This document shows positions 1 through 53,655 of a DNA stretch of 53,655 nucleotides, one piece after another; within the stretch, counting starts at the first letter, position 1; each line of letters opens with the position of its first letter. The notes beneath the pieces are model-generated. The model had not been told where the DNA came from and searched no databases. It saw only the letters and a list, made by a program, of their open reading frames with translations. Source of the stretch: a virus (taxonomy: Duplodnaviria; Heunggongvirae; Uroviricota; Caudoviricetes); IMG/VR virus record IMGVR_UViG_643348545_000009, positions 1 to 53,655 of that record. One strand, 5' to 3'. The translations under genes and the position numbers were made by a program.

Positions 1-91
1 TCCCCGGTTTCCCTGTCTTTTCCCGGACAGCAGTCAACAGTGACGCCTGCCCGGATATCTGTTAACGAATCTGACGAATACTGCCGCCAGA

Positions 92-274
92 TTACTGAAG
101 CAACACAGCTGCCGCGGTAAAAAGAGCCACCACCCCACCCAGCCACACAAACAACATGAAACACATTGCGCCTGTGGTGTAACGCTTTCTCCCGTATCTC
201 CGGTCTCTGTCTTTGTTCATCATCTGCACCTTCTGAATCATCAGAAGATGCCGCGCATCCGGCAGGACCGCCAT
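92..274 (-). CDS. Small hypothetical membrane protein, translationally coupled to upstream regulator
   Basis: 60-aa ORF with hydrophobic C-terminus (MCFMLFVWLGGVVALFTAAAVLL); its ATG overlaps the stop of the 274..744 ORF in an ATGA arrangement. Confidence 0.2.
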   Translation of the reverse strand: MAVLPDARHLLMIQKVQMMNKDRDRRYGRKRYTTGAMCFMLFVWLGGVVALFTAAAVLLQ

Positions 275-744
275 CAGGCACCAACAAGCCGTCTGACACT
301 CACACCATACAGCCCGTTTTTCGCCATTCCCGTATACAGAAAGGTATTCACCGTCTTTGTGTTAATACCCATTTCACTGGCAAGGCGACAGGGTCTCGAC
401 TGGCGGTAGACATAACCGAACATCACCACCATCTCTGACATCGTCAGCGGGCGGGCAGCACTGTTATACGTCCAGACGCCGTTGTGTATGGCATCACTTA
501 TCTGCTCACCATCACGAAGCAACTCCGCATCCAGTTGCAGAAAATGACGCCCCTGGAACATACACCGCATCAGCCTGCCCAGCAGGCCATCACTGATTAT
601 CAGCCAGGATTCGTCAAAGTCCGGGATATAACGGCGGTTCTCCGGCAGGAAAAACTCCCTCGCCAGTATCACACTGTGTTCCTTCAGCAACTGTTGCAGT
701 CCATATTCCAGGTAGCGGTTCCTTGTGGCCAGAATTACCTTCAT
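274..744 (-). CDS. LuxR-type helix-turn-helix transcriptional regulator (no recognisable receiver domain)
   Basis: 156-aa ORF; C-terminal segment LTMSEMVVMFGYVYRQSRPCRLASEMGINTKTVNTFLYTGMAKNGL fits the LuxR/GerE HTH pattern; ATG at 742-744 preceded by GGAAGG. Confidence 0.5.
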   Translation of the reverse strand: MKVILATRNRYLEYGLQQLLKEHSVILAREFFLPENRRYIPDFDESWLIISDGLLGRLMRCMFQGRHFLQLDAELLRDGEQISDAIHNGVWTYNSAARPLTMSEMVVMFGYVYRQSRPCRLASEMGINTKTVNTFLYTGMAKNGLYGVSVRRLVGA

Positions 745-831
745 CGCAGCACCTTCCTGTTTTTATGCCCCATGAAAAACGGCAGACCAGAGTCCTGCGC
801 CTGCCGTCATACTTCATGTCACCTTCAGCAA

Positions 832-2016
832 TTAAAACTCGAAGTTCACACCAACGTTCCAGGAGGCATCGCCATCACTGAATGCCACGCCTGCTTTCGC
901 TGCGGTCTGCTCGTTGAAGCGGTAACCCACACCCACCGCCAGTGCCTGCTGGTCGCTGTAACCACCAACCGCTGCCGTGGCGTTGAATTTACCCACACTG
1001 TACGGCTGGAACAGACCTGTCAGGGCCGCAGACTGTGCTGCTGCACGCTTCATTTCCTTGTGGTTTTCATTAATCTGGCGCTGCTGGCTGTCCAGACGTG
1101 CTGAATGTTGCTGCAGCGTACGGGTATTGGCTGCAATCGCCTTGCTGTTTTTCTCAATGGATTGCGTGTTACGGGTGACACGGCCATCAATGGCACCAAC
1201 TGCTGCATCAATACGGTCAGTACGACCAGACAGGGCCACCAGACCATCGTTAACAGAAATGGTGTTCTTTGCACCTTCTGCACGGGTCAGGGTGCCATCA
1301 GAACTCACACCAACCAGTGTGCGGGATTCGACTTTTGCAGCTGTTGCAGCAGCCGCAGCATCAATCTTGTCGGTACGCGTGGTCAGTTTACCAAGATTTT
1401 GCTTCTGCGCTTCAAGCTCGCCTTTCTGAGCATCAAGCTCATTCGCAACAATGGTGGAGTGGGCGGCCTCCCCTGCCAGATAGCGCTGTAAAGACATGTG
1501 TTCTTCTATTTCACTCGGATCTGCTGCCACATTTCCATACTTATCCAGGCCGACGTTGGTTTTCATCTGCTGGATTGCTGAAACGCGGTTGTACAGGTCA
1601 CGGATATTCTGTTCTGTCAGAAAAACTCCATCATTCTTACGCGCCAACAGTTTATCTTTCCCTGATGCCGCAGTCTTCATAAAATCATGAAGCTCTTTAT
1701 CATAAACAGTAAATGTTGTCGAACCATCCGCAGAGGTAATTGTAACATTACCATTGACATCTATTTTACTTAGCGCCTGAATCGTTTCCCCCCTCTGCGA
1801 TGCTATACTTCCGTCCTGCCCCCATTTTATATAAGCCGTTTTTGTAGCACCATCAAAATATATCCCATACATAGAACCTGAATTACCGTTTTCCGTTTTT
1901 AGCGCAGAATAATCCCCCGTAGCATCCTGTGTATCCTGTGCAAACGATACACAAGGAACAAACAGCGCTGAAAAAACTGCCGCAGACAAAACAGCCTTTG
2001 TAAACTTCTTGCTCAT
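832..2016 (-). CDS. Trimeric autotransporter adhesin with YadA-like C-terminal anchor; Eib-like (immunoglobulin-binding protein) prophage cargo candidate
   Basis: 394-aa ORF; signal peptide [26 protein letters not shown]; long coiled-coil stalk; C-terminus ...[33 protein letters not shown] typical of YadA/Eib beta-barrel anchors; lies just outside the tail fibre genes. Confidence 0.7.
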
Positions 2017-2672
2017 GTGGTATACCCTATAAAATTATCTGTATACAAATAAAACAGTTCAACATCGGATATATAAAGAAAATCTGATGTCTCGCCGCTC
2101 TCATGAGCTTACTCCTGAAGAAATTCCGAATTTTAATATAAAGTTTTTCGGAATTTCCTTACTATAACGTCGGTGATATCACGTTCGCGAAGGGGTATCC
2201 GCATTACGACTGGCCTGCCACTTATGCTGTCTCTTTATTCATCAACAATTTGTATACGGTTACATATTTAATTGTGAAGTCAGTCACAAAAAGAAGAAAG
2301 TCAAATAATCAAATTGTGCTTAACTGTTTACATCAGCACAATCTGATGACCATTGAAGGACGCACTAAATTATTTTCAGCAATCCCTCAGCCTACGAAAA
2401 TTCTGTATTTGATGATTGTTTTATTTGCTCTCTTTTTATGCAGCCATTCTGTTGCTTATAAAAAAGCACCACTATCCGCGCCCTCATCTCAATATCTTTG
2501 TCGCCGGATAAAAATAACTATCAACCACAAGTATCATGCTCTCGGGGAGCGCGCACTCCCCCACTTTTTTTATCCCTGACAGGGTCAGGAGGCCGTTGCA
2601 TCTCCTTTAATTATCATTGCCAGATTATTTCCTCGACCTGAGTATTCTTTATTTAGCCATAGCTTTGTAGCA

Positions 2673-2697
2673 AGGGGCTGGAGCGCCCCTCTTTTTT
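2673..2697 (+). terminator. Intrinsic terminator-like hairpin plus T7 run on plus strand, abutting tfa 3' end
   Basis: AGGGGC-TGGAGC-GCCCCT followed by CTTTTTTT; reverse complement lacks a U-tract. Confidence 0.35.
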
Positions 2698-3276
2698 TCA
2701 CCTGTCAGCCATGCCGACCTTATACGCCAGTATAGCTTCCGCATCATCCAGCGCTTCAATCTCTTTTTTCATCGTGCGCTGTCTGACATGAATTTCCAGA
2801 CCTTTGGTAAACATCGCCTGCTCTGCAGCAGCACTCAGAGCAATCAGTGTTTCAGCGTCCATCGGTACGTCATTATTGTCCGCATCCGTCCAGAAAAACG
2901 CCTCCGGCAGTATTCCTGCTTTCGCGGCAGCCACTGACGGCTCAAGACGCGCCTGTGTCTGTTTGCCGTAGTCCCATTTACGCCCATTGTGCTCAAACGT
3001 GTAGTTCGCCGCTTCCATCGCATTACGCCAGGCGTTGATCCCGGCGGTTTTGAGTTCTCTGGCTTTTTCCGGGCTGATGGATGGCTGTACATATTCTGCA
3101 ATTTCACCGGCCTCTCCTCTCAGACAAGCGGCATAAATATCCCGCCCGTATGCTTCGGTATCGCTGGCTGTTGCAGTGAAAGGAACCGCCTGCTCAATGT
3201 GCTCAAACTTCACCATGCAATTGACAGCAGTGTGCTCTTTATCTGCCCATTGCGGATTGCTTATTTTTTTCCACAT
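2698..3276 (-). CDS. tfa: Tail fibre assembly protein (Tfa)
   Basis: 192-aa ORF immediately downstream of stf; sequence pattern typical of lambdoid tail fibre assembly chaperones; ATG at 3274-3276. Confidence 0.85.
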   Translation of the reverse strand: MWKKISNPQWADKEHTAVNCMVKFEHIEQAVPFTATASDTEAYGRDIYAACLRGEAGEIAEYVQPSISPEKARELKTAGINAWRNAMEAANYTFEHNGRKWDYGKQTQARLEPSVAAAKAGILPEAFFWTDADNNDVPMDAETLIALSAAAEQAMFTKGLEIHVRQRTMKKEIEALDDAEAILAYKVGMADR

Positions 3277-3296
3277 TCATGTTCATCTCCTGTCTG

Positions 3297-4778
3297 TCAG
3301 TATGCGCGCTGGAACAGCCCGATGCCTTCATTGTCATTTGTCGACGTAATTTCATTACACACCATCCATGACCCCGGAACTGAGGATAGGTTGCCGTCAA
3401 TGCCATCGGTGTTAGCTTTCATATAGTTTCCGTTTTCGTCTTTGATTAGGGCGCATCGCTTAAGGCGTGAACCCGATACAGTTTCTCCTGGCTGATAGGT
3501 TCTGCCGATGTCGGTTATATACGGGCCTAGTGCGGCAATAATGTATGTTCCGATGCTGTAAATTTCCCCGGGTACCAGCCTTCCGGTTGGCCCTTGTGGT
3601 CCCTGTGGTCCCTGTGGTCCGGTTTTACCATCCAACCCGGGCGGTCCCATCGGCCCTCGCCCTCCGGCAGGGCCCCGTGGCCCCGGAACACCCTGCGCCC
3701 CCGCTGGTCCCCTTTCACCTCGTGGCCCTGCCGGACCTGCCTTACCTTCCGCTCCGGCGGTACCATCCTTTCCTGCGGGGCCTGCATCACCTTTGGGACC
3801 AGCTGCACCAGCCGGTCCCCGTGGGCCTGCGGGCCCCACTGCACCAGGTGCGCCAGGTTCCCCCCTGTCCCCCTTCGGTCCGGGGACTGCTGCCCGGGTT
3901 GCTGCCTCTTCTGCCTTCGTTTTTGCTGCCTGCACTTCTGCCATTACCGCTTTCACAGCCTTTGGGGTTGCCGCTTTTGTTTCATCATCGCTGTTGGTAT
4001 CGCTGCTCAGCTGTACAACACCTTTCTGTGATGTGCTGGCATCCGGAACACTGGCGACACTGCCTGCGGGACCCGCAGGACCTGTTGCGCCGGGTTCACC
4101 TTTATCCCCTTTCGGGCCGGTTTGCCCTGCCGGACCCTGTGGTCCGGGTGGTCCGGGTGGTCCGGCCTCTCCACGTGGGCCGGTGTCACCTTTCGGCCCC
4201 GGCGGTCCGCCCGGGTCACCTTTATCGCCCTTCGGTCCCTGTGGACCTGTTTCTCCCCGTTCTCCCTTTGGCCCCGGCTCACCTTTTGGTCCGACCGCCC
4301 CCGTTGCCCCGGCTGGTCCCTGTGGCCCTGTGGCACCCTGTGGACCTGTGTCCCCCTTCTCGCCCGCCGGTCCCCGGGCATTCTCTGCCCGTTTCTTCGC
4401 TTCCTCTGCACTCGCCGCCGACGCTTCAGCACGCTTCAGGATTTCCGCTGCCACCGCTTCCAGCTCTGCAAGCGCTTTCGGGTAATACTGCGCCTCATCC
4501 TGTTCCATCAGAAATTTATTCAGCGTTCCCGGCTCAGAATCCGCCTTCACCAGAATGTCACCCACATACGACGGGGCGTACCCTTCCGTGTTCAGCGTCA
4601 CCCGGTACCACCCCGGCTCCACATCAAAACTGTAACTGCCGGTTTCCCCCGGCTGCCCCTGCGCCACCGTGGTGACTATCACTGTCTCTGTGGTGCGTCG
4701 CGCTTTCAGCTCTATGGTGCATCCCGGCACCGGCTTCCCGGTGCCGTCCTTCAGCACGCCCGATATTCTGACTGTCAT
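3297..4778 (-). CDS. stf: Side tail fibre protein (Stf) with collagen-like Gly-X-Y repeats
   Basis: 493-aa ORF; conserved phage tail fibre N-terminal region, then long runs of GPxGxxG collagen-like triplets; ATG at 4776-4778. Confidence 0.85.
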
Positions 4779-4962
4779 AGATTTCTCCCATAAAAAAAAC
4801 CGCAGTACCGGTTACCCGGTCTGCGATCAGGGGTATAAATTGTGACTGGCTGGTGTTAAAGGGTGCCGTCAGTCAAAGGCACCCGTGGATAATGTACGAT
4901 GTCCGGCTTTTGTCGTTTTCCGGCAATCACGAACAGATGGATGAAACCTCACTATCCACCTG

Positions 4963-7900
4963 TCACGATGCGGTATCAAAATCGTCTGTATAGGATTTCA
5001 GGTAAAACAGAACCGGGTCCGGGATCCGAATTTGACTCGTATCATGAAGTATTGAACCACCCCTGTAAAAAAGCACACCTGCTTCATACCTGAATGTAAT
5101 TTCAACCCGCGCATCACCCTGTCCGGCAGGAATACCCCATGAGCCTGACGCACTTCCGCCAACATCAGAATATACCGGCTCATATCTGCTGGCGTTTTTG
5201 GAAATCTGGACCTCCCGCTCCCCGGTTTTGACTTTGCCTGACCTGGCATGAACGACAACTTTGTCATTTATCTTCATGATGAATTCACCTCTGGAAAATG
5301 AATACGCCATAAGCATAAGCTTGCGATCAAACGGCATGTTGTCTTTCAGCAAAATCATTTTCTGAAAAGTCAGCTGGTTCTGAGTCATTACGCCCTGCCC
5401 CATATCAACCGTGTATCCCTTGACGATATCACCAATGATTCGGTCAGCGCTCATCGTTCCATTAATGGTGCAGTCTTCCGCAATCGTCACGTTATTCAGC
5501 GTACCGGAACTGGCACTGATATTCCCGCTGATATCGGCATTACGGGCCGTCAGCCTGCCGTCCGGCGTCAGGGAGAATGCCGGGGGATTGCCGCCGCTGG
5601 TAATGGTGGGGGCGGTAAGAACCTTTATCAGGGCCTCATTGATAAACGTCTGTCCCCCCTGCGTGACCAGTGCGGGTGTGGTATCACCATTCTCCGGATT
5701 AATGAATGCCACACGGTCCGCTGCCAGCAGTATCTGGCTCTGCATCCCGTCAGGGGTGTTCTCAATACCGGCACCGATACCGGCAATATAGCGACGACCA
5801 TCCTGCATCTGCTGTAGCTTCACCGCCCACATGCTGTTCAGGTCATTATTTGTGTCCGTCTGCACACGCTGGATTTGCTGTATGGTGGCGTTCTGGTCCT
5901 CCAGCGTTTTACTGACCGTCTGCGTGATTTCATTGCGGGTTTCGGTGATGGTGGTCTGCATTTCCGCCATCTCGTCCTTCAGCTGACTGTTGTCAATCTC
6001 TGCCCACAGCGCCTCTGCCAGATGCGTTTTTCCTATCTTTTCCCGGAAAAGTTCCAGATAGCCCGCAGCATCATTGCTCGCCCGTCCACTGGCTTCCACA
6101 AAAGCAGATTTACCCACCAGGTTGACGCTGCGCACATAAAACCAGAAATCCTTTCCGGGCTTAATGTGCGGACCGGAGACACTCCACTGACTGCCGGTCC
6201 CCAGATAACGGGCAGAGGTTTCCACCTGTGCGGCGTCTGCAATTTTTGCCTCCGAAAACCAGAACTCAAACTGCACCGTCGGGTCATAAATGGTCAGTTT
6301 CGGGACTGCCGTTATCTGAAAATACCCCGGCGTCAGTTCAACACCGGCAGGCGCTGCCGGTGCGTTAATCCGGAACGTGGTGGTGGCGGGTTCGCCCTGC
6401 TGGCCATAGCTGTTAATCGCCCTGACCGTCAGGGTGTATTCCCCGAGAGGCAGGCCACTGAAACGGTGCTCCGTATCGGCAGTGATGGCGGTGGTCAGCA
6501 GGCGGCTGTTCTCACCGCTTCCACTGGTCAGGCGCAGACTGAAGCGCACGCCCTTCACCACCCGCGGCGTGTCCCATTTCGCCAGCGCCAGATACTGGCC
6601 GTCAGCTGCGCTCACCTCCACCGTCAGGTGCTGCACTGCCGGTGGGATAACGCTGTTCAGGGTGCCTGACTGCGGCTCAAAGCGGGCTCCGTTATCCACA
6701 ATGGCTTCTTTTTCCGGTACGTGCTGCACCGCCGTGATGGCAAAGGTGCCGTCCGTGTTTTCCCGGATGGCCACACAGCGGAACAGGCGACGGCGCAGTG
6801 ACGGCAGGGAGAGTCCCCACACCCCGTATGTCTCCACACCATCAGGCAGGGTACTGACCTGTATCCGGTCCGGCGCGGGGTGTGCGGTGATGTCCACACT
6901 CACCGGCTTACCGCTGCCGTTAATCAGGTTCACCGTCGATGCACCTGTCCCCGGAAGTGTCACTTCACGGTCCAGCGTCAGGGTGCGGGTGGCAGCATCG
7001 ATGGACAGGACACGTCCGCCGGTCAGGGTCCCGGCATAGTCGTTATCACAGATTTCAATAATGTCACCGGGTGTGTGCCGCAGCCCCTGAGACCCGAGTG
7101 TGAAATCCACCGTCTGCGTTTCCAGCAGTTCGGTCTTTATCACCCACAGCCCGGCACGGTGGGCCTGACCGCGGCTGGTACAGCCGAACGCGTCCATCTT
7201 CAGCAGGTTGCGTCCGTAGCGCAGTATGGCTTCCGGGTCTTCCACCAGTTCCGTGGAGGTCTGCCAGCCGTTCTGCGGGTCGGTGTAATTCACCTCCACC
7301 GCCGTGTGCCGGTCCTTCAGGGCACTGAAGCTGTAGCGGAACCCCACGCCGTTATCATCCACCACCACATCGCTGTTGGTGTACGGCCACACCACATCCG
7401 ACGGGCGGTCCTGAACGAACGTCAGCGTCTGGCCGTTCCATACCGGCATACAGCGCATCGCCGAGCAGAAATCACTGAGAACGTCCCACGCCTTACGCTG
7501 TTGTGCCAGGTACGCATTAAAGGTCATCCGCGGCTCTGTGCCCCCGAATCCATCCGGGACCGTCTGGTCGCAGTACTGCCCGATGGCATACAGCGCCCAC
7601 TTGTCCACATCCGCCGCCCCCAGGCGTTTTCCCATCCCGTAGCGCGGGTGAGTCAGCATGTCCCACAGGCACCAGGCCGGGTTGTTGCTGTATGCCGGTT
7701 TCAGACTGCCGTCCCAGATACCACTGTACGTGCGTTTTTCCGGGTCATAGTTTGACGGCACCTGGATGATGCGACCGCGGATATGGTAGTTCACCGTCAT
7801 CTGCTGGCCGCCGAACTGCTCCGCATCCACCTGCAGCCCCACAATGGCCGTGTTCGGGTAGCACTGTTTCACATCGATGATTTCGGTGTATGACGACCAG

Positions 7901-8493
7901 AGCGTCTTATTCTGCAGCTGGTCCGTGGTGCTGTCCGCCGTCTCCCTGACCATCCGGATGTTAAAGGGGCGGGGAGGCAGATTATCCAGAATCACCGACG
8001 CAAGGAACTGTGAGGTGGTCTTGCCGTTAATGGTGACATCCTTTTCCGTCACCCAGTTACCGTTACGCAGTAACTGAATCAGCAGACGGACAGAGGACGG
8101 ATTACGGTCACCCTTTGACGTGGTCTCCACCAGTGACTGCACCCCGAAGGTCACCCGCAGGCGGTCAATGTTCGCTGACGTAATGGTGCGTGTCACCGGT
8201 TTTGCCCTGGTCACTTCCACACCCAGTACAGTTTCAGAGCCGGAGGACTCAAAGCCTTCCGGTGGTGTCTGCTCCTGCTCCCCGGCGCGCCAGACCGCGG
8301 TCACACCGTGTATCACGGGATTACCGTCCGTGTCCGTCAGCGGGGTTTTGTTCACCAGAATACTCTGCAGGCCTTTCACCGGACCTTCAATGGGTCCCTC
8401 ACCAATCGCATCAATCACGCTCATCATCTGCGTGGATTTGAGGTTGTCTTTCGCCTCACGCGGTGTGTGCGCCCTGCCGCCACCTTTGCCCAT
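4963..8493 (-). CDS. J: Tail tip / host specificity protein J
   Basis: 1176-aa ORF; N-terminus and overall size match lambda J family; follows I in lambda order. Confidence 0.9.
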   Translation of the reverse strand: MGKGGGRAHTPREAKDNLKSTQMMSVIDAIGEGPIEGPVKGLQSILVNKTPLTDTDGNPVIHGVTAVWRAGEQEQTPPEGFESSGSETVLGVEVTRAKPVTRTITSANIDRLRVTFGVQSLVETTSKGDRNPSSVRLLIQLLRNGNWVTEKDVTINGKTTSQFLASVILDNLPPRPFNIRMVRETADSTTDQLQNKTLWSSYTEIIDVKQCYPNTAIVGLQVDAEQFGGQQMTVNYHIRGRIIQVPSNYDPEKRTYSGIWDGSLKPAYSNNPAWCLWDMLTHPRYGMGKRLGAADVDKWALYAIGQYCDQTVPDGFGGTEPRMTFNAYLAQQRKAWDVLSDFCSAMRCMPVWNGQTLTFVQDRPSDVVWPYTNSDVVVDDNGVGFRYSFSALKDRHTAVEVNYTDPQNGWQTSTELVEDPEAILRYGRNLLKMDAFGCTSRGQAHRAGLWVIKTELLETQTVDFTLGSQGLRHTPGDIIEICDNDYAGTLTGGRVLSIDAATRTLTLDREVTLPGTGASTVNLINGSGKPVSVDITAHPAPDRIQVSTLPDGVETYGVWGLSLPSLRRRLFRCVAIRENTDGTFAITAVQHVPEKEAIVDNGARFEPQSGTLNSVIPPAVQHLTVEVSAADGQYLALAKWDTPRVVKGVRFSLRLTSGSGENSRLLTTAITADTEHRFSGLPLGEYTLTVRAINSYGQQGEPATTTFRINAPAAPAGVELTPGYFQITAVPKLTIYDPTVQFEFWFSEAKIADAAQVETSARYLGTGSQWSVSGPHIKPGKDFWFYVRSVNLVGKSAFVEASGRASNDAAGYLELFREKIGKTHLAEALWAEIDNSQLKDEMAEMQTTITETRNEITQTVSKTLEDQNATIQQIQRVQTDTNNDLNSMWAVKLQQMQDGRRYIAGIGAGIENTPDGMQSQILLAADRVAFINPENGDTTPALVTQGGQTFINEALIKVLTAPTITSGGNPPAFSLTPDGRLTARNADISGNISASSGTLNNVTIAEDCTINGTMSADRIIGDIVKGYTVDMGQGVMTQNQLTFQKMILLKDNMPFDRKLMLMAYSFSRGEFIMKINDKVVVHARSGKVKTGEREVQISKNASRYEPVYSDVGGSASGSWGIPAGQGDARVEITFRYEAGVLFYRGGSILHDTSQIRIPDPVLFYLKSYTDDFDTAS

Positions 8494-8732
8494 TACATCA
8501 CCTCTTACCGTGATAATTGTTCACTCACAAAAACAACAGGCACCTCACCGGGTGCCTGCGTCATGACGGAATAAAATTTCTGAATATCTTCACATTTTCA
8601 CACACTGACTGTGGCGCTTATAATTTCGCTGCGTTAGTTTTTTTTGCCCGAGTAACAAAAACAACTCCTTAACATTAATCTTCATTTGTCTGTCCCCGCA
8701 GCTCCGCGATCACTGCGGGATTTTTTTATGTT

Positions 8733-9413
8733 TTATCCCTGTCGACCAATAACCACCACCTTTCCGCCCCCGCCTTCATCACGGGTGCTGATGTCCTGAG
8801 AGATACGTCGTGAACCAACCAGCATTTCCCCGTAAGGCACCGGCATCGGGTTGCCCTGGGCAATCATGTTATCCAGTGAGGAAAAATACGTGTTCTGTTT
8901 ACCGTTATCCGTTGCCCGGTAATCCGGTGTCTTTGCCTTCGGGGCAAGCATCTGCGCCACACCACCCAGAATCATGCTGGCACCCAGTGAAAACAGCATC
9001 GTGGTGGCAGAAAAACCACCGGCTGCCAGGGCTGAACCCCATAACGCCATTGATGCCCCGGCCGTGAAGAAAGACCCCACAATGGCAGCTGCCCCCAGCA
9101 CAATCTGTAGTCCGCCCTTTCCGGCTCCGGCCAGTCGCGGCACAATATGGATAACCGTTCCCTCACCCAGTGGTTCGTGAAGGCGGGCATACACCGCCTC
9201 CGGTGCCGTATCCTCACCGGCAATGCGTATCTGGTACCAGCCTTCGTTCATCTGACGGCGGAATCCCGGCACCTGCTGCGACAGGGCGCGGATGGCTTCC
9301 GCCGCCGTGTTCACATACAGGCTGAAGCGGCGGCCAAATCGTTGTAAATCCCCGTGAAGGCAGATGTGTGCCAGTGGCGGTGACGCCAGACAGAATGCGT
9401 TCGTCGTTGCCAT
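8733..9413 (-). CDS. I: Tail assembly protein I
   Basis: 226 aa; near-colinear with lambda gpI as recalled (…ICLxGDLQRFGRR…, C-terminal …NGKQNTYFSSLDNM.AQGN..PV.YGE…). Confidence 0.9.
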   Translation of the reverse strand: MATTNAFCLASPPLAHICLHGDLQRFGRRFSLYVNTAAEAIRALSQQVPGFRRQMNEGWYQIRIAGEDTAPEAVYARLHEPLGEGTVIHIVPRLAGAGKGGLQIVLGAAAIVGSFFTAGASMALWGSALAAGGFSATTMLFSLGASMILGGVAQMLAPKAKTPDYRATDNGKQNTYFSSLDNMIAQGNPMPVPYGEMLVGSRRISQDISTRDEGGGGKVVVIGRQG

Positions 9414-10048
9414 TTTTCGGAATACCTCTCCCGTTTACTCAGTTGTTCAGGCAGATGGTGAAGCAGTTCACCGTTGCCGCAGTAAATGGCGGCATGATTA
9501 GCCACCGATGCGCCGAAGCAGCACAGCAGGATATCGCCCGGCAGTGCAGAGGACAGGGGCACCCGGTAAAAGCCCGTTGCCTCCATATTGTCCAGGTAAA
9601 GGTTCTGACCGTTGCACCACCAGTCATCCTCACGGTGAAAATCCGGCATATCAATGCCTGCCAGATGGTATGCATCCCGGAACAGCGTGTAACAGTCCGT
9701 CACCCCGTGCGCAAAGCGCCGTCCGGTCAGGTGCGGAACGCAGCGGAATTTGTGAATGTCACCCCGGCAGACCAGCCACCAGGGCAGGGCACTTTTTATC
9801 TGCAGTCGCCGGTCTGCCTCACTCAGCCAGGGCAGACCACCGGGATGACTGTGGACCAGCGCCACAATCTCACCCTGCATCTCCGCCCGCAGCCAGTCTT
9901 CCGGGGCAATACGAAAATACGCCTCCGGCGCTGCGGAGATATTCACACAGGGCAGGTACCGCTCGCCCTCCGTCGTGGTTATCACGAAGCCGCACGACTC
10001 CGCAGGCGCACACCGCCGGGCATGCGCCAATATATTGCTATAGAGCAT
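9311..10048 (-). CDS. K: Tail assembly protein K (JAB/MPN plus NlpC/P60-like)
   Basis: 245-aa ORF between the inserted ant module and I; HSHPGG motif of JAB/MPN domain; AGGAG upstream of ATG 10048. Confidence 0.85.
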   Translation of the reverse strand: MLYSNILAHARRCAPAESCGFVITTTEGERYLPCVNISAAPEAYFRIAPEDWLRAEMQGEIVALVHSHPGGLPWLSEADRRLQIKSALPWWLVCRGDIHKFRCVPHLTGRRFAHGVTDCYTLFRDAYHLAGIDMPDFHREDDWWCNGQNLYLDNMEATGFYRVPLSSALPGDILLCCFGASVANHAAIYCGNGELLHHLPEQLSKRERYSEKWQRRTHSVWRHRHWHTSAFTGIYNDLAAASACM

Positions 10049-10059
10049 GAGAACTCCTG

Positions 10060-10087
10060 ATAAAAAACCCAGCCGAAGCTGGGTTTG
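10060..10087 (-). terminator. Intrinsic terminator downstream of ant
   Basis: Hairpin AAACCCAGC-CGAA-GCTGGGTTT followed on the minus strand by a U-run. Confidence 0.5.
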
Positions 10088-10102
10088 TTAAGTTGTCAAT
10101 TG

Positions 10103-11017
10103 TCAGTAGCGATGCAGTGAAGGCGGCAACTCTTTGTTCTTAAGCCTTTCCCACGCCAGAAGGTTCGTCGGCCCGTCAGGCTCATAAATATCTATATCCC
10201 GCGTGTGATTAATTAAAACGCCCCTCGCCCTCCCGATGGTATACGAGAACTCATAGCCGTAGTCGTGGCATATGCCGGAATAGCCAGACTGAATCAGTTT
10301 TAATGCGGGATACAACTCACGGAACAATGCCTGTGAGCGGTTAGCATAATCCCATAGCCATACAAGGCTGTTTGCTTCTTTTGCGGAAAGCTCGTTGGTG
10401 CTCTTCTCTTGTTTGCCGATTAACTCTCCTTCAAGCGGAACGCGAGCAGCAAGTGACAGAGCTTCGGTAAACTGCTCCTCGCTGATTTCTTTGTACGAAC
10501 ATCCAAAATGTGATTTCAGTGACGACCACATGGTGATCATCGCCTTCGCCTGTTTTTCCTTTGGCAGAGACTGACCGCGACTCATGACGAGTTGTTTAAT
10601 GGCTTCCTGCTGTTCAGTAGTGATTTTCCCCGGCAACGCCTTTTTAGCTTTCAGTGTATTTCCGTAAGACCCCGTTTTACGAATGGATGGCAAAACTTCA
10701 GCTGTCACCCATTTGCGGAATTTGTGCGGGACTGAACCTTTATTGACGGCATCGCGGCAACGCAGAACCAATGTATACATACCTGATTCGCTCACAATGC
10801 TTAAATTCTGCTCACCACCAAGGGTGTAACTTAAAGTTACTCCCTTTTCATCGTCATCAAGTGCAGTAAGCGCCTTGCGTGAGTTAGTCAGATTTAAAGC
10901 ATCACAAACATCTTTTGCTACAAACCACGGCTCACCGCACTTGTTGATGACGCGGATTTCACTGTCGCCGAATTTGAAGATGGTGAAATCGTTTTGTGCC
11001 TTTGCTATACTTTTCAT
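10103..11017 (-). CDS. ant: Phage antirepressor (Ant; Bro-N N-terminal domain)
   Basis: 304-aa ORF; N-terminal [30 protein letters not shown] resembles Bro-N/antirepressor domain; downstream of an Arc-like gene as in P22 immI. Confidence 0.85.
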
Positions 11018-11079
11018 GTCAATATTTCCTAATCCGATTTGTTGATACCGAAGCCCTGACTGTTACAGCAGTTGGGGCT

Positions 11080-11220
11080 TCAACTTTTTAGGCTGCGAAT
11101 AAGACGCTGCACTATTTCTGAATTTAAAGACCTGCCCTCCTCCTTAGCCTTTTCCTTCAATTTTTCTTTAATCTCTGGCGGGATACGAATCCCTAATGGA
11201 GCGATATCTCTAACTTTCAT
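11080..11220 (-). CDS. arc: Arc-like ribbon-helix-helix repressor
   Basis: 46-aa product MKVRDIAPLGIRIPPEIKEKLKEKAKEEGRSLNSEIVQRLIRSLKS resembles P22 Arc (…NGRSVNSEIYQRV…); internal ATG at 11218-11220 chosen over the longer ORF. Confidence 0.7.
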   Translation of the reverse strand: MKVRDIAPLGIRIPPEIKEKLKEKAKEEGRSLNSEIVQRLIRSLKS

Positions 11221-11330
11221 TTCTTTCCCAATTGCTACACCGTGATAACTAAATACTACACCGTGCTTATTTAAAGTCAAAGTTTTTTTGCCTACACTGT
11301 GTAGCAATGCTACAGCGTGCAGGAGGAAAA
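11221..11330. promoter_or_regulatory. Divergent arc/mnt control region with repeated operator-like motifs
   Basis: CTACACNGTG-like motif four times (11235-11244, 11256-11265, 11292-11301, 11311-11320); palindrome CTACAC-T-GTGTAG at 11292-11304; ATTGCTACAC at 11231-11240 is the inverted repeat of GTGTAGCAAT at 11299-11308. Confidence 0.5.
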
Positions 11331-11579
11331 ATGAAAGGTGCAAGAGATATCAGTCCCTTGGGAATTAGGATTCCAGACTATTTAAAGAAACGCATTCAGC
11401 AGGAAGCGGATAAAAACGGCAGATCAATGAACTCAGAGATTGTGCTTATCCTTCAAAAACATGTTGATAATCTTGATGGCCCTCGCTCACTTGAAGGATT
11501 CGCTAACCAAGAAGCTGACAAATTCAAAGAGGCGCTGCTTGAGACGCTAAAGACCATGTATGGTAAGGATGAAAAATAA
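11331..11579 (+). CDS. mnt: Mnt-like ribbon-helix-helix repressor
   Basis: MKGARDISPLGIRIPDYLKKRIQQEADKNGRSMNSEIVLILQ… resembles P22 Mnt (…NGRSMNSELLQIV…); AGGAGG 5 nt upstream of ATG 11331; divergent from arc-ant. Confidence 0.7.
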   Translation: MKGARDISPLGIRIPDYLKKRIQQEADKNGRSMNSEIVLILQKHVDNLDGPRSLEGFANQEADKFKEALLETLKTMYGKDEK

Positions 11580-12115
11580 TGCTGCACACAATTCATTTCT
11601 TATGCCCCGTTAACACTGCCACTGTTGGGCAACTTCAGAACCACTGTCTCACCGCATTATCTCAAGGCGCAACTGAATTAAATATCCATATATCAAGTCA
11701 GGGAGGGGAAACTGCCGCTGGCTTTACTGCGTATAACTTTCTTAAGTCACTCCCTGTTACCGTTAGAACTCACAACATAAGCAATGTTGAATCCATAGCT
11801 AATATCGTTTTCCTGGCTGGCTCAGAACGTTTCGCAAACCCATTATCAAGATTCCTGTTACATCCTCTATTATGGGTCTTTGCCACCCCAGCCGCCGACC
11901 ATGCCAGATTGAGAGAGTACGGGAAATGCCTCGATAACGATCTTGATCGCTTCGTTGAGACGTTCAATATCGACATCGGAACCCATATTAGGTGGGCATC
12001 CCTGATAGCAGACTCGACCATTTTGGATGCTAACAAGGCTCTTGAGCATGGCATAATTAATTCCATAAAAACTGCAAGGCTGGTATCCAATCAGGCAAAC
12101 TGGTGGGTTGTTTGA
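11579..12115 (+). CDS. ClpP-fold serine peptidase homologue, translationally coupled to mnt
   Basis: 178-aa ORF; ISSQGGETAAGFTAYNFL…SNVESIANIVFLAG…RFANPLSRFLLHPL aligns with the ClpP core (INSPGG…GQAASMGAFLLTAG…RFCLPNSRVMIHQP) with Ser and His retained; start ATG overlaps mnt stop (TAATG). Confidence 0.6.
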   Translation: MLHTIHFLCPVNTATVGQLQNHCLTALSQGATELNIHISSQGGETAAGFTAYNFLKSLPVTVRTHNISNVESIANIVFLAGSERFANPLSRFLLHPLLWVFATPAADHARLREYGKCLDNDLDRFVETFNIDIGTHIRWASLIADSTILDANKALEHGIINSIKTARLVSNQANWWVV

Positions 12116-12171
12116 TGGGTAAATCATGATTGCTCCTTATAAAAAAACCACCTGACGGTGGGCATAATCCA

Positions 12172-12870
12172 TTACTGCGAAAGTTTATTAATGGAAAGGA
12201 AACCGCCAAAATTGCCGACATTCCTGCGCAGTTCACACCCGCGCATGCACTTGCTGCATCTGTCCTTACGGATATCGGTGGTGGGTTTATCGAACTCATC
12301 CGCCACAGCCCCGCCCGTGTAACCACACTCATCAGAGCGGTAAGTCCACATACAGGTATTCGCCAGCATAATGCGACCGGGAAACAGCGCCCCGTCCGTC
12401 TCGGTCGGTGTGGCCAGCACAAACGAGGCCGTCATGGCTGTGAGCTGCGACATCTGCTCCACCACCCAGCGGTCCGTCAGCTCCTGCTCCGGGTCAGCCT
12501 CCGGATTGCCTGCCACAAAATTCACCGCATCCAGAAAACGCGCATACACCCGGCGACGAACCACCGTGGCCCCCACCAGGCTCTGCAAATCCTCCGCCAT
12601 CCCGGTGACCAGCCCGAACAGATTCGACACCGTCAGTGACGGGCGGGCACTGCTCCCTTTCCCGTTCATCTCAAAGCCGCTGCCGTCAATCGGGTACGCC
12701 TCATACTTCCGCCCCTGCCAGGTGACCGGCTCCCCTTTTTCATTCAGCTCATTACAGAAAAAATACCGCTCACCGCCCTGTACCGTCAGGTCGATTTCCC
12801 AGAGTACCACCCGCGGTGACTGCTCTGATTTAACCGACTCATTCAGGCTTTCTTCGTTGATCTCCTGCAT
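12172..12870 (-). CDS. L: Minor tail protein L
   Basis: Near-colinear with lambda gpL as recalled (…VVLWEIDLT..GGERYFFCNE.NEKGEPVTWQGR.Y…GNFGGFLSINKLSQ); ATG at 12868-12870. Confidence 0.9.
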   Translation of the reverse strand: MQEINEESLNESVKSEQSPRVVLWEIDLTVQGGERYFFCNELNEKGEPVTWQGRKYEAYPIDGSGFEMNGKGSSARPSLTVSNLFGLVTGMAEDLQSLVGATVVRRRVYARFLDAVNFVAGNPEADPEQELTDRWVVEQMSQLTAMTASFVLATPTETDGALFPGRIMLANTCMWTYRSDECGYTGGAVADEFDKPTTDIRKDRCSKCMRGCELRRNVGNFGGFLSINKLSQ

Positions 12871-12883
12871 AAACATCCACCCA

Positions 12884-12909
12884 TAAAAAAAGGGGCGCAA
12901 TGCGCCCCT
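12884..12909 (-). terminator. Intrinsic terminator downstream of porin moron
   Basis: Hairpin GGGGCGCA-(3 nt)-CGCCCC followed on the minus strand by an 8-U run. Confidence 0.5.
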
Positions 12910-13066
12910 GATAAAATAGTTCAATTAAAAAATCAAAAACGATGAAGGTAATAAAATGAAAATTAAATCAGCTAATAGCTGATCGCAGTGACCAGTGGAA
13001 ATATAACTTCCACTGATACAGGCCATCTGTGAGGGCAGATGGCCTGTATTTATTTACCAGTAATCA

Positions 13067-14230
13067 TCAGAACTGATAAGTCATACCAACAGCAACGATA
13101 TCATCCGTTGCAATGCCCGCATCCCTGGTAAACTTATTCTCATCAACCAGATTGATTTTATAATCAACATAGGTGGACATATTTTTATTGAAGTAATATT
13201 TCGCACCTACGTCAACATACTTAACCAAATCCTGGTCACCATAGTTTTTACCACCTACAATGACATCCTGAGCACGAGACTGCAGGAATGCCAGAGATGG
13301 ACGCAGACCGAAATCAAACTGATACTGCAGTACCGCTTCAAAGTTTTGCGCTTTATCTGCAACTCCTTTATCACCAAAGGTCGTCAGATTCTGAGTTTCG
13401 GAATATGTTGTAGCCAGGTAAAGGTTGTCAGCATCGTATTTTAGTCCGACTCCCCACATCTCAGCGTGTTTACCTTTTGCAACACTACCGGAATCAACAA
13501 CGATCTGCTTTTCAGTCACTTTACCGGTTAAAGGATCAGTTTGTTCAATCGTCAGAGTACCATTCAGACCTTTTTCCTGATTATTGGTTCGGTCCGCATT
13601 AATATATGCGGCAACGATACCAAAACCTTCATATTCATAACTGGCTGAGAAACCGTGACCATCACCATTAGCTTTCCGGAGATCACCCCGATCATTTTTA
13701 CCCTGGTACTGTGCCGCAAAATTCAGGCCATCGACAAGCCCAAAGAAATCTGTATTACGATAGGTTAATACCCCGGAAGTACGGGCTGTCATGAAGTTAT
13801 CGGTCTGGGTCCAGCCATCACCGCCAAACTCTGGTAATACGTCAGTATAAGAACCAACATCGTACGCAATACCATAGTTACGACCATAATCAATGGTGCC
13901 AAACTCACCAAACTTCAGACCTGCAAATGCAAGACGGGTTTTATTACCCGCAGCACCCTCTGATTCAGCTTTATTACCAGAGAACTGATATTCCCACTGA
14001 CCAAAACCAGTCAACTGGTCATTAATCTGAGTTTCACCTTTAAAGCCCAGACGTGCGTATGTCTTATCTCCATCATCCCCCTTATCACTGGAGAAATAAT
14101 GGAGTGCAGTTGCACGCCCATACACATCAAGTTTATTGCCATCTTTATTGTATACTTCTGCAGCCTGCGCCCCCGCTGCAAAAATTACAGCTGCTGCCAC
14201 AGCTGAAAGTGCCACTGTCATTTTTTTCAT
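13067..14230 (-). CDS. General porin, OmpC/OmpF/NmpC/Lc family (phage-borne moron)
   Basis: 387 aa; signal peptide ending AQA; porin motifs throughout; C-terminal …VAVGMTYQF aromatic terminus; AAGGA upstream of ATG; AT-rich own promoter region 14231-14436. Confidence 0.9.
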
Positions 14231-14436
14231 GATTTAATCCTTATTTAAACTGAACTATTCATGCATAGAGATGTCATGAACAAAACTCAAAATATTGTAA
14301 ATTAAATTACGGGTTCAATTTTTATTTTGTTTCAAAATGTAAAAAAACAACTTTGATAGCACTTTATGTCAAGACAAAACAAAAATAACAAGCAAGCAAA
14401 TTAATAAACGATGCTTTTAGGTTTTTTCTCAAAAAC

Positions 14437-14778
14437 TTATCTTATTACCTGTTCCATCATACAACTGAAATCGCTGTACCTGGCGTTATCCGTAATACTC
14501 CACTCCCGGCACACCACCCTGACCGTCCGGTTATGTTTCGGCGGTCGCCACAAAAAGGCACGGTAACCACCATGCCACGATAAAAATTCATCCAGCCAGC
14601 GCCGGGTCGCCTCATCCGTCACCCGGAACACTGCCTGAAATGTCTTCAGTCTGGCATTAAGTCCCGTCGGTCGGCGCTGTTCATAACCGTCACCAAACCG
14701 GACCCTCACCACCGACGGTTTCTCACTCACCTGCATCCCTTCACGCGGGACCAGATGCAGCGTTTTTATCTCAGCCAC
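14437..14778 (-). CDS. M: Minor tail protein M
   Basis: …VVRVRFGDGYEQRRPTGLNARLKTF… matches lambda gpM (…VRKVRFGDGYSQRAPAGLNANLKTY…); GTG start overlaps H stop, internal ATG possible. Confidence 0.85.
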   Translation of the reverse strand: MAEIKTLHLVPREGMQVSEKPSVVRVRFGDGYEQRRPTGLNARLKTFQAVFRVTDEATRRWLDEFLSWHGGYRAFLWRPPKHNRTVRVVCREWSITDNARYSDFSCMMEQVIR

Positions 14779-17700
14779 TCAGCATTCCTCCGTCTCGTCG
14801 CATGGACAGCATCACCGCCTGCACCCGCTGGTCAATCAGCTGAACAAGGCTGCCTGCCGCCTCCGGCCCTATCTGACCGTTGGCCCCGTCATTCTGAATG
14901 GCGATGTGGTAGACCGGGGAATACACCAGACCCGCACTCCCGTTCATCCTGCCCACGGCACGTACGCCCAGCGAGCCATCCGCCGCCCGGGTCAGGGGCA
15001 TTATGGCTTCAGGTCCGGCTTCCCCCATCAGCCCGGCCCCTTTTGCAAAGGCAAAGTACGTGGGCGTATCCACAATGCTGTTGCTGTACGCACTCAGGTT
15101 TGCCGAGGTATACACACCGCCTTTTGCATTCGCCATCGCGCCGCTCAGCCAGCTGCCGATACTGCCCGTTATTCCCCCTGCACCGGACATGCTGTTTGCC
15201 GCCATCTTAATGCCGTTGACAATGGCCGCATTCATAAGAACTTTTGATATTTCCTGCAGTACGGATGAGGCCCAGTTGCGCCATTCCACTTTGTTTCCGT
15301 TCAGCATCTCCGTGATGTTATTCACCAGTCCTGAAATCCCCTCCGTTGCCAGCTGTGCTGCCTGAGAGGCGTAATCGGATGCACTGTCCACCCAGTTACT
15401 GAGCCCCTCCTGCAGCCCTTTCTGCCAGTCCGCACGTTGTTCATCCGACCGGGCATAAAAGGCTTCCTGGTCTTTCAGGCGTTCGCTCAGATACTGCGCA
15501 TTCTGTGCCAGTGCCTGTCTGTAAAAATTCTCACTGATATCCCCGGTCTGATACTGAGACTGAAGGTCCGCATCCTTCTGGCGGAAACTGTCGCGGATCT
15601 GCTGCAACTCCCGCATGCGTTCCCTGGCTCGTTCCCCCTGCCCGTATCCCAGCAGTTCAGCGTCATTTGACGCACGCGCAGCCGCATTCTCATTCTTCAG
15701 TGTCTCCTCCCGGGACTGCAACTGTTCCCGGATTTTTTGCTGGTCAATCAGGGCAGCATTGCGCAGCAGTTCCTGCTTCTGTATCTCCGTCAGGGTTTTC
15801 AGTTCGCCCTGCGCTGTCTGGTATTTCAGCTTCGCCAGCTCTGTATTCTGACCCGCCAGTGCCAGTTGCTCTTTCTGCTGCTTCAGCAGCCGGGAAAAAC
15901 TGTCTTCTGCTTTTTCCGTCTCTGATTTTCTGCCCCGGGATTTGGGTTTATTCGCCTCGTTATTACGCCAGGCTTCCAGGGCATTACTGATGTAACGCTG
16001 TCGTGCCTCCTGATATGAATCCCCCACAAAACCAAGGTCATCCGTCGCATATCCCAGCCGGGCGCGCTCTTTTTCTTCCCCTTTCAGTCGTGACAGGGCC
16101 AGTTGACGCTCCGTGTTATTCAGGGCGCTCTGCTGTTTATTATCCAGAGTAGCCTGTGGCAGTCGCAGCGGTACACTCACCAGTCCCTGACGCTGCTCCA
16201 GCAGTTCATTACCCAGCCCCAGCAGGCGGTTGAACTCCGTATGCTGGCCGTTCATGACCAGCAGTGACTGATACGCTTTATTCTGCTCTGCCGCCTGCTG
16301 ACGAATTAACGCCACACGGCGATCTTCCAGTCCGGCAAGCACATCCTGAATGGACTGCGCCTTTTCCTGCATCTGTGCCAGACGGGACTGCTCAACAGCA
16401 AGCTGCTCTGTTGCCTGAGCAAGCCCTTCCGTTACAGTTTTCACCGAGGTCAGATGGTTTATCATGAAGCCGTTACCGGTCGTCCAGCCCGGATTAGCCA
16501 GCACATACTGATACCCGGCGATTTTTTCCTGCAGGGATTTCACCCGGCTGGCGTGCTCATCAATCAGCCTGTTCTGCTCTGTCAGCGCCTCCCGTGTTCG
16601 CCCTTCATTATCTGAGGCTTCAGGCAGAGACATTGACGGCATTTTATGTGCGATTTCATCAATCGTCAGTGCATACTGGCGCGCAGACTCCCTGGCCTGC
16701 TCCTGATTCTGGTACAGCGTGTACCATGCGGCAGCTCCCAGCATCACCAGTCCGGGTACGCCTCCAGCCAGTCCCAGCGCACCGCTCATCAGACGTGAGC
16801 CCACCGCCGTTGTACTGTTCAGCGCATTCTGGGCGGCGGTTCTGGCTGCAATATTTCTGTTCAGACGTTCCTGTGTGACCGCCAGACGGGCCTCTGCGGC
16901 AATCTGCATCTCCGTCCCGCGGGCTGCCGCCACAGCCTGCTGAGCCCGGTACACGGCTGCCCTTGCCCGCGCCGTGGCAATCTGTGTTCCCCTTAACTGG
17001 GCCTCAGCCAGTGCCACTTCATTACGTGCGGCGGTCACAAGTCCTGCCGTCGCAGACATCGCTCCGGAGGCCAGATTACCAAAGTACCGGGCCACCCCGA
17101 CGGCAACCAGCACACCGGCTGCTGACGCCACATTATCAATATTACCGGCAACACTGTTCAGCACACCAGAGAGCGTTTTTGTCGCACCGCTGGCTTCATT
17201 CGCGCCACCCACCCAGGCCATAAAAGCGTTTTCCACCTTCGTGATACTGCCGGACACCGTTTCCGGCATGGCCACATATTCATCACGTAATGCGCCCAGC
17301 TGGCTGATTAACGCCGGGACAACTTTATCGGTGGTCAGTTTGCCGTCGTTCGCCATCGCCTTCAGGTCTTTACGCGCCACGCCCAGTCCCGCTGCCAGTG
17401 CCCGGATCACCCGGTCACCATTTTCATTAACCGAATTAAATTCCTCGCCGCGCAACACACCCTGTGCCAGCGCCTGACTGAACTGGGTGATCACCGAACC
17501 CGCCTCTGCCGTACTGGCACCAGAAATTTTCAGCCCCGTGGAAATGGCTTCCGTCACCTTCAGGACATCACCGGCACTGTAACCATATTCACGCATTGAG
17601 GCCGCAGAACGGGCAAACAACGCCGCATTATCCGAAAATGACGTCCCCGTCCGCTGGCTGATATCCATCAGCACTTTCTGTGATGACGAAAACTCATCCG

Positions 17701-18013
17701 ATGACTGCGACGCCTGTTTCAGACGGGCATTCACGGAGCTCCATTCATCCGCCAGCGAGATCAGGTGTCCTGTGGCAAAGGCCCCGGCAAACGCTCCCAC
17801 CGTTCCGACAGCCGAAGCGCGGATCTCCGTCAGCTGACTGTTCAGCTCCGCCAGGGCGCGCCGCTGCTCCCGGGCCGCTGCGGCAGCCTGACGCCCGCCA
17901 TTCTGCAGGGTACGGTAATATTCACTACCCATACGGGAAGCCCGCTGGATCTCCGACTGGAATGACTGTGAATTTGCCGAAATTTTGATAATCAGTTCAC
18001 GTAACGTCGCCAT
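14771..18013 (-). CDS. H: Tail tape measure protein H
   Basis: 1080-aa largely alpha-helical/coiled-coil ORF between G/T and M; ATG at 18011-18013. Confidence 0.9.
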   Translation of the reverse strand: MATLRELIIKISANSQSFQSEIQRASRMGSEYYRTLQNGGRQAAAAAREQRRALAELNSQLTEIRASAVGTVGAFAGAFATGHLISLADEWSSVNARLKQASQSSDEFSSSQKVLMDISQRTGTSFSDNAALFARSAASMREYGYSAGDVLKVTEAISTGLKISGASTAEAGSVITQFSQALAQGVLRGEEFNSVNENGDRVIRALAAGLGVARKDLKAMANDGKLTTDKVVPALISQLGALRDEYVAMPETVSGSITKVENAFMAWVGGANEASGATKTLSGVLNSVAGNIDNVASAAGVLVAVGVARYFGNLASGAMSATAGLVTAARNEVALAEAQLRGTQIATARARAAVYRAQQAVAAARGTEMQIAAEARLAVTQERLNRNIAARTAAQNALNSTTAVGSRLMSGALGLAGGVPGLVMLGAAAWYTLYQNQEQARESARQYALTIDEIAHKMPSMSLPEASDNEGRTREALTEQNRLIDEHASRVKSLQEKIAGYQYVLANPGWTTGNGFMINHLTSVKTVTEGLAQATEQLAVEQSRLAQMQEKAQSIQDVLAGLEDRRVALIRQQAAEQNKAYQSLLVMNGQHTEFNRLLGLGNELLEQRQGLVSVPLRLPQATLDNKQQSALNNTERQLALSRLKGEEKERARLGYATDDLGFVGDSYQEARQRYISNALEAWRNNEANKPKSRGRKSETEKAEDSFSRLLKQQKEQLALAGQNTELAKLKYQTAQGELKTLTEIQKQELLRNAALIDQQKIREQLQSREETLKNENAAARASNDAELLGYGQGERARERMRELQQIRDSFRQKDADLQSQYQTGDISENFYRQALAQNAQYLSERLKDQEAFYARSDEQRADWQKGLQEGLSNWVDSASDYASQAAQLATEGISGLVNNITEMLNGNKVEWRNWASSVLQEISKVLMNAAIVNGIKMAANSMSGAGGITGSIGSWLSGAMANAKGGVYTSANLSAYSNSIVDTPTYFAFAKGAGLMGEAGPEAIMPLTRAADGSLGVRAVGRMNGSAGLVYSPVYHIAIQNDGANGQIGPEAAGSLVQLIDQRVQAVMLSMRRDGGMLSG

Positions 18014-18030
18014 TCACCTTTCTCCGGGCG

Positions 18031-18055
18031 AAAAAAAACCTGCCGCAGCAGGTTT
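18031..18055 (-). terminator. Intrinsic terminator downstream of lipoprotein moron
   Basis: Hairpin AACCTGC-TGCGG-CAGGTT followed on the minus strand by an 8-U run, immediately upstream of H. Confidence 0.55.
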
Positions 18056-18076
18056 TATTCATCAGCAGATTATTGA

Positions 18077-18490
18077 TTAAGTTTCGGGTACCAGCCCGGG
18101 ATTCAGACTTCCCGGACTCAGTGTATACATGCCGCCATTGAATGGGTCCACAAGCAACCAGCCAACAATACCACCAAAGACAAAGTTACCACCAATATAC
18201 CAGCCATTAGCCGATGCCTTGATCGGCAGCGTTACGGGCTGATAATTCTCTTTACTGAATGTGATCTGATAACTCTTTTTCCCGAAGTAACTGCCATCTG
18301 ATTTTTCAAGTGTTACATTCTGCGGTGTTTTACCCGAAGAAATTGTTTTCCCTGACTCATCTTTAATAATAAAATCCGCGCCAGCCGGATTACTGTTTAC
18401 CTGTACAGTCTGCGTTTTATCTCCGACAATGGTTGCACACCCCGTCAGAAAAAAACTTACAGAGAAAATCAACAACATGAATTTCTTCAT
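18077..18490 (-). CDS. Lipoprotein moron (unknown function) between H and G/T
   Basis: 137 aa; signal peptide with lipobox LTGC; C-terminal Gly-rich hydrophobic segment; followed by its own terminator. Confidence 0.6.
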   Translation of the reverse strand: MKKFMLLIFSVSFFLTGCATIVGDKTQTVQVNSNPAGADFIIKDESGKTISSGKTPQNVTLEKSDGSYFGKKSYQITFSKENYQPVTLPIKASANGWYIGGNFVFGGIVGWLLVDPFNGGMYTLSPGSLNPGLVPET

Positions 18491-18553
18491 AAAATAACTC
18501 CATTCAGTTAATTTCCCCCAAAAATACTGTAATAAATACCCGCAAGGTTGACA

Positions 18554-18868
18554 TTAATTCTCTGAGGCAAATAACAGAGCATTTTCCAGCTCTGCAAACG
18601 GATCCATCTCCTGCTTGTCCTCATCCTCGCCCCAGCAGAGCATGGCATCCTTCAGTGCAACGTTCATTCCCTGCGCCCCGAAAACCGCTTTCACGATCTG
18701 CGCATTACGGATATCCCCGCGCTCATCGCCCAGCGGAGACACCCTGTCGAACTCCATCCACATCATCGCTTCACTCGCACTCAGGCTATGCCGCAGTTCG
18801 GATAACGTGCGCCCCAGACGGAGCGCAAGTCGCATCAGAAAGCGTATTTCCGGGCGGGCTACTTTTTT
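18554..18868 (-). CDS. T: T segment of tail assembly chaperone G-T, expressed by -1 frameshift from G
   Basis: -1 frame ORF continues past the G stop; slippery heptamer A_AAA_AAG at 18862-18868 (minus strand …GCC AGA AAA AAG TAG). Confidence 0.65.
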   Translation of the reverse strand, partial: KKVARPEIRFLMRLALRLGRTLSELRHSLSASEAMMWMEFDRVSPLGDERGDIRNAQIVKAVFGAQGMNVALKDAMLCWGEDEDKQEMDPFAELENALLFASEN

Positions 18869-19233
18869 CTGGCCGCCTCTGCATCAGCGATCAGATCCAG
18901 TGCCTGACGCAGCAACCGGGCATGTACCGGACCATAGACGACCAGCACCTGCTCCCGATCGTCCGCAGTGAACACCCGCTGCAGATCCGTATCACACAGC
19001 ACATCGCAGAACAGCGTCACATCCGCTTCCAGATTACGGCGGGTTTTCGCCACCACCGACAGAGGTTCGTCACCCGTATCACCGTCATTAAGCACTTCCC
19101 GCCACAGATACCAGGCCTCTGCCGAAGGTTCCCGCAGCACCACGCTGACATTTTCCCATTCAGGCACCCGCACCGTTTTATGACGAAACCCTGACAGTCT
19201 GGCCAGCGCCAGCGTTTTCAGATCCTTTTTCAT
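18859..19233 (-). CDS. G: Tail assembly chaperone G
   Basis: 124-aa acidic ORF between V and H ending at the slippery site; ATG at 19231-19233. Confidence 0.75.
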   Translation of the reverse strand: MKKDLKTLALARLSGFRHKTVRVPEWENVSVVLREPSAEAWYLWREVLNDGDTGDEPLSVVAKTRRNLEADVTLFCDVLCDTDLQRVFTADDREQVLVVYGPVHARLLRQALDLIADAEAARKK

Positions 19234-19247
19234 GATGACCCATCCCC

Positions 19248-19964
19248 TTATCCGGCGGCTGCGCTCACAGTCACGGTGCATTCAACAGACGTCACACTCT
19301 GTGCCCTCTCTGCCGAATCGGTCACCACGCAGGTATATTTCCCCGCATCGGCGGACTGCGCGTTTGGCTTACTGAAGGTGTCAGCCGTCTGCCCCTCAAC
19401 CGGCTGACCGTCCTTCTTCCAGGCGTATTTATACGGCGGCGTTCCCCCGTTGACACTGACTGACATTGTCAGCAGCGCACCAGTATTCACGGCAAGTGTC
19501 TTCTCCAGATTTTTCACAAACGCCAGCGGTACCACATAGAACATCGGTTTGCCTTTCAGGCGCAGTGAAAACGTTGCAGCCACCACGCCGTTGGTACCGG
19601 ATGACCAGGTGTGCTGACGCACTTCCGCCAGGAACTTAAAGCCCTTACCGGACGGAAACTGCACCTTAAACGCATACACCGTGTCATTGTCATAGGCATC
19701 ACGCAGGGCGTTCTGGGCCTGATTCAGATAAAAATTACCCGACATGGAAATCTCGGACGACGCCCCCAGACCGTTGATGTTCTCCTGCTCTGTGGAGCAG
19801 AGCGTGGTCACATCAATATCCTGTTTCTGACCGGCGGTGAACTGGACTTCCTTGATGGTGCAGTCCAGGCGCAGATATTCCGCCTTATCCATAGTTTCAG
19901 CAGTCGCCGGGGCAGATGAAATCATCACCTGCGTCAGCTGTGAGCGTTCATACAAAGCAGACAT
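19248..19964 (-). CDS. V: Major tail protein V with C-terminal Ig-like domain
   Basis: 238 aa; C-terminal …TMSVSVNGGTPPYKYAWKKDGQPV…YTCVVTDSA… Big_2/Ig-like pattern; AGGAGG upstream of ATG. Confidence 0.9.
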   Translation of the reverse strand: MSALYERSQLTQVMISSAPATAETMDKAEYLRLDCTIKEVQFTAGQKQDIDVTTLCSTEQENINGLGASSEISMSGNFYLNQAQNALRDAYDNDTVYAFKVQFPSGKGFKFLAEVRQHTWSSGTNGVVAATFSLRLKGKPMFYVVPLAFVKNLEKTLAVNTGALLTMSVSVNGGTPPYKYAWKKDGQPVEGQTADTFSKPNAQSADAGKYTCVVTDSAERAQSVTSVECTVTVSAAAG

Positions 19965-20030
19965 TCTGCCTCCTGATAATAAAAAACCCGCACGCGGCGG
20001 GGTATGGGTTTTGTAGAAAAAAAGAAAAAG

Positions 20031-20375
20031 TCACACCGTGACCTGAAACTCCAGGGTTGCACGGTAACAGCGGTTTTCCGGAATATAGTCCTGCATTTCA
20101 CTGACGGATCCCGGGGCCAGCGCCATTATGGACTCACGGGCGTCCTGACGTATCTGACGCGCCTGCGTCACAGTCCCGGCATAAACGTCTATCTGCACCG
20201 ACACTGAGGACTCCGCCTGCCCGCCCATCACGTCCGCCGACACCGATGAAATCAGGCTGAAAACCACCCACGGAAGCGCCACCGACGGCCTGCCATCCAG
20301 CAGGGGGACCACATACGGGTACACCTGCCCGCCGGCAAGATGCGCCAGATAAGGATACAAATCCGTCTCCGTCAT
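20031..20375 (-). CDS. Tail terminator / minor tail protein (U position)
   Basis: 114-aa ORF immediately upstream of V; assignment by position. Confidence 0.55.
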   Translation of the reverse strand: MTETDLYPYLAHLAGGQVYPYVVPLLDGRPSVALPWVVFSLISSVSADVMGGQAESSVSVQIDVYAGTVTQARQIRQDARESIMALAPGSVSEMQDYIPENRCYRATLEFQVTV

Positions 20376-20818
20376 CGTCTCAGCACCTCATCAATGGCCC
20401 GGTTCATACGCGCAATTGCCACCTGAGCTGCCTGTTCACTGCGCACATCAAACGCCGGGCGCACAAACGGGTGCGGTGGCATATTCACGGTCCCCATTTC
20501 CACAAACCGCCAGTAGAAAGCATTGCGCGGGTTATCCGCCTTCATGGTGTTATCGCTGTTACCGGTATCCGGATTAACACCACGGATATGGACACCGGAT
20601 TCCATCCCGCCATCGCGGGAGCGCCGGGAAAGGACCACCACATTGCGGCGCAGTTTTCCCCTGCGCACCGGTGCCCGTGACACCACTTCTTCTTTCAGTT
20701 CATTCGCCCCCGCGCGGGTTGCCTCACGCAGTACCCGGTTGTTTTCTGCACCACTCAGAAGCTGCAAATCACGGCTTATTTCTTCAAGTCCCGAAAAATC
20801 CAGCAGGGTTTCGATCAT
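20372..20818 (-). CDS. HK97 gp10-like tail completion protein
   Basis: 148 aa; N-terminus MIETLLDFSGLEEISRDL… and position consistent with gp10 family. Confidence 0.6.
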   Translation of the reverse strand: MIETLLDFSGLEEISRDLQLLSGAENNRVLREATRAGANELKEEVVSRAPVRRGKLRRNVVVLSRRSRDGGMESGVHIRGVNPDTGNSDNTMKADNPRNAFYWRFVEMGTVNMPPHPFVRPAFDVRSEQAAQVAIARMNRAIDEVLRR

Positions 20819-21165
20819 TTTTCCCCTCCCAGCCGACAGAGAATTTCCAGGCGCCCGCCGGTCGCATCCGGCACGGGCACCCCGACAACATTCAGGATAC
20901 AGTCACGCCAGGGACCACTCAGCACATGAAGTCGTGACGCCGCCGTGATTTCCCGACCGGACTGACCGCGCACCCAGATGCGGATTTCCGCCTGCGCCAT
21001 TTCCGCACCGGACTGCATCCGCTCCCGGCTGCTCCTGCCCCGGATATCCGCATGAATTTTCCCGCATGACACCCATTCTTCCGTCATTTCTCCGGCAGCA
21101 TTACGGGTTAACACCGGGTTCAGAATGCTTATCATCTGTGTCAGACGCCCTGCAGAAATTGCCAT
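20815..21165 (-). CDS. Head-tail adaptor / head closure protein
   Basis: 116 aa; ILNPVLTRNAAGEMTEEW… pattern typical of head-tail joining proteins; overlapping stop/start with neighbours. Confidence 0.6.
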   Translation of the reverse strand: MAISAGRLTQMISILNPVLTRNAAGEMTEEWVSCGKIHADIRGRSSRERMQSGAEMAQAEIRIWVRGQSGREITAASRLHVLSGPWRDCILNVVGVPVPDATGGRLEILCRLGGEK

Positions 21166-21174
21166 TCCCCCTCC

Positions 21175-21501
21175 TCATAACACCGTCGGGCAACGCAAAT
21201 CGTAAATCAGCACGGACACAGAAAACGGCAGTTCCCCCTGCACGAGGTCTTCCCGCTCAGCAAGATCCGGATTCCGGTACAACATCCCGGTCAGGCGCAT
21301 GGCAGCCCCCTTCATCCGGGTTAATGCCTCGCCCGGGATCAGTTCACCGTCCTCACGGATCACCCTATCCCGGCTGCCCTGAATGTAGGCCAGCAGCACA
21401 GCTGTAGCCTGACGAACCTTGTCCATCAGCATGTCATCATCCGCGTCATGGTCAACACGCAAATGTGCCTTGATTTCTTCCAGTGTCAGTAATGCCGTCA
21501 T
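21175..21501 (-). CDS. gp6-like head-tail connector protein
   Basis: 108 aa; MTALLTLEEIKAHLRVDHDADDDMLMDKV… typical gp6-like N-terminus. Confidence 0.65.
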   Translation of the reverse strand: MTALLTLEEIKAHLRVDHDADDDMLMDKVRQATAVLLAYIQGSRDRVIREDGELIPGEALTRMKGAAMRLTGMLYRNPDLAEREDLVQGELPFSVSVLIYDLRCPTVL

Positions 21502-22721
21502 TTTCCGCCTCCTGCATCCCGCCCACGTTTTGCAGCCAGAGTCCAGCCGGATGAATGAATGTCTCCGGGCTTATCGCCGGTCATGCTGTTGCAGTGCCAC
21601 AACGAGCCGCCCCACGTCACTGTATCGCCGGGGTGGTAGATTTCACCGGCTCTGAACACACCGCGGTAGAGCATCACCGGCAGGGAAAATGTTTTTTCCG
21701 TACACTGACCACTGCTCTGCCGGATCACCACAGAGAACGACCGTTCACCAATCATGCTGACGTCAATATCCGCCACCCCGTCAACCAGGCATTCCCATCC
21801 CCGCATCCCGTGCGTTTTTTCATACGCCCGCCAGAGTCCGCCCTGGTGTGTGGCATACGTGCCCCGGGGAAAGGATTTTTGATCGTCAATGGCGGGGAGT
21901 ATTTCCAGTGCCGTGGCATCACGCCCGTCCTGCGGAACCGGCAGGGCACTCACCGCATCATTCACCGCCTTCTGCAGTACATCCGGATCGTAGTCACGAC
22001 CATCACGCGGGACTGGGATATGACTTACGGCCTCTTTCACCATCTGCTCAAGCATCGGACGCACATCATCCGGGGTGATACTTTTTCCGTCCGCCGGTAG
22101 CGGAATATTTGCGACCGCATCATTCACCGCCTTCTGCAGTACATCCGGATCGTAGTCACGACCATCACGCGGGACTGGGATATGACTTACGGCCTCTTTC
22201 ACCATCTGCTCAAGCATCGGACGCACATCATCCGGGGTGATACTTTTTCCGTCCGCCGGTAGCGGAATATTTGCGACCGCATCATTCACCGCCTTCTGCA
22301 GTACATCGGGATCATAGTCACGACCGTCGCGCGGAACAGGAATATGGCTTACCGCCTCCTTCACCATCTGTTCAAGCATCGGACGCACATCATCCGGGGT
22401 GATACTTTTTCCGTCCGCCGGTAGCGGAATATTTGCGACCGCATCATTCACCGCCTTCTGCAGAACATCGGGATCATAGTCACGACCATCACGCGGTACC
22501 GGAATGGCCCCCACCGCATCATCCACCATCGCCTGCAGAACAGAGCGAACCTCATCCAGCGTCACATGCTTCTGTAGTACCGCGGACAGGGAAGCCAGTT
22601 TCTCTTCAGACTGCTGCGCCTGCGCGGCTATTTTCCCCTCAAATGTGCGCTGTAAATCCGCCAGCACTGCGGAAAATTCTTCACCCAGCGCACGGATAAT
22701 GGACAGTTCACGTTCATTCAT
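21498..22721 (-). CDS. Virion-associated protein with tandem 54-aa repeats (head decoration or fibre candidate)
   Basis: 407 aa; coiled-coil N-terminus, about 3.3 copies of IPVPRDGRDYDPDVLQKAVNDAVANIPLPADGKSITPDDVRPMLEQMVKEAVSH, distinct C-terminal domain; sits between portal and connector genes. Confidence 0.55.
   Translation of the reverse strand: MNERELSIIRALGEEFSAVLADLQRTFEGKIAAQAQQSEEKLASLSAVLQKHVTLDEVRSVLQAMVDDAVGAIPVPRDGRDYDPDVLQKAVNDAVANIPLPADGKSITPDDVRPMLEQMVKEAVSHIPVPRDGRDYDPDVLQKAVNDAVANIPLPADGKSITPDDVRPMLEQMVKEAVSHIPVPRDGRDYDPDVLQKAVNDAVANIPLPADGKSITPDDVRPMLEQMVKEAVSHIPVPRDGRDYDPDVLQKAVNDAVSALPVPQDGRDATALEILPAIDDQKSFPRGTYATHQGGLWRAYEKTHGMRGWECLVDGVADIDVSMIGERSFSVVIRQSSGQCTEKTFSLPVMLYRGVFRAGEIYHPGDTVTWGGSLWHCNSMTGDKPGDIHSSGWTLAAKRGRDAGGGK
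21955..22500. repeat. Near-perfect 162-bp tandem repeat, about 3.3 copies, in-frame within the 407-aa CDS
   Basis: Unit boundaries (CATTCACCGCC…) at about 21959, 22121, 22283 and 22445; copies nearly identical. Confidence 0.85.
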
Positions 22722-24082
22722 TTTTTCAGAATCCCCCTGAACATCGCCTTCACCGCATCATGCTCTGTTTCAGTGATTGCCTTATTACCGTCAGATGCGC
22801 TGTCAGGCGGTTGCGCTAAGGCCGTTTTCCCGGTCGACGCGAACGGATCCTCACGGGCATCACGACGGGACAGCGCCTCCAGACTGTAGTTCTGCTGCTG
22901 AAGATACAGTGCATCACCTCCCGCAAGGGGCGGCAGGTTCTCACGTTTACGGGCCTCATTGGGCGTGAGAAGCGTATTTTTCACCGACTCACCCAGCGTT
23001 TTCATGCGCCGTTCGCTGTCCATTCTCAGCAGCGTGGTGACGTCAAACTCCGTACTCTCGTTTTCCCCCGTTTCCAGCGCCTCATCCAGTAACAGTTCAA
23101 TGGACTCAATCAGCGTCTGCAGGCACTGGGAATAATACTGCTGCTCCAGCGCCTCCACGTTGTCACTGGAAGGTGGCTGGCCAACGCCAATCTTGTAGGC
23201 CGGGACACGGAACACCGAACAGACAATTTCAGCGGTCATCTTCAGTTGTTCCACCGTCTGCGCATCCACCGGTGAAAACGTCGTGGGGTTGTATTTTGCC
23301 CCGTTGCTCAAAATGGCCGTTTTCCCCGCATTTTCGCCGGTATACCCGCTGTCCCAGTTGCTCTTCAGTTTTTTCGCATTTTCTTCCGTAATACTGCCGG
23401 GGATCTCAATCACCCCGGACGGCCTGCCGCCATTTCTGAAAAAAGACGTCGAATTTTCCTGAATATGATGCCCCTGCGTGGCCGCCAGCCCGGCGGCATA
23501 CACCGGCGGCAGCCCCACAAGCGGATGAAAAAAACAGTTAAACCGGTCGTGGATCACTTCCCGGGCAGGCACCGTCACCGCCTCCGTGATCCCGCAGTTC
23601 CGGTCCGGCGTGATGCGATAGAACACCTCGCCGTCATCCGCCACCAGAGGTTCAACCCGGCTCCAGTCCAGAATACGCAGTTCTTTGATCTGCCCCCGGG
23701 AGTTACGGATTTTCAGCACCACCGTATTGCCGTGACGCAGTTTGGCGTTCAGCCACAGTTCAAAAAACTGGATACGATTCTGCTGTGCATTGGGACGACG
23801 ACAGAGACGGGCAATATCCCCCTGCCGTTTTTCACGGCGGATCCCCTGTGTATCCGTCTGCATCAGGCGCAGCCGCATTTTGGCGATATCCTGGGATATC
23901 AGCGAAATGCAAGAAAACACCGCATGAAAGGAGAGGACACTTTCCGGATCGGCTTTCACACCCTGCTGCCAGGCGCCGGAAAAGGGCTCAGCCACCGCCT
24001 GAAACAGGCTGGTCCAGCCCGCCTCTCTTACGTCACGTCCTGATTTCTGGTTTTTTCGGGTTCGCCGTAAAAGGTTCCACAT
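22718..24082 (-). CDS. Portal protein, HK97 family
   Basis: 454 aa; …NAGKTAILSNGAKYNPTTFSPVDAQTVEQLKMTAEIVCSVFRVPAYKIGVG… matches the conserved HK97 portal core. Confidence 0.85.
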   Translation of the reverse strand: MWNLLRRTRKNQKSGRDVREAGWTSLFQAVAEPFSGAWQQGVKADPESVLSFHAVFSCISLISQDIAKMRLRLMQTDTQGIRREKRQGDIARLCRRPNAQQNRIQFFELWLNAKLRHGNTVVLKIRNSRGQIKELRILDWSRVEPLVADDGEVFYRITPDRNCGITEAVTVPAREVIHDRFNCFFHPLVGLPPVYAAGLAATQGHHIQENSTSFFRNGGRPSGVIEIPGSITEENAKKLKSNWDSGYTGENAGKTAILSNGAKYNPTTFSPVDAQTVEQLKMTAEIVCSVFRVPAYKIGVGQPPSSDNVEALEQQYYSQCLQTLIESIELLLDEALETGENESTEFDVTTLLRMDSERRMKTLGESVKNTLLTPNEARKRENLPPLAGGDALYLQQQNYSLEALSRRDAREDPFASTGKTALAQPPDSASDGNKAITETEHDAVKAMFRGILKK

Positions 24083-24249
24083 TCGCCATGCTCCGCATCA
24101 CGTTTCTTTTTCTGACCTGCCGGACGTCGCACCGTGATGTACTCCGCCTTTCCCAGGCGAACCAGCACCTCCGCACACGGCTGTGCCACATCACGGATAT
24201 CCCTGGCCCGGGCATCATGCGTGCCCTGCAGATATCGGATCTTTGCCAT
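24028..24249 (-). CDS. Hypothetical small protein between capsid and portal genes
   Basis: 73-aa ORF overlapping portal start by 55 nt; no recognisable domain. Confidence 0.2.
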   Translation of the reverse strand: MAKIRYLQGTHDARARDIRDVAQPCAEVLVRLGKAEYITVRRPAGQKKKRDAEHGECGTFYGEPEKTRNQDVT

Positions 24250-24293
24250 AACCTGTTACGGGAGGCGCACGCCTCCCGTCCTCCTTATCAGAC

Positions 24294-26231
24294 TCAGCCG
24301 CCGGACGCACTGCCGTAGTTCACTCCGGTGATCACCGCCACCGCCGCGGTACGGCGACGACGCCAGTTGATCCAGCGCTCCGCACGGATGGCCACACTGC
24401 CTGTCTGGAACATGGAAACCAGCTCCACCGGCGACGGCGTGGTACTGTCGCCGGTCGGCTCAGACTGCATTTCCAGTGATGCCTCGCGGGACATATCCAC
24501 TGCCACGCCGCCGTCATCCGCCAGATAAATATCCGGGGCATTCACCAGCACCAGCTGGTCACCCACGTACTGGGAGACAATCACCGGCAGCCCCTGGAAG
24601 GAGCCACCCAGCAGGGTCATGTCCGGGTATTCTTTCTGACCCAGCGCATTTTTACGCATGGACAGCGCCAGGGCATTGGTGCTGGACATCAGCCAGACAG
24701 CACCAGTGGGCTGCAGGTTTGCTGCCACAAACTGTCCAAACGCCGCCTCTGCATCCGCATCCGGGTTACCGCTTGATGCCGTGCCCTTCACATCATGGGT
24801 GATGGACGCCGGGGAGACATCTGCCACCGCCGCTTTTTTCGGGTCCACAAAGTCTGTATCCAGACGCGCCACCACCGCTTCCGCCAGCGCATTACGGACC
24901 AGTGCATCAGCAGCCGGACTGGAAAAACGGATCAATTCTTCCGTCAGTACCGCAATGGCCGACACCTTCGCATGACTGAAGGTGATGGATTCAAAATCAA
25001 ACTTCGTCAGGGGTTTTGCCTTACCCTCACCCACCCAGCCGGCAGCACCGCCCGACACCTGGGCGTGCACACGGATATTGAACGGCACCTGACGAAGTGC
25101 AGGGATCCCGCCCTGACCAAATCGCCCGATAATGGTCTGAGGACGCAGGTAATCAATAAAGTCCTGTGCGTATTCCTGATATTCAGACAGGCTGCCTGCC
25201 CACTGCGGATCCGTGGTGGTCCCCGCGCCCACTGCCGATTTCAGGACATGATGCAGACGACTGTCATCCGGATACTGACGACGGGCCACTTCCAGGGCTT
25301 CAGAGCGGACACCTTTAGCCGCAGCCAGCGATTTGGCAAAACGTGCGAAACCAATCCCCTTATCCAGTTTCTGCTCCACACGGATCACCGGCGCAGAAGC
25401 CACCGCGGCCACATTCCCGTTACCGGCCTGTTTCACCGGCTGCGCCGTGGCGGCCTTACCGGCTTCCAGTTCACGCAGGCGCTTCAGGTGCGCATCCACC
25501 TGACGTATTTCCGCTGCGGTGTTGTCGTAATGCTCTTCCTCCTCCACATCCAGCGTGCGCCCTTCCTCTGCGGCTTTGGTCATGACCTCCTCAAGGGAGG
25601 CTGCCAGTGCTGCACGCTTGTTTTCAAAACTTTTAATCTGTTCGCCAATATTCATTATGGTCTTTTCCTTATGAAAAACGGTTGTTGACTGTGCCGCAGC
25701 GCCGGCAGAAGATGCGATTTTCACCACCGGTTTCCGGTTGCCGGACGCGGCAGAAAACTGGCGGTCGTAAGATTTAATGGTCCGGATGGTGCATTCCGCA
25801 TTCGCGGGCACGGTGACGGCAGACACCTCCATCAGCTCCCAGCGCAGAAAATGCAGTCCGCCTCCGTCCAGAAAGGTGTATTCATGGGGACGGAAGCCCA
25901 CGGACAGCCCCCTGACCAGCCCGGTCTTAATGGCCGCCCAGGCCTCATCCAGCCGGGCAGCCAGTTGCGATGGCATATCCGGCACGGGCTTCGCCAGTGT
26001 TGCCGTGATTTCCAGCCCTTCGCTGACCCGGCGCACCGTACACTGCCCCACCGGGCGGGAATGGTCATGCTGCCAGAGAAACGGGATCGCACTGCCAAAC
26101 TCCGCGCCCTCCGGCTCCAGGATGTCACCATCCCGATCCGGAGAAGGCGTTGACGCAATCCCGGTGATCACCCGCTCATCCTCACTGAAGGATTTCACCG
26201 TCAGCAGGGAGCAGGCCCGTTTAAGAGTCAC
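24294..26231 (-). CDS. Fused prohead protease (HK97 S78-like) and major capsid protein
   Basis: 645 aa; N-terminal …FLWQHD…GLSVGFRP…VSAVTVPAN… protease-like, C-terminal …GGAAGWVGEGKAKP…ELIRFSSPAAD… HK97 capsid-like; GTG start with AGGAGG 5 nt upstream. Confidence 0.75.
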   Translation of the reverse strand: MTLKRACSLLTVKSFSEDERVITGIASTPSPDRDGDILEPEGAEFGSAIPFLWQHDHSRPVGQCTVRRVSEGLEITATLAKPVPDMPSQLAARLDEAWAAIKTGLVRGLSVGFRPHEYTFLDGGGLHFLRWELMEVSAVTVPANAECTIRTIKSYDRQFSAASGNRKPVVKIASSAGAAAQSTTVFHKEKTIMNIGEQIKSFENKRAALAASLEEVMTKAAEEGRTLDVEEEEHYDNTAAEIRQVDAHLKRLRELEAGKAATAQPVKQAGNGNVAAVASAPVIRVEQKLDKGIGFARFAKSLAAAKGVRSEALEVARRQYPDDSRLHHVLKSAVGAGTTTDPQWAGSLSEYQEYAQDFIDYLRPQTIIGRFGQGGIPALRQVPFNIRVHAQVSGGAAGWVGEGKAKPLTKFDFESITFSHAKVSAIAVLTEELIRFSSPAADALVRNALAEAVVARLDTDFVDPKKAAVADVSPASITHDVKGTASSGNPDADAEAAFGQFVAANLQPTGAVWLMSSTNALALSMRKNALGQKEYPDMTLLGGSFQGLPVIVSQYVGDQLVLVNAPDIYLADDGGVAVDMSREASLEMQSEPTGDSTTPSPVELVSMFQTGSVAIRAERWINWRRRRTAAVAVITGVNYGSASGG

Positions 26232-26294
26232 ATCAGCCTCCTGAAAATAAAAAAACCGCCGCAGCGGTCCATGATGGTTACAGGGTGAACAGGG

Positions 26295-27956
26295 TTATAT
26301 GAAAAAAACCGCATATTCTTTCTTTTTCGGCTCCGGATTCAGGGACATCAGGGATACCGCATTGAAGAGCGCCATCAGCGGGTCAATTTTCCCCCGCCCG
26401 CTGGCCTGTTTGGTAATAAGGATAGCGTTACCTTTAGGCTCCACCCGGGCATTGCCAACGCACCAGGCCATCAGTGGCTGACCACCATGCACCAGTACTC
26501 CCTCAGCCAGTTTGCGCTCGGTGGTTTTTATGGCCCCGCCCAGCTTCCAGCCCTGGCTTATCCCCACCACACTCTCATCGGGGATCCCGGCTTCCGCCAG
26601 TGAATCCAGAATCTGCCCCACGCCTGACGGGTCAATACCGATATGGTCCAGTAACTCAGCCTCATGAATGCGACGCACATACTCCGCCACTTCCGCCGTG
26701 TCATCCCCGACCCGACGGACAATGGTCATATCCCCACAGGCAACAAAATCCTGAAAACGGGCTGCCTCACTTTTTCGTCTGGCCACCGCGGTTTCATGTG
26801 CCCAGGCATGGCCCCAGCCCAGCCATTCGCGGGTCTCCCGGTCACGCCCAATCACATACATCCCCAGCAGATCATCCAGCCCTCCGCCGTCAATCCCCAC
26901 CGTCACCACATCAGCACGCTGCAGAATATCGTCCAGACTGATGCGCCTGCCCTGCTGCTCCCAGAAATCCGCCCCCGCCCAGCGGTCAGAACGCAGGGCA
27001 AGACCAATTTCCACATTGGCGTGTTTTGACATGAAACCGCGAAAAGTCTCTTCACCGGCTTCCCGGGCTTTACGGTACTCCCGGTACAGAAACGCCTCAT
27101 CCACCGAATAACCGAGATTCGGATTGACCATGGCGAGGTTTTCCATCAGCAGGTGCTCACCGCTCTCCACCATCTCCGGCGGATGCTCAAAAATCACCGG
27201 CAGAAAGTGCGGATCATGAATTTTGCCGTCACGCACATCCCGGGCGTACTGCAGTTTCTGCCTGAACACCCCGGCAGGCGGCTCATTCGACTGGGTGGTC
27301 GTATACACCACAAACCCTTCCGGGCGGGAGGCAAGGCCGCCTATGGCTTCACGTAACATGTCCTCCGCCTTGTACTGTTTGCCAAACAGCCATAACTCAT
27401 CAATCAGCGTACCCACGGACTTGATACCGGACACCGTATTCGGATCGGCTGCCACCACCTTCAGGGTGGTGTCCGTCACCCGGTGGGTGATGGTCCGGAT
27501 ATGCGTCTGTACCTGGCAGAGGTCATCCAGATCATCGTCGCGTCGTACCATATCCCGGGCAGGGTTGAAGGCGTTGGCTGCCACCTCCACGGTCGGGGCC
27601 AGAATGGTGTAGCCCGCCGCCTGCCGCCAGTTCAGTAACAGCGCCGTCATCATGATCCCGGCGGCCAGCGTGGACTTGCTGTTTTTTTTAGGTATCAGAA
27701 TGAACACTTCCTTGATATGGCGCACACCGGTCTGCGCATCGTAGGAGCCAAACAGGGCCGCCACCAGGTCAAACACCCACTGTGCACAGGACTCCCCGAA
27801 CGTCGGGCTGCCCGGTGCATCCACAATCCGCAGTTGTTTAAAAATCGCCAGGGCATGTGCGGCCTGCTCCGGATAAATCGGAGCCGGAATAATCGACAGC
27901 CCCTTTTTCAGGCGTACTGCCCAGTCCGGGCAGGCCGTGCTCCACCCTGGTATCAT
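26295..27956 (-). CDS. terL: Terminase large subunit
   Basis: 553 aa; ATPase and nuclease regions typical of HK97-type terminases; start ATG overlaps TerS stop (ATGA). Confidence 0.9.
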   Translation of the reverse strand: MIPGWSTACPDWAVRLKKGLSIIPAPIYPEQAAHALAIFKQLRIVDAPGSPTFGESCAQWVFDLVAALFGSYDAQTGVRHIKEVFILIPKKNSKSTLAAGIMMTALLLNWRQAAGYTILAPTVEVAANAFNPARDMVRRDDDLDDLCQVQTHIRTITHRVTDTTLKVVAADPNTVSGIKSVGTLIDELWLFGKQYKAEDMLREAIGGLASRPEGFVVYTTTQSNEPPAGVFRQKLQYARDVRDGKIHDPHFLPVIFEHPPEMVESGEHLLMENLAMVNPNLGYSVDEAFLYREYRKAREAGEETFRGFMSKHANVEIGLALRSDRWAGADFWEQQGRRISLDDILQRADVVTVGIDGGGLDDLLGMYVIGRDRETREWLGWGHAWAHETAVARRKSEAARFQDFVACGDMTIVRRVGDDTAEVAEYVRRIHEAELLDHIGIDPSGVGQILDSLAEAGIPDESVVGISQGWKLGGAIKTTERKLAEGVLVHGGQPLMAWCVGNARVEPKGNAILITKQASGRGKIDPLMALFNAVSLMSLNPEPKKKEYAVFFI

Positions 27957-28516
27957 CCGTTGCCCTCATTATCGTTATTCACCACCAGGCGGGGTGGTGG
28001 TGGCACCGCAAAACGGTTAGCCGCTTTTTTCGCCGCGTCACCTTTTGCCGATTTTTTACCGGCATCCCCTTTTTTATGGTGCGTGAACTGTGCCAGTCGC
28101 CAGGCCGCATCCAGTGCCAGTTTCGGGTCAATGCTCAGGTTTTCCACCAGGATCCTCCCCATCGCTTTTACCGGATCAGGAAGACCGTCTTCCATGTAAT
28201 CAATACCTGGTAGTGGTGTGAGACTTTGCCGGTCATCAGGCGGCAGTGAAACCGGGGTGTTCTTTTCCGCCGGAGGGGCTTCCTGATGGCACTCCTCCGT
28301 CTGCGTCTTTTTCTGCCGGTAAACAGGAACCTCATCCACCTCCACCGTCTCGCCCTGCTTACGGGCAATAAACGCGAGCACCTCCGGATCTTTTGCCAGC
28401 TGCGAGCCTTTAACCCTGGCGGTCTTCGCCGAATAACCGGCGGCAATGGCTGACGCTGTTTTGTTTTTCCCGGACATGAGCGCCAGCGCAAATTTTCGTT
28501 TTTGCGTTGTCAGCAC
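27953..28516 (-). CDS. terS: Terminase small subunit
   Basis: 187 aa; N-terminal …KRKFALALMSGKNKTASAIAAGYSAKTARVKGSQLAKDPEV… Terminase_2-like HTH; start codon uncertain (GTG at 28516). Confidence 0.75.
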   Translation of the reverse strand: MLTTQKRKFALALMSGKNKTASAIAAGYSAKTARVKGSQLAKDPEVLAFIARKQGETVEVDEVPVYRQKKTQTEECHQEAPPAEKNTPVSLPPDDRQSLTPLPGIDYMEDGLPDPVKAMGRILVENLSIDPKLALDAAWRLAQFTHHKKGDAGKKSAKGDAAKKAANRFAVPPPPRLVVNNDNEGNG

Positions 28517-28589
28517 AGCCTCCTCCCGGGTCCAGAACGCACTCAGCCGGGTATGGTTCAGCCCATTTTTCCCGGCGCCTCATGCCGCA

Positions 28590-28716
28590 AATGTTAACTG
28601 CTGCCTGGTTAACATTTGCTGAAAAAGCCAGTTAACATTTTTTCCATGCAACAAACTGAATAATAAAGATAAAAACCGAAAAAATGCCCGGACAGCCAGT
28701 TAACATGTTAACTGGC
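28590..28716. other. cos / terminase-recognition candidate: clustered GTTAAC-containing repeats
   Basis: TTAACAT-type motifs at 28591-28600, 28607-28618, 28629-28641 and a perfect 14-bp palindrome GTTAACATGTTAAC near 28699-28712, between HNH and terS. Confidence 0.35.
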
Positions 28717-28805
28717 CTGAAACGGGAATTTTTTCTCTGCGTGAGACGGGGCGCGGTGTCCGGGACGATCGTTTTTATCGCCGGATGATCCCCCCCCAGG
28801 GCGGG

Positions 28806-29171
28806 TCACAGTCCGATGATATCGTCTGCCCTGCCACGACCTCCGGACACTTCCGGCAACGTCGGGTCCGGCATACCACTCGCCGCTTCACTGGCTGACT
28901 TCTGGCGATGACATTCAGTACAGAGCGTCCAGAGATTCGTCTCCTCATTACCACCACCGAACTGAAGTGCAATTCGGTGATCGAGTTCACTGTCACAGAG
29001 GTCAACCACACGCCCACAGAGACAGCACTGCCCGGCGTCCCTCAGCCAGATATGACGCTTGAGGGAAACACGTGCACTGCCACTGACACGACGCTGTTCC
29101 CCCTTCAGAATATTCACCCGTCGGGTATTCAGTGTTTTGATTCTGCTCTGGAGTGTACGAAGCTCAGCCAT
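28806..29171 (-). CDS. HNH endonuclease (packaging-associated)
   Basis: 121 aa; …CCLCGRVVDLCDSELDHRIALQFGGGNEETNLWTLCTECHRQK… HNH motif; adjacent to cos-like region and terminase. Confidence 0.85.
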   Translation of the reverse strand: MAELRTLQSRIKTLNTRRVNILKGEQRRVSGSARVSLKRHIWLRDAGQCCLCGRVVDLCDSELDHRIALQFGGGNEETNLWTLCTECHRQKSASEAASGMPDPTLPEVSGGRGRADDIIGL

Positions 29172-29212
29172 GTAAAATCCCCGTCATATGGCAATCAGTA
29201 AAGGAAATAAAT

Positions 29213-29413
29213 ATGTCATCGAAAAACCGGACCCGCAGAACCACAACCCGCAATATCCGTTTCCCCAATCACATAATTGAACAGATCAACATCGCCCTTG
29301 AGCATAAAGGGTCCGGTAACTTTTCAGCGTGGGTTATTGAAGCCTGCAGGAGAAGGCTGGCAACAGATGCAACGCATCTGCGCCCGGCCAGCATGAAAAA
29401 TAACGAGAAATGA
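29213..29413 (+). CDS. Ribbon-helix-helix (CopG/Arc-like) DNA-binding protein
   Basis: 66 aa MSSKNRTRRTTTRNIRFPNHIIEQINIALEHKGSGNFSAWVIEACRRRL…; AAGGAA upstream of ATG 29213. Confidence 0.5.
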   Translation: MSSKNRTRRTTTRNIRFPNHIIEQINIALEHKGSGNFSAWVIEACRRRLATDATHLRPASMKNNEK

Positions 29414-29544
29414 ACGTTCGGTTACAGGAGCAGGTACCCACTGTCCTCCAACAATATTTCATCTTCATATCCGACGGAACAAGACTTACCCTGCCGGGAT
29501 GTACAGAATAACAACAGAGTGATAATTAATTTCTGATGAAATAA

Positions 29545-29877
29545 TCAGGGTGCAGAAGGACTAAAGATAAACGTTTTCTTCACGCCTTTACACGGCCTGT
29601 CCTTCTCAAATCGCCATTTTGCCATCGCCTTTACAACCTGCTCATCAAACAAATGGTGCGGCTCTGAACGGATAAACTCAATTCGGGTGACTGTACCATC
29701 AGCACCAATATCAAACTTCACATCAACCCGTCCCTTTATATAATTTGCCGCTGCATAGGCCGGATATTGTGGTAATGCCTTCACCAACTGTCGGGGCATA
29801 TCTGTTTTATGTTGCGTACAGCCCATAACCAGAGAAGACAACAAAATAATTAACGGAAGATTTCTTTTCATTTTCAT
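29545..29877 (-). CDS. Outer-membrane lipoprotein with TonB C-terminal domain
   Basis: Lipobox LVMGC with Thr at +2; …PQYPAYAAANYIKGRVDVKFDIGADGTVTRIEFIRSEPHHLFDEQVVKAMAKWRFE… aligns with TonB C-terminal domain (…PQYPARAQALRIEGQVKVKFDV…). Confidence 0.65.
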   Translation of the reverse strand: MKMKRNLPLIILLSSLVMGCTQHKTDMPRQLVKALPQYPAYAAANYIKGRVDVKFDIGADGTVTRIEFIRSEPHHLFDEQVVKAMAKWRFEKDRPCKGVKKTFIFSPSAP

Positions 29878-30304
29878 TCCCGGCACAGATAAGAATAAGT
29901 CTTATTCTAACAATGCCACCCTGTCGGTCATCAATCCTCTGCTTGATGGCAACGACAATTATCCGACTTAAATCACAAATCAGACACATAACAGGGCTTG
30001 CGAGGTAACACATCGTCCGGTTTCTTCCACCATCGCACCGGACGAGCGACCATGAGGGGACAACGCCGCGCGCCGTTAACGCGGTAAACCCCGGTGTGTA
30101 TCGTTTTTGATTATCCCCGCACACTCGCGCAGAGGAGTCTCCCGGTCGGGCTGCGGTCATGGTTAATGCGGGAATACGGCGACGATACAGCGCATGATAT
30201 GTCAGGCTTGAATACCTTTATCCGTTAAAAAGGATATCAGTTAAGTTATCCCGTGCAGGGTATAAGCCATTATCAAGCCCACCAGTAGATGGGCTTTGTA
30301 ATGG

Positions 30305-30562
30305 CTACTTCGCTTTTGCTTCCGCTCGCTTACACCGGCGCTTTTCTTTCTTCTCGGCTTTTGCCATGTCCATGAATGCCTGCATGATCGAGTTCCGCAT
30401 CATGTAGCTGACAAAGTGATGATTGACACAGCCGTTGAGGCGCAACTGCTCGCCAAACTCATCCACCGAGGCCAATGCTTCCATCACGCCCTTCTCGCCT
30501 TTCATGAACGCTGAGAAGTCGCGCCCCGCTCTGGAGGCGCATTCAATGACACGATCACTCAT
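30305..30562 (-). CDS. Hypothetical protein, translationally coupled to KilA-N gene
   Basis: 85-aa ORF; ATG overlaps stop of upstream gene (ATGA); terminator-like hairpin GCCCACCAGTAGATGGGC just downstream. Confidence 0.45.
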   Translation of the reverse strand: MSDRVIECASRAGRDFSAFMKGEKGVMEALASVDEFGEQLRLNGCVNHHFVSYMMRNSIMQAFMDMAKAEKKEKRRCKRAEAKAK

Positions 30563-31125
30563 CCCGGAAGCCCGGGGATTGTGATCTGCAACTGGTTAGC
30601 CAGGGAGTTAATCTCAGCGATCAAACCAGGTTTCGTGTAGCGCCATGCCGCAAGGCCTTGCCCGCAGAAGCTCGCCATATCTTTTTTCTGATCAAACTCA
30701 TGACACTTCATATTGAGCTGCGCACTTAAGCTGTTGCGATGCTGGAGTTCTCCGGTGAAGTAGTCATCCAGGACTTTATAGGCTGCATATTTAAATCCGG
30801 GGTTTAGCCATGCTGCATAATCATAAGCAACAAACTTCCCGCCATATGTTCCACCGTGTACACCGCGCTCAGTAAAAACCACAGATTCGTGGTTTTTCTC
30901 CAGCTCGGCTAAGAACTCTTTGGTCTGCTTGTTTCGCAGGTAGTGGTACGGAGATTCAGATTCACTTTTACCACTGGCTTTCCACATATCAGTGAGGCAG
31001 ATCATGCCATCTTCAGCGACACGGATTGGCTGATTGAAGAGGGTTAATGATTTCATGTCGTATACCTGTTCTTTGAAATGAACCTTTGCCGCATAGGAAA
31101 CCAGCCCACCGAGGCTCGCCAGCAC
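30559..31125 (-). CDS. KilA-N domain protein
   Basis: …SLTLFNQPIRVAEDGMICLTDMWKASGKSESESPYHYLRNKQTKEFLAELEK… KilA-N/APSES-like; true start may be the internal ATG at 31056. Confidence 0.65.
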   Translation of the reverse strand: MLASLGGLVSYAAKVHFKEQVYDMKSLTLFNQPIRVAEDGMICLTDMWKASGKSESESPYHYLRNKQTKEFLAELEKNHESVVFTERGVHGGTYGGKFVAYDYAAWLNPGFKYAAYKVLDDYFTGELQHRNSLSAQLNMKCHEFDQKKDMASFCGQGLAAWRYTKPGLIAEINSLANQLQITIPGLPG

Positions 31126-31254
31126 TAACTGGTATCCTCAAAGGCTCATTCCAAAGGGGCAGGCTCGGTGGTTATCATGCGCTGCGGTGCGCGGTGAAAT
31201 TCAGATATGAAAAAGCCCACGCGTTTACGTGGGCTGGTGTGCATGACGTCAGGA

Positions 31255-31584
31255 CTAACCGATGAGTTTTAAATCAGCTTTTCGGTGTTTTTTCTGATCG
31301 GTATAAAAATTTTCATGTGGACCGATGCTAAGGAGGTAGAGCTCAAGTTTATCGTCAAGCCAGCTGTAACCCAGAAGCACCAGTTGATTATTCAGCTGAA
31401 ATTTATGCACACGAAGAAAACTGAGGTCTCCTTTCTTTTGCGTTCCCAACAGAGGATTATCAATTATTCTGTCGATCTCATCTTCCACAACTTTCAGTTG
31501 CGCTTCCGGGAGTTTACTCAGAGACTTTTCAAAACGCCGACTCTGATAAACATCAATTTCACGACCTGTCTGTTCTTCTGACAT
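31255..31584 (-). CDS. Type II toxin, RelE/ParE superfamily
   Basis: 109 aa; …GDLSFLRVHKFQLNNQLVLLGYSWLDDKLELYLLSIGPHENFY… typical RelE/ParE fold signature; overlaps upstream antitoxin gene by 26 nt. Confidence 0.7.
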   Translation of the reverse strand: MSEEQTGREIDVYQSRRFEKSLSKLPEAQLKVVEDEIDRIIDNPLLGTQKKGDLSFLRVHKFQLNNQLVLLGYSWLDDKLELYLLSIGPHENFYTDQKKHRKADLKLIG

Positions 31585-31789
31585 AACGCGTTACCTTGTT
31601 GTGTCTGATTTCGCTTTGTGACAGCAGAACTTCGCTAATAAAACTGAATGGCAGATCTGGATTATCTTCAGCTATACGACCAATCTTAGCCCAGTGCTCA
31701 ATTTGCTTTGGTATGCTGCGACTTGCGGCATCAGCGTGAACCTTTACGTCACTGACGAAATCATCGTCTAAACGGATGCTTGTTGCCAT
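31559..31789 (-). CDS. Type II antitoxin, ParD-like
   Basis: 76 aa MATSIRLDDDFVSDVKVHADAASRSIPKQIEHWAKIGRIAEDNPDLPFSFISEVLL… matching the ParD-like antitoxin family pattern. Confidence 0.7.
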   Translation of the reverse strand: MATSIRLDDDFVSDVKVHADAASRSIPKQIEHWAKIGRIAEDNPDLPFSFISEVLLSQSEIRHNKVTRYVRRTDRS

Positions 31790-31930
31790 TATGGGGTGCC
31801 TCTCTGTGGTTGTACTTCATGCGGTGCGTACGCATACGCTATGGAAAAGCGCACCTAAATCATGCAACAAATTGTCGCATAATGCAATCTTTACCTCCGC
31901 AGAAGATTGACAGCATTCATGCTGGCTCTG

Positions 31931-32398
31931 TTAATTCAGGCACTGAGTACGGATATATTCCTGTGCCCCTTCCAGTTGCTTCTGCATCGTCATCAGCCGC
32001 TCTCTGAGGGTGAAATAATCCCGTTCAGCGGTGTCTGCCAGTCGGGGGCCGGTTGCATTATCCACGCGGGCGGTGCCGGTGGCTTCACGCACGGGACCTG
32101 GACAGGTGGCGTTGATACGCAGGCTGCGGCGACCAGCGGCAACGTCAGCGCGAAGAGTTTCATTTTCAGCTCTCGCATCAGCTAATTCCCTCGAGTATTT
32201 TGCATCGAGCGCAGCAACATCACGCTGGCGCACCTGCATATCAGTAATGGTTGCGTTTGCCAGCTCCAGCTCTCTGACTTTTTTATCGCGCTGCGCTTTG
32301 TAGGTGATGGCGTTATCGCGGTAATGATTCAGCCCCAGACTAAGCACACCACAGGCTACCAGCAGGACAATAATCACCACACACAGAACACGGTTCAT
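31931..32398 (-). CDS. Rz: i-spanin Rz
   Basis: N-terminal TM ([21 protein letters not shown]) then coiled-coil periplasmic domain; contains embedded Rz1 frame. Confidence 0.8.
31993..32163 (-). CDS. Rz1: o-spanin Rz1 (lipoprotein embedded in Rz)
   Basis: [34 protein letters not shown]…: lipobox AAAC, proline-rich, in +1 frame within Rz. Confidence 0.75.
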
Positions 32399-32616
32399 AT
32401 CACCACCAACGGATTGCCCAGACCAGAACAGCAATGGCCACAATACGAATGGCAAATGCCATTGCCCGAATAAGTTCAGCACTCATCTTTTTAAAGTTCA
32501 CGATTTCAGCGCAATGACCAGTTTTGCCAGCCCATACAGCATCGGAGACACAGCAATACCAACAGCCACCCACTTAATAGCAAAAGCCAGCGCTCTGCTG
32601 ATGTCATCAGTCACTG

Positions 32617-32748
32617 TCACCCCAGCAGCCCCGACGAAGACAACATCACCCAGGCGAGGGACAGAAAAAGAGCAACCAGCATTAGTGAAAATGAAATACC
32701 GACAATCACACACAGGACCTTTGCCGGCGTTATGAGTTTGTCTGACAT
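32617..32748 (-). CDS. Small putative membrane protein
   Basis: 43-aa MSDKLITPAKVLCVIVGISFSLMLVALFLSLAWVMLSSSGLLG with one TM segment; gene model uncertain. Confidence 0.2.
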   Translation of the reverse strand: MSDKLITPAKVLCVIVGISFSLMLVALFLSLAWVMLSSSGLLG

Positions 32749-32842
32749 CTTTACCCCTTGATAGCAGTAATTAACTGGGCAACCACCCATAAAAACGGAA
32801 TCAGCCAGACCAGCAAAAATTTCCAGTCCATTTTTATCATCT

Positions 32843-33538
32843 TCATGCTGCGGTAGCTCTCCATGCAGCAAGCAGACCAGCAATCCACTCAACACCTTTT
32901 GGGGTGAATTTAACCTGCGTAAAAGCATGACCATTGCCCGTCTCGCCCGTTTTCACGCTAAACCGCCCCGCATCCAGGTGATGCGAGTAAGGCGTCATTT
33001 TTCCAGCGAGGCGATACATTATTCCGTTCTCCAACAAAAACAGCCGGAAATCGGTTTCTTTGATACCGAGTAACTTAGCAACTTCCCGGAATCCCATCAG
33101 ACCAGATGCTTCAACATAGTTATCAACAAATTCAGCCTTCGGCGCTGCTATTGCCAGTTGATTTTCCAGCACTGCTTTCTGTTCAGCCAGTTTTGCCGCA
33201 AATCGCAACGCCTCAGGTAAAGTCCGGGGGATCTGAATACCATGCATCGCTTTGAGTCTTGCCAGCACAGAACGACGAACGGCCTTTGACTCCCTCATGC
33301 CAACGAGCATCATCTGGTCAAAATCCAGATCATAGTATGCCGTTCTTGTCTGGTTATTGTTTAACCGGAATTTTTTTCCGGTTCCATCAAGCTCTAGCTC
33401 ATCCTCAATTTTTGCAAGAAACTTACGCGGTTCATGAGGGACTTCTCCGGCTTCTGCCCGGGCTGGATTAATAATGTTATTCAGAAAATCCAGACTACTC
33501 ATGGATATTTCATGATCGACAGAAATCATCTCTTTCAT
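32843..33538 (-). CDS. Phage antirepressor-like protein (KilA-C/Ant C-terminal domain)
   Basis: 231 aa; C-terminal …FVDNYVEASGLMGFREVAKLLGIKETDFRLFLLENGIMYRLAGK… antirepressor-type pattern; inserted between endolysin and Rz. Confidence 0.6.
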   Translation of the reverse strand: MKEMISVDHEISMSSLDFLNNIINPARAEAGEVPHEPRKFLAKIEDELELDGTGKKFRLNNNQTRTAYYDLDFDQMMLVGMRESKAVRRSVLARLKAMHGIQIPRTLPEALRFAAKLAEQKAVLENQLAIAAPKAEFVDNYVEASGLMGFREVAKLLGIKETDFRLFLLENGIMYRLAGKMTPYSHHLDAGRFSVKTGETGNGHAFTQVKFTPKGVEWIAGLLAAWRATAA

Positions 33539-33811
33539 GGTTGATTCCTTTTAGTGATGAACCCTGCGCACAGGAATAACCAGCCCAAAGAGGGTTAACC
33601 AGACCACTGCCGGTTATCCACCAGGGCTCATCCTGAAAGGTTCTTTGGTTTATTTACGCTTGTGCGAAGCGCAGAAATGACAAAGGCACCATTACGGTGC
33701 CTCTGCGTGAAATAATGTTCCTGACTTTATTCACTTACATTTTGCCAGCTCGCAGGATTTCGTGTTATCCGCCCGCGTGAGCAAGCGTCATTTTTCAGCA
33801 AAATATTCTGC

Positions 33812-34345
33812 TTATCTGTCGATTCCCCAGCACGCCAGCGCGCTCTCCTGGTCTCGCCGGGATACCTGACCGTAACAGTTATTTGAGCGAATACGGCAGT
33901 CCCTGCCACCGTCCTTAATCCACCAGCGAATCGCCTCACATGCTCCCCTGCGATCACCAGCATTAATTCGTTTATAAAACGTCGACGGGAAACACTTACC
34001 GGGACCAATGTTGTACGGACAGAATGACGCGATCCCCGCTTTCTGGGGTTCGGTCAGCGGCACTCTGATGTTTTTCTCCACCCACGCCAGCGCTTTATCA
34101 CGCTCAATGGCGTTAACCCGGTCGCATTTTCCCTTCGACAGCTTCATGCCAGGAATAACAGGCTTACCATCCACCCGGGTGGCTCCACGGCAGATGGTCC
34201 AGATCCCCGCACCATCACGGTATGCCATGGTGTGGTTACCTTCTTTTTCGTCAAGAAACTGGTCGAGGATTTCAGGCGCAGACGCCCCTGCACCAATCAG
34301 CGCCAGAACGACAGCCGACAGGCCGTATTTGATTTTTGCGTTCAT
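33812..34345 (-). CDS. R: SAR endolysin (phage lysozyme with N-terminal signal-anchor-release domain)
   Basis: 177 aa; N-terminal MNAKIKYGLSAVVLALIGAGASAPEIL… SAR-like segment, lysozyme core …GIWTICRGAT… resembling R21/P1 Lyz. Confidence 0.85.
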   Translation of the reverse strand: MNAKIKYGLSAVVLALIGAGASAPEILDQFLDEKEGNHTMAYRDGAGIWTICRGATRVDGKPVIPGMKLSKGKCDRVNAIERDKALAWVEKNIRVPLTEPQKAGIASFCPYNIGPGKCFPSTFYKRINAGDRRGACEAIRWWIKDGGRDCRIRSNNCYGQVSRRDQESALACWGIDR

Positions 34346-34456
34346 GGATATTTATCAGGATTTATCGGTTCCGAATCCCTGGATATGTTAAGCCTTCACC
34401 CCGCCAGTGGTGGGCACTGGCCAGGGTATGTCAATCTGATAAACACAGAGGTGACT

Positions 34457-34717
34457 ATGGATTATCCAAATCTACCAAAACAAACTTTTGCTGATTTAAT
34501 CGCACTCAGGCAAGCAGTCGTAGCTCTAATCAACGTGTTGCCGGATGAGGAAAAGGAATTAGTTAAAGCAATTCTTAACAGAACTGCCGCCGATTTTTCA
34601 TCATTCCCACTGACAGATGACCTTGCGGACCTTCCTGAATTAATTGCAGCGTCCGCCATTAAGCTTACTGAAGAGATTTACTCTCCTCAAAAGCCTTCAC
34701 AAAATTCCTGCGAGTAA
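34457..34717 (+). CDS. Hypothetical acidic protein, convergent with the 169-aa gene
   Basis: 86 aa from ATG 34457 with GAGGTG 3 nt upstream; 3' end overlaps the opposite-strand 34665..35174 gene by 53 nt. Confidence 0.35.
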   Translation: MDYPNLPKQTFADLIALRQAVVALINVLPDEEKELVKAILNRTAADFSSFPLTDDLADLPELIAASAIKLTEEIYSPQKPSQNSCE

Positions 34718-35174
34718 CTTCAATGCAATAATCGTAAAACGCCGCGAACTGCTCATCGCGGCGTTTTTTTGCATCTTCAGAAGGCATCAGCGTCGACAGT
34801 TTTTTATTCAGTTCAACGACGCAATTCTCCAGTTTTTCAATGCGTGATTCGATATCATCTTTTTCTGACAGTATCGTGTTATATGCATTGTTAATTTGTA
34901 TGGTATACCGATCTTCGGAACAAAGGCACTTTTCCTGTGACTGTTCATCCCCTTCACATAACCCGGCAGCAATATCCATGAAAAACTGCTTCGCCTTCTT
35001 TTTCGCCTCAGCTTCGTAAAACTCCAGCGGGGCACCTTCAACACGATCAAGATCAATCACCACATTTGGCAACAACAGTGACGTATACCCACCCGTTTCC
35101 AGCGCTACAGTAACAGTAATCTTATCCGGGTAATTATTTATCCCTTTAACAACCAGTTCGTATTGTTTATTCAT
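34665..35174 (-). CDS. Hypothetical protein inserted between holin and endolysin
   Basis: 169 aa, soluble, coiled-coil C-terminal half; ATG at 35172-35174 overlaps the S21-like frame stop (ATGA). Confidence 0.5.
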   Translation of the reverse strand: MNKQYELVVKGINNYPDKITVTVALETGGYTSLLLPNVVIDLDRVEGAPLEFYEAEAKKKAKQFFMDIAAGLCEGDEQSQEKCLCSEDRYTIQINNAYNTILSEKDDIESRIEKLENCVVELNKKLSTLMPSEDAKKRRDEQFAAFYDYCIEVTRRNFVKAFEESKSLQ

Positions 35175-35211
35175 CGTCTACTCTCCCCGCGCCGCCTTAC
35201 GCCGGTCTTCT

Positions 35212-35394
35212 TTAATCTTTGAAATACCGGTTCGTCAGATATGTCAGCAGCCCAAACAGCAGACTCCCCAGCACGCCTATTGCCGCCCACTGAGACGGGG
35301 AAACCCTGTCCAGAAACTGCAGGAACCAGTAGCCCGTTCCCACCGCTGACGTGGTGTATGACACACCTGTTGTGATTTTTTCCATCTGGTACAT
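35212..35394 (-). CDS. S: Pinholin (S21-like class II holin), C-terminally truncated by a +1 frameshift
   Basis: [60 protein letters not shown] matches S21 as recalled (…[25 protein letters not shown]…LTYLTN.YFK); dual Met starts; the S21-like tail [13 protein letters not shown] is encoded in another frame. Confidence 0.8.
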
Positions 35395-35469
35395 ACCCCG
35401 TCTCCCGTACTCGGAAGCTCACAACAACAAAAGGGCCACCAGCTCTTTACTGATGGCCCTGCCCCGCCG

Positions 35470-35760
35470 TTACAGCATTGTGCCCGGTTCGGGTTGTGTG
35501 TCTGTCATATCCGTCACCGGTGACTCCGGCTGAATATCACCATTTTCCGTGGTGACATCTTCCGCCTGTGGTTCCGGAAGCAGTTCCGGGGATGGTTCCG
35601 GCTGTGCACCAAGCAATTCATCCAGAATTGAATCCACTTCTGCATCAAGACGCGCCTCAAGGTTCTGCCGAAGTTGCTGTTTCAGTGCGCTCCGGACTTC
35701 TTCAGAGCGCAGGACTTCCTTCACTGCCTCAGCAGTGACCAGCGATTTTATTTCTGACAT
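35470..35760 (-). CDS. Hypothetical acidic protein
   Basis: 96 aa from ATG 35760 (MSEIKSLVTAEAVKEVLRSEEV…), Glu/Pro-rich C-terminus. Confidence 0.4.
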   Translation of the reverse strand: MSEIKSLVTAEAVKEVLRSEEVRSALKQQLRQNLEARLDAEVDSILDELLGAQPEPSPELLPEPQAEDVTTENGDIQPESPVTDMTDTQPEPGTML

Positions 35761-35797
35761 AGGATTTTCTCGTTGAAAGGTGTTGTCAAGAAAGTGA

Positions 35798-35980
35798 CTA
35801 CGGAATGAGCGGATCTTCGGGTTTGCTTCCGGCTGACTGACTGGCGCTGATTTTCTCTGCGGCCCTTTTATCAATCTGCCTGCGCCAGAAATCGCGCACT
35901 GCCCTGTACCCACCCGAAAGAAGATACATAACACAGACTGCCGTACAGAAGTACAGCATCACCTGATGAACAAATGTCAT
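35798..35980 (-). CDS. Small putative membrane protein
   Basis: 60 aa with one TM segment (VMLYFCTAVCVMYLL). Confidence 0.3.
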   Translation of the reverse strand: MTFVHQVMLYFCTAVCVMYLLSGGYRAVRDFWRRQIDKRAAEKISASQSAGSKPEDPLIP

Positions 35981-36119
35981 AGTTTCTTACCGTTATGGTT
36001 GACAATGAGAACTGTTTTCATTTAAAAAACCGATATACGAAAGCATCTTTTCTTTACATTCTCCATTGGGATTACCTCCGCCAGCTTCCGTTCCTGCCGC
36101 TGGCGGCTTTTTTTGCCGG

Positions 36120-38108
36120 TTATGATGATGCCCGGCTTTCGTTAACTTTGACTGTGACCGTATCAAGCAGTACAGGATACGTCGCTTTTGCCCCCGTGAT
36201 ATCTGTCAGCGTCAGCGTATCTGCTGTAAAGCCATCATTTGTCCACATCACAAGGTCAAACGCCGTCTGCTCTGTACCATCAATTACCGGAACGACTCTT
36301 TCGCTGTTATTTCCCGCAAAGCGGAAAACAACCGTATGCCAGTTATGGTCAAACGCACCAAATGTACCCAGTTGTGCATTCGACGTGCCCTTGTGGTGCA
36401 TAAGATTCAGATTTGATGCATCCGTCTGAAGGAAGAATGATGCCAGCATACTGTTTGCTGCCGCGCCTGACGCCCACTGCGACACCGGCCAGTAGAGACC
36501 AAAGACAAACTGTCCGTTCACCAGTTCGCTTCCATCCGGAATTTTGAACCGTACGGCAATTTCACCCCCCTTGCTGAGAAGATTTTTTGCCTCCTCCACT
36601 GCAACAGTACGGAACATTTTCCAGGACGTCAGTTTACCGGGCTGTTTTTCCAGTCGTAGCGCTTTCCGTCCACCGTCATCAGTCACAGTGCCTTTGCCAC
36701 CGGCAGCCCCCCACTGCTGCTCTGTCCATACACCATTTCCACTGTTCGCATCATATTCAGCCACCGTCCTGGTACTGCTCACGGCCTCATCATGACCAGT
36801 ACCAGCAACACCGCCATCCTGCGGTTTCTCAACACCCGGTACCCCCGGACTGACATCATCACCGGGAGTTGTACCACCCAACTGCGGTGCGCTCTGCCCG
36901 GTAAGGAACGATAATGTCCGCCCGGCGTACTGCAAAATGGCACCTGCCAGGCGGTCTGAAACAATGCCTCTTCGCGCCCATGAACTGAAGTGCGTTTTAC
37001 GATCGGCTGACGTCCAGTTACTGGCAGTGCGTGACGCAGCACCATAGTATCCCGCCGGGATAATGTCCGGATCTTCTGACGGCTCGTTTGTCGGCACATT
37101 CACACCATGCTCATCCGTCATCAACGGCACAAAGAAGATTTTTTTTGCGGATTTCGTCTTGTATGCACCATACACCGCATCGTATTGCGAAGAATAAGTC
37201 TGCTTCCAGTAGTAGGTCGTGTCGCCACAAATCCAGGGAACCGATGACGGAGAGCCCCCGAGACACTGACCTCCGAATTCCGACAGGTCAGAACGATATT
37301 TTTCCACCATGGAATCAAACAGCCCCGGCTGAGTGGCGTATGCACCCTGTTTCAAATCAAACTCGCCCTGCATCCAGACCACTGCAAGCAGAATATTTTT
37401 AGGGTTAGCCTTCAGTGCGGCCTGAGTACGGGTAAGCAGGTCCTTGTACAGTGGCTTATCTACACCCCAGCGTGCCGAGGTCTCGCTTGCGCCGGTGGAT
37501 TCGCTGAAAGTACCTTCATCGCCCTCCAAAAATGCAGAACCACCACGGCAGCACGGAACCAGAAGAATACCGGCATTCGCCGGAATAAACGGCAGCAGTT
37601 TTTTGGCGATATGCAGCCCCTGCCCCACGGTTCCGTACTGCCCCTTTGACAAGTCCGCTTTCGGATGGTTAAGACGGCTCATGTCCTGTACATCATGCAG
37701 ACAATGGTCCGCCGGAATGATGTCGTTATATTTACAGGCGACACCACCCGGTGTCACCGTACTGCGACGCGCCAGTTGCTTAATGCGCGGGTCCGGACGG
37801 TCATATGTCTCCGGCAGCGGCAGCCCTTCACCAAAAGACATTGAGTTTGACTGCCCCGCCAGAACAACAACAAAGTAATACTCCGGTTCGCTGGTGGTGC
37901 TGATAACTGTGCCTTCTCCATCCGACGGCTTCACCACCACAGGTGTGGTGACATCACCTTCCGCCGCAATGGCCTGCATCAGGGTATAAGGCGTGATGGC
38001 GACAGGGCTGCCAAATGGCTGCCACCCCTCCTTCAGTTTTTGTGTCAGTCGCTCCGCAAGGTCTGACGGCGACGCCGCCCTGACCACATCGTAGTGTTTA
38101 AATGTCAT
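36120..38108 (-). CDS. nanS-p: Prophage-encoded sialate O-acetylesterase-like protein (NanS-p-like; DUF1737 N-terminus plus SGNH-type esterase)
   Basis: 662 aa; N-terminal MTFKHYDVVRAASPSDLAERLTQKLKEGWQPFGSPVAI… DUF1737-like; …VVLAGQSNSM… SGNH-like motif; position between Q and lysis genes as in Stx-type phages; GGGAGG upstream of ATG. Confidence 0.8.
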   Translation of the reverse strand: MTFKHYDVVRAASPSDLAERLTQKLKEGWQPFGSPVAITPYTLMQAIAAEGDVTTPVVVKPSDGEGTVISTTSEPEYYFVVVLAGQSNSMSFGEGLPLPETYDRPDPRIKQLARRSTVTPGGVACKYNDIIPADHCLHDVQDMSRLNHPKADLSKGQYGTVGQGLHIAKKLLPFIPANAGILLVPCCRGGSAFLEGDEGTFSESTGASETSARWGVDKPLYKDLLTRTQAALKANPKNILLAVVWMQGEFDLKQGAYATQPGLFDSMVEKYRSDLSEFGGQCLGGSPSSVPWICGDTTYYWKQTYSSQYDAVYGAYKTKSAKKIFFVPLMTDEHGVNVPTNEPSEDPDIIPAGYYGAASRTASNWTSADRKTHFSSWARRGIVSDRLAGAILQYAGRTLSFLTGQSAPQLGGTTPGDDVSPGVPGVEKPQDGGVAGTGHDEAVSSTRTVAEYDANSGNGVWTEQQWGAAGGKGTVTDDGGRKALRLEKQPGKLTSWKMFRTVAVEEAKNLLSKGGEIAVRFKIPDGSELVNGQFVFGLYWPVSQWASGAAANSMLASFFLQTDASNLNLMHHKGTSNAQLGTFGAFDHNWHTVVFRFAGNNSERVVPVIDGTEQTAFDLVMWTNDGFTADTLTLTDITGAKATYPVLLDTVTVKVNESRASS

Positions 38109-38210
38109 GAATCCTCCCGGTCGGGATAATGTTGTGAGTCAGATGAGGGGCGGGCTGAAGTCCGGAAGTTACAGGACAATGGCAGGAGGAAGACTACAGC
38201 CCGCAATACG

Positions 38211-38235
38211 AAAAAGGCCGCGCAGTTGCGCAGCC
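38211..38235 (-). terminator. Intrinsic terminator about 100 bp upstream of the esterase gene
   Basis: Hairpin GGCTGCGCAACTGCGCGGCC followed by UUUUU on the minus strand. Confidence 0.4.
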
Positions 38236-38290
38236 TTATGAATTCTGGTTAAAATCCATTCGATTATAAAAATGTATATCTCATGCTGTT

Positions 38291-38316
38291 GCCCGAACCC
38301 ACTCGGGCTTTTTTTT
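38291..38316 (+). terminator. Plus-strand intrinsic terminator-like hairpin
   Basis: GCCCGA-ACCCACT-CGGGC followed by T8. Confidence 0.4.
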
Positions 38317-38326
38317 GCCCACAAGA

Positions 38327-38556
38327 AAGCCCCTCCGGAGAGGGGCTAAAGCCGCGTATCTGTATCATCATGCACATGGTGCCGGGTGCCTCCCGGTGAG
38401 TTCAGCCCGGTGCCACTAAACCCGCGTCATTCTCGTTTTGATAATCAGAGATTATACCGTCACCAGTCGCCCCTCCGCTCAGGGGGATTCACCATGCGAA
38501 ATTTTTTTAACAAATGCCCAGTCTGACAGGCAACTGTCAACTTACTGAATTGTGAG
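38327..38556. repeat. Copy A of a ~230-bp hairpin-rich element
   Basis: Shares with copy B: AAAGCCCCTCCGGAGAGGGGCT, ATGCCGGGTGCCTCCCGGTGAGTTCAG, CCCCTCCGC.CAGGGGGATTCACCATGC, TTTTAACAAA, CAGTCAAC, CTGAATTGTGAG, in the same order. Confidence 0.6.
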
Positions 38557-38812
38557 CAACATAGCATTTAACGGGGAACCTGTTTTCTGCAGTAAAAAGG
38601 CCCACCGGAGCGGATGGGCCTGGAAGGATAGCGGTCATGTGATGCCGGTTTCCCGGTAACTCAGCACCGGTATCTGAGTCAACGTTTTCTCTACTGGGTC
38701 ATTTCCGATACGCCCTGCCTGCTGACAGGCTTTCATCACATCTGAAAATATAGCACCCTGACTGATACTGTAGTACCTAAGGTTCCAGAAACTGTGATGT
38801 ATCCGGCACAGA

Positions 38813-39039
38813 AAAGCCCCTCCGGAGAGGGGCTGGAGAGTGGCGCTATGTGCCATTGCATGATGCCGGGTGCCTCCCGGTGAGTTCAGTATCAGCACCT
38901 GAACCCGCACAGAAAGGATAAGGGTCGGTGACAAAACACCAGTCGCTGATTGCCCCTCCGCACAGGGGGATTCACCATGCCAGTTTCTTTTAACAAACTC
39001 CCCGCAAACCAGACAACAGTCAACCGCCTGAATTGTGAG
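38813..39039. repeat. Copy B of the ~230-bp hairpin-rich element
   Basis: Same ordered motif set as copy A; diverged spacers. Confidence 0.6.
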
Positions 39040-39163
39040 GTATTTAAAAATTTCAACGGGTAACTGATACCCTGCTAATCGCCTGATGCTTTCTTTTTCA
39101 GCAACGGGAAAGCAACAACCACCACACCCACCAGCCGCCCATTTACCACAAATAAAAAAGCCT

Positions 39164-39361
39164 TCAGGACTGAAGGCGTCTGTAACAACCGAACTGATAG
39201 TCTGCCAGCCCCGCCATAACAAGCTGGGTCAGTATTAACTGGCAGCGTTCGCGTGAAAGGTAAGTATTCTGCGCAATCTCCCCGACTGTCGCCGGGTCGG
39301 TGACGCTTAATTCATTAAACACCACTCTGGCGGTTTCGGTCATATCCTGCTGTTTTAGCAT
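39164..39361 (-). CDS. Hypothetical small protein downstream of the late terminator
   Basis: 65 aa from ATG 39361 (MLKQQDMTETARVVFNELSV…); followed by terminator-like hairpin GCCTTCAG-GAC-TGAAGGC with U-run. Confidence 0.35.
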   Translation of the reverse strand: MLKQQDMTETARVVFNELSVTDPATVGEIAQNTYLSRERCQLILTQLVMAGLADYQFGCYRRLQS

Positions 39362-39484
39362 GTCTTTTTCCCTTTTCCGGTTAACGTGACACACCAATAA
39401 CTCTTGTCGAAAAAGCCAGCAAGATGAAAGGTCGCTATTCACGACCACCAGCGCGTTTAACGTCCTGTGCCGTTTTTCGGGCAT

Positions 39485-39506
39485 AAAAAACCCGCCAGTG
39501 GCGGGG
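39485..39506 (-). terminator. Strong intrinsic terminator (tR'-like)
   Basis: Hairpin CCCGCCACTGGCGGG followed by UUUUUU on the minus strand, about 200 nt downstream of a TATAAT hexamer at 39689-39694. Confidence 0.5.
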
Positions 39507-39708
39507 ATCTTTTGATAAAAACGACAAAGGCACCATTAAGGTGCCTTTTACACAGGGCAGCAGGCTTGTCATCACCTTATTGCTACTCCTGGCTTCCAGT
39601 TCGGAAGTCTCACAAGTCCCATCAGGGTACAGCGACAGTATCAGTCAACACTCTATGATTCTGCTGAACAGGCAGTTTCGCACTGTACATTATAACCTGT
39701 TAAGCCAA

Positions 39709-39734
39709 CAAAAAACCCGCTCGGCGGCGGGGTT
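39709..39734 (-). terminator. Intrinsic terminator-like hairpin just downstream of Q
   Basis: Hairpin AACCCCGCCGCCGAGCGGGTT followed by UUUUUU on the minus strand. Confidence 0.4.
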
Positions 39735-39803
39735 TGCTTACTTTGCCATCGCGTACAAAATCGGCAAAATATCAGATTTACACGGAATATATGATCTTCA
39801 GTT

Positions 39804-40487
39804 CTATTTTGCAAGATATGGTTCTAAATTAAGCGACTTTTTCCGTGAACGTACCCGCATTACTGAAATAAGAGCATCCCTGTCCAGCATCTCTGCACTA
39901 CCCCGCATAGCCAACCAGTGAGGCCTGTGTGTTTTTGTCCATGTAGATTTAGCAACTCCTATGAACAGCGCTAACTCCTGATGTTCATAGGTCTCACGCC
40001 CTGCCAGCTCACTCTTCACATCCTGTGCCGCCAGCCAAATCAGTTTCTTCAGACGATCCAGCGTTTTCCCTGCAATTTTTCTGGTACCAGCCTGAGCTTT
40101 AAACTCACCCCATACCCATTGTGTTATAGTGACCTGATCTTCCCAGCAAACATTTCCACTGTAGCACCACAGTAACCACGCCTTCTGATGTTCTTCCAGT
40201 TCCAGAACGGCACGCCGCCACGATGATGTTGCAAACTCAACCGGTCTGACCAGCGCAATTGATGAGCCTTTCGCCAGTGATTGTTTACCCGGGATCGGTG
40301 GATTATCCCGCGTGATCATTTTTCCGGTTACCTCATCGCGATAACGAATTTTTTTGCGTCTGTAACGCCCTGTATCGAACAGGGCATTCTCCTGCCAGGC
40401 TTCCAGCTGGCCTTTTGTCGCCCCACTGAGATCCGCAGTGGCAATCATGAGTTGCTCACGAACAAACTGTAAATACTGGTTATTCAT
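39804..40487 (-). CDS. Q: Late-gene antiterminator Q
   Basis: 227 aa from ATG 40487 (overlaps rusA stop, ATGA); Q-family pattern and position upstream of the late region. Confidence 0.75.
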   Translation of the reverse strand: MNNQYLQFVREQLMIATADLSGATKGQLEAWQENALFDTGRYRRKKIRYRDEVTGKMITRDNPPIPGKQSLAKGSSIALVRPVEFATSSWRRAVLELEEHQKAWLLWCYSGNVCWEDQVTITQWVWGEFKAQAGTRKIAGKTLDRLKKLIWLAAQDVKSELAGRETYEHQELALFIGVAKSTWTKTHRPHWLAMRGSAEMLDRDALISVMRVRSRKKSLNLEPYLAK

Positions 40488-40843
40488 GCGCACTCCAGTT
40501 CTGTGATTTTTATCCCCAGCCGCCCGCCAGGAACAGGCAGGCCACGCACAATATTGATTTCATCAAACTGCTCATCGTCCATTAACAACCCCGCGTGCGT
40601 CAGCGCATCCAGCGGTGCTTTCAGAATATTGTCCAGGTCACGACGACGCTTATCCGGTGGCTCTGCAATAATTTTTATTGCCAGCCGTCCGGACAGGCTT
40701 AATTTCAGTCGCTGCTGGCGAACAATAAGCGACACTGCCCGGCGATAACGCTCCCCGGCTTTTGATACAAAATATGTGCTGCCACGGCGTCGCCAGTAAG
40801 TGTTCACCGTCGGCGGGTAAGGTAAAACCAAATCTATGAGCAT
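40484..40843 (-). CDS. rusA: Holliday junction resolvase RusA
   Basis: 119 aa MLIDLVLPYPPTVNTYWRRRG… with conserved RusA motifs (…DLDNILKAPLDAL…). Confidence 0.9.
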   Translation of the reverse strand: MLIDLVLPYPPTVNTYWRRRGSTYFVSKAGERYRRAVSLIVRQQRLKLSLSGRLAIKIIAEPPDKRRRDLDNILKAPLDALTHAGLLMDDEQFDEINIVRGLPVPGGRLGIKITELECA

Positions 40844-40855
40844 CAGTCACCTCTT

Positions 40856-41905
40856 TTACCCAAGCACGCCAGTTGCAAAGGCGTGATCAAGAAAACGAAA
40901 AATTAAATCAACCTGAGAACCATGCTTTTCTTCGAACGCCAGCGGATCCGCATGAAGCTCGTTGTGATGCTCCCGACACAGCGGTAGCGTGAAAATATCG
41001 TGAGATTTTGTCCCCATTCCGCCCTGACCATGACCAATCAGGTGATGGGGATCGTCGGCTGGCTTACCACAACACGCACACGGCTGTGTCTTCACCCAGC
41101 GTTTGTATTTCTCGTTAACCCAGCGGCGACGTTTAGGTCGTTTCATGAAAGATTCCGGAGACTCAGGATCAACGGCAATGCTGACCACCGTCTTTTCCTG
41201 TGGTGAGTTCTGTTGCTGGTGGGCGTGAGGCAGCGGCGCAAGATTTTTTGTGCGCTGTTTCAGGATGCTGGTGGCGGTCTGCTCTCCCGGCACGATGTCG
41301 CTCTCGCGGTATACTGAGCGAATTTTTTCCGCACGTAACCCCAGAGAACGACGTAATGCTGCCTCTGGTAGCGCGTCCGCCACCTGATTGCAGACCGCCC
41401 ACCAGGATAATTCAGCCAGCGATAATTCCCGCTCCTGCGTGCCATTCATTGCATGGCGTATGACGTCAATCATCCATGCTGACAAGTTTTGATGAGCAAG
41501 TTGCTCGAGTGATTCGGATGTCTGGTCACGCAGCTGGTTGTCGCAGTGCCAGCACAACACCATTGCGCCGGTACCATAACGGTGAATAACGGTTTCGCTG
41601 TGATGATAATCGCCGTGTGGCCACTGGCAGGATTTAATATGGCGCAACAGCCAGTCAGACAATGCACCAGCACCACCAGCAGCACGAATTACCCGTGCGT
41701 TACTGAAAAACGGCAGCAATGTTTTGTCTTCCACCAGCGGCTGGCGAACGGCAGGAACGACCCCGGACGGCAGATTACGCATGCTTTTCGGTTCCGGCTC
41801 CACCAGTACCCGGGTATTGTGGAATATAGGCATGGATTCACGGCCTGGCTTAAGGACCACCAGCCCGAGTTCCGGAACCAGAACAGGTCGAAGTAATACC
41901 CGCAC
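40856..41905 (-). CDS. DUF968 family protein (YdfU-like)
   Basis: 349 aa; C-terminal Cys/His cluster …KTQPCACCGKPADDPHHLIGHGQGGMGTKSHD…LPLCREHHNELH… typical of YdfU/DUF968 as recalled. Confidence 0.75.
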   Translation of the reverse strand: MRVLLRPVLVPELGLVVLKPGRESMPIFHNTRVLVEPEPKSMRNLPSGVVPAVRQPLVEDKTLLPFFSNARVIRAAGGAGALSDWLLRHIKSCQWPHGDYHHSETVIHRYGTGAMVLCWHCDNQLRDQTSESLEQLAHQNLSAWMIDVIRHAMNGTQERELSLAELSWWAVCNQVADALPEAALRRSLGLRAEKIRSVYRESDIVPGEQTATSILKQRTKNLAPLPHAHQQQNSPQEKTVVSIAVDPESPESFMKRPKRRRWVNEKYKRWVKTQPCACCGKPADDPHHLIGHGQGGMGTKSHDIFTLPLCREHHNELHADPLAFEEKHGSQVDLIFRFLDHAFATGVLG

Positions 41906-41906
41906 G

Positions 41907-42185
41907 TTACCTCCAGATGCGTTGCTGGAATGTGCGGGACGGACGCGGTGGGCGTTCAGAGTAAGGAAGCCTGACGGAGATTATCCAGTGACGATAATCG
42001 AGGCTGAGGGTTTTCCTAAACTCATACCCACGTCTGCGGTAGTTCTGAATCAGCCATTCGGCCTGTTCTTCAGTGCATGGGGCGTGCTGTAACCAGTCAG
42101 ATTTGAATGCATGAGAACGCCGCCCGTGCCTGCTGGCAAAGACGGCTGAATTATCAGAATTGTATAATTTGGTATCGTGCGCCAT
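41907..42185 (-). CDS. Hypothetical protein
   Basis: 92 aa from internal ATG 42185 (MAHDTKLYNSDNSAVF…); the longer ORF would need a TTG start. Confidence 0.4.
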   Translation of the reverse strand: MAHDTKLYNSDNSAVFASRHGRRSHAFKSDWLQHAPCTEEQAEWLIQNYRRRGYEFRKTLSLDYRHWIISVRLPYSERPPRPSRTFQQRIWR

Positions 42186-42352
42186 CGGTTGTCTCTGCTG
42201 GCGCAGCAGGTGCCAGTTGTTCAGGCTGGCGTGCGAATTGTAAACCAGAATGCCAGGAAAAAACAAAACCCGCCGAAGCGGGTTAAGTGCGGGTGCGTTG
42301 AGGATGCCTGACTCATCAGAGGTGGCGAGGGATTTCTCCCTCGCCAGGTCTC

Positions 42353-42508
42353 TTACTCCTCAGGTTCGTAAGCTGTGAAGACAGCGACCTCCGTCTGGCC
42401 GGTTCGGATTCGTACCTCGCAGAGGTCTTTCCTCGTTACCAGTGCCGTCACAATGACGGTAATACAGATGACGATCAGGGCGACTAACATCGCCTTTTGC
42501 TGCTTCAT
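42353..42508 (-). CDS. hok: Hok/Gef family type I toxin (HokD/RelF-like)
   Basis: 51 aa MKQQKAMLVALIVICITVIVTALVTRKDLCEVRIRTGQTEVAVFTAYEPEE, near-identical to recalled HokD. Confidence 0.9.
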   Translation of the reverse strand: MKQQKAMLVALIVICITVIVTALVTRKDLCEVRIRTGQTEVAVFTAYEPEE

Positions 42509-42744
42509 AGCCTGCTTCTCCTTGCCTTTCGGCGTGTAAGAGGCTAACCTACATGTGACTAGCATGAAATTGGCCTCAGATTAATGTTAAGCGTCCTGCA
42601 AGACGCATAATGTTAACTGGGGCTTTTCTCTATCTGCCGTTGGTGTTCATGCCCGAGGCAGATAGCCTCAAGCACCCGCAGCAATTCTACTTAACTCACG
42701 TCACCTCGCCAATATGAAATCAATCAGAAAGGTGATCCATAAAA

Positions 42745-43431
42745 TCACTCCTTCTCTTCTTTTCCGTAGTGGAGTTGGCCAATTTTGATAAGAGGGCGTC
42801 CCTGAGATTTGCGGTGTAGATTGGTATCGCGCAGAGAATACACACAGCCACAATATTCCTGCTGATAGAATTTTTCGCGCTTGCTGATTTCAATCATACG
42901 GGACGAGCCGCCCTGCTTGCGCCAGTTATAATCCCAGTACACCATACCCGGATAATGCGCAACAGCTCGCCGCCCACACTCGTTAACCTGCTGCATATTT
43001 TTCCAGCGTGAAATGCCCAGTGAACTGCTGATCACACTGAAACCATTTTCAGCAGCGTACAACGCTGTCCGCTCAAAACGCATGTCAAAACACATGGTAC
43101 AACGGATCCCCCTCTCAGGCTCCCATTCCATTCCTTTGGCACGTTCAAACCAGTTGTCGGTGTCGTAATCAGCATCGATAAACGGCACGCCGTGTTGTTC
43201 AGCAAAGCGAATATTTTCATCCTTACGAATTAAATACTCTTTCTGAGGATGAATGTTCGGGTTGTAGAAAAAGATGGTGTAGTCGATTCCCGAGGCCTGA
43301 AGCGCCTCCATCACTTCACCGGAACATGGAGCACAGCAAGAGTGCAGTAGTAGTTTGTTTGCCCCGTTTGGGAGTTCCAATTTAGGCCGTTTGAAATCAG
43401 CAATAGTCATAAATATTTTTATTGGGGTCAT
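42745..43431 (-). CDS. DUF208 / epoxyqueuosine reductase QueH-like protein
   Basis: 228 aa; N-terminal …[15 protein letters not shown]… and downstream Cys pairs (CTMC, YCGCVY) match my recollection of the DUF208/QueH signature. Confidence 0.6.
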
Positions 43432-43584
43432 GAAAATAGCACAGAGTGTAGCATCAGAGCAGGGCTATCGGGAATATATGTCTAAATCTGGTAATATCTG
43501 GTTTTGACGCAAAGCGGACAACCACGCTGGCTCTACCCTGCGCCATGAAAATGTCAATTCACATCTGAACTAATGCTCTTTAAT

Positions 43585-43980
43585 CTAGTAACGTCTAAAA
43601 TACCTAACATTTCCTTGATAAAATGCCAGTACACGCTGCATAACTTCGCTCTGGCGGCACTCACGACAAATTATGTTCTGCCGTCTGTTGTAACGACGTA
43701 TTTCTCCGTCAGGTAACTTTCGAATCAGTGTCGGGTCAGCAGCCTTCTCCGGTGTCTTACGCCATACGCGATACGCCTGCTCTGATGGAAATACCCCGCA
43801 ATCAGAGAGCCAGACATCACCACTGGCCGCAAGCGCACCAGATAAACGACGAATAGCGGTCTTACTGACACCCGTTTTATCTGCCAGTTGTCGAAAAGTT
43901 TCTCGTCCGCTCAGGCGCACGAATTCCACAATGCGCGCCTTCACTTCTTCCCGCTCTTCTGGTGTAAATACTTTTGCCAT
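43585..43980 (-). CDS. Hypothetical HTH DNA-binding protein
   Basis: 131 aa from ATG 43980 (GGAGG upstream); HTH-like segment LADKTGVSKTAIRRLS. Confidence 0.45.
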   Translation of the reverse strand: MAKVFTPEEREEVKARIVEFVRLSGRETFRQLADKTGVSKTAIRRLSGALAASGDVWLSDCGVFPSEQAYRVWRKTPEKAADPTLIRKLPDGEIRRYNRRQNIICRECRQSEVMQRVLAFYQGNVRYFRRY

Positions 43981-43995
43981 AAGCGCCTCCGGCAA

Positions 43996-44721
43996 TCACT
44001 TTTCCGACACAATACGACCGGATGAATCGACAATCTGTCGAACAATATCCCGGTGCTTGTTCAGCTCCCGCAGCGCGGCGCAGACTCGCTCCCACTTCTG
44101 AACCTGACCTTTTGCCCGGCGCAGCTCGCGGTTAGCCACATGCAGCGATGGTAAAATCAGACCATCCGGATGTTTTCTGGTGAACGACGGCTGTGACTGC
44201 ACTGTGACCGCCACACTTTCCGTTTTTATTTCTTCCTGTGTTTCTGCTTCCCGGACAGGTAACGCAACACCTGCTGGCTGAGGAAAGGCTTTACCATCGG
44301 TTTCCGCTACGGATGCAGCTTCCGGCTCTGCCGGTAAATCAGCGCCCGGTATGCAGTAACGAAATTTACCGCCCTGATTCACGCGAATCAGACGCCCTTT
44401 GCTGATTGCCATGGCCAGCGATGAATTCGCCCGGCGGGAGGTAATCCCGAACATCAGTGCCAGCTCATCCGCCGTTTGTGGGCCATGTTGTTCAATCGCC
44501 TCAGTCAGCATTTGCGCTGTCACTTTCGGTACCGGTGACACCGGTTCACTTTCACCAGCCTGAATCAGCCGCCACATCGAACCCTTGTTATCCGCTTCAC
44601 CGCGGCGCTTCAGTTTCCACAGTTCGTTGACCGCATCTTCACGGCTGATTCCAAGGCGGGCCGCCACTACCTGTGAAGAGGCTCTTTTCAGTGCTTTCAG
44701 TGCGTCAAATACGGTTTCCAT
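43996..44721 (-). CDS. Hypothetical winged-helix-like phage protein (DUF1627-like?)
   Basis: 241 aa from ATG 44721 (GGAGGA upstream); N-terminal …[35 protein letters not shown]…. Confidence 0.45.
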
Positions 44722-44754
44722 TAAAATTTCCTCCGACAAAATCGTTTCTCAGAT

Positions 44755-45420
44755 TCAAATAAAACCAGCTGCCTTCCGGCGTTCGTATTCCTGTTTCAGC
44801 CGTTCAATTGGCGTTGGCCCTTGCGGGTGTTTCGCCCCTTCCAGTTGTCGTCGCACTGGCGGAACACTCATCCCGTTACCAACATGCTTTGCCCATTTCG
44901 TCAGTTGCCGTTCCGCAAGTCGTTTTAACTCACCCTGCGTCATCTGGCGCTCAATCCCTCTGGTACGCATTTCGAGGCAGATGTGGTACAGCACAGGCTG
45001 TGGCCACGGGTATTTATCACTCCCGTCGTATCGCCAGGATTCATTGCGCCAGCGCCGGTACTCTTCCATCACTGCATCCACCGTAAGACCAAATGGATTT
45101 GCCCCACTCTCCGAAATCAGTGCAACAAACTCAGCCAGGTCCGGGGGCCACGTTTCACCCGCCCGGCAGCGGTCCATGCACTGACGGCAGACCAGCCGGA
45201 TTTGCTGTTCAGTCATCGCGCCAATCTGGGCAATCCAGAGCTTCGAAGGTGCGGCCCCGTTCTTCTGGGTCCAGCGGTTCGAATACACCTCCCCCATAAG
45301 CTCCCACAGCTTCCAGGCCGTTTCCGTCGCTGATAAATCCGTTTTCACGTTCCCACTGCTCACGTGCTGCCCGAATTTCCTGAACTGCCCGTGATGCGGT
45401 GCCACCTGGTGCTGCTGCAT
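44755..45420 (-). CDS. P: Replication protein P-like (helicase loader)
   Basis: C-terminal …SDKYPWPQPVLYHICLEMRTRGIERQMTQGELKRLAERQL… resembles lambda P (…ESYPWKSNAHYWLVTNLYQNMRANALTDAELRRKAADEL…); start uncertain (45420, 45297 or 45216). Confidence 0.65.
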   Translation of the reverse strand: MQQHQVAPHHGQFRKFGQHVSSGNVKTDLSATETAWKLWELMGEVYSNRWTQKNGAAPSKLWIAQIGAMTEQQIRLVCRQCMDRCRAGETWPPDLAEFVALISESGANPFGLTVDAVMEEYRRWRNESWRYDGSDKYPWPQPVLYHICLEMRTRGIERQMTQGELKRLAERQLTKWAKHVGNGMSVPPVRRQLEGAKHPQGPTPIERLKQEYERRKAAGFI

Positions 45421-46255
45421 GGTTTACCCCCTTGCTGACTGGTTTTACCTGTGCCCTGACGTGCTGCACGTGGCGGGCAAATTTCTGCTCCCACTGAACC
45501 TGCGTGAAAACCTTCCCCTCCGCCATCCAGTAATCCCGGAATGCGGCAAGCTCTGCAGGTGTAAATTCCGGCTCAGGCAGAGCCATACCCCACACTGCTG
45601 CCCGTTGTCGAAAATCCGACGACGGCTGCCAGACAGTAGTCATCGAAAATTTCCCGATCGGTTCGCTCAGGCCGTCCAGGTATTCAGGTTCGGCTGTCTG
45701 CAACGGCGCACCATGCGACTCACCGGTTGGAGCACTCTCGCGCATGCGCGCGTTATGTGTGGGGTTTAATTCTGTATCTGTATCTTTATCTGTCGTGACT
45801 TGTCGTGACGGATGCGTGACACGTCGTGACTCATCGTGACAATCAGCATCATATTTCCGCAGCTTTTCGCGCTCCCGCTGCGCTCTCTTGCGCTCTGCCG
45901 GGGATTTTGCCGTTTGCGAAACGTTACCATTGTCCTCTTTCAGCACCTGACGTTTTTCCCATCCGGAAATAAGGTCACCATCCAGAACCCGCCCCTGCAT
46001 TGCATGCAAAATTGAATCAATTACGTCTTCCGCCACATCAAGCGCACTTGCTAAATCTTCCGTCGTGACATCAATGTGACCACGTAGTGACACGCCGTGA
46101 CATGTCGTGACATTTCGTGACGCACTCACCAGAAGGTGGATATACACCGCCATCACTGTTGCGATTGGCTGTCCTGAGACCCTGGCAATGGTTCGCCATT
46201 TGGGATCATTTGGCATGTCATGCCACAATCTGAGCCAGGCATTAGCCATACTCAC
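45209..46255 (-). CDS. O: Replication initiator / replisome organiser (O-like) containing the origin iterons
   Basis: 348-aa ORF upstream of P; two iteron clusters lie inside the coding sequence. Confidence 0.7.
   Translation of the reverse strand: MSMANAWLRLWHDMPNDPKWRTIARVSGQPIATVMAVYIHLLVSASRNVTTCHGVSLRGHIDVTTEDLASALDVAEDVIDSILHAMQGRVLDGDLISGWEKRQVLKEDNGNVSQTAKSPAERKRAQREREKLRKYDADCHDESRRVTHPSRQVTTDKDTDTELNPTHNARMRESAPTGESHGAPLQTAEPEYLDGLSEPIGKFSMTTVWQPSSDFRQRAAVWGMALPEPEFTPAELAAFRDYWMAEGKVFTQVQWEQKFARHVQHVRAQVKPVSKGVNHAAAPGGTASRAVQEIRAAREQWERENGFISDGNGLEAVGAYGGGVFEPLDPEERGRTFEALDCPDWRDD
45786..45840. repeat. Origin iteron cluster 1 (five (T)CGTGAC repeats, ~10-11 bp spacing)
   Basis: TGTCGTGAC TTGTCGTGAC GGATGCGTGAC ACGTCGTGAC TCATCGTGAC. 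Confidence 0.7.
46061..46122. repeat. Origin iteron cluster 2 (six GTGAC repeats, ~10 bp spacing)
   Basis: CGTCGTGACA TCAATGTGAC CACGTAGTGAC ACGCCGTGAC ATGTCGTGAC ATTTCGTGAC. Confidence 0.7.
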
Positions 46256-46317
46256 CTCATCTGATACCGAACTTTACCCTCGAACATCCGGAAGAAATCC
46301 GGCATGAATATTGTTGG

Positions 46318-46743
46318 TCAATGCACGACAACAGCATTACCAGGCTGACCACCACTGTTAGTCAGGGTGCCCCAGGCGATCGCCGCTGCGACAAAATCAT
46401 CCACATCTTTCACCAGCCGATCCCTCCGTTCGACGATCTCACGGTAATATTCAGAGCTGTGACTGCGCATACGGGCCACCAGCAGAGGCGGCATTGCCTT
46501 TTCGATCGCCGGTAACAGAGCCTGAATTTTTTCAACAGCATCAGGGGTGTCTTTATCCAGCCAGCGGAAAATTTTCTGGGTATTACGGGCCAGGGCTTCC
46601 GGATGGCTGTCGTCGTACAGTTCCGGGAACGTCATTCCCAGCTCGAAATACGCTTTGGTAATTTTCGCAGCCGGTACTTTTTCGCCGTCCGGATGCGCCC
46701 AGACATTCATCGCCATGCGGATGTGTTCATGCTTGATTTTCAT
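46318..46743 (-). CDS. YdaT-like protein (cII-position gene of Rac-type early operon)
   Basis: 141 aa beginning MKIKHEHI…, as I recall for YdaT-family proteins; AGGAG upstream. Confidence 0.55.
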   Translation of the reverse strand: MKIKHEHIRMAMNVWAHPDGEKVPAAKITKAYFELGMTFPELYDDSHPEALARNTQKIFRWLDKDTPDAVEKIQALLPAIEKAMPPLLVARMRSHSSEYYREIVERRDRLVKDVDDFVAAAIAWGTLTNSGGQPGNAVVVH

Positions 46744-47008
46744 GAATCAAGCTCCTAGAAAGTGGTTGTGTTAACGTTTTGGTATCTTCCAGCTCGGGCC
46801 AAATATTCATCCAATCAAAAGGCCTTAGTTGCTGACGTGTAACTTCACCATTACTGGCTCGCTCAATAAGGACACATAACGATGCCCCTAACACTTGACC
46901 TTTACTCAATGCTTTTCTTAGATAACCGATGCTGGTACCACACTCGCATGCAAACATACGCTGTTCATCTGACGAAAGAGAATTGAGAAATATTCTTAAT
47001 TCTTCCAT
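46727..47008 (-). CDS. Cro-like repressor (YdaS/DicC-position HTH protein)
   Basis: 93 aa; …GYLRKALSKGQVLGASLCVLIERASNGEVTRQQLRPFDWMNIWPELE… YdaS-type pattern; AAGGAG upstream of ATG 47008; divergent from repressor. Confidence 0.7.
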   Translation of the reverse strand: MEELRIFLNSLSSDEQRMFACECGTSIGYLRKALSKGQVLGASLCVLIERASNGEVTRQQLRPFDWMNIWPELEDTKTLTQPLSRSLIHENQA

Positions 47009-47112
47009 AGCTACTCCTTAGTAAACACAGCAAAGAATACCCACAGGTAAACAAAAGTCAATACCCACAGGTTGTTTACCTTGCGGTAATTGCATCTATT
47101 ATTTACCTATGG
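47009..47112. promoter_or_regulatory. Divergent immunity promoter/operator region
   Basis: TACCCACAGGTA at 47038-47049, TACCCACAGGTT at 47062-47073, and the inverted form TACCTATGG at 47104-47112 overlapping the repressor ATG. Confidence 0.5.
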
Positions 47113-47528
47113 ACAAATATGAATTTAGACGACAGCAACTCATCAAAATTCGTGATGAGAAATGCGATGGTAAAGCGGTTAACGTGGCCAGAAAGATCGG
47201 GCGCGAGCCTTCTTATGTATCAAGAATGTTGTACCCAGAGGGGAAAAAGGGAAAAAAACGGATCGCTGATGATATGGTGGAGATTATCGAAGAGTCCTTT
47301 GGGTTACCCCGGGGATGGATGGATGGTATCGTTTCATCATCAACGAACACAGCCTCCAGTTATGAAACAAGGGTTCTAACGCCACGACAACGTATTTTTT
47401 TAGATCTCTTAGACGAACTGCCAGAAAGTGAAGCGGATAAATTATTAAAAACTCTTGAAGAGAAAAAACAGTATTACAATATGATCTACGAAGAAATCCG
47501 TAAAAAGAAAGCACAAAACGCATCATAG
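47109..47528 (+). CDS. Prophage repressor, DicA/RacR-like HTH (no S24 peptidase domain)
   Basis: 139 aa; HTH KAVNVARKIGREPSYVSRML; C-terminal …LTPRQRIFLDLLDELPESEADKLL… resembles DicA (…LSPKELELLELFNALPESEQD…). Confidence 0.8.
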   Translation: MDKYEFRRQQLIKIRDEKCDGKAVNVARKIGREPSYVSRMLYPEGKKGKKRIADDMVEIIEESFGLPRGWMDGIVSSSTNTASSYETRVLTPRQRIFLDLLDELPESEADKLLKTLEEKKQYYNMIYEEIRKKKAQNAS

Positions 47529-47571
47529 CTCACCAAACAACTAGTCACCAGTTAAGACACCGCAAAAATTT

Positions 47572-47618
47572 ACCCATAGGTATTTACTTTTTAAATACCT
47601 ATGGGTATCCTTCTTTTC
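47572..47618 (+). terminator. Intrinsic terminator after repressor gene; stem carries operator-like motif
   Basis: Perfect 15-bp inverted repeat ACCCATAGGTATTTA / TAAATACCTATGGGT with 5-nt loop, followed by T-rich tract. Confidence 0.55.
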
Positions 47619-47792
47619 ATACCAACCCACCCCGCCCCACAGAATGCAGGGCAATACTTCGAGTTACCCGGCAGTGGTCAGGGGTTAAGTAGCCAGCCCG
47701 AGGCGTATGAACATGACGGCGGGAACACTTTGTATAACAGCGCAGCAGGTTTTTGTTCCGCTACCCCGGCGTTAAGGGGAAATGAGGTCAGC

Positions 47793-47945
47793 ATGGATAC
47801 TATCGAGCTTGGCAACAGCGAATCTCTGGTATGCGGCGTGTTTCCCAACCAGGACGGCACGTTTACCGCGATGACGTATACCAGAAGCAAAACGTTTAAA
47901 ACGGAAGCTGGCGCGCGTCGCTGGTTAGCAAGAAACTCTGACTGA
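47793..47945 (+). CDS. YdfA-like small protein (DUF1391-like)
   Basis: 50 aa MDTIELGNSESLVCGVFPNQDGTFTAMTYTRSKTFKTEAGARRWLARNSD; purine-rich region upstream of ATG 47793. Confidence 0.55.
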   Translation: MDTIELGNSESLVCGVFPNQDGTFTAMTYTRSKTFKTEAGARRWLARNSD

Positions 47946-48043
47946 TGAAGGTTAGTAATTAAAGAGTTCTCCACAGGCGAAGTGGAATACGTTCGCCGGA
48001 CACGGGTAAGCATTCGGCATGCTCTTTAACAATCTGGGTATTC

Positions 48044-48490
48044 CTAACCACAAAGGAATCGCATCAATTTGGATTTTGCAGACAGTTTCTCTTGTTGTTC
48101 TACGGAGATTCCTATTTTGATCTGGGTTTTTAAGATTGCGATATCTTTAAGCGACGACCAAATATTATCATCTGTTTTTTCCAGGAGCTTTAACTGCATT
48201 TTCAATTCCGAATCGGAATATTTTTCTGCATCATCATAAAGCTGCAGATATTCTGCGGATTTTCTCATTGCGTTACCTGACTTTTGTCCGAATCCGTAAA
48301 TCGTTTGAACGGTTGCTATCACAACAATGAGAACTCCAGAAACTTCAGGAATAAATCCACCAATGACAGATGAACCGAGGATAATACTCACCACTGAGAA
48401 AAGTTTATCGAGACGACCAGTCGCTACAGAGAATAGTTGTTCAAGAAAATAACCATATAAAACCCTGTCAAGAATATCATCCCGGTCCAT
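48044..48490 (-). CDS. Two-transmembrane protein with C-terminal coiled coil (SLATT-like or SieB-like topology)
   Basis: 148 aa; hydrophobic helices LFSVVSIILGSSVIGGFI and VSGVLIVVIATVQTIYGF then helical K/E-rich tail; opposite strand to the surrounding dicA-dicB operon. Confidence 0.5.
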   Translation of the reverse strand: MDRDDILDRVLYGYFLEQLFSVATGRLDKLFSVVSIILGSSVIGGFIPEVSGVLIVVIATVQTIYGFGQKSGNAMRKSAEYLQLYDDAEKYSDSELKMQLKLLEKTDDNIWSSLKDIAILKTQIKIGISVEQQEKLSAKSKLMRFLCG

Positions 48491-48496
48491 ATATCA

Positions 48497-48757
48497 TCAC
48501 CTGCTTGTTTGATTGTTGCTGTTCCCCCTCTCCTCTGAAGGAGCTGGAGATGGTTTTGGTCGAATGTTTTTCTCAGGTATATGTTTCCTGGTATTCGGAA
48601 TGTCCGCCCTGTCCGCAGGCTTACCAGTACCTGAACAATTCTTTTGAACCACCATATAAAACACCTTCCTGTTGTTGGGGATATCCAGATTATACAGATT
48701 TCCTGTTATTGGGGAATGACGGAAACCACCTCGCCTGACGTGGTTAAAAGCAGGCAC
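48497..48757 (-). CDS. Hypothetical basic protein (weak gene model)
   Basis: 86-aa ORF ending 7 nt upstream of the 148-aa gene start; GTG start; competes with an overlapping plus-strand Cys-rich ORF. Confidence 0.15.
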   Translation of the reverse strand: MPAFNHVRRGGFRHSPITGNLYNLDIPNNRKVFYMVVQKNCSGTGKPADRADIPNTRKHIPEKNIRPKPSPAPSEERGNSNNQTSR

Positions 48758-48952
48758 ACAACACGAAAGCGCACGGCGAGATTCCTTTGCATATAAGGCT
48801 TGTCGTTAAATTTCTTCGACCGTGCACTTCCGGTTGTGGCACTCCGCGAAATGGCGCGGCGGTAAGTATGGCTGGGGTTTCCTCCATTGCTCCAGAAAAT
48901 GCACCGGGTTGTCAGGTTGACCATACGCTTAAGTGACAGCCCCGCCACAATA

Positions 48953-49010
48953 CCCATGCGTAGTCTTTGGTGGCATCAGTTCTACTCCGTGACTGCTCTG
49001 CCACCCTTTT
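48953..49010 (+). ncRNA. dicF: DicF-like small RNA with terminator
   Basis: …TTTGGTGGCATCAGTTCTACTCCGTGACTGCTCTGCCACCCTTTTT closely matches recalled E. coli DicF (…TTTGGCGGTATCAGTTTTACTCCGTGACTGCTCTGCCGCCC); lies just upstream of dicB. Confidence 0.6.
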
Positions 49011-49193
49011 TAAAGTGAATTTTGTGATGCGGTGAATGCGGCTATGCGCACGCGGAACAGTTAAAACCGTAAAGTGGTCTTTTACGGGGCGTAACGGGCA
49101 TCCTTCTGTATTCCGGCGTTAATTGTTAACTGGTTAACGTCACCTGGAGGCACCAGGCACTGCATCACAAAATTCATTGTTGAGGACGCGATA

Positions 49194-49382
49194 ATGGAAA
49201 CGTTATTACCAAACGTTAATACGTCTGAAGGTTGTTTTGATATTGGTGTTCTGCTCAGTAACCGGGAGTTTACGGAAGATGCCATTAAGATGAGAAAATA
49301 TGAACCTTATCTTCTCAATGATAATTCCATACTTTCCAGAATTGCCCTTCTTGAACTTGGTATTATCGGAGAACAGCAGTGA
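49194..49382 (+). CDS. dicB: Cell division inhibitor DicB
   Basis: 62 aa METLLPNVNTSEGCFDIGV…TEDAIKMRK… matches recalled DicB N-terminal half (MKTLLPNVNTSEGCFEIGV…TEDAINKRK…). Confidence 0.8.
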   Translation: METLLPNVNTSEGCFDIGVLLSNREFTEDAIKMRKYEPYLLNDNSILSRIALLELGIIGEQQ

Positions 49383-49567
49383 CTTCAGCGTTTGCACTGA
49401 TAATGACCGTTTTTCTTATAACGGGTGAGCCGCAGAATGTGATTACCGGAATTTATGACAGTAAGTCATCCTGCATTCAGGTAAGGGACGAACAAAAAAT
49501 CCCCGGTGAATGCCTCCCGTTAAAAAAAGTATCGCTGTACCTGAATAACGAAACACCGGCTGGATAA
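49379..49567 (+). CDS. ydfD: YdfD-like small membrane protein
   Basis: 62 aa with N-terminal TM (MTSAFALIMTVFLITGEP…) and …EQKIPG.C.P… resembling YdfD; GTG start overlaps dicB stop (GTGA). Confidence 0.55.
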   Translation: MTSAFALIMTVFLITGEPQNVITGIYDSKSSCIQVRDEQKIPGECLPLKKVSLYLNNETPAG

Positions 49568-49659
49568 CCCGCCAGCCATATTAACGCCATACCAACGGAT
49601 TAAAAATGCCAGCAATGGCAGGAATTTGTTCATCCTTAAAATGGTTATGAGGTTTATCA

Positions 49660-52017
49660 ATGAACGCTGATAAAGAAGAAATTGCACTATATTACGAAGC
49701 CAAAAATGACAAAGTCAGAAAACGCCTTGGGATTAAAGGTGGTTTTTACTGGCGCACAGCAAAAAAATTATCGGTTGCAATATCACGCGGTGTTGCTGCA
49801 ATGGACGATGCCGGATTTGACGAAGAGGATTTTAAAAAACCCATCCGCGTCCATTTACCCGTTGTGAATGACCTTCCACCGGAAGGTGTGTTTGATACTG
49901 AATTCTGCAACCGATACGAAAAAGGCGGAGAAGATGGTATCACAATGATATTTATAGCGCCCTCCCCCTCAGTTCAGGACAAACCAGCCAGCACTGACAA
50001 TACCAACGTCAATGGCGAAGACATGGCTGAGATTGAGGATAATATGCTCCTGCCGATTTCCGGTCAGGAACTGCCCATTCGCTGGCTTGCGCAACATGGC
50101 AGCGAAAAACCGGTAACGCACGTTTCACGAGAAGAACTTCAGGCATTACATATCGCACGAGCTGAAGAACTACCGGCTGTTACTGGCCTGGCTATTTCCC
50201 ACAACACAAAGCTGCTCGACCCGCTGGAGATTCGCGACCTTCACAAATTGGTACGCGACACTGACAAAGTTTTCCCTAATCCCGTTAATTCCAGTCTGGG
50301 GTTCATGACTGCTTTTTTCGAAGCATACCTGGACACTGACTATACCGATCGAGGTCTGCTGACAAAAGAGTGGATGAAAGGAAATCGTGTTTCTCGCATC
50401 ACCCGCACGGCTTCCGGTGCAAATGCCGGTGGCGGAAATAAAACCGATCGTAATCCTGACTTAGTACACACCCTCGATACTCTGGATGTGGAGGCTGCAG
50501 CAGCCACGCTTCCGATGGATTTTAATATTTATGAAATTCCCGGGAGCGTTTATCGTCGCGCAAAAGAAATCGTCCTGAAAAAAGAAAGTCCGTTCAGGGA
50601 ATGGTCCGCAGCACTTCGCGCAACCCCTGGTATCCTGGACTATTCCCGCGCAGCTATTTTTGCACTTATCCGAAGCGCCCACCCTGAGTTTTATCACTAC
50701 CCGGGGCGCCTTCAGGGGTATATCAATGCCAACCTGACAGAAACTGATCACGAGAATCCCACAGCTGAAACGCTCATGGCTGCCCGGCATACACCGGAAA
50801 AAGATATCCTGGAAGAAATTAACGGCGGACTGGCTGCTGAGTGCAAAACAGAAGAAGAAAAAAATGATGAAGATAACCCGCAGCCGCTGGATGACAAGTC
50901 ACAGGTAAAAGTTACCGCTGACGAAGTAAACAAAATTATGCAGGCAGCCAATATCAGCCAGCCTGACGCCGATAAGTTGCTTGCTGCCTCTCGCGGAGAA
51001 TTTGTTGCAGGGATTAGCGACCCGAATGATCCGAAATGGGTAAAGGGGATTGAAACCCGCGATTCTGTAAACCAGAACCAGCAAGAATCGGAACAGAACG
51101 ACCAGAAAGCGGAACAAAACAGCCCAAATGCGTTACAAAACGAGCCAGAAACGAAACAACCTGAACCAGTAGTGCAACAAGAACCGGAAAAGATCTGCAC
51201 CGCCTGCGGTCAGACCGGCGGCGGCAACTGCCCTGATTGTGGCGCGGTGATGGGCGACGCAACATACCAGGAAACATTCGATGAAGAGAATCAGGTTGAA
51301 GTTCAGGAAAATGATCCGAAGGAAATGGAAGGCGCTGAACATCCACACAAGGAGAATGCTGGCAGCGCTCAGGATCACGCCAGCGATAGTGAAACTGGCG
51401 AGACGGCAGATCCCTTAATTACGGTGAACGGTCATCACGTTATCACATCCACCAGCAGGTTGTGGCACCATCTGATGATTGACCTTGAAACAATGGGCAA
51501 AAATCCTGATGCCCCGATTATCTCAATAGATGCAATATTTTTCGATCCGCAAACCGGAGATATGGGACCGGAATTTAGTAAGACTATCGATCTGGAAACT
51601 GCTGGCGGAGTCATTGATCGTGACGTCATTAAAAGGTGGCTGAAGCAATCACGTGAAGCGCAGTCTGCCATTATGACCGATGAAATCCCGTTAGATGATG
51701 CACTGTTACAATTGCGGGAATTTATCGACGAAAACTCCGGTGAATTTTTTGTTCAGGTCTGGGGAAATGGAGCCAACTTCGAAAACACGATTTTGCGCCG
51801 TTCATACGAACGGCAGGGGATCCCCTGCCCGTGGCGTTACTACAACGATCGCGATGTACGCACAATCGTTGAGCTGGGGAAAGCCATAGACTTCGATGCC
51901 AGAACTGCTACCCCATTCGAAGGTGAGCGCCATAATGCACTTGATGACGCCCGTTATCAGGCAAAATACGTTTCAGCTATCTGGCAAAAACTGATCCCGA
52001 GTCAGGCTGATTTTTAA
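49660..52017 (+). CDS. Large exonuclease-like protein (YdfE/ExoVIII-position) with C-terminal DEDD-type 3'-5' exonuclease domain
   Basis: 785 aa; acidic Q/E-rich linker, zinc-ribbon-like [17 protein letters not shown]-terminal …[11 protein letters not shown]…DAIFFD…WGNGANFE…[11 protein letters not shown]… DnaQ-like motifs. Confidence 0.7.
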
Positions 52018-52088
52018 TGTTCAACCGTCGCCGGTTGCAATTGGTATTCTGCAACCGGCGTTCATCTGATGTAAGAGATAAAGAATCG

Positions 52089-52340
52089 ATGAGCGAAGTA
52101 ATCATGATCGTCTCTCCTGGCAAATGGGTATCCGAAGAGCAGTTAATTGCACTTAAAGGAATCAAAAAGGGAACGCTAAAAAAAGCCAGGGAAAAATCGT
52201 TTATGGAAGGAAGGGAATATAAGCATGTCGCTCATGACGGTATGCCATGGGATAACAGTCCATGCTTTTACAACCTGGAAGAAATTGATCGCTGGATTGA
52301 GCGCCAGGCATCTGCAAGACCAAGACGTCATCTTGCTTGA
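52089..52340 (+). CDS. xis: Excisionase (Xis-like)
   Basis: …LKKAREKSFMEGREYKHVAHDGMPW… resembles lambda Xis core; immediately upstream of int. Confidence 0.6.
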   Translation: MSEVIMIVSPGKWVSEEQLIALKGIKKGTLKKAREKSFMEGREYKHVAHDGMPWDNSPCFYNLEEIDRWIERQASARPRRHLA

Positions 52341-52359
52341 CTAAAAGCAACACGAACCA

Positions 52360-53655
52360 ATGAGAGAAGCTGAAATGAAATATCCGACAGGCGTGGAAAA
52401 CCATGGAGGGAAATTACGTATCTGGTTTGTTTATAAAGGTGTAAGAGTCCGGGAAAATCTTGGGGTTCCTGACACAGCAAAAAACAGACGCATTGCAGGT
52501 GAGCTACGCGCCTCTGTTTGTTACGCAATAAAAACTGGCGCTTTCGACTATGCAAAACAGTTTCCCGCCTCACACAATCTGGAAAAATTTGGTGAGGCCC
52601 GACAAGATTTAACCATAAAAGAACTGGCTGAAAAATTTCTGGCACTGAAAGAAACTGAAGTCGCAAAAACGTCACTCAACACGTACCGTGCCGTCATCAA
52701 AAATATTCTGAGCATAATAGGTGAAAAAAATCTTGCATCATCGATTAATAAAGAAAAATTGCTGGCGGTACGTAAAGAGTTACTGACTGGATACCAGATC
52801 CCCAAAAGTAACTATATTGTTACACAACCAGGGAGATCGGCTGTTACCGTAAATAATTACATGACAAATCTTTACGCCGTGTTCCAGTTTGGTGTTGATA
52901 ACGGTTATCTGGCAGACAATCCATTTAAGGGGATCTCACCATTAAAGGAGTCGAGAACCATCCCGGATCCACTTTCGCGGGAGGAGTTTATCCGCCTTAT
53001 TGACGCGTGCAGAAATCAGCAAGCCAAAAATTTATGGTGTGTTTCCGTTTATACTGGGATTCGCCCTGGTGAACTCTGTGCGCTTGGATGGGAAGATATA
53101 GATCTGAAAAATGGAACAATGATAATCAGAAGAAATCTGGCAAAAGACCGTTTTACAGTACCAAAAACACAGGCGGGAACCAATCGTGTGATTCACCTTA
53201 TTAAGCCCGCAATCGACGCTCTCCGGAGTCAGATGGCACTAACGAGACTGAGCAAAGAGCATATCATCGATGTTCACCTCAGAGAATTCGGCAGAACAGA
53301 GAAACAAAAATGTACCTTTGTTTTTCAACCTGAAGTGTCAGCGAAAGTAAAAAATTATGGTGACCATTTTACCGTTGACTCAATAAGGCAGATGTGGGAC
53401 GCAGCGGTAAAGCGTGCCGGAATCCGCCATCGCAAATCGTATCAGTCGAGACACACTTATGCCTGCTGGTCGTTAACAGCAGGAGCTAACCCGGCATTCA
53501 TTGCAAACCAGATGGGCCATGCAGATGCGCAAATGGTGTTTCAGGTGTACGGGAAATGGATGTCAGAAAATAATAATGCGCAGGTAACGCTGTTAAATAC
53601 ACAGTTAAGCGAGTTTGCCCCAACCATGCCCCATAACGAAGCAATGAAAAATTAA
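52360..53655 (+). CDS. int: Tyrosine recombinase / phage integrase
   Basis: 431 aa; C-terminal catalytic region …RHRKSYQSRHTYACWSLTAGANPAFIANQMGHAD…VYGKWM…; stop codon is the last codon of the window. Confidence 0.9.
   Translation: MREAEMKYPTGVENHGGKLRIWFVYKGVRVRENLGVPDTAKNRRIAGELRASVCYAIKTGAFDYAKQFPASHNLEKFGEARQDLTIKELAEKFLALKETEVAKTSLNTYRAVIKNILSIIGEKNLASSINKEKLLAVRKELLTGYQIPKSNYIVTQPGRSAVTVNNYMTNLYAVFQFGVDNGYLADNPFKGISPLKESRTIPDPLSREEFIRLIDACRNQQAKNLWCVSVYTGIRPGELCALGWEDIDLKNGTMIIRRNLAKDRFTVPKTQAGTNRVIHLIKPAIDALRSQMALTRLSKEHIIDVHLREFGRTEKQKCTFVFQPEVSAKVKNYGDHFTVDSIRQMWDAAVKRAGIRHRKSYQSRHTYACWSLTAGANPAFIANQMGHADAQMVFQVYGKWMSENNNAQVTLLNTQLSEFAPTMPHNEAMKN

Follow-up and report, generated by a model that had tools for sequence, protein, structure and literature searches.

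Gene content and borders of the insert between K and L

In the window (the whole 53,655-nucleotide stretch of DNA that was analyzed), the tail genes K and L are separated by an insert of 2,144 bp. Without an insert the spacing is 5 to 10 bp, both in lambda and in the sibling phage PhiR12_2, in agreement with an earlier note on this DNA that had called the two genes adjacent in lambda and had suggested relatives lacking the insertion as a guide to its boundaries. Comparison with these empty sites set the borders and showed that the insert takes the place of 37 bp of the unoccupied L/K junction, among them the first codons of K. K begins with MTQTESAIL-AHARR at empty sites and with MLYSNIL-AHARR at occupied sites; an AGGAG lies upstream of the new start (at about 10055-10059), and both the ribosome-binding site and the start codon of K come from the insert. 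An empty junction in syntenic relatives, including PhiR12_2, and predicted promoters and terminators of its own mark the insert as a moron. Every ORF in it is uninterrupted, and the deposited phages PhiR12_1, 4, and 5 have the module at 99.6% identity. The lambda-type tail-tip operon here also carries a porin moron. The genes and features of the junction are as follows.

9311-10048 (-), K; Pfam Prok-JAB/NLPC_P60
10028..12171, inserted "ant moron," 2,144 bp; comparison with the empty site in PhiR12_2 and lambda
10028..10048 (-), new 5' end of K (MLYSNIL...), supplied by the insert; comparison of empty and occupied sites
10062..10083 (-), intrinsic ant terminator, CCCAGC-TTCG-GCTGGG plus U6; fold -15.1 kcal/mol, z = -3.7
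10103..11017 (-), ant, antirepressor, 304 aa; Pfam Bro-N 2.5e-20 and P22_AR_C 4.5e-26
10983..11011 (+), Psar candidate: -35 GTGAAA, 17-nt spacer, TG-extended -10 TATACT; promoter scan
11019..11085 (+), sar antisense RNA, full length; Rfam RF00262, 69.4 bits (gathering score 43), E = 1e-13
11080..11220 (-), Arc-like ribbon-helix-helix (RHH) repressor, 46 aa; Pfam Arc 5e-13
11331..11579 (+), Mnt-like repressor, 82 aa, RHH domain plus C-terminal helix; Pfam Arc 6e-8
11579..12115 (+), ClpP-like protein, 178 aa, N-terminally truncated; Pfam CLP_protease 1.6e-11
12138..12161 (-), terminator-like hairpin CCACC-GTCA-GGTGG plus T7 (hairpin 12148-12161); terminator scan
12172-12870 (-), L; Pfam Phage_tail_L

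The antirepressor, the Arc-like gene, the divergent Mnt-like gene, and the 110-bp control region named in the earlier note were all recovered in place, whereas the ClpP-like gene and the sar RNA, which lie within the same span, had been overlooked. The Bro-N domain that the note had assigned to the antirepressor occupies the N-terminal part and is followed by a P22_AR_C domain. Ant matched PHROG 245 ("anti-repressor Ant") at 1.5e-104, and its C-terminal half (residues 134 to 304) is 63% identical to P22 Ant (E = 5e-71); the N-terminal domain is not that of P22 Ant.

The sar RNA lies antisense to the end of arc, the spacer that separates arc from ant, and the ribosome-binding site of ant. It folds at -29.8 kcal/mol (z = -5.5), with its terminator hairpin at 11050-11081. 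The region is 84% identical to that of P22, with the hairpin and the -10 block almost identical; the -10 block of the candidate Psar, TTGCTATACT, is itself identical in P22, and a sar promoter is annotated in the P22 record. A search of the window for LexA boxes (CTGT-N8-ACAG) returned a sole match, at 18393, and none in the vicinity of ant; there is therefore no indication that ant is under Gifsy-type SOS control.

The note had also credited the module with its own terminator, and the ant terminator listed above bears this out; its sequence is identical in the variant of the block carried by Stx phages (comparison with Stx2a_WGPS6). The hairpin directly after L, which forms the left end of the insert, folds more weakly than the ant terminator (-8.6 kcal/mol, z = -1.1) and is likewise kept in the Stx-phage variant.

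The Arc-like and Mnt-like repressors and their control region

The Arc-like gene is the first gene of the arc-ant operon and is separated from ant, on the same strand, by a 62-bp gap. Alignment of the small proteins to their P22 counterparts, proposed in the earlier note as a check, gave 43% identity for the Arc-like protein against P22 Arc and 33% end to end for the Mnt-like protein against P22 Mnt (residues 4 to 79, E = 1e-13), the C-terminal tail included. Against PDB entries, the Arc-like protein matched Arc (7e-5) and Mnt (1.5e-5), and the Mnt-like protein matched 1MNT (1.6e-5). The Arc-like protein also matched antitoxin-type RHH profiles (HicB, 7.6e-6; RelB-like, 0.002), and the Mnt-like protein did not. 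AF2 monomers of the two proteins were of moderate confidence (pLDDT about 66). The Mnt-like model (pLDDT 66) has helices at 16-29, 33-47, and 54-77, and its predicted C-terminal helix is presumed to mediate tetramer formation; the Arc-like model has an extended N terminus and two helices, at low confidence. Foldseek on the AF2 models ranked Arc first with a probability of 0.98 but at E = 0.19, which is not significant; this result is consistent with the RHH fold and is not independent proof of it.

The N-terminal reading heads of the two repressors are nearly the same (RDIAPLGIRIP in the Arc-like protein and RDISPLGIRIP in the Mnt-like protein; 10/12 residues identical). Six of the 10 identical residues use different codons, and only 2/14 residues of helix A are identical. 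Because the heads have undergone synonymous change and helix A has diverged to this extent, the comparison points to selection, not recent gene conversion, as the reason that the head is shared. The two different operator specificities of the P22-type pair are thus not found here; other specificity classes of the same family do have differing heads. About 10 such classes were distinguished, each pairing its own N-terminal heads with its own repeated motif.

The control region between the Arc-like and Mnt-like genes (11221-11330, 110 bp) contains four CTACA(C/G)-N-GTG motifs: CTACACCGTG at 11235 and at 11256, the palindrome CTACACTGTGTAG at 11292-11304, and CTACAGCGTG at 11310. Motifs of this kind occur nowhere else in the window, so that both the four motifs and the CTACAC-T-GTGTAG palindrome described in the earlier note are present and confined to the control region. 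The pattern CTACASNGTG gave 5 strand-hits in 53.6 kb against 0.43 expected, and a count of 5 was reached in 1 of 100 shuffles. The long-range inverted repeat that the note had reported, ATTGCTACACCGTG / CACTGTGTAGCAAT, is real and longer than described, with 14 nt at 93% complementarity. Sites 1 and 2 form a 21-bp tandem repeat. The candidate promoters and putative operators are as follows.

11253..11280 (-), Pant candidate: -35 TTGACT (11280-11275), 16-nt spacer, -10 TAGTAT (11258-11253); promoter scan, 9/12
11270..11298 (+), Pmnt candidate: -35 TTTAAA, 17-nt spacer, -10 TACACT; weak, 8/12 by eye
11235..11247 (+), putative operator O1, CTACAC-C-GTGATA; motif scan and repeat analysis
11256..11268 (+), putative operator O2, CTACAC-C-GTGCTT; motif scan and repeat analysis
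11292..11304 (+), putative operator O3, perfect palindrome CTACAC-T-GTGTAG; motif scan and repeat analysis
11310..11322 (+), putative operator O4, CTACAG-C-GTGCAG; motif scan

Putative O1 lies just downstream of the predicted Pant -10, the position of P22 Omnt, and putative O2 lies between the -35 and -10 of the predicted Pant, the position of P22 Oarc. Putative O3 overlaps the -10 and the start site of the proposed Pmnt and is unchanged in all 11 distinct class-A control regions. Putative O4 lies in the mnt leader, where it adjoins an AGGAGG Shine-Dalgarno sequence; of the four, it is the weakest and the least conserved, and relatives keep only its CA(C/G)-N-GTG core. In one relative (L030, 74% identical), the ACAC-N-GTG core is kept with the center base changed, including at O1. 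The control region is well conserved throughout within class A, and footprinting by conservation therefore has low power. The TTGACT of the candidate Pant is kept across specificity classes A and B. The promoter scan did not report the Pmnt candidate at 11270..11298; it is proposed because TTTTTTTGC[CA]TACACT is kept between classes A and B although their operators differ. An inverted repeat (11283-11306 / 11308-11331) was considered as a possible leader hairpin hiding the mnt Shine-Dalgarno sequence; since the proposed start site falls downstream of its left arm, this reading was dropped.

Taken at face value, the heads and the motifs suggest that the Arc-like and Mnt-like proteins apparently use one operator type, present four times. 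The head positions facing DNA are Pro, Gly, and Arg, an unusual reading surface that makes the assignment of proteins to operator sites uncertain.

The ClpP-like gene and the distribution of the module

The start codon of the ClpP-like gene overlaps the mnt stop codon (TAATG). The protein matched PDB 9UXT, the Pseudomonas plecoglossicida "ClpP1," at 2.3e-35, with about 50% identity by eye over 173 residues (3 to 175). Among 23 ClpP-like homologs, Ser72 and His95 are invariant and position 146 is Ser or Ala, not Asp, so that a Ser-His-Asp triad is not found. Nor is the N-terminal axial loop that docks ClpX or ClpA: the Pfam match begins at profile position 37/182, and residue 23 aligns to residue 50 of Mycobacterium tuberculosis ClpP1. 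9UXT likewise combines a truncated N terminus and conserved Ser and His with a non-Asp third position; it has Pro there and keeps low activity, lacks the N-terminal region and does not bind ClpX, and forms mixed 14-mers with canonical ClpP that raise ClpXP activity (PMC12900304). 9UXT was studied as a chromosomal ClpP paralog, whereas the protein here is prophage cargo on the mnt transcript. Records label such proteins "head maturation protease" or "ATP-dependent Clp protease subunit," names that are unjustified, as the protein scores far below every NCBIfam family cutoff (NF045542, 49.7 bits against a cutoff of 120).

Wherever it was examined, the ClpP-like gene lies outside the head cluster and on the strand opposite to the late operon. 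Standalone homologs, with no RHH, Arc, or Ant gene nearby, were found in Pantoea, Erwinia, Proteus, Rahnella, Chromobacterium, and lambdoid contigs. The gene belongs to a family of counter-oriented prophage morons, and its attachment to the module suggests a prophage-borne family as the source of the "ClpP paralog" whose structure was recently solved. No paper on prophage ClpP-like morons turned up in literature searches. A PADLOC scan of all four proteins gave no match, and the module is therefore not assignable to a known defense system.

As a separate moron riding the mnt transcript, the ClpP-like gene is expected to be expressed in lysogens. By analogy with 9UXT, the protein could be more than passive cargo, being made with Mnt in every lysogen and forming mixed 14-mers with host ClpP that alter ClpXP/ClpAP output, a suggestion that we regard as rather doubtful. 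If it were true, the ClpP-like protein might limit the amount of leaky Ant or of another protein that promotes lysis, or it might degrade proteins of superinfecting phages; it would then place a protease-based exclusion function where P22 has sieA, and the family, P. plecoglossicida "ClpP1" included, would be a prophage-borne class of host-protease modulators.

Inserts of this kind are known and fairly common, and the one here adds a few new details. Its right-end signature was found in 463/5,426 complete E. coli genomes (∼8.5%), a census that counted the signature joined to K. Among 271 deposited lambda-type phages, about 28 to 30 (∼10%) have an occupied K/L junction, and 241 records have an empty one. 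RefSeq records of Stx phages already annotate Ant, Arc-like, and Arc family genes between L and K, and an equivalent "ant moron" was already described in P22-like phages (PMC2629481). The view in the earlier note that such an insertion is unusual is not supported by these counts and precedents. Its description of the carrier as Qin-like was not confirmed: the early region is of the Rac type (YdaS, YdaT, and RecE-like genes), and neighboring prophages have HK97-type head genes. Literature searches yielded no study of the Stx-phage L/K block, which was found as database annotation only, and no paper on the PhiR12 phages or on modules of the immI type between K and L of lambda.

The class-A module is not restricted to the K/L junction. 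The identical module was found between homologs of P22 gp16 and gp9 in five IMG/VR loci (L019, L023, L025, L026, and L029) and between K and L in five others (L017, L018, and L020-L022). At the immI site of Lederbergvirus phiv205-1, the same mnt C-terminal part and ClpP-like gene accompany a class-B arc and class-B operators; the two move together between classes A and B, and from window position 11498 onward the DNA is 98 to 99% identical. In many immI loci, the same Mnt-like gene is present and the ClpP-like gene is not.

Proposed operation and comparison with known systems

From the homology of its parts, their position, the borders, and the conservation of motifs and heads, we consider the segment very likely to be a functional immI module of the P22 type (an "ant moron"), drawn from a pool shared with P22-like podophages and placed at a recurrent L/K insertion point. 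Two variations on that type appear to be real: a shared head with apparently one operator type present four times, and ClpP-like cargo cotranscribed with mnt.

The following scheme takes its logic from the annotation of the P22 record and from PMC2629481; for this module, we infer the promoters, the pairing of proteins with sites, how the repressors oligomerize, what Ant acts on, and what the ClpP-like protein does. In a lysogen, the Mnt-like repressor, presumably a tetramer held together by its C-terminal helix, would be made from the weak rightward promoter. Bound at O1 and O2, it would cover the Pant start site and spacer and keep arc-ant silent, and it would probably regulate its own synthesis via O3 and O4. 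In a genome entering a cell without Mnt, Pant would fire, and the Ant produced would bind and inactivate repressors of the CI type. The prophage's own primary repressor candidate (47109-47528, 139 aa) has no Pfam match and no S24 domain, and phmmer found no homologs of P22 C2, Cro, or C1 in the window. The Arc-like protein, as the first product of the same transcript, would then close Pant, and sar, an antisense RNA from inside the 5' end of ant, would pair with the ant ribosome-binding site and block translation. Because the two repressors have the same reading N terminus, unlike those of P22, they should compete or cooperate at one operator type.

The two terminators, after L and after ant, would insulate the module, and late transcripts modified by the antiterminator would have to pass both to reach K, I, and J. 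These elements could themselves be the selected function, with terminators and repressor-bound promoters setting late transcription into K, I, J, and the fiber genes and with immunity secondary. The orientation of the flanking terminators with the late operon fits this reading, as do the supply of the K ribosome-binding site and start codon by the insert and the remark in PMC2629481 that the ant moron of P22 may affect tailspike levels. It leaves the conservation of ant, sar, and the heads unexplained, however, and ∼90% of lambda-type phages in the collection have the junction without an insert, so that the insert is not needed for tail assembly. We consider a mainly cis-regulatory role improbable. 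Decay of the module into a nonfunctional immI remnant tolerated in the tail operon has precedents in the degraded ant morons of P22-like phages (PMC2629481) and in relative L024, which has an R-to-H change in the Arc head along with an altered O2 and Pant -35. Here, in contrast, none of the four ORFs is disrupted, the Rfam score of sar is far above the gathering threshold, the head amino acids are kept across synonymous change, and the module recurs in PhiR12_1, 4, and 5 as well as in backgrounds of both the lambda-like and the P22-like type, which makes decay a very improbable explanation. A toxin-antitoxin or defense pair made up of the ClpP-like protein and the Mnt-like RHH protein (as antitoxin or regulator of the protease), with the link to ant incidental, is scarcely credible, since the TAATG overlap, the movement of the ClpP-like gene together with the C-terminal part of mnt between classes A and B, and the HicB and RelB-like matches (which belong to the Arc-like and not the Mnt-like protein) are set against solitary ClpP-like homologs, immI loci with a Mnt-like gene alone, the lack of a PADLOC match, and the full-length alignment to P22 Mnt.

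The module shows that the secondary-immunity switch of P22 moves as a cassette among the late operons of podoviruses and siphoviruses. Many of the E. coli genomes with the K/L end signature (∼8.5% of the complete genomes) are enterohemorrhagic (EHEC; O157:H7, O145:H28, and O111), and antirepressors at the K/L junction may therefore play a part in cross-induction among the numerous lambdoid prophages that such strains carry. The roughly ten classes in which heads and operators change together form a natural data set for RHH-DNA recognition, and one head carried on both a short and a tailed repressor could test how oligomeric state alone separates "maintenance" from "shut-off" repression.

Long-tailed Stx-converting phages (for example, Stx2a_WGPS6, 2851, YYZ-2008, and 1717) have a block at the same insertion point. 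Its left end (the terminator after L) and right end (the ant terminator, AGGAG, and new K start) are identical to those here. It differs in its heads (LNLRLP and FNLRFP), its GGTGCCA-like operator motif, a Mnt-like protein of 106 aa, and the lack of a ClpP-like gene. The "ant moron" of P22-like phages is a variable, independently expressed unit that often comprises mnt, arc, and ant plus unrelated cargo and is in rapid flux via recombination, with morons at only one place in the morphogenetic clusters (Villafane et al. 2008, PMC2629481). Modules of classes A and B that include the ClpP-like gene occupy that very site, whereas the block here lies in a lambda-type tail-tip operon.

The identification with P22 immI made in the earlier note proved stronger than its author knew, as every component has a homolog there: the C-terminal half of Ant, Arc, full-length Mnt, and the sar RNA. 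Order and orientation agree with the P22 record (mnt<-|->arc-sar-ant-terminator), the putative operators occupy the same positions relative to the predicted Pant, the module has its own terminator, and it lies within the late operon just upstream of host-recognition genes. P22 differs in having two distinct operators, of 21 and 17 bp, in place of one type present four times with one shared head, and a control region of 90 bp instead of 110 bp. The promoters here appear to be back to back, whereas those of P22 overlap fully. The N-terminal domain of Ant is Bro-N here, mnt is followed by the ClpP-like gene where P22 has orf59a/sieA, and the carrier is a lambda-like siphovirus.

The immI-type module between tail genes K and L

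A complete P22-type immI cassette lies between tail genes K and L, a site where moron insertion recurs, and elements of this kind are already known. The genes and terminators of the region are as follows.

8733-9413, minus: tail gene I
9311-10048, minus: tail gene K
10062-10083: strong terminator after ant, with AGGAG and the K start codon coming next
10103-11017, minus: ant (Pfam Bro-N and P22_AR_C)
11080-11220, minus: Arc-like gene (Pfam Arc)
11331-11579, plus: Mnt-like gene (Pfam Arc)
11579-12115, plus: ClpP-like gene, 178 aa (Pfam CLP_protease)
12148-12161: short hairpin plus T7, the first element after L in minus-strand order
12172-12870, minus: tail gene L

Pfam domains and gene positions confirmed an earlier description of an antirepressor, an Arc-like gene, and a divergent Mnt-like gene between K and L. 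The ClpP-like gene falls within the coordinates of that earlier note, yet it was absent from it. The ClpP-like ATG overlaps the mnt stop codon, and the two genes form a plus-strand operon that is convergent on L. A control region of 110 bp separates the Mnt-like and Arc-like genes, and a 62-bp spacer separates the Arc-like gene from ant. An 85-aa ORF (11870-12127, minus) lies antisense within the ClpP-like gene; it is probably spurious but runs in the late-operon direction, starting 7 nt past a strong AAGGAG that is directly 3' of the terminator after L.

The P22 genome record was retrieved, and the module was compared with P22 piece by piece. P22 Ant is 63% identical to the C-terminal 171 residues of the Ant described here and has an unrelated N-terminal domain. 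The Arc-like protein was 43% identical to P22 Arc and matched Arc structures in the PDB. The Mnt-like protein aligned with P22 Mnt over residues 4-79, C-terminal tail included, and its best solved relative was PDB 1MNT. A full-length sar RNA (Rfam RF00262), a feature that the earlier note could not have detected, was found at 11019-11085 on the plus strand, scoring 69.4 bits (gathering score, 43). This stretch folds as the expected two hairpins (−29.8 kcal/mol, z = −5.5). It shares 84% identity with the sar region of P22, and the matching part takes in the terminator hairpin as well as the TTGCTATACT block, the probable extended -10 of sar. With the Ant C-terminal half, Arc, full-length Mnt, and sar RNA all homologous, the earlier identification as P22 immI was correct.

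AF2 monomers of the Arc-like and Mnt-like proteins, of moderate confidence, had an extended N-terminal stretch ahead of two helices, with an additional long C-terminal helix in the Mnt-like model. A fold search ranked Arc first for the small-protein models, but without significance; the assignment of both proteins to the RHH fold is carried by the sequence evidence.

Boundaries, origin, and frequency of the insert

Comparison with the empty junctions of PhiR12_2 (a sibling phage) and lambda set the boundaries of the insert at 10028-12171, in place of 37 bp. K receives from the insert a new ribosome-binding site as well as its first seven codons, such that MLYSNIL replaces MTQTESAIL. In the lambda reference record (L110, 14127-14276), the K annotation starts at 14276, and sequence homologous to the K N-terminus found here (AHARRCAPAESCGF...) begins in another frame, 5 bp past the stop codon of L; compared with its relatives, lambda K as annotated thus seems to lack N-terminal sequence or to carry a frameshift.

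The insert of the Stx phage Stx2a_WGPS6 has both ends identical to those described here and a different interior, which fits a single old K/L insertion whose cargo has probably been swapped through recombination with immI regions of the P22 type. A breakpoint of this sort falls within mnt, at about 11498. The 3' part of mnt and the ClpP-like gene occur at 98 to 99% DNA identity in the canonical immI site (between injection genes and tailspike) of Lederbergvirus phiv205-1 and of a P22-like prophage beside bioA-ybhB. Among 79 IMG/VR loci carrying a Mnt-like gene, the identical module (specificity class A, see below) was found between K and L (L017, L018, L020-L022) and between gp16 and gp9 homologs (L019, L023, L025, L026, L029), with the ClpP-like gene in some of these class A loci and missing from others.

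A synthetic L|K junction, used as an empty-junction query of phage records, found 271 records, of which 241 were contiguous and about 28 to 30 were split, so that roughly one in ten junctions is occupied. The right-end signature (ant terminator plus new K start, counted at ≥80% coverage) was present in 463 of 5,426 complete E. coli genomes, in up to six places per genome; O157:H7, O145:H28, and O111 genomes were among the matches listed. The exact K/L version with the ClpP-like gene was rarer (12 genomes and three deposited phages, PhiR12_1, 4, and 5). RefSeq already names the Stx-phage genes "anti-repressor Ant," "Arc-like repressor," and "Arc family DNA-binding protein," and the fast-changing "ant moron" is a published concept for P22-like phages (PMC2629481). 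The placement is thus recurrent, and the earlier view of it as unusual was not borne out.

The ClpP-like gene and other cargo of the prophage

The ClpP-like protein had no match in a PADLOC scan and scored far under all NCBIfam cut-offs. Its closest solved relative was PDB 9UXT, "ClpP1" of Pseudomonas plecoglossicida (E = 2.3e-35). The N-terminal region that docks ClpX is missing from that protein, and its Ser-His-Pro site is of low activity; it assembles into 14-mers, and mixed 14-mers with canonical ClpP enhance ClpXP degradation (PMC12900304). The same paper presents it as a chromosomal paralog of ClpP, and the word "prophage" is absent. In the protein studied here, Ser72 and His95 are retained (both invariant in 23 homologs), the third active-site position is Ser, and the N-terminus is truncated as in 9UXT. 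The most interesting reading of this protein, though one of low probability, is that it would be expressed in lysogens and modify the Clp proteolysis of the host.

ClpP-like loci were surveyed in Pantoea, Erwinia, Proteus, Rahnella, Chromobacterium, and lambdoid contigs (including L008-L015 and L113-L116). Wherever phage genes were recognizable, the homolog was a solitary gene running opposite to the late genes; it was flanked by tail/baseplate genes, by fiber and lysis genes, or by lysis genes and terminase. RHH and Ant genes were absent from the vicinity of the homologs in these loci, which argues that the ClpP-like gene is an independent moron; within the immI regions of E. coli it has joined the mnt transcript, and there it holds the slot of orf59a and sieA in P22. 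In some P22-like loci (L027, 2017-3103; L028, 3959-5329), two or three Mnt-like RHH genes follow one another in tandem in the interval from the control region to the ClpP-like gene.

The early region is Rac-type, with YdaS, YdaT, and a RecE-like exonuclease, and this includes the primary immunity genes (46318-47528). Relevant features outside the K/L insert are as follows.

13067-14230, minus: OmpC-like porin gene (Porin_1, 1.8e-139), between tail genes M and L
14437-14778: tail gene M
30559-31125 and 32843-33538, minus: antirepressor-type genes among late-region ORFs, KilA-N plus ORF11CD3 in one and ANT/KilAC in the other
46318-46743: YdaT-like gene, divergent from the repressor-like ORF
46727-47008: YdaS-like gene, likewise divergent
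47109-47528, plus: repressor-like ORF, 139 aa, no Pfam match, no S24 peptidase domain

Induction of such an S24-less repressor would plausibly need an antirepressor, and with ant the prophage has three candidates. No LexA box was found near ant. The porin gene is a second moron of the same tail operon. Complete E. coli genomes matching at least 80% of the surrounding 7.9 kb (12100-20000) numbered 91, and a porin was annotated among tail genes in all 8 matches listed. A lipoprotein-like ORF (18077-18490, minus; MKKFMLLIFSVSFFLTGC...; no Pfam match) just upstream of the tape-measure gene is missing from the matching place in the related AP045179 prophage and may be a third moron. Small overlapping ORFs of 76 and 109 aa (31255-31789, minus) look by eye like a ParD/RelE-like antitoxin/toxin pair, and a YadA-type membrane anchor gene (832-2016, minus; 3.6e-16), downstream of the tail-fiber genes near the prophage end, is adhesin-like cargo.

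Candidate operators and repressor specificity

The four motifs, the palindrome, and the long-range inverted repeat previously noted in the control region are all present. CTACASNGTG occurs at 11235, 11256, 11292 (palindromic), and 11310 (candidate operators O1 to O4) and at no other site in the 53.6-kb window, where chance expectation is 0.43. O1 and O2 form a 21-bp tandem repeat. Two candidate promoters accompany them.

11280-11275 (-35, TTGACT) and 11258-11253 (-10, TAGTAT), leftward: Pant, from a promoter scan
11270-11275 (-35, TTTAAA) and 11293-11298 (-10, TACACT), plus: Pmnt, weak and not among the promoters predicted by the scan

O2 lies inside the predicted Pant spacer and O1 just downstream of the -10, where the annotated P22 record places Oarc and Omnt relative to Pant. 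We infer Pmnt and the operator placement around it from the sequence: a TTTTTTTGC[CA]TACACT block is kept between classes A and B despite their differing operators, O3 would cover the -10 and start site, and O4 would lie within the mnt leader. In L030, a 74%-identical class A relative, ACAC-N-GTG is kept with the central base changed; within class A, O3 is invariant and O4 retains only CA(C/G)-N-GTG. The P22 Omnt, AGGTCCAC-G/C-GTGGACCT, likewise centers on CAC-C-GTG, the same core.

Across loci, about ten specificity classes each couple their own Arc/Mnt N-terminal segments (heads) with their own repeated control-region motif, for example GGTATAAC-C-GTTATACC, GGAACCAC-G-GTGGTTC, ATGTCC-N4-GGACAT (three copies), and TTTGATATCAAA. 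Because head and motif covary, the motifs are likely operators, and this covariation is the best computational support for that assignment.

P22 Arc contacts DNA via Gln9, Asn11, and Arg13, and P22 Mnt does so via Arg2, His6, Asn8, and Arg10; His6-to-Pro is the classic altered-specificity mutant of Mnt. The Mnt-like residue aligned with His6 is Pro. The heads RDIAPLGIRIP (Arc-like) and RDISPLGIRIP (Mnt-like) are identical at 10 of 12 positions. Six of the identical residues use different codons, and only 2 of 14 residues are common in the helix A that follows; this favors selection for one shared specificity over recent gene conversion. Most simply, a single operator type would serve both a short repressor (presumed dimer) and a tailed one (presumed tetramer). 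Oligomeric state, site pairing (spacings of 21 bp and 18 bp), and timing would then set maintenance versus post-infection shut-off.

The Stx-phage class and class F apparently also use a single repeated motif, and such wiring is therefore not unique to this prophage. New here are the single-specificity repressor pair with four candidate operators and the ClpP-like gene carried as cargo of the mnt transcript. The repressors of P22 read different operators, whereas here the Arc-like and Mnt-like heads are nearly alike.

Follow-up and report, generated by a model that had tools for sequence, protein, structure and literature searches.

We found that the gene overlapping the end of an mnt-like repressor gene in a tailed-phage genome encodes, judged from its sequence and its predicted structure, a member of a group of shortened ClpP paralogs in which the N-terminal region is missing, and that this Clp-like protein is neither a housekeeping ClpP nor a head protease. 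The genome, here called the window, is the whole 53,655-nucleotide stretch of IMG/VR record IMGVR_UViG_643348545_000009. With a probability of roughly 55%, we favour the reading that the gene, hereafter clp, supplies a phage-borne subunit of the type of ClpP1 from Pseudomonas plecoglossicida (PpClpP1), which is made in lysogens and acts via mixed tetradecamers with host ClpP. The short ClpP kind itself was already known, having been characterised in 2026, and RefSeq labels the window-type protein generically as ClpP. What is new, as read from the sequences, is that temperate phages bear a large branch of short ClpPs at sites of accessory genes, and that in one subclade the gene is joined to mnt.

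The clp gene and its start

The clp gene runs from position 11579 to 12115 on the plus strand (stop codon included) and encodes 178 residues. A first-pass annotation had described a 178-residue open reading frame starting on the mnt stop codon, and direct reading of the sequence bears this out: the mnt TAA (11577-11579) and the clp ATG (11579-11581) share one base in the string TAATG, and a Shine-Dalgarno-like AAGGA lies 9 nt 5' of the ATG. The arrangement is kept in all members of at least 79% identity, which come from E. coli and Pectobacterium and in which an Mnt-like ORF always ends on the clp ATG; the TAATG junction is found in 42 of 42 such loci together with AAGGA, and Pectobacterium, at 79% protein identity, is included. 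We infer from the sequence that clp is translationally coupled to mnt. Against the Pectobacterium orthologue, clp shows a dN/dS of 0.079 at a dS of 1.6, and this low ratio argues that clp is a real gene under strong purifying selection.

Fold and family

The Clp-like protein matches the Pfam family CLP_protease (PF00574), a Peptidase S14-type profile, over residues 24-165 with an E-value of 1.6e-11 and 44.9 bits, above the cutoff of 20.2. Its AlphaFold model, built with 48 homologues, has a mean pLDDT of 93.1 and a pTM of 0.89, and in Foldseek this predicted model superposes on E. coli ClpP with a TM score of 0.83 and on chain A of PDB entry 9UXT (9uxt_A) with a TM score of 0.94 and an rmsd of 1.5 Å over 180 columns. 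With this fold and a Pfam score that exceeds the curated cutoff, the protein belongs to the ClpP/peptidase S14 superfamily; the ClpP fold proposed in the first-pass annotation was therefore upheld by the profile search, the structure prediction and the superposition alike.

PDB 9UXT is PpClpP1 (PMC12900304), and the likeness to this prototype extends over the full length of the sequence as well, with 40% identity in BLASTP (E 8e-45) and an E-value of 2.3e-35 in phmmer against 9uxt_A. This full-length likeness in sequence and structure, together with the missing N-terminal region, the Ser-His pair and a third residue that is not acidic, assigns the protein to the PpClpP1-type short paralogs, a family that comprises 219 clusters (50% identity) at E <= 1e-30 against the family profile. 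The NCBIfam equivalog and subfamily models of ClpP gave scores of 18.5-40.2 bits, below their cutoffs of 228-361, and ClpP structures from two-paralog systems occur among the Foldseek fold matches. With the housekeeping E. coli ClpP the Clp-like protein shares the fold and the positions of the catalytic Ser and His, but it differs from it in having only ~20% sequence identity, no catalytic Asp and no N-terminal axial-loop region.

Active site, N-terminus and docking pocket

The active site was read from an alignment of 211 sequences, in which the window protein and 209 relatives were set against E. coli ClpP; the precursor residues Ser111, His136 and Asp185 of the E. coli reference fell where expected. 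Ser72 (codon 11792-11794) and His95 (codon 11861-11863) align with Ser97 and His122 of E. coli ClpP (mature numbering) and are invariant in 210 of 210 family sequences, so that the Ser and His retention that had been judged by eye in the first pass is confirmed. At the position of E. coli Asp171 (mature numbering) the Clp-like protein carries Ser146 (codon 12014-12016), with Asp145 one residue before, and the canonical third residue, Asp or Asn, is thus missing. Of a Ser/His/Asp triad two members are in place and the third is not; an Asp had not been claimed earlier. Among the 210 family sequences the commonest residues at this third position are A (64), G (58), S (28), R (15) and P (9), and the absent triad is a trait of the family and not a defect of the window copy. 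Ser146 aligns with Pro151 of PpClpP1, in which Ser73 and His96 are placed as in other ClpPs (PMC12900304). For the geometry of the Ser-His pair in the Clp-like protein we drew on this placement and on the 1.5 Å superposition with 9UXT.

The N-terminus also departs from the canonical form. The Clp-like protein begins 2 residues ahead of the first core strand; across the family, window residue 3 is preceded by 4 residues (median), compared with 40 in the E. coli ClpP precursor, and the window protein is ~36 residues shorter at this end than the precursor and ~22 shorter than the mature protein. Because these ~36 residues are missing relative to the precursor, the N-terminal axial-loop region is absent, and with it the axial loops which in canonical ClpP gate the pore and contact the unfoldase. 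The residues aligned with the presumed hydrophobic pocket of E. coli ClpP, at which the IGF/IGL loops of ClpX/ClpA dock, are mostly polar (Y60 to N35, Y62 to H37, F82 to S57, I90 to H65 and L114 to N87), while three of the pocket positions known from the ADEP/ClpX literature are kept (M92 as I, F112 as F and L189 as V).

Genomic context

In phage P22, Mnt is the repressor that keeps the antirepressor gene ant off in lysogens. The window carries a P22-type immI region in which ant, sar, arc and a divergent mnt are all present and clp is the last gene. The ant gene (10103..11017, minus strand) encodes Bro-N and P22_AR_C domains (E 4.5e-26 and 2.5e-20) and matches PHROG 245 with an E-value of 1.5e-104; the sar antisense RNA (11019..11085, plus strand) matches Rfam RF00262 with 69.4 bits (gathering threshold 43, E 1.1e-13), and the terminator scan places its hairpin at 11050-11081 on the plus strand; the arc-like repressor gene (11080..11220, minus strand) encodes 46 residues, matches Pfam Arc with an E-value of 2.7e-12 and corresponds to a PGAP CDS of equal size. 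The mnt-like ribbon-helix-helix (RHH) repressor gene (11331..11579, plus strand) encodes 82 residues, matches Pfam Arc with an E-value of 7.4e-8 and has AGGAGG 5 nt upstream; its longest ORF starts at 11307, and we consider the start at 11331 more likely. In an E. coli locus of 99.3% identity, PGAP names the counterpart an 'Arc family DNA-binding protein', and the Pectobacterium counterpart matches Repressor_Mnt. By its Arc/RHH domain, its divergence from arc-ant and the presence of the sar RNA, the RHH neighbour of clp reads as Mnt-like.

The divergent control region between arc and mnt (11233..11319) contains four CTACAC(C/T)GTG-type repeats (CTACACCGTG-type) and a palindrome, which are candidate Arc/Mnt operators. 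The promoter scan detected a Pant-like promoter, TTGACT-16-TAGTAT, at 11280-11253 on the minus strand and no plus-strand promoter above threshold upstream of mnt; the sequence TTTAAA-17-TACACT at 11270-11298 (plus strand), read by eye, has 8 of 12 consensus matches and lies below the scan threshold. For the mnt-clp unit the terminator scan found no terminator. On the late strand, an intrinsic terminator consisting of a hairpin and a T-run (CCACCGTCAGGTGG TTTTTTT) lies at 12141..12161 (minus strand) and marks the tail-L edge of the moron, and a near-copy of it is found at the tail-K edge (~10062-10083). By alignment, both edges of the insertion share an element of ~40 bp that comprises the late-strand hairpin, the T-run, AGGAG and ATG. 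The whole immI 'ant moron' of the window is thus flanked by the tail genes K (9311..10048) and L (12172..12924) of the lambda type, both on the strand opposite to clp.

The 'ant moron' of the P22-type immI was described by Villafane et al. 2008 (PMC2629481), and the moron region shows high gene flux among P22-like phages (PMC2629481); in P22 it carries the prophage-expressed sieA (PMC2629481, PMC10883804). The first-pass annotation took the P22 gene beside mnt to be an exclusion gene, which proved not to be so: orf59a adjoins mnt, and sieA follows under its own promoter, its product being reported at the inner membrane (PMC10883804). With the P22 immI accessory genes sieA, orf59a and hkcC, clp shares the niche beside mnt and opposite the late genes. 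No sequence relationship to these three was found, SieA itself never having been directly compared, and the window gene differs in that it encodes a ClpP homologue for which no membrane feature is predicted and is joined to the end of mnt, whereas SieA reportedly acts at the inner membrane.

The joined mnt end and clp also appear to travel together. Of the 44 mnt-coupled loci, 35 are P22-like, clp being flanked there by the gp16 homologue and the tailspike, and the other 9 are at lambda-like K/L sites. The last 30 mnt codons, clp and the hairpin form a mosaic exchange unit of 676 bp (11487..12162, plus strand), over which P22-like phages share 97-98% identity with the window, whereas arc, the N-terminal part of mnt and ant of the same phages are at most 81% identical to the window or unalignable. 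Thus, the pair of mnt end and clp moves as a mosaic block.

Distribution of relatives

Of 5426 complete E. coli genomes, 128 carry clp, among them the type strain and APEC O1, and the gene is chromosomal in every case. In 27 of 30 sampled E. coli rows it is annotated beside an 'Arc family DNA-binding protein', and the PGAP/RefSeq name of its product is 'ATP-dependent Clp protease proteolytic subunit'. Only 6 of 50,697 cultured phage records contain clp; in IMG/VR, 128 stretches encode a Clp-like relative. Relatives also reside in prophages of Klebsiella, Pectobacterium, Leclercia, Proteus and Pantoea, and we conclude that the gene is not rare.

Is the pairing with a ribbon-helix-helix repressor a common trait of these proteins? 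Members of at most 73% identity are found in Klebsiella, Leclercia, a second E. coli type, Pantoea, Proteus and Chromobacterium, and an RHH or immI neighbour is absent at all 20 genome loci and ~35 viral loci of these relatives. They stand alone and antisense to late genes, as a rule with the lysis cassette (Rz/LysC) on one side and the terminase on the other; most of the genes that flank the Enterobacterales genome loci are phage genes, and near the relatives we saw no conserved partner or sensor gene. An obligatory RHH-Clp two-gene system was therefore rejected, the RHH neighbour occurring only in the subclade of at least 79% identity.

The distant members are chromosomal. Those of ~41% identity in Massilia/Telluria lie beside xanthine dehydrogenase and purine catabolism genes, and a 68%-identical relative of PpClpP1 stands just upstream of tig on short contigs. 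From these chromosomal neighbourhoods we conclude that the subfamily is of cellular origin and has a large phage-borne branch; since purely chromosomal members exist, a phage-specific role would not be a property of the whole family. Our literature search found nothing relevant on a prophage or phage ClpP paralog. The earlier statement that no function has been described for such a gene holds for the phage context in the literature searched, but not for the protein kind, as the 40%-identical homologue PpClpP1 has been solved and assayed (PMC12900304).

Discussion

The ATP-dependent proteases ClpXP and ClpAP control many phage and host regulators, e.g. lambda O, the Mu repressor and antitoxins, and a phage-supplied ClpP subunit made in lysogens would offer a prophage a simple way to retune them. 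Based on the likeness of the Clp-like protein to PpClpP1, we propose that clp provides such a subunit. PpClpP1 is the shortest characterised ClpP; it lacks the N-terminal helical region and carries Ser73-His96-Pro151 (PMC12900304). It forms a homotetradecamer with an axial pore of 42.7 Å, its peptidase catalytic efficiency is 13-fold below that of the canonical paralog PpClpP2, and its activity requires Ser and His while the third residue is dispensable (PMC12900304). PpClpP1 alone does not bind ClpX and cleaves no protein substrate without ClpX and canonical ClpP; together with PpClpP2, it assembles into a stable heterotetradecamer that binds ClpX and outperforms either homocomplex (PMC12900304).

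The window protein resembles PpClpP1 in being short (178 versus 183 aa), in lacking the N-terminal region, in its Ser72/His95 pair (Ser73/His96 in PpClpP1) and in its non-Asp third residue, although this residue is Ser146 here and Pro151 there. PpClpP1 was described as a chromosomal paralog in a paper that is silent on phage, whereas the window clp is phage-borne and overlaps a repressor gene; assembly, activity and mixing with canonical ClpP are known for PpClpP1 alone, and their transfer at 40% identity is uncertain. A wider parallel is offered by the two-paralog ClpP1/ClpP2 systems of Listeria, Mycobacterium and P. aeruginosa, in which a second, low-activity subunit may act in mixed complexes, an idea supported by PpClpP1P2 (PMC12900304). 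The second paralogs of these bacteria are full-length and chromosomal, whereas the window subunit is truncated and prophage-supplied.

By analogy, the Clp-like protein would assemble into a barrel of the ClpP type whose pore is wide and ungated and whose Ser-His site has little intrinsic activity. It would by itself be unable to dock ClpX or ClpA and may, in the manner of PpClpP1 with PpClpP2, join host ClpP in mixed tetradecamers, which would alter the activity or the specificity of ClpXP/ClpAP. The mnt promoter would drive transcription of the gene, whose translation would keep pace with that of Mnt, and the protein would be made in lysogens while the antirepressor is held off. Two considerations speak for such timing. 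Because Mnt holds ant off and antisense genes are typical lysogen-expressed loci, clp is expected in lysogens, in step with Mnt; and because clp lies opposite the late genes, inside a moron where P22 keeps the prophage-expressed sieA, we infer that expression in lysogens is probable. Indeed, antisense placement among lytic genes is characteristic of accessory, typically lysogen-expressed loci (PMC7067206).

The benefit to the prophage would most likely be an accessory ('moron') function, be it interference with incoming phages, a more stable lysogeny or an altered host stress proteolysis; a step in virion assembly is unlikely. Since most relatives lack immI, we consider a general accessory role more likely than one confined to immI. 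A stronger version of our proposal is that the truncated, unfoldase-blind subunit co-assembles with host ClpP and rewires ClpXP/ClpAP for the benefit of the prophage, and we put this forward tentatively, as an attractive possibility with the odds still against it. If it were true, proteins of superinfecting phages could be destroyed or stabilised, or lysogeny could be locked in via the turnover of regulators, and in the mnt-coupled version the dose of the subunit would be tied to the antirepressor switch. Such a phage-encoded subunit swap of a host protease would be a form of lysogenic conversion that has yet to be described. The structure and biochemistry of PpClpP1 from 2026 provide a direct experimental template, and since that work frames the family as a chromosomal paralog and drug target (PMC12900304), the large phage-borne branch adds a context that it did not consider.

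Among the other explanations, a superinfection-exclusion or anti-phage effector fares best, i.e. a lysogen-expressed protease that destroys proteins of incoming phages or triggers abortive infection. The clp gene shares its moron with P22 sieA (PMC2629481, PMC10883804), the same antisense 'moron' placement is seen in more than 30 other phage contigs, and in the P22-like prophage BTP1 the same genome position encodes an exclusion function (PMC7067206). Yet a search of PADLOC-DB v2 with the Clp-like and the Mnt-like proteins returned 0 families at E <= 0.1, so that a known defence system was rejected; we found no supporting literature and no conserved partner or sensor gene, the chromosomal orthologues are in non-defence contexts, and the prototype PpClpP1 degrades no protein unless ClpX and canonical ClpP are present (PMC12900304). 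As the primary activity of the protein we therefore hold exclusion to be improbable, although it would be compatible with the mixed-tetradecamer reading as its downstream biological role.

Could the protease instead be a dedicated regulator of immI, processing or degrading Ant, Arc, Mnt or the primary repressor and thus adding a post-translational control to the antirepressor switch? The strict conservation of the mnt overlap in 42 of 42 loci, down to Pectobacterium, would fit such a role, as would the transfer of the last 30 mnt codons, clp and the hairpin in a single 676-bp unit. This idea is weakened by the relatives of at most 73% identity, which have no RHH or immI neighbour and are still conserved in phages, and by the Stx phages, which run ant-arc-mnt at the same site between tail genes K and L without clp; we regard it as distinctly less probable than exclusion. 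Even less can be said for a type II toxin-antitoxin-like pair of an RHH antitoxin/repressor and a ClpP-like toxin, forming an addiction or abortive-infection module. A small RHH gene that overlaps the downstream gene by 1 nt does resemble operons of RHH antitoxins and their toxins, and in APEC O1 a gene for a YafO-family toxin adjoins, but here the RHH gene is a genuine mnt in an ant/sar/arc setting, only the subclade of at least 79% identity shows the pairing while most family members stand alone, which is not the conserved pairing of such modules, and the homologue PpClpP1 was over-expressed in and purified from E. coli (PMC12900304), which speaks against toxicity. We consider this explanation very unlikely.

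The least probable alternative, in which the protein is a prohead (head-maturation) protease or what is left of one after decay, draws on the annotation 'head maturation protease' in the GenBank record of phage phiv205-1 and on the best PHROG and NCBIfam matches of the Clp-like protein, which are ClpP-related head-maturation proteases (PHROG 94, E 1.6e-20; NF045542, E 3.7e-13), and it was rejected on position, strand, the sub-threshold score and the phage's own S78 protease: clp lies outside the head module and antisense to the head genes, between tail K and tail L, NF045542 scores 49.7 against a cutoff of 120, the match to the cellular-type ClpP1 (E 2.3e-35) is far stronger than the head-protease matches, the window phage has an S78 protease-HK97-type capsid fusion of its own at 24294..26231, a sister prophage with a near-identical segment in E. 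coli NCTC9112 has a lambda-type head module with an S49 protease, and the dN/dS of 0.079 speaks against decay. Kinship of the Clp-like protein with the S78 protease-capsid fusion of the window was rejected likewise (BLASTP E 0.25). What links clp to PHROG 94 and NF045542 is a distant similarity of the ClpP core, whereas place, strand and size all differ. The phiv205-1 label is an annotation transfer, and it misleads, as does the generic ClpP label in RefSeq.

Finally, an ORF on the minus strand (11870..12127) lies antisense to clp behind a copy of the Shine-Dalgarno-ATG sequence. The synonymous sites of clp are saturated (dS 1.6), which makes a working antisense gene overlapping clp, and hence a functional role of this ORF, unlikely.

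Control circuit and borders of the ant moron

The P22-type ant moron, which lies between tail genes K and L and carries ant, sar, arc and mnt together with clp, the gene for a short ClpP paralog, encodes on its + strand a sar antisense RNA (11019..11085; 69.4 bits and E 1.1e-13 to Rfam RF00262), whose terminator hairpin lies at 11050-11081. With this RNA and its terminator present, a lambda-like siphovirus has the whole control circuit of a P22-type immI region. Between arc and mnt, a CTACAC(C/T)GTG-type motif occurs four times (11233..11319), accompanied by a palindrome at about 11291-11306; these are candidate Arc/Mnt operators unlike those of P22.

Both edges of the moron share an element of ~40 bp (10046..10083 and 12125..12161), composed of a late-strand hairpin, a T-run, AGGAG and an ATG. 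At the K edge this ATG is the start codon of K, and at the L edge it starts an 85-aa ORF (11870..12127, - strand) that runs antisense to clp and is probably meaningless. The paired elements may be a trace of the insertion of the moron or a device that meters late transcription.

No + strand terminator was found after clp in the interval 12116..12924 of the window, and any mnt-clp transcript would thus continue into tail gene L on the antisense strand. Superinfection exclusion in the P22-like prophage BTP1 is caused by an antisense RNA that lysogens express from the corresponding position (PMC7067206).

Between tail genes L and M, the tail cluster contains a second accessory insertion, a full-length gene for an OmpC-type porin (13067..14230, - strand; 387 aa; Pfam Porin_1, E 1.8e-139), for which lysogenic conversion or receptor masking is a candidate role. 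The real head protease of this phage is a 645-aa protein in which an S78 prohead protease domain is fused to an HK97-type major capsid domain (24294..26231, - strand).

Neighbours of clp relatives in other genomes

Directly after clp in the P22-like prophage of E. coli APEC O1 (locus L011), and on the opposite strand, lies a YafO-family type II toxin gene (6586..7035), and such a gene was seen again in several P22-like loci of IMG/VR (L059, L060, L064, L069 and L075). In another prophage (L116), a colicin-domain gene (PF01024; 1603..3045) is inserted among the terminase genes; this prophage also carries a stand-alone short clp gene.

Orthologues of the short clp at ~41% identity are chromosomal in Massilia/Telluria and related betaproteobacteria (L021-L029 and L031), where the conserved neighbours are genes for xanthine dehydrogenase, a xanthine/uracil permease, HIUase and a chemotaxis receptor. 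At a further locus (L118), a gene resembling that of Pseudomonas plecoglossicida ClpP1 (PpClpP1), with a product 68% identical to the PpClpP1 structure 9UXT, is located immediately upstream of the trigger factor gene.

Follow-up and report, generated by a model that had tools for sequence, protein, structure and literature searches.

A lipoprotein moron between the tail chaperone and tape-measure genes of a lambdoid Escherichia coli prophage: a candidate outer-membrane exclusion or envelope factor

We analysed a window of 53,655 nucleotides (the whole stretch of DNA considered here, positions 1 to 53,655 of IMG/VR record IMGVR_UViG_643348545_000009), in which a lipoprotein gene lies between the tail chaperone gene T and the tail tape-measure protein (TMP) gene of a lambdoid E. 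coli prophage. The features of the locus, with what each rests on, are as follows.

14437..14778: gene M, downstream
14771..18013, minus strand: TMP gene, 1080 aa, downstream backbone (ORF; TMP Pfam families found on the identical gene in public contigs)
18031..18056, minus strand: predicted intrinsic-terminator hairpin with its stem at 18035-18056 and a U-run extending to 18031; it separates the stop codon of the lipoprotein gene from the start codon of the TMP gene (fold)
18077..18490, minus strand: lipoprotein coding sequence, phrog_6823 family, 137 aa (ORF list, sequence and full-length phrog_6823 match)
18125..18208, minus strand: aromatic/glycine-rich hydrophobic motif NGWYIGGNFVFGGIVGWLLVDPFNGGMY, residues 95-122 (where the invariant residues of the family are packed most densely)
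18209..18415, minus strand: predicted PEGA-like beta-sandwich domain, residues 26-94
18437..18490, minus strand: signal peptide (residues 1-17) and lipobox LTGC with Cys18 (translation and family invariants)
18498..18501, minus strand: Shine-Dalgarno sequence GGAG, 7 nt 5' of the ATG (read from the sequence)
18526..18554, minus strand: candidate cassette promoter, with -35-like ATGTCA at 18549-18554, a 17-nt spacer and -10-like TACAGT at 18526-18531
18554..18590, minus strand: right-hand mosaic junction (alignments with insert-less relatives)
18554..18835, minus strand: gene T, upstream backbone (Pfam Phage_tail_T, E 1.7e-18; PHROG match)
18859..19281, minus strand: gene G, upstream backbone (Pfam Phage_TAC_1, E 1.4e-56; PHROG match)
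18862-18868: slippery heptamer A_AAA_AAG at the end of G
19248..19964, minus strand: major tail gene, upstream of G

A first-pass annotation of this DNA had described a 137-residue lipoprotein with the lipobox LTGC, lying between the TMP gene and G/T, and both the protein and its place are upheld. The ORF is confirmed as real, beyond a chance ORF, at 18077..18490, and Cys18 is invariant in an alignment of 33 family sequences; the neighbours are identified by the Pfam matches to T and G and by the 1080-residue TMP ORF, and the slippery A_AAA_AAG in G is as expected for a G-T frameshift pair. A 63-nt spacer separates T from the lipoprotein gene, and within the window it contains no terminator. 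Along the gene the GC content drops to 0.38-0.43, as against 0.57-0.60 in its flanks; for the ORF as a whole it is 0.43, as against 0.56-0.58, and its GC3 is 0.44, as against 0.63-0.66 in the surrounding genes. The gene is under purifying selection, its dN/dS being ~0.1 (0.09-0.12 versus close alleles). In a public assembly collection, 710 blocks contain the identical protein, which has the same prophage context wherever examined, including in E. coli ED1a (CU928162.2). The prophage additionally carries an OmpC-like porin moron.

By alignment with its relatives, the gene is a horizontally acquired insertion. When positions 17900-18700 were compared with phage records by megablast, 92 Stx-type and related phage records matched both flanks (~94%) without the insert, in two pieces that span ~312 bp rather than 801 bp. 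Alignments with BP-4795 and with the prophage of E. coli JNEC-KY203 give an insert size of ~0.5 kb; the latter prophage matches the adjacent 6.2 kb of the tail region at 98.3% identity, has no insert, and has a gap of only 47 nt between T and the TMP gene. With no copy in any of the 92 Stx-type relatives, nor in a prophage of 98% identity, the gene counts as a true insertion. The left junction, as judged by alignment, falls directly after the hairpin and the right junction within the last ~12 codons of T, so that the C-terminus of T reads ELENALLFASEN here versus ALEDALSLAAMS in insert-less relatives. The insert is rare: of 5426 complete E. coli genomes, just 5 contain it, at 95-97% identity and always between T and the TMP gene.

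The label of moron that had been given to the lipoprotein gene is thereby sustained in the sense of Juhala et al. (2000) and of Cumby, Davidson and Maxwell (2012): extra DNA, of deviant base composition, interrupts a conserved gene order that close relatives retain. It consists of a single gene, and a terminator hairpin follows it. The accompanying idea that only tail-assembly genes normally occupy this slot was mistaken. Gene 15 of HK97, the founding moron, sits in the same slot before the TMP gene, and the slot is therefore not reserved for tail genes. The HK97 annotation labels gp15 as the "moron product"; its gene has that of the G-T frameshift product on one side and the TMP gene on the other, with a putative terminator in between, and HK022 and HK97 have further annotated morons at the K/I and I/J junctions; according to the authors who characterised gp15, its element was the first to which the word moron was applied (PMC3594210). 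Our locus is thus a real and tidy moron at the most classical of moron places, and its protein belongs to a large, known and uncharacterised family.

The hairpin at 18031-18056 has a 9-bp GC-containing stem, a 4-nt loop and a U-run. The 67-nt fold has a dG of -20.3 kcal/mol and a z of -2.6 relative to shuffled sequences, which is beyond chance. The first-pass annotation was correct in that a good terminator-like hairpin with a U-run follows the gene, but not in calling the terminator the gene's own: the same hairpin lies between T and the TMP gene of insert-less BP-4795 (with one difference in the loop), and a variant of it is found in JNEC-KY203. As insert-less relatives carry it, the hairpin is a feature of the T/TMP backbone and was not imported with the moron. 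An intrinsic terminator follows every copy of the gene examined, each of different sequence, and sister copies in other slots have both a promoter-like site and a terminator; in Proteus prophages, terminators bracket the cassette upstream and downstream, and a promoter-like site ends ~35 nt ahead of the ATG. A promoter scan of this region of the window found no site reaching the threshold of 9/12, the best -35/-10 pair (ATGTCA-17-TACAGT) scoring 8/12 and ending 35 nt before the ATG. However weak by that score, a TAnnnT hexamer (here TACAGT) ~35 nt upstream of the ATG is conserved among copies in unrelated slots; in most other copies it is followed by GTTTCyGATT, whereas the window copy has ATTTTTGGGGG there. 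We read the conserved hexamer region as a candidate promoter and 5' UTR that travel with the cassette.

The protein starts with MKKFMLLIFSVSFFLTGC and continues ATIVGD. It has an n-region (MKK), an h-region (FMLLIFSVSFF) and a lipobox (L-T-G-C18), and thus displays the positively charged n-region, the hydrophobic h-region and the [LVI][ASTVI][GAS]C pattern within ~35 residues by which we defined a lipoprotein signal. Across the 33-sequence alignment, Cys18 never varies, Gly17 is conserved to at least 90%, and C18, A19, T20, I21 and G23 form the invariants that follow the signal peptide; lipobox and reading frame are intact in all copies examined. Under the +2 rule of Lol sorting, alanine at position +2 directs a lipoprotein to the outer membrane. 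Since the +2 residue here is an invariant alanine, the protein is probably located at the outer membrane.

The sole PHROG match is to phrog_6823 (E 5.1e-73, residues 2-137 against profile positions 1-136 of 139), a family annotated as of unknown function. Hundreds of homologues were detected by sequence search, and a profile search of 1.84 billion representative proteins yielded 5465 clusters at the E <= 1e-3 level and 2042 at the stricter E <= 1e-10; the majority are 135-180 aa in length and span the whole profile. They are distributed over the Gamma-, Beta-, Delta- and Zetaproteobacteria. The most conserved block of the 33-sequence alignment is the near-invariant N95-Y122, NGWYIGGNxxFGGxxGWxxVDPxNGxMY, and a second conserved stretch, C-A-T-I-x-G, directly follows the lipidation site. 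The glycine-rich hydrophobic C-terminal segment that had been noted earlier is present at residues 96-114 (GWYIGGNFVFGGIVGWLLV), within the most conserved part of the family.

Homology searches and structure prediction had been proposed as a check on the lipoprotein, and in addition to the full-length phrog_6823 match they point to a PEGA-like beta-sandwich. The Pfam PEGA model (PF08308) matches residues 27-91 below threshold (18.2 bits against a gathering cut-off of 20.8, E 0.0024), and both signature motifs of this small beta-sandwich, S-x-P-x-G-A and G-x-T-P, are conserved, as SNPAGA at residues 33-38 and GKTP at residues 53-56. AlphaFold2 predicts a confident beta-sandwich over residues 26-94 (pLDDT mostly >90), followed by short helices at residues 97-105 and 108-113, a helix-turn-helix of low confidence (pLDDT ~52), and then by a strand at residues 122-125 (pLDDT 85). 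By predicted fold, the protein is PEGA-like. No Pfam or NCBIfam model covers the protein, the NCBIfam matches being at the level of the signal peptide only; one of these, spanin2 (E 0.08), raised the possibility of an o-spanin, which was rejected because the match is confined to the signal peptide and the gene lies outside the lysis cassette. The PADLOC-DB 2.0 models of anti-phage defence gave 0 families at E <= 1, a sequence search of PDB chains gave nothing meaningful, and a search of the literature for PEGA lipoproteins, epsilon34 gene 15 or lipoprotein morons at the TMP junction found nothing relevant to the family.

The glycine-rich segment was also considered as a stop-transfer helix in the inner membrane. 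Its mean Kyte-Doolittle hydropathy, summed by hand from the sequence, is ~1.36 over the 19 residues 96-114, which is below that usual for a classical transmembrane helix; the strand that follows repacks on the sandwich in the model (pLDDT 85); and one family member (P0141) is fused to an OmpA-like outer-membrane beta-barrel (E 2.3e-15), a fusion that rules out a segment crossing the inner membrane. The inner-membrane helix was rejected on these grounds. Because the hydropathy is moderate, the modelled chain returns to the sandwich and the barrel fusion exists, we interpret the segment as a putative hairpin that, on the inner face of the outer membrane, is either re-entrant or oligomerising. 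Aromatic residues at both of its ends (W97/Y98 and W111) are compatible with an interfacial position. The alternation W-I-G-F-F versus Y-G-N-V would also be compatible with a beta-hairpin, and the model would fit either form.

The same gene is found elsewhere among phages. In 67 of 80 IMG/VR loci it is carried by P22-like phages, between the ejection gene 16 and mnt, and in 12 of the 80 by siphophages, between T and the TMP gene. Some of these 12 are lambdoids in which the lipoprotein is 68-69% identical to ours, versus only 48-58% for the TMP, and the lipoprotein is better conserved than the flanking tail genes. Annotated phage homologues include gene 15 of epsilon34 and genes of Gally and vB_EcoP-720R6. 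Proteus prophages, whose chaperones belong to a different family, have a copy with 64% identity, and there too the TMP gene comes directly after it. Six of 80 species-level genome loci are likewise in prophage tail regions, one at K/I, three at I/J, one in the TMP..L interval and one upstream of the TMP gene; the K/I, I/J and TMP..L copies are in other Enterobacterales. It is evident that this is a mobile one-gene cassette that has repeatedly lodged at the junctions of tail and DNA-delivery operons of temperate phages. A reverse-oriented ORF that lies beside the homologue in E. coli P22-like prophages was considered as a possible SieA and turned out to be another lipoprotein, of phrog_6067; a test for type-A sieA found it in 0 of the 67 P22-like lipoprotein loci.

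The remaining 74 of the 80 species-level genome loci have no phage markers and no conserved neighbour. A conserved partner gene was sought across all 80, and there was none, the best neighbour family occurring in 8 of 80. The Slam and TbpB-like neighbours seen in Actinobacillus succinogenes were considered as partners and, because they do not recur among the 80 loci, were treated as coincidental. Six Photorhabdus species have the gene at a fixed, syntenic place between two constant neighbours, which we take, naming them from E. coli proteins, to be rimJ-like and murJ-like genes; the Photorhabdus copy is apparently vertically inherited. Our best reading of these distributions is that a large family of chromosomal lipoproteins, encoded by solitary genes, was the source from which temperate phages acquired this one.

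We propose, with a probability of roughly 0.4, that the locus is a one-gene moron making an outer-membrane envelope factor, the leading function of which would be interference with phage entry. The product would have its lipoprotein signal peptide cleaved and be lipidated at Cys18, and the Lol pathway would then carry it to the inner face of the outer membrane, where the PEGA-like beta-sandwich would face the periplasm and the aromatic/glycine-rich C-terminal hairpin would either dip into the membrane or zip copies together. The gene would be expressed in the lysogen, changing its envelope, and read-through from the late operon during lytic growth would also yield the product. The entry of other phages may be hindered at the outer membrane or in the periplasm, through masking of a receptor or blocking of the trans-envelope DNA conduit, and the gene itself would shuttle among the places that morons classically occupy in operons for tails and DNA delivery. 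The outer-membrane location, insertion of the hairpin, expression from the prophage and exclusion are thus what we infer.

By analogy, we tentatively put phage-entry exclusion first among specific functions, ahead of envelope stabilisation, because two of the slots in which the cassette is found are occupied elsewhere by the genes of gp15 and SieA, exclusion proteins of proven function with the DNA conduit as their target, and because Cor, Llp and Ltp provide lipoprotein precedents. Slot position is of course circumstantial as support for superinfection exclusion. A more ambitious version, which we regard as improbable, is that the family constitutes a new class of outer-membrane lipoprotein whose hairpin inserts and oligomerises, making a broad-spectrum gate that phages of two tail types would have captured repeatedly. 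Such a gate might be an alpha-hairpin ring like that of SlyB or a beta-hairpin barrel like that of CsgG, and might block the conduits of TMP or of P22-type ejection proteins; it would then do at the outer membrane of Gram-negative hosts what Ltp, gp15 and SieA do elsewhere.

The nearest competitor to exclusion is that the prophage keeps the gene because the lysogen gains fitness, the outer-membrane lipoprotein stabilising the membrane or its proteins under stress, or raising serum resistance, in the manner of SlyB, YfgH or Bor. We think this only a little less likely than exclusion. The chromosomal family is huge (the 5465 clusters at E <= 1e-3, from four proteobacterial classes) and the Photorhabdus copy is syntenic and apparently vertical, so that a general envelope function fits equally well; moreover, the gene stands alone (again, at best a shared neighbour family in 8 of 80 loci), and one and the same protein serves phages whose entry machines are unrelated. 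A family that is overwhelmingly chromosomal, solitary and partly vertical, carried by phages with unrelated entry machines, is the reason an envelope role is ranked close behind exclusion. The protein resembles SlyB and YfgH in combining a lipid anchor, a beta-sandwich and a glycine-rich hairpin; Bor already provides an example of a lipoprotein moron from which the host gains fitness; and the OmpC-like porin moron of the same prophage is in keeping with cargo of this kind. However, neither SlyB, YfgH nor Bor matches in sequence, or in fold among the structure matches listed (the hhalign alignment to Bor being one of signal peptide only), the order of domains is reversed relative to SlyB, and the preference for slots beside DNA-delivery genes would go unexplained.

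A lytic-cycle role of the T5 Llp type is very unlikely. T5 Llp is a lipoprotein made to spare progeny virions from adsorbing to debris, and by the same token our lipoprotein would be co-transcribed late and mask the receptor on the dying cell and its debris, saving new virions from wasteful adsorption. The 63 nt between T and the gene are without a terminator in the window, so antiterminated late transcription must read through the gene; nevertheless, the cassettes of Proteus prophages are insulated by terminators on both sides, the cassette of P22-like phages lies in the prophage-expressed "ant moron" region, and the receptors of the carrier phages differ, being bound by J proteins in siphophages and by O-antigen tailspikes in podophages. 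That the gene is instead a neutral or decaying passenger, useless to phage and host, is suggested by its rarity (5/5426 complete E. coli genomes) and by the near-identical prophages that dispense with it, but is scarcely credible in view of a dN/dS of ~0.1, a frame and lipobox intact in all copies examined, an identical protein in 710 public-assembly blocks and conservation that exceeds that of the flanking tail genes.

The locus is valuable chiefly because it offers a candidate, open to testing, for a new exclusion or envelope factor of the outer membrane. It is also a clean natural experiment, since there are near-identical prophages that have the cassette and others that lack it. If exclusion is its function, an outer-membrane lipoprotein unrelated to Cor or Llp would be added to the short list of phage-entry blockers, and phrog_6823, with its thousands of uncharacterised proteobacterial members, would have its first function; if the protein is envelope-stabilising instead, the SlyB/YfgH theme would be extended to prophage cargo. 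The occurrence of the cassette over at least five classical moron slots, in both sipho- and podophages, also makes it a convenient model for the movement of morons and their preference for DNA-delivery junctions.

Among known systems, HK97 gp15 is the closest in position, as it too is a single small gene in the slot between the G/G-T chaperone genes and the TMP gene, with a terminator before the latter. The gp15 protein is expressed from the prophage, blocks DNA entry and causes superinfection exclusion (PMC3594210). Unlike our 137-residue lipoprotein, predicted for the outer membrane, gp15 is an inner-membrane protein of 62 residues, and BLASTP gave no alignment to gp15 or YebO-like proteins at E <= 100. 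P22 SieA provides a second positional parallel: its gene is in the gene 16-mnt region, where the lipoprotein homologues sit in other P22-like phages, and SieA is expressed from the prophage and acts on the DNA-delivery conduit (PMC10883804). It differs in being a polytopic inner-membrane protein with no similarity to the lipoprotein.

Cor (of phi80, N15 and HK022) and Llp (of T5) are, like the product proposed here, small phage lipoproteins of the outer membrane; they block FhuA, and Cor is a tail-region moron. However, each is only 77 aa long and is without the PEGA-like domain and the C-terminal motif. When the family profile was aligned by hhalign to HK022 Cor and to T5 Llp, the alignment covered residues 1-22 only in both cases, and with phrog_6823 as the only PHROG hit, the earlier remark that the sequence is recognisably neither Cor nor Llp is well founded. 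Lambda Bor/Iss is likewise a lipoprotein moron of a prophage and affects the envelope of the host, giving serum resistance, but it is of a different Pfam family (PF06291) and of a different genome region, beside the lysis genes; hhalign to Bor covered residues 1-37 only, at a probability of 65%, and there was no match to PF06291. Ltp of TP-J34 is set apart by its description, having a Gram-positive host (Streptococcus thermophilus) and an unrelated fold of helix-turn-helix repeats.

SlyB and YfgH are Lol-sorted lipoproteins whose glycine zipper lies in the outer membrane, where they form rings around outer-membrane proteins (bioRxiv 10.64898/2025.12.22.696046). They share with our protein an N-terminal lipid anchor, a beta-rich periplasmic domain and a glycine-rich hydrophobic hairpin, but the likeness is architectural only: the parts are in reversed order, and the motif here is rich in W, Y and F and has an invariant Asn, in contrast to GxxxG zippers. 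Homology to SlyB/YfgH was not detectable, there being no match to the Pfam glycine-zipper models and neither protein appearing among the structure matches listed.

True homologues are instead gene 15 of epsilon34 and the proteins of Gally and vB_EcoP-720R6, with 68-69% identity over the full length and the same lipobox and C-terminal motif. These P22-like counterparts, too, are cassettes of one gene, each with a terminator of its own, located in an accessory region, but they belong to short-tailed phages and lie between gene 16 and mnt, outside a siphophage tail operon. In the epsilon34 genome paper, gene 15 is assigned to the "ant moron", the region that holds sieA in P22, and its function is listed as unknown (PMC2629481). 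Judged by its sequence, then, the lipoprotein is a member of the uncharacterised phrog_6823 family, outside the families of Cor, Llp, Bor, gp15 and SieA.

The tail operon that holds the lipoprotein gene carries a second moron, an OmpC-like porin gene with a GC content of 0.44 that is flanked by the tail genes M and L:

13067-14230, minus strand: OmpC-like porin gene, 387 aa (phrog_410, E 5e-193)

The corresponding gene in a near-identical prophage is annotated as "porin OmpC". Because relatives such as STEC299 and locus L184 lack the porin gene, this moron varies independently of the lipoprotein. The junction between L and K in the same operon was found to be the site of a third insertion (window ~10103-12115), whose features are named here by their annotation in the 98%-identical KY203 prophage:

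10103-11017, minus strand: Ant-like antirepressor
11307-11579, plus strand: Arc-like ORF
11579-12115, plus strand: ClpP-like ORF

Length variation was also seen in an ORF flanked by portal and head-tail connector genes, which is 299, 353, 371, or 407 aa long among otherwise near-identical prophages. In the window, it is the 407-aa form (21498-22721, minus strand), and its DNA repeat encodes a 54-aa protein unit:

21952-22496, inside the ORF at 21498-22721 (minus strand): tandem repeat, 162-bp unit, 3.4 copies, 96% match

Members of the lipoprotein family, phrog_6823, differ in architecture. A subfamily of ~170 aa with many representatives (including P0108, P0114, P0117, P0119, and P0120) has the conserved C-terminal extension ...SIVLIQDVPxxLRxxMxxIN, some other members have long Pro/Ala-rich tails, and P0141 carries an OmpA-like beta-barrel. 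In E. coli P22-like prophages, the family member in the gene 16-mnt region is adjoined divergently by a second, unrelated lipoprotein gene of phrog_6067, with a product beginning MKRSLLIIPLLLVGC...:

L011, 5381-5866, minus strand: phrog_6067 lipoprotein gene
L002, 4378-4893, minus strand: phrog_6067 lipoprotein gene

SieA was considered as an identity for the phrog_6067 lipoprotein and was rejected.

Family members are also chromosomal. In six Photorhabdus species (L106, L109, L113, L115, L117, and L118), one occupies a constant site flanked by rimJ-like and murJ-like genes, named after the E. coli proteins, and this constancy of position suggests a vertically inherited core gene. In Actinobacillus succinogenes (L008-L010, 6001-8364), the homologue lies immediately 5' of, and on the same strand as, the genes for a TbpB/fHbp-like surface lipoprotein and for Slam, the surface lipoprotein assembly modulator; this arrangement was not met again in other genera.

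Returning to the junction between T and the TMP gene, its terminator-like hairpin (window 18031-18056; L017 and L099) is also present in the moron-less relatives BP-4795 and KY203. The hairpin might set TMP expression as an attenuator, be left over from the gain and loss of morons, or serve as a landmark for recombination when a cassette inserts. In phage T5, the tail assembly chaperone genes are separated from the tape-measure gene by an endonuclease gene and a putative terminator (L191, 23778-24530), and the chaperone|TMP junction therefore takes extra genes in unrelated siphophages too.

Follow-up and report, generated by a model that had tools for sequence, protein, structure and literature searches.

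Fibritin of phage T4 (gp wac) consists of an N-terminal attachment region, a stalk of short helices and loops and a small C-terminal beta domain. Among other accessory trimeric proteins, collagen-like or fibrous, gp12 of SPP1 and gp8.5 of phi29 come from genes of the head module and decorate the capsid. Here we describe a protein with a modular stalk, encoded between the portal and head-tail adaptor genes in the window (the whole 53,655-nt stretch of phage DNA analysed). Its ORF, complete in the ORF list at 21498-22721 on the minus strand (407 aa plus stop), is called X, for a portal-adjacent modular protein. The databases name X variously as a portal protein, a frameshifted portal pseudogene, a gp6-like connector or a carbohydrate-binding protein. 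Our literature search found no paper on the X protein, its repeats or its fusion to the portal, and neither the literature nor the PDB yielded virion proteomics, microscopy or a solved structure for any family member.

The portal junction and the status of X

An HK97-family portal gene of 454 aa (22718-24082, minus strand; Pfam Phage_portal 4e-81, TIGR01537 2e-106) lies directly upstream of X. The two genes overlap by 4 nt, the portal TGA and the X ATG sharing the ATGA seen in the junction sequence at 22718-22721 (minus strand). Directly downstream, the gene of the head-tail adaptor Ad1 (gp6-like; 21175-21501, minus strand; Pfam Phage_connect_1, phrog_40) begins with an ATG that overlaps the TGA of X in another ATGA, at 21498-21501. 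When 38 loci from Gamma- and Alphaproteobacteria were compared, including Pantoea, Pseudomonas, Marinobacter, Rhizobium, Mesorhizobium and Qipengyuania, the X homolog was a separate ORF beside the portal gene and/or Ad1 in 37. Most loci of the other genera have an overlap of the same kind between portal stop and X start, and the gene order, where the flank suffices, is terL (terminase), a protease::capsid fusion, portal, X and Ad1. About 23% of complete E. coli genomes contain the family, a single genome often having many copies, and members also occur in long-tailed Stx1, Stx2a and Stx2c phages. Most of the members listed stand alone, at lengths of 214-600 aa; the number of their modules varies and the C-terminus is constant.

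The two-gene state of the window goes with a run of five G at the 3′ end of the portal gene (G5; 22733-22737, minus strand), and in relatives a run of six (G6) joins portal and X into a single ORF of 859 aa. Exact-pattern counts in IMG/VR gave 99 stretches with G5 and 42 with G6, some such differences in draft assemblies being possible homopolymer miscalls. About 70% of the E. coli relatives are split, and in about 30% X continues the portal C-terminus in the same frame. Some G5 and G6 loci have 100% identity to each other in 700 nt upstream, in 210 nt of the N-terminus and in 420 nt of the C-terminus. Both states are found in complete genomes and in isolated phages, the fused form in phage 2851 and in complete RefSeq genomes and the two-gene form in the Stx1 phage BP-4795, which is said to be infectious. 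Fused loci are under purifying selection as split loci are (dN/dS 0.26). In another lineage we found an independent long fusion, P0186, of 1,237 aa; outside E. coli, fusions occur in about two of the best 150 representative clusters (of 5,371). The two-gene form is ancestral, the fusion being derived and mostly specific to E. coli. An A6 run at the stop/start junction was ruled out as the fusion switch, which is the G5/G6 run 12 codons upstream.

The RefSeq/PGAP annotation labels the two-gene form 'phage portal protein, frameshifted', several GenBank phage records treat it as a pseudogene, and Asadulghani et al. scored Sp6, Sp9 and Sp12 as lacking an intact portal function (PMC2669165). By such a reading X would be the 3′ half of a frameshift-inactivated portal gene, and the prophage would be defective at this locus. 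This explanation is already contradicted by the present data, and we consider it exceedingly improbable. The upstream ORF alone holds a complete portal domain (profile positions 2-321 of 321, and 2-343 of 343 for TIGR01537), the portal profile covers only residues 45-388 of the 859-aa fusion of phage 2851, and X matches neither Phage_portal (PF04860) nor TIGR01537. The two-gene state, far from being an occasional lesion, is that of the 37 loci mentioned above, from many genera, and of phage BP-4795. X is intact in most two-gene loci, its non-repeat parts having a dN/dS of about 0.27, and the differences between its repeat copies, described below, are synonymous throughout. Moreover, Sp6 is transferable to K-12 (PMC2669165). 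On these grounds X is a genuine, separately translated gene of the structural module and not a broken piece of the portal gene. Recognising X as a conserved gene in its own right removes a systematic error, its annotation as a pseudogene, which feeds judgements of defective EHEC prophages (PMC2669165), and overturns no established view of phage structure.

Repeat array and protein architecture

Tandem Repeats Finder made a single call for the array, at 21952-22496, with a period of 162, 3.4 copies, 96% matches, no indels and a score of 992, and a repeat search found four in-register copies spaced by 162 nt. The array is in frame within the X ORF. The 162-bp coding repeat announced in the original prediction is therefore real, the coordinates given there being those of the ORF and not of the array. 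The unit had not been recognised, and it proves to belong to a very large family (5,371 clusters at 50% identity) that is itself uncharacterised. It is composed of IPVPRDGRDYDPDVLQKAVNDAVAN followed by IPLPADGKSITPDDVRPMLEQMVKEAVSH, a 25-aa and a 29-aa sub-module that are related to each other; the original prediction was silent on this make-up and on the link to the portal gene. Any two of the three full DNA copies differ at 7-10 positions, and the resulting codon differences (16 pairwise, at 12 codon positions) are synonymous in every case, the three units being 100% identical as protein. Since the copies differ only synonymously, the X frame is translated and under selection. For a single 54-aa unit, as many as 12 DNA versions exist.

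Short-read assembly is known to go wrong on long near-identical repeats, so the count in the window might have been collapsed or expanded. Such an artefact is nevertheless unlikely, and we give it next to no weight. The copies can be told apart in the assembly because of their 7-10 pairwise differences, and the exact 407-aa protein is also recorded, under two accessions, in the finished genome of E. coli ED1a. Furthermore, the most frequent length in a set of 88 distinct relatives is 407 aa, and complete genomes align without gaps over the full length of the query.

As had been predicted, the copy number does vary between related prophages, and it does so in exact 162-bp steps over a range of 299-569 aa. 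The length classes of X in related E. coli prophages are 299, 353, 405/407, 461, 515 and 569 aa, which are steps of exactly 54 aa. Loci with flanks 99.9-100% identical can still differ in the length of X, the difference reaching 216 aa where the flanks are identical. Unequal recombination or replication slippage between near-identical copies would lead to the gain or loss of 54 aa, each 162-bp copy amounting to two stalk modules, so that the length of the stalk would shift with both end domains left untouched. A role of X as a 'tape measure' for head length was set aside, because a variation of up to 216 aa at identical flanks would sit badly with a quantised capsid geometry.

The N-terminal region of X (aa 1-72; 22506-22721, minus strand) is predicted to form a long helix and then the first helix of the module type, at residues 2-49 and 54-70 in an AlphaFold2 (AF2) model of low confidence. 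The region is conserved across Enterobacterales homologs, and the start Met and the N-terminus MNERELS.. are kept in stand-alone homologs of other genera. The stalk (aa 73-259; 21945-22505, minus strand) was dissected at the protein level into seven alternating 25- and 29-aa modules, that is, three full 54-aa units (aa 73-234) and a fourth 25-aa module (aa 235-259). Each module comprises a P-x-P-x-D-G linker and an amphipathic helix of 13-17 aa. The full-length AF2 model, whose pLDDT is 49.5, likewise has one helix of 13-17 aa per module, with linkers of about 12 residues; given that value, the fold search used the model of the C-terminal domain only. Pfam matches to FliG_N, TetR_C_35 and DUF4244 on the repeat region, with no significant stretch among them, were regarded as low-complexity helix noise. 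A PDB sequence search with the full protein returned no match and an NCBIfam search only noise.

The window protein has no Pfam match to Collagen (PF01391) and no G-X-Y repeats. Some alphaproteobacterial homologs, however, carry a collagen (G-X-Y)n stalk in place of the helix modules; collagen stalks are present in homologs L115-L117 and in at least 15 listed proteins, and collagen-like tails were present in 3 of the 17 family C-termini examined. Because these homologs have collagen-repeat stalks, X is probably trimeric. At 3297-4778 the same prophage encodes a side tail fibre with collagen repeats, separate from X.

The C-terminal domain (aa 260-407; 21501-21944, minus strand), delimited with an AF2 model and an alignment, is made up in order of a final P-x-P-x-D-G motif, a beta sub-domain and a CBM5/12-type module. 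The core of the latter lies at about aa 345-397 (21531-21689, minus strand; YRGVF..GDTVTWGGSLWHC..DKPG..GWTLA). The model has a mean pLDDT of 82, exceeding 90 for roughly model residues 61-140, and the structural neighbours of the domain are chitin-binding domains and phage fibre proteins. The domain has the fold that characterises CBM5/12, a small beta structure on which conserved aromatic residues are exposed. Against Pfam CBM_5_12 (PF02839) the domain of the window scores 22.7 bits (E 1e-4), where the gathering score is 26.2. Sixteen of 17 diverse family members match the same profile (E up to 0.1, the best value being 3.2e-8), and a match to PF02839 is precomputed for many homologs; PF28083 is a further precomputed Pfam match on homologs. 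Carbohydrate binding is a candidate function of the domain. The alignment of 110 sequences contains invariant and near-invariant columns in this domain, which is the most conserved part of X, with about 50% identity between E. coli and marine or soil relatives. So high a conservation is unusual for a host-specific receptor-binding tip and speaks against an external fibre.

Proposed position and role of X in the virion

The modular stalk, the homologs with collagen stalks and the CBM5/12-type domain at the C-terminus support the fibre-like nature that had been suggested for this protein, its suggested surface exposure being less certain. We propose that X is an accessory fibre of the neck vertex or head, present in low copy, with a trimeric segmented stalk and a glycan-binding tip, a proposal whose chances we judge to be about even. 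Through the ATGA overlaps, translation of X would be coupled to that of the portal upstream and of the adaptor downstream, and this coupling suggests a low copy number, like that of portal-vertex proteins. The N-terminal helix would probably serve as anchor and the stalk would be segmented, its short helices joined by Pro/Asp/Gly linkers. Such a fibre may keep the glycan-binding tip away from the virion and so help reversible adhesion to polysaccharide. Trimer formation, virion position, ligand and adhesion role are all matters that we only infer. X would then be a candidate adhesion fibre that changes rapidly in length between otherwise identical phages.

Portal C-termini face the capsid interior. 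An internal location of X is therefore possible, since in the fused form X sits on the portal C-terminus, and the in-frame fusions fit an internal position better than an external one. X could accordingly be an internal head protein on the portal crown, similar in function to the C-terminal barrel of the P22 portal or to the portal-bound gp7 of SPP1, its repeats setting the length of a projection into the DNA-filled and reportedly prolate head; we hold this as a tentative possibility and rather doubt it. In its favour, the X gene directly follows the portal gene, with predicted translational coupling, in every lineage examined. The fusions are also common in E. coli (the 42 stretches against 99), occur in phage 2851 and complete genomes, are under purifying selection and have an independent counterpart in P0186. 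[quoted passage not shown] On the other hand, external phage fibres are typified by collagen-type stalks and a CBM5/12-type tip, and X resembles neither the Mu F / SPP1 gp7 family nor portal barrels. The rarity of fusions outside E. coli also weakens the case. A fusion can moreover be accidental, since the overlapping frames are merged by a +1 insertion at any point in the last 12-16 portal codons, and by our own estimate the fused mass would occupy far less than 1% of the capsid volume and could simply be tolerated.

The G run itself invites further explanations. In G5 phages a -1 ribosomal slip on A-GGG-GG might yield a minor portal-X fusion beside the normal portal, as happens with lambda G/GT or T7 10A/10B. 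The slipped frame would read ..RG-DSEKMNERELS.., which is exactly the frame of the G6 fusion, no stop codon interrupts the X frame over the 12-16 codons before its ATG in E. coli loci, and the G5 run is present in every E. coli two-gene variant examined. We nonetheless find this improbable: the site is not conserved, the G run being confined to E. coli and its closest relatives (Pantoea, Phytobacter), and most distant relatives have neither a homopolymer nor a canonical slippery heptamer (..AGAGGA..). Besides, the open length upstream in the X frame varies from 0 to 39 codons, and the conserved ATG, N-terminus and ATGA overlap suffice to account for expression. Another proposal is that the run acts as a heritable toggle, G5 giving a free glycan-binding fibre and G6 a fibre welded to the portal C-terminus, inside the capsid; we regard this as unlikely. 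As in phase-variable loci, the tract is polymorphic in length between otherwise identical alleles, but it contains only 5 or 6 G, where tracts that switch at high frequency usually have 7 or more. If the toggle were true, the fibre would either be withdrawn from the surface or become a portal-anchored internal axial structure, its length set by the 162-bp repeats. Together, homopolymer and tandem array would then vary the architecture of the virion among the numerous related prophages that pathogenic E. coli carry. For the position and function of X, BP-4795 with its two genes and phage 2851 with its fusion form a natural pair.

Comparison with known phage proteins and chitin-binding modules

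The accessory neck or head fibre that we favour has one of its closest analogues in T4 fibritin, which X appears to resemble in overall design, in the location of its gene among the neck genes and in its expected low copy number. The two proteins share no detectable sequence similarity, as judged from Pfam, PHROGs function names and PDB sequences. They also differ in that the helix segments of X are uniform modules of 13-17 aa with a conserved P-x-P-x-D-G linker, and that X ends in a CBM5/12-type domain of about 140 aa where fibritin ends in a 30-aa foldon. The amounts in which SPP1 gp12 and phi29 gp8.5 are made match the capsid sites, their genes lack a coupling to that of the portal, and no homology between them and X was detected.

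Collagen-repeat fibres with a CBM5/12 module (proteins of uncultured Caudovirales in BFVD, and phage tail fibres such as Pa193 gp47 and those of 7-7-1) contain the G-X-Y repeats that X lacks, and the X gene is in the head/neck module beside the portal and not in the tail-fibre module. Compared with the CBM5/12 domains of bacterial chitinases, which bind chitin and cellulose (for example 2D49, 2RTS, 1ED7 and 1AIW), the module of X lies within a larger conserved domain of about 140 aa, having beside it an extra beta sub-domain that is missing in the alphaproteobacterial homologs. Like the P22 portal barrel and SPP1 gp7 / Mu F, X is linked to the portal gene, and its fusion to the portal is tolerated. 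Nevertheless, X has no sequence or domain similarity to these proteins; in a Pfam scan it did not match the Mu F domain (PF04233), the gene position after the portal being the only shared feature. In its architecture, a segmented or collagen stalk combined with a CBM, X is of the external-fibre type, unlike the P22 barrel and SPP1 gp7.

The 162-bp array and its copy number

Tandem Repeats Finder returned a single strong array in the region of X, the 407-aa modular protein encoded on the minus strand next to the portal gene. The array (period 162, 3.4 copies, 96% matches, no indels, score 992) lies in frame within the ORF, and a separate repeat search of the window gave four in-register copies at 162-nt spacing. 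The tandem coding repeat claimed in the original prediction is thus borne out, although the coordinates attached to it, 21498-22721, are those of the X ORF, and the array itself spans 21952-22496. Two weaker tandem repeats were also seen, one of 21 bp x 4.0 (51076-51159, 67% matches) within the gene for the RecE-like exonuclease VIII and one of 27 bp x 2.0 (28020-28073) in an ORF (27953-28516) that precedes the large terminase gene.

The 54-aa unit consists of two related sub-modules, of 25 aa (IPVPRDGRDYDPDVLQKAVNDAVAN) and 29 aa (IPLPADGKSITPDDVRPMLEQMVKEAVSH), and in each an amphipathic helix comes after a P-x-P-x-D-G linker. One extra 25-aa module follows the three full units (aa 73-234). 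The three full DNA copies differ pairwise at 7-10 positions, and all 16 pairwise codon differences between copies, at 12 codon positions, are synonymous, so that the three units are identical as protein. Assuming that 1/4-1/3 of random changes are synonymous, we estimate the chance of this pattern at ~1e-7 or less, and the absence of any other kind of difference indicates that the frame is translated and under strong purifying selection. The same 7-10 differences make the copies distinct enough for assembly, and since they can be told apart in the window we give little weight to the possibility that the repeat count is an assembly artefact.

Comparison across related loci confirmed that copy number varies between relatives, as had been expected, with X lengths changing in 54-aa steps. 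Among 80 related IMG/VR loci the homologues fell into classes of 353, 405/407, 461, 515 and 569 aa. After de-duplication, the census comprised 88 distinct sequences, of 299 aa (6), 353 aa (18), 405/407 aa (37), 461 aa (7), 515 aa (1), 569 aa (2) and odd or truncated length (17), so that the 162-bp unit is present in ~1.4 to 6.4 copies. Class differences (353, 407, 461, 569) occur even among loci with 99.9-100% identical flanks, indicating that the array changes length quickly, and across loci as many as 12 DNA versions encode one and the same 54-aa unit. Unequal recombination, or else slippage, among the 96%-identical copies could account for the gain or loss of 54 aa at a time. The length of the X stalk is set by this recombinogenic two-module repeat, while the end domains are constant.

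Genomic setting and the portal-X junction

The window is an EHEC-type lambdoid prophage carrying a tip attachment protein J, a collagen-repeat side tail fibre, a tape measure protein, a phage-borne porin, a NanS-p-like esterase and a RecE-like exonuclease VIII. Within the tail-gene region, a full-length Gram-negative porin gene (13067-14230, minus strand; Porin_1, E 2e-139) and a Bro-N/P22 antirepressor-type gene (10103-11017, minus strand) look like moron insertions. Close to the low-coordinate edge, past the side tail fibre gene, lies a gene (832-2016, minus strand) whose product has a YadA-like membrane anchor, of the trimeric autotransporter adhesin type, and a protein with DUF1737, SASA esterase and DUF6645 domains (36120-38108, minus strand) is of the NanS-p type. 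Of 5,426 complete E. coli genomes, 1,246 carry relatives of the X locus by BLAST; the median number of matching places in each is 6, bearing in mind that one repeat-bearing locus can yield several places. Relatives also occur in 93 deposited phage records, mostly Stx-converting, and the exact protein is on record from E. coli ED1a.

X lies in the head and neck module, where the genes, all on the minus strand, run from the small terminase (assigned by position alone) and large terminase through a 645-aa prohead protease::major capsid fusion (24294-26231; Peptidase_S78 at aa 48-153, Phage_capsid at aa 386-635), a 73-aa ORF (24028-24249), the HK97-family portal (22718-24082) and X (21498-22721) to the gp6-like head-tail adaptor Ad1, the head closure protein Hc1, a gp10-like protein, the tail completion protein gp17 and the major tail protein (19248-19964). 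ATGA overlaps join X to both neighbours, its ATG with the portal TGA and its TGA with the Ad1 ATG. Across 20031-28516, the position of the protease::capsid fusion upstream of the portal reverses the usual portal-protease-capsid order; this arrangement is kept from E. coli to Rhizobiales, with the fusion split into two ORFs in a few loci. The 73-aa ORF that separates the capsid gene from the portal gene shares ~55 nt with the start of the latter, has no Pfam match, and is annotated as a hypothetical protein at the same position in RefSeq and phage records. The C-terminal Ig-like domain of the major tail protein (Ig_2/I-set, E 1e-9) is another surface-displayed module of the same virion, with a probable role in carbohydrate adhesion.

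One 859-position PHROGs 'portal protein' profile spans both the portal ORF (1-451) and X (455-859). A single 859-aa portal-X ORF is present in phage 2851 and in the complete genome of strain FWSEC0001 (O26:H11), whereas phage BP-4795, O157:H7 strain F6321 and the window have two, a form labelled 'frameshifted' in RefSeq. The two forms differ in a G run that lies 12 codons ahead of the portal stop (22733-22737 in the window): five Gs (G5) give two genes and six (G6) the fusion. At IMG/VR junctions G5 was counted in 99 stretches and G6 in 42, and some G5 and G6 loci show no difference across 700 nt of upstream sequence, 210 nt encoding the N-terminus and 420 nt encoding the C-terminus, from which it follows that the run toggles repeatedly, although some differences in draft assemblies may be homopolymer miscalls. 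On the non-repeat parts of X, dN/dS was 0.27 in the two-gene and 0.26 in the fused form, a similar purifying selection. The gene is translated, under selection and coupled to the portal.

The ancestral state was sought in 38 loci on contigs from one genome per species, including Pantoea, Phytobacter, Pseudomonas, Kluyvera, Morganella, Marinobacter, Haliea, Rhizobium, Mesorhizobium, Neorhizobium, Phyllobacterium, Shinella and Qipengyuania. The homologue is a separate ORF in 37 of them (102-556 aa, the shortest being truncated by the end of a contig). A portal gene or fragment immediately precedes it in 34 loci and Ad1 immediately follows it in 30, with at least one of these neighbours present in all 37. 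The X start and portal stop usually overlap by 4 nt, terL and the protease::capsid fusion precede the portal where the upstream flank is long enough, and stand-alone enterobacterial homologues share the opening sequence MNERELS(L/I)IK... Two separate genes, as in the window, represent the ancestral and normal state, and the E. coli fusion is derived. That X is a piece of a portal pseudogene therefore carries little weight, and the pseudogene label is wrong for the two-gene form, given the separate ORFs in other genera. We also give little weight to a fusion made by ribosomal frameshifting: most distant relatives have no homopolymer of any kind at the switch site and the upstream-open length in the X frame varies from 0 to 39 codons, which leaves a conserved programmed frameshift unsupported.

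In the Sakai prophages Sp6, Sp9 and Sp12 the portal function was scored defective and in Sp10 intact; all four share a 'slightly different' head organisation, and Sp6 could be transferred to K-12 despite its score (Asadulghani et al., PMC2669165). Portal and X as two genes are systematically annotated as a 'frameshifted' portal pseudogene, in two RefSeq E. coli loci (L001, L257) and in L003 and other GenBank phage records, and stand-alone homologues from other genera carry the name 'gp6-like head-tail connector protein'. These names look like annotation-transfer errors in both cases.

Stalk types and the C-terminal domain

An exhaustive HMMER search against clusters at 50% identity retrieved 5,371 clusters at E <= 1e-3 and 622 at E <= 1e-30. 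Among the 150 clusters listed, most are stand-alone proteins of 214-600 aa with the match reaching the C-terminus, and the only clear portal fusions are the E. coli cluster and P0186 (1,237 aa), from another lineage. Family members share an N-terminal helix and a conserved C-terminal domain, joined by a variable stalk. Stalks are built of helix modules as in the window; of 'LPxPEPLPDI' plus helix modules (P0186, ~20 repeats); of beta-hairpin-type modules (GVGLAGA.IDR.G.LV.T...G....LG.VVGKDG); or, in Alphaproteobacteria such as Chelatococcus and Phyllobacterium (L115-L117), of collagen (G-X-Y)n runs, with Pfam Collagen in at least 15 proteins. The long member P0121 (862 aa) owes its length to more than 20 modules. 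Since homologues swap helix modules for collagen or LPxPEPLPDI modules, the stalk behaves as a freely exchangeable cassette between constant ends. A collagen stalk points to a trimer, and by extension the window protein would be trimeric as well. The Pfam accession PF28083.1 is precomputed on several homologues (P0001, P0017 and others), and Pfam may already have a model for part of X.

The full-length AF2 model has a low pLDDT (49.5) and can be relied on for secondary structure alone: a helix at 2-49, then one helix of 13-17 residues per module with ~12-residue linkers, then beta strands. For aa 255-407, an alignment of 110 sequences gave a good model (mean pLDDT 82, with values >90 over roughly model residues 61-140). 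Foldseek against the PDB gave nothing for it at E <= 1e-3, the list being headed by phage 7-7-1 tail fibres and CBM5/12-bearing chitin enzymes; BFVD matches were phage proteins with collagen repeats and CBM5/12 (E down to 1e-9). A PDB profile search with the C-terminal region retrieved All3316 and chitinases and nothing else, and the PDB searches gave no homologue of the whole domain among solved structures. Pfam CBM_5_12 matches 16 of 17 diverse family C-termini (best 3e-8), the window X alone falling just under the cut-off. The tip is of the CBM5/12 type. In alignment A3, alphaproteobacterial homologues lack the first C-terminal sub-domain (KSYPRGTYA.H.GGLWRA...GMRGWEC) and retain only the last ~95 aa, a beta hairpin plus the CBM5/12 core, which marks this part as the universal core of the family.

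Proposed role and related systems

X could be a trimeric fibre whose copy number would be low, as for the portal and the adaptor in the same overlapping gene chain; it would be attached by its N-terminus to the portal vertex or head and display the predicted glycan-binding domain for reversible adhesion. We consider an external fibre about an even prospect. The main alternative, which we find rather unlikely, is that X may be an internal protein bound to the portal crown. The portal C-terminus faces the capsid interior, and the chief support for an internal location is that portal fusions are common, under selection and found in viable phages. However, twelve fused copies would by our estimate need well below 1% of the capsid volume, and the fusion may therefore be a tolerated accident of two overlapping frames.

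The closest functional analogies to X are the T4 fibritin whiskers and CBM-bearing phage fibres, and membership of these families failed where tested. The sequence of X itself is already known, as is the modular phage fibre with a carbohydrate-binding tip as a kind of protein. X stands out as an uncharacterised variant among modular phage fibres by its coupling to the portal, its G-run fusion toggle and its strictly conserved repeat of helix modules.

Follow-up and report, generated by a model that had tools for sequence, protein, structure and literature searches.

[quoted passage not shown] The question is raised by a gene in the 53,655-nucleotide stretch of viral DNA analysed here (IMG/VR record IMGVR_UViG_643348545_000009), to which we refer as the window. 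The original prediction saw in this gene an outer-membrane lipoprotein that might compete with TonB and thereby exclude TonB-dependent phages and colicins, and in its convergent neighbour a ribbon–helix–helix (RHH) protein that might regulate it.

The gene and its predicted lipoprotein product

The longest open reading frame of the gene covers 29545..29886 on the minus strand and has in-frame starts at 29886 (GTG), 29877 (ATG) and 29871 (ATG). Translation probably begins at the ATG at 29871 (MKRNL...), which RefSeq also gives as the start of identical genes; the coding sequence is then 29545..29871, stop included, and the product has 108 aa.

Residues 1–18 (29818..29871, minus strand) read as a lipoprotein signal peptide. 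The N terminus, MKRNLPLIILLSSLVMG-C with Thr next, has a basic n-region, a hydrophobic core and the lipobox V-M-G-C. Cys18 would be lipidated and become residue 1 of the mature protein, with Thr at position +2. All 30 family members compared have the lipobox Cys. Their +2 position is occupied by T, S, A or V and in no case by D; a Lol-avoidance residue is absent from this position in all 30. With its lipobox Cys and no Asp at +2, the protein is a predicted outer-membrane-type lipoprotein. The small lipoprotein gene with Thr at +2 that had been proposed is therefore a real open reading frame with a conserved lipobox. Only about 8 residues separate Cys18 from the domain that follows.

The gene is under strong purifying selection. 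Between the window and phage 21 alleles, dN/dS is 0.12 with synonymous sites saturated, and the 108-aa frame is intact in 67/67 IMG/VR copies whose start motif could be located, among the 80 loci listed. Several frameshifted variants of the phage-21-type allele are present in the databases, and the gene is therefore dispensable.

Modelled structure of the mature protein

Residues 26–104 (29560..29796, minus strand) correspond to residues 153–231 of E. coli TonB. The lipoprotein matches Pfam TonB_C (PF03544) with an E-value of 1.3e-14 (54.8 bits against a cut-off of 24.6) and NCBIfam tonB_Cterm (TIGR01352) with 1.1e-14 (54.5 against 27.1, profile positions 1–74 of 76). Aligned to the TonB chains in the PDB, it matches residues 153–231 without gaps over 79 residues, 31 of which are identical (39%). 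These results bear out the claim that the protein is essentially a TonB C-terminal domain.

Structure prediction and superposition on the TonB domain, which had been suggested as a check, point the same way. The AlphaFold model has a pLDDT above 95 across residues 30–100, and its best Foldseek matches are the E. coli TonB C-terminal domains 1u07, 2gsk_B and 2grx_C, with target-normalised TM scores of 0.88–0.92 and an rmsd of 1.1–1.2 Å. [quoted passage not shown] As modelled, the mature lipoprotein is a complete TonB C-terminal domain of a three-stranded sheet and two helices, and its fold is essentially near-identical to that of TonB bound to FhuA or BtuB.

The YP motif, strand β3 and five core aromatic residues (the equivalents of F180, F202, W213, Y215 and F230) are kept, and the aromatics used at TonB dimer interfaces are conserved as well. 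Strand β4 of TonB has no counterpart; the chain ends in ...FIFSPSAP. According to a review, β4 of free TonB pairs with β3 or mediates dimers, and it is displaced once β3 pairs with the TonB box. Since the lipoprotein has no equivalent of β4, the pairing edge of β3 should, on the model, be free for a TonB box.

Two substitutions set the domain apart from TonB. Q160 is replaced by L33, at a position that is not conserved in the family, and R166 is replaced by a Tyr that is family-specific and invariant. Both Q160 and R166 are implicated in contacts of TonB with the TonB box or the plug.

We also considered a bona fide TonB energy transducer and rejected it: the protein has 108 aa, a lipoprotein signal peptide and a linker of about 8 residues, and no exbBD genes lie near its gene. 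Its scores against the NCBIfam TonB equivalogs are all far under the cut-offs, for example 74 against 315.

A putative moron cassette

The gene lies on a 674-bp segment (29342..30015) that comprises the 3' third of the convergent neighbouring gene, a spacer, the lipoprotein gene and its promoter region. In phage 2851, this segment is swapped for 272 bp of unrelated sequence, as seen by blastn of window positions 28700–31300 against the record L002 and from the annotation of that record. The boundaries are sharp, and the slot separates the lysis genes from the terminase genes. Five unrelated lambdoid backbones carry the lipoprotein gene in this slot and on this strand, and in all prophage copies it has the late-strand orientation and stands just downstream of the lysis cassette. 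The exchange with phage 2851 suggests that the gene is a self-contained lysogenic-conversion cassette (moron). In phage 21 and UTI89, it adjoins bor/iss, which is a known conversion gene.

The lysis genes of the window include an Rz i-spanin at 31931..32398 on the minus strand (Pfam Phage_lysis, 6.7e-50), in which an Rz1 o-spanin is embedded at 31993–32178 (Rz1, 4.4e-21). Phage 21 likewise has a complete Rz/Rz1 pair of its own. No convincing terminator was found downstream of the lipoprotein gene, where the fold z-score is −0.30, and the region downstream of J in the prophage showed no gene resembling cor. The C terminus of J, considered as a pointer to the receptor of the prophage and so to self-exclusion, is of a rare type that is identical only in phage PhiR12_2 and provides no link to self-exclusion; a literature search found no paper on the PhiR phages.

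The convergent gene at 29213..29413 (plus strand) encodes a 66-aa DUF3950/YlcI-YnfO protein, possibly RHH-like (Pfam, 3.1e-19; NCBIfam YlcI_YnfO_N). The open reading frame that had been pointed out is thus real, and its RHH fold is weakly supported: the model consists of an extended N-terminal segment and two helices (pLDDT about 85), and the best Foldseek matches are the RHH antitoxins ParD2 and Rv0300 with E>3. The sequence has no match in the PDB and a weak match to a HicB-like PHROG.

The proposed role of this protein as the regulator of the lipoprotein did not hold. DUF3950 is present in phage 2851, where the lipoprotein gene is absent, and is itself absent from phage 21, the Klebsiella phage, the Sodalis, Rahnella and Serratia prophages and all chromosomal lipoprotein loci. 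The DUF3950 family has 660 clusters against about 60 for the lipoprotein, and the recombination boundary of the cassette lies within the 3'-terminal part of the DUF3950 gene. DUF3950 travels with the HNH–terminase module and not with the lipoprotein gene, and its distribution, its family size and the position of the boundary rule it out as a dedicated cognate regulator.

Distribution of the family

The lipoprotein belongs to a family of proteins of about 110 aa from Enterobacterales, encoded in part by prophages, always in the lysis–terminase slot, and in part by chromosomal genes. Two alleles occur in 412 and 1,223 of 5,426 complete E. coli genomes, and UTI89 carries the gene next to iss. Further members are found in phage 21, a Klebsiella phage and prophages of Sodalis, Rahnella and Serratia. 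Chromosomal copies with Fur boxes occur in Klebsiella, Raoultella, Pantoea, Erwinia and Serratia, including a stand-alone copy in the conserved core neighbourhood ycgN–dsbB of Serratia grimesii. Length and architecture are conserved between the members from E. coli and those from Serratia and Pantoea. No transporter or siderophore gene lies beside the lipoprotein gene in any locus examined.

Older records call the gene a TonB fragment, and one annotation reads "partial tonB-like membrane protein". Our literature search found no paper on any member of the family, PADLOC does not include the lipoprotein, and a Foldseek search of BFVD returned no significant match to its model.

Promoter and Fur boxes

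Upstream of the gene, a consensus scan (9/12 plus TG) finds a sigma-70 promoter-like site at 29904..29931 on the minus strand, with ATGACC, a 16-nt spacer and the extended −10 element TGtTAGAAT; the predicted leader is about 25 nt long. The −10 element is invariant in 67 IMG/VR copies, among the matches listed, and is present as TGTCAGAAT in phage 21.

A Fur-box-like operator relic, GATAAG AATAAG T CTTATT on the plus strand, lies at 29888..29906. It matches 13 of 19 positions in the hexamer layout 6-6-1-6, overlaps the −10 element and the transcript start and occupies the position of the 14–17/19 Fur boxes of its relatives. Inside the relic we find the perfect palindrome AGAATAAG-A-CTTATTCT (29892–29908). 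Compared by eye with ARG, Zur, CRP, FNR and LexA boxes, this palindrome fits none of them. A 13/19 match is weakly significant alone (P about 0.02), and the 53-kb window contains 17 such sites. A canonical Fur box was thus rejected for the window allele, and because of these figures we do not claim Fur control for it. The phage 21 allele has lost its Fur box (10–11/19).

The family gives a clearer picture. In 16 of 26 family loci, a Fur box with 14–17/19 matches is situated no more than 60 nt upstream of the start codon; among background windows, the figure is 8 of 1,478. From these near-consensus boxes, the lipoprotein family is probably regulated by iron via Fur, which is a new finding of this analysis.

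Two further candidates in this region were discarded. The upstream leader folds somewhat better than shuffled sequences (z −2.9), but its hairpin is not kept in phage 21 and Rfam contains no known RNA family for 28–31 kb of the window, which argues against a structured RNA. A 45-aa open reading frame that precedes the phage 21 gene in the annotation is cut to 17 codons in the window and is probably no gene.

Proposed mechanism and alternative roles

With a probability of roughly 45%, we propose that the lipoprotein is an unpowered decoy that jams TonB-dependent import. The tether of about 8 residues would hold the TonB C-terminal domain directly beneath the outer-membrane transporters, where it could bind the TonB boxes of ligand-loaded TonB-dependent transporters by β3 pairing, as TonB does; the TonB boxes of group B colicins might be bound too. 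Having no Pro-rich spacer, no inner-membrane anchor and no connection to ExbB/ExbD, the domain could not pull the plug and would for this reason act as an unpowered competitor. TonB-dependent entry of phages of the T1 and phi80 type, group B colicins and microcins would be lowered, at the cost of some loss of siderophore and B12 uptake. In the wider family, Fur-driven expression would make the protein appear together with its target receptors. The E. coli allele of the window, with its degenerate Fur box, would be expressed from the weak extended −10 promoter and, during lytic growth, by read-through of the late transcript, which must cross the lipoprotein gene to reach the terminase genes.

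The idea of a competitive decoy, first put forward in the original prediction, is plausible on structural and biological grounds, by analogy with two kinds of protein. Periplasmic TonB fragments (33–239, 103–239 and 122–239, made as signal-peptide fusions) are reported to inhibit the TonB system, which was attributed to blocked interactions between TonB and the transporters; inhibition needed over-expression in those experiments, and the fragments are longer than the window domain. The second kind, the phage lipoproteins Llp and Cor of the outer membrane, obstruct FhuA from its periplasmic face.

It should be noted that chromosomal, Fur-induced copies, if they were strong inhibitors, would handicap iron uptake when it is needed. 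Fur boxes precede most relatives, the chromosomal ones included, and a pure inhibitor therefore fits less easily. The replacement of Q160 by L33 and of R166 by Tyr, at the positions of the presumed TonB-box and plug contacts, also runs against a decoy.

More tentatively, we suggest that Enterobacterales and lambdoid phages may share a hitherto unrecognised family of Fur-regulated TonB decoys that are tethered to the outer membrane. As naturally occurring dominant-negative forms of the TonB domain, co-produced with the iron-starvation receptors, they would throttle the engagement of TonB boxes and so protect broadly against phages that depend on TonB, against group B colicins and against siderophore-microcins. 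Phages would spread the gene, which is present in about one quarter of sequenced E. coli.

The Fur boxes could also indicate that the protein helps or modulates TonB-dependent transport, a role that we regard as unlikely. [quoted passage not shown] Fur boxes upstream of most members, stand-alone chromosomal copies among them, are the regulation expected of an iron-acquisition component, and the conserved dimer-interface aromatics and the location of the ExPEC gene beside the virulence-associated iss agree with this role. Against it, an extra periplasmic TonB C-terminal domain was inhibitory in the reported experiments. The strand that mediates the crystallographic TonB dimers, β4, is missing, and the loci examined contain no adjacent transporter or siderophore genes. 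Furthermore, we know of no mechanism by which an unpowered TonB domain would promote transport.

A different ligand is a somewhat more doubtful explanation. The TonB fold would then serve an envelope or virulence lipoprotein that binds peptidoglycan, a periplasmic protein or an imported substrate, and the gene would be a Bor/Iss-like conversion factor unrelated to TonB boxes. It does occupy the same moron slot as bor/iss, which it adjoins in phage 21 and UTI89. Binding of other ligands is possible for TonB-like C-terminal domains, as the neighbouring FusB structure illustrates, and the invariant family-specific Tyr in place of R166 and the lack of conservation at Q160 would be compatible with such a change. 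However, by far the closest structures are genuine enterobacterial TonB domains in the receptor-bound form, Fur regulation ties the family to the TonB/iron regulon and the gene neighbourhoods suggest no alternative ligand.

A lysis accessory or outer-membrane spanin is very improbable. PHROGs assigns the protein to phrog_1267, "Rz-like spanin", with a strong match (5.7e-43), and an outer-membrane lipoprotein encoded on the late strand just downstream of the lysis cassette in all prophage copies would suit that label. We consider the label wrong, since a separate Rz (PF03245) with an embedded Rz1 (PF06085) is present and the window phage therefore does not need the TonB lipoprotein as a spanin; phage 21 is equipped in the same way. 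Moreover, the Rz1 profile of Pfam does not match the protein, which forms a folded domain of 80 residues and not a short Pro-rich peptide, many members are chromosomal, Fur-regulated and far from lysis genes, and the gene is absent from otherwise similar phages.

Finally, frameshifted or truncated database versions and the old "TonB fragment" descriptions might suggest a functionless, decaying remnant of a captured tonB fragment, but the low dN/dS at saturated synonymous sites, the lipobox invariant across genera, the 67 intact copies and the conserved length and architecture make this highly improbable.

Significance

If the lipoprotein is indeed an unpowered decoy, it would represent a new exclusion strategy: Llp and Cor block one receptor each, while a mimic of the energy coupler would hit every TonB-dependent gate. 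Given the high prevalence of the two alleles in E. coli, UTI89 included, the protein could influence the host range of phages used in therapy, and it could also affect competition by means of colicins and microcins in the iron-poor gut, as well as how siderophore-conjugated antibiotics are taken up. Probable control of the family by Fur ties a mobile phage gene to the iron regulon of the host and gives a simple condition for phenotype screening. If the protein instead promotes or tunes TonB, it would supply a missing accessory to the TonB system, which is still poorly understood on its outer-membrane side.

Comparison with known systems

The lipoprotein shares with Bor and Iss (lambda bor, ExPEC iss) the character of an outer-membrane lipoprotein moron in the slot downstream of Rz/Rz1. 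The known role of bor is in serum resistance. There is no relationship in sequence or fold between the two groups, and bor lies on the opposite strand.

E. coli TonB (P02929; C-terminal domain about 150–239) has the same Pfam domain, fold, YP motif, core aromatics and strand β3. With its 108 aa, compared with 239 in TonB, the lipoprotein lacks the N-terminal transmembrane helix, the Pro-rich spacer and the coupling to ExbB/ExbD. It is predicted to be lipid-anchored to the outer membrane, whereas TonB is anchored in the inner membrane, and it differs further in the loss of β4 and in Leu and Tyr at the positions of Q160 and R166.

The closest functional analogue of the proposed mechanism is the set of engineered periplasmic TonB fragments, which likewise place a TonB C-terminal domain in the periplasm with no energy connection. 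These are over-expressed, unlipidated and longer laboratory constructs, whereas the window protein is predicted to be membrane-tethered and has diverged from TonB (39% identity).

Llp of phage T5 and Cor of phi80, HK022, N15 and T1 are, as predicted here for the window protein, small phage-encoded lipoproteins at the inner leaflet of the outer membrane, and they prevent phages from entering by an action on the periplasmic side of a TonB-dependent transporter. Their fold is unrelated; no Llp or Cor structure is among the Foldseek matches of the window lipoprotein. Their genes lie beside receptor-binding or tail genes, in contrast to the lysis–terminase slot of the gene studied here. Llp and Cor are specific for FhuA and act allosterically on its plug and loops, whereas the window protein would use the generic TonB box and should therefore be broad-spectrum.

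Structure of the TonB-like lipoprotein

The minus-strand ORF at 29545–29886 has its likeliest start at the ATG at 29871, giving a protein of 108 amino acids. Read from the sequence, the protein opens with a textbook lipoprotein signal peptide, MKRNLPLIILLSSLVMG-C, and position +2 is Thr; between the lipidation-site cysteine and the point where alignment with TonB begins there are only about eight residues. The protein matches Pfam TonB_C (1.3e-14) and NCBIfam tonB_Cterm (1.1e-14) and aligns without gaps to residues 153–231 of Escherichia coli TonB (31/79 identities), in agreement with the original prediction of a lipoprotein with Thr at +2 consisting essentially of a TonB C-terminal domain. 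Earlier annotations of the gene read 'partial tonB-like membrane protein', 'TonB family protein' and, curated in phage 21, 'TonB C-terminal domain protein'.

The structure prediction and superposition suggested at that stage were carried out with an AlphaFold model based on a family alignment of 30 sequences. The pLDDT exceeds 95 throughout the TonB domain, and the model superimposes on the E. coli TonB C-terminal domain in its free (1u07), BtuB-bound (2gsk_B) and FhuA-bound (2grx_C) forms with TM scores of 0.88–0.92 and an rmsd of 1.1–1.2 Å. The lipoprotein retains TonB's YP motif and core aromatic residues. Gln160 and Arg166, which we take to be contact-region residues of TonB, are replaced by Leu and by a Tyr that is near-invariant across the lipoprotein family.

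The mature protein corresponds to TonB residues of about 145–235, ending at the equivalent of residue 235 with a Pro-containing tail and no counterpart of strand β4. As a Ton-system review describes it, β4 of free TonB pairs with β3 or mediates dimers, and is displaced once β3 pairs in parallel with the TonB box of a transporter. Since β4 is missing, the β3 pairing edge of the modelled lipoprotein should be free.

Genomic context

The window is an E. coli lambdoid prophage whose late genes occupy the minus strand. The late order begins with the NanS-p esterase gene, holin, endolysin, an antirepressor-like gene and Rz with embedded Rz1, followed by a ParD/ParE toxin–antitoxin pair with a strong terminator, and then by a KilA-N gene and an ORF of 85 aa. 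After about 430 bp in which no credible gene was found come the TonB-like lipoprotein gene, the convergent DUF3950 gene (plus strand), HNH endonuclease, small and large terminase, capsid and tail genes. Identity to phage JLK-2012 is 96% across this stretch, and that phage's counterparts of the lipoprotein and DUF3950 genes are called 'TonB family protein' and 'YlcI/YnfO family protein' in RefSeq. The ParD-like (31559–31789, minus) and ParE-like (31255–31584, minus) genes overlap and, with their intrinsic terminator (31214–31235), form a second moron in the same post-lysis region, placed after Rz and before the KilA-N gene; by annotation, they are absent from this position in JLK-2012 and 2851.

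Phage 2851, which shares both flanks, has 272 unrelated bases in place of window 29342–30015. The cassette thus defined, which looks mobile and self-contained, has its left end within the last (3′) third of DUF3950 and its right end some 145 bp before the start of the lipoprotein gene. It contains a promoter-like site at 29931–29904 (minus; ATGACC, 16 nt, TGtTAGAAT), whose −10 element is invariant among 67 IMG/VR copies. Because the terminase genes follow on that strand, the late transcript expected from standard lambdoid transcription, antiterminated by Q, would also have to cross the TonB-like gene, downstream of which no convincing terminator was found. A 45-aa Cys-rich ORF annotated upstream of the phage 21 gene (3846–3983 of its record, L012) is homologous in DNA to the window leader at 29972–30025 (minus), where it is cut to 17 codons; it is either no gene or a leader peptide lost by the window allele.

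The 66-aa product of the DUF3950 gene (29213–29413, plus) may have a ribbon-helix-helix fold and had been proposed to regulate the lipoprotein. Its distribution, family size and boundary oppose this. The gene occurs in phage 2851 without a TonB gene and at many more prophage sites in E. coli than the cassette (3,504 places with a two-gene query, the full query in only 412 genomes), it is absent at every other lipoprotein-carrying locus examined, its family is much larger than that of the lipoprotein, and the cassette boundary cuts it. We therefore do not regard it as a dedicated partner.

Elsewhere in the prophage, window 832–2016 (minus), downstream of the tail-fibre genes, encodes a 394-aa Eib-type trimeric autotransporter, comprising signal peptide, coiled-coil stalk and YadA-like membrane anchor (PF03895), which is probably another lysogenic-conversion gene. 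The side tail-fibre protein (3297–4778, minus) has long collagen-like Gly-X-Y repeats, and the J-like tip protein (4963–8493, minus) has a C-terminal receptor-binding part of a rare type, identical among 50,697 phage records in PhiR12_2 only, other J proteins reaching at most 37% identity. Two STnc100 sRNA copies and the anti-Stx2 sRNA AsxR lie at 38261–39009, between the Q region and the NanS-p gene, in the slot that stx occupies in Stx phages; this slot contains no ORF matching the Stx A subunit in size, and the element resembles an Stx-phage relative that lacks stx. A sar RNA (antisense regulator of P22 ant; 11019–11085, plus), a hok/sok-type sok antitoxin RNA (42503–42677, minus) and DicF (48955–49006, plus) score above the Rfam gathering score.

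Family, prevalence and predicted Fur boxes

Searches covering 5.8 and 1.8 billion proteins as well as GTDB genomes reveal a compact set of 105–120-aa lipoproteins that share 33–50% identity with the window protein; members come from Escherichia, Klebsiella, Raoultella, Pantoea, Erwinia, Serratia, Sodalis and Rahnella. The cysteine is invariant and Asp never occurs at +2. Every prophage copy examined lies on the late strand after the lysis cassette and before terminase, despite differing lysis and packaging modules; carriers are phage 21 and PhiR47_2 (lambda-type Nu1/A, beside bor), a Klebsiella phage, and Sodalis, Rahnella and Serratia prophages. Other members are stand-alone chromosomal genes in ordinary surroundings, for example between ycgN and dsbB in Serratia grimesii, adjoining a lacI-type regulator and β-galactosidase in Klebsiella and Raoultella, and amid metabolic genes in Pantoea. 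The PHROGs label 'Rz-like spanin' is a positional mis-annotation, since Rz and Rz1 are already encoded by the phage itself and many members are far from lysis genes.

The window-type cassette is present in at least 412 of 5,426 complete E. coli genomes and the phage-21-type allele (protein 72% identical) in 1,223, including UTI89, although the two sets may share genomes. Synonymous sites between the alleles are saturated with a dN/dS of 0.12, and by this measure the lipoprotein is under purifying selection. Many database versions of the phage-21 type (P0010, P0012, P0013, P0016, P0018, P0019, P0021 and P0030 of alignment A1), one a cluster of 130 sequences, have C-termini frameshifted or replaced just before or within β3, which suggests that some lineages have repeatedly inactivated this allele; by contrast, each of the 67 window-type copies examined is intact. 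In UTI89 (record L175, 2888–3988) and phage 21 (L012, 3227–4327), the gene is the divergent neighbour of iss/bor, which encodes a lipoprotein for serum survival and commonly serves as an ExPEC/APEC marker; the two outer-membrane lipoprotein morons travel together.

At 16 of 26 non-redundant family loci, the 60 nt preceding the start contain a 14–17/19 match to the Fur box GATAATGATAATCATTATC, which mostly ends 10–12 nt before the start, whereas only 8 of 1,478 background windows (203 bp, same loci) reach 14/19. The 16 include chromosomal copies from Klebsiella, Raoultella, Pantoea, Erwinia and Serratia and prophage copies from Sodalis (17/19) and Serratia montpellierensis (16/19), and the matches come from half a dozen or more upstream sequences that are unrelated to one another. 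The family is therefore likely to be iron-regulated through these predicted Fur sites, a newly noted association that provides a regulatory clue. In the window, a Fur-box-like site of 6-6-1-6 hexamers (29888–29906; GATAAG AATAAG T CTTATT) occupies the same position and overlaps the −10, but matches at only 13/19 (about 2% expected by chance); the phage 21 allele has lost it.

Possible function

A literature search on the lipoprotein family found no work on any member. The best-supported reading, which is the one originally put forward and to which we assign a probability of roughly 0.45, is that the protein is an outer-membrane-tethered, unpowered TonB domain that competes with TonB. Its short tether would put the domain at the periplasmic mouth of transporters, where it would occupy TonB boxes as a decoy. 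Koedding et al. reportedly found in 2004 that C-terminal TonB fragments of at least 96 residues bind FhuA, inhibit ferrichrome uptake and protect against phi80. In favour of the decoy are the fold near-identical to receptor-bound TonB, the presumably free β3 edge, the tether length, the location in a conversion-gene slot beside bor/iss, and the reported inhibition of the TonB system by exported periplasmic TonB fragments.

Two points weigh against it: the contact-region residues corresponding to Gln160 and Arg166 are altered, and for the chromosomal copies, with their predicted induction through Fur, strong general inhibition would be self-defeating. As a serious rival we therefore retain participation in TonB-dependent uptake, whether modulatory or positive, and as a second rival an envelope role with a different ligand. 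The Fur association, the defined cassette and the high prevalence make the proposed decoy role directly testable. It has a precedent in the phage lipoproteins Llp and Cor, which act on FhuA from the periplasm; if correct, the TonB-like lipoprotein would represent a new variant of such receptor-blocking lipoproteins, acting by mimicry of the host energy coupler.
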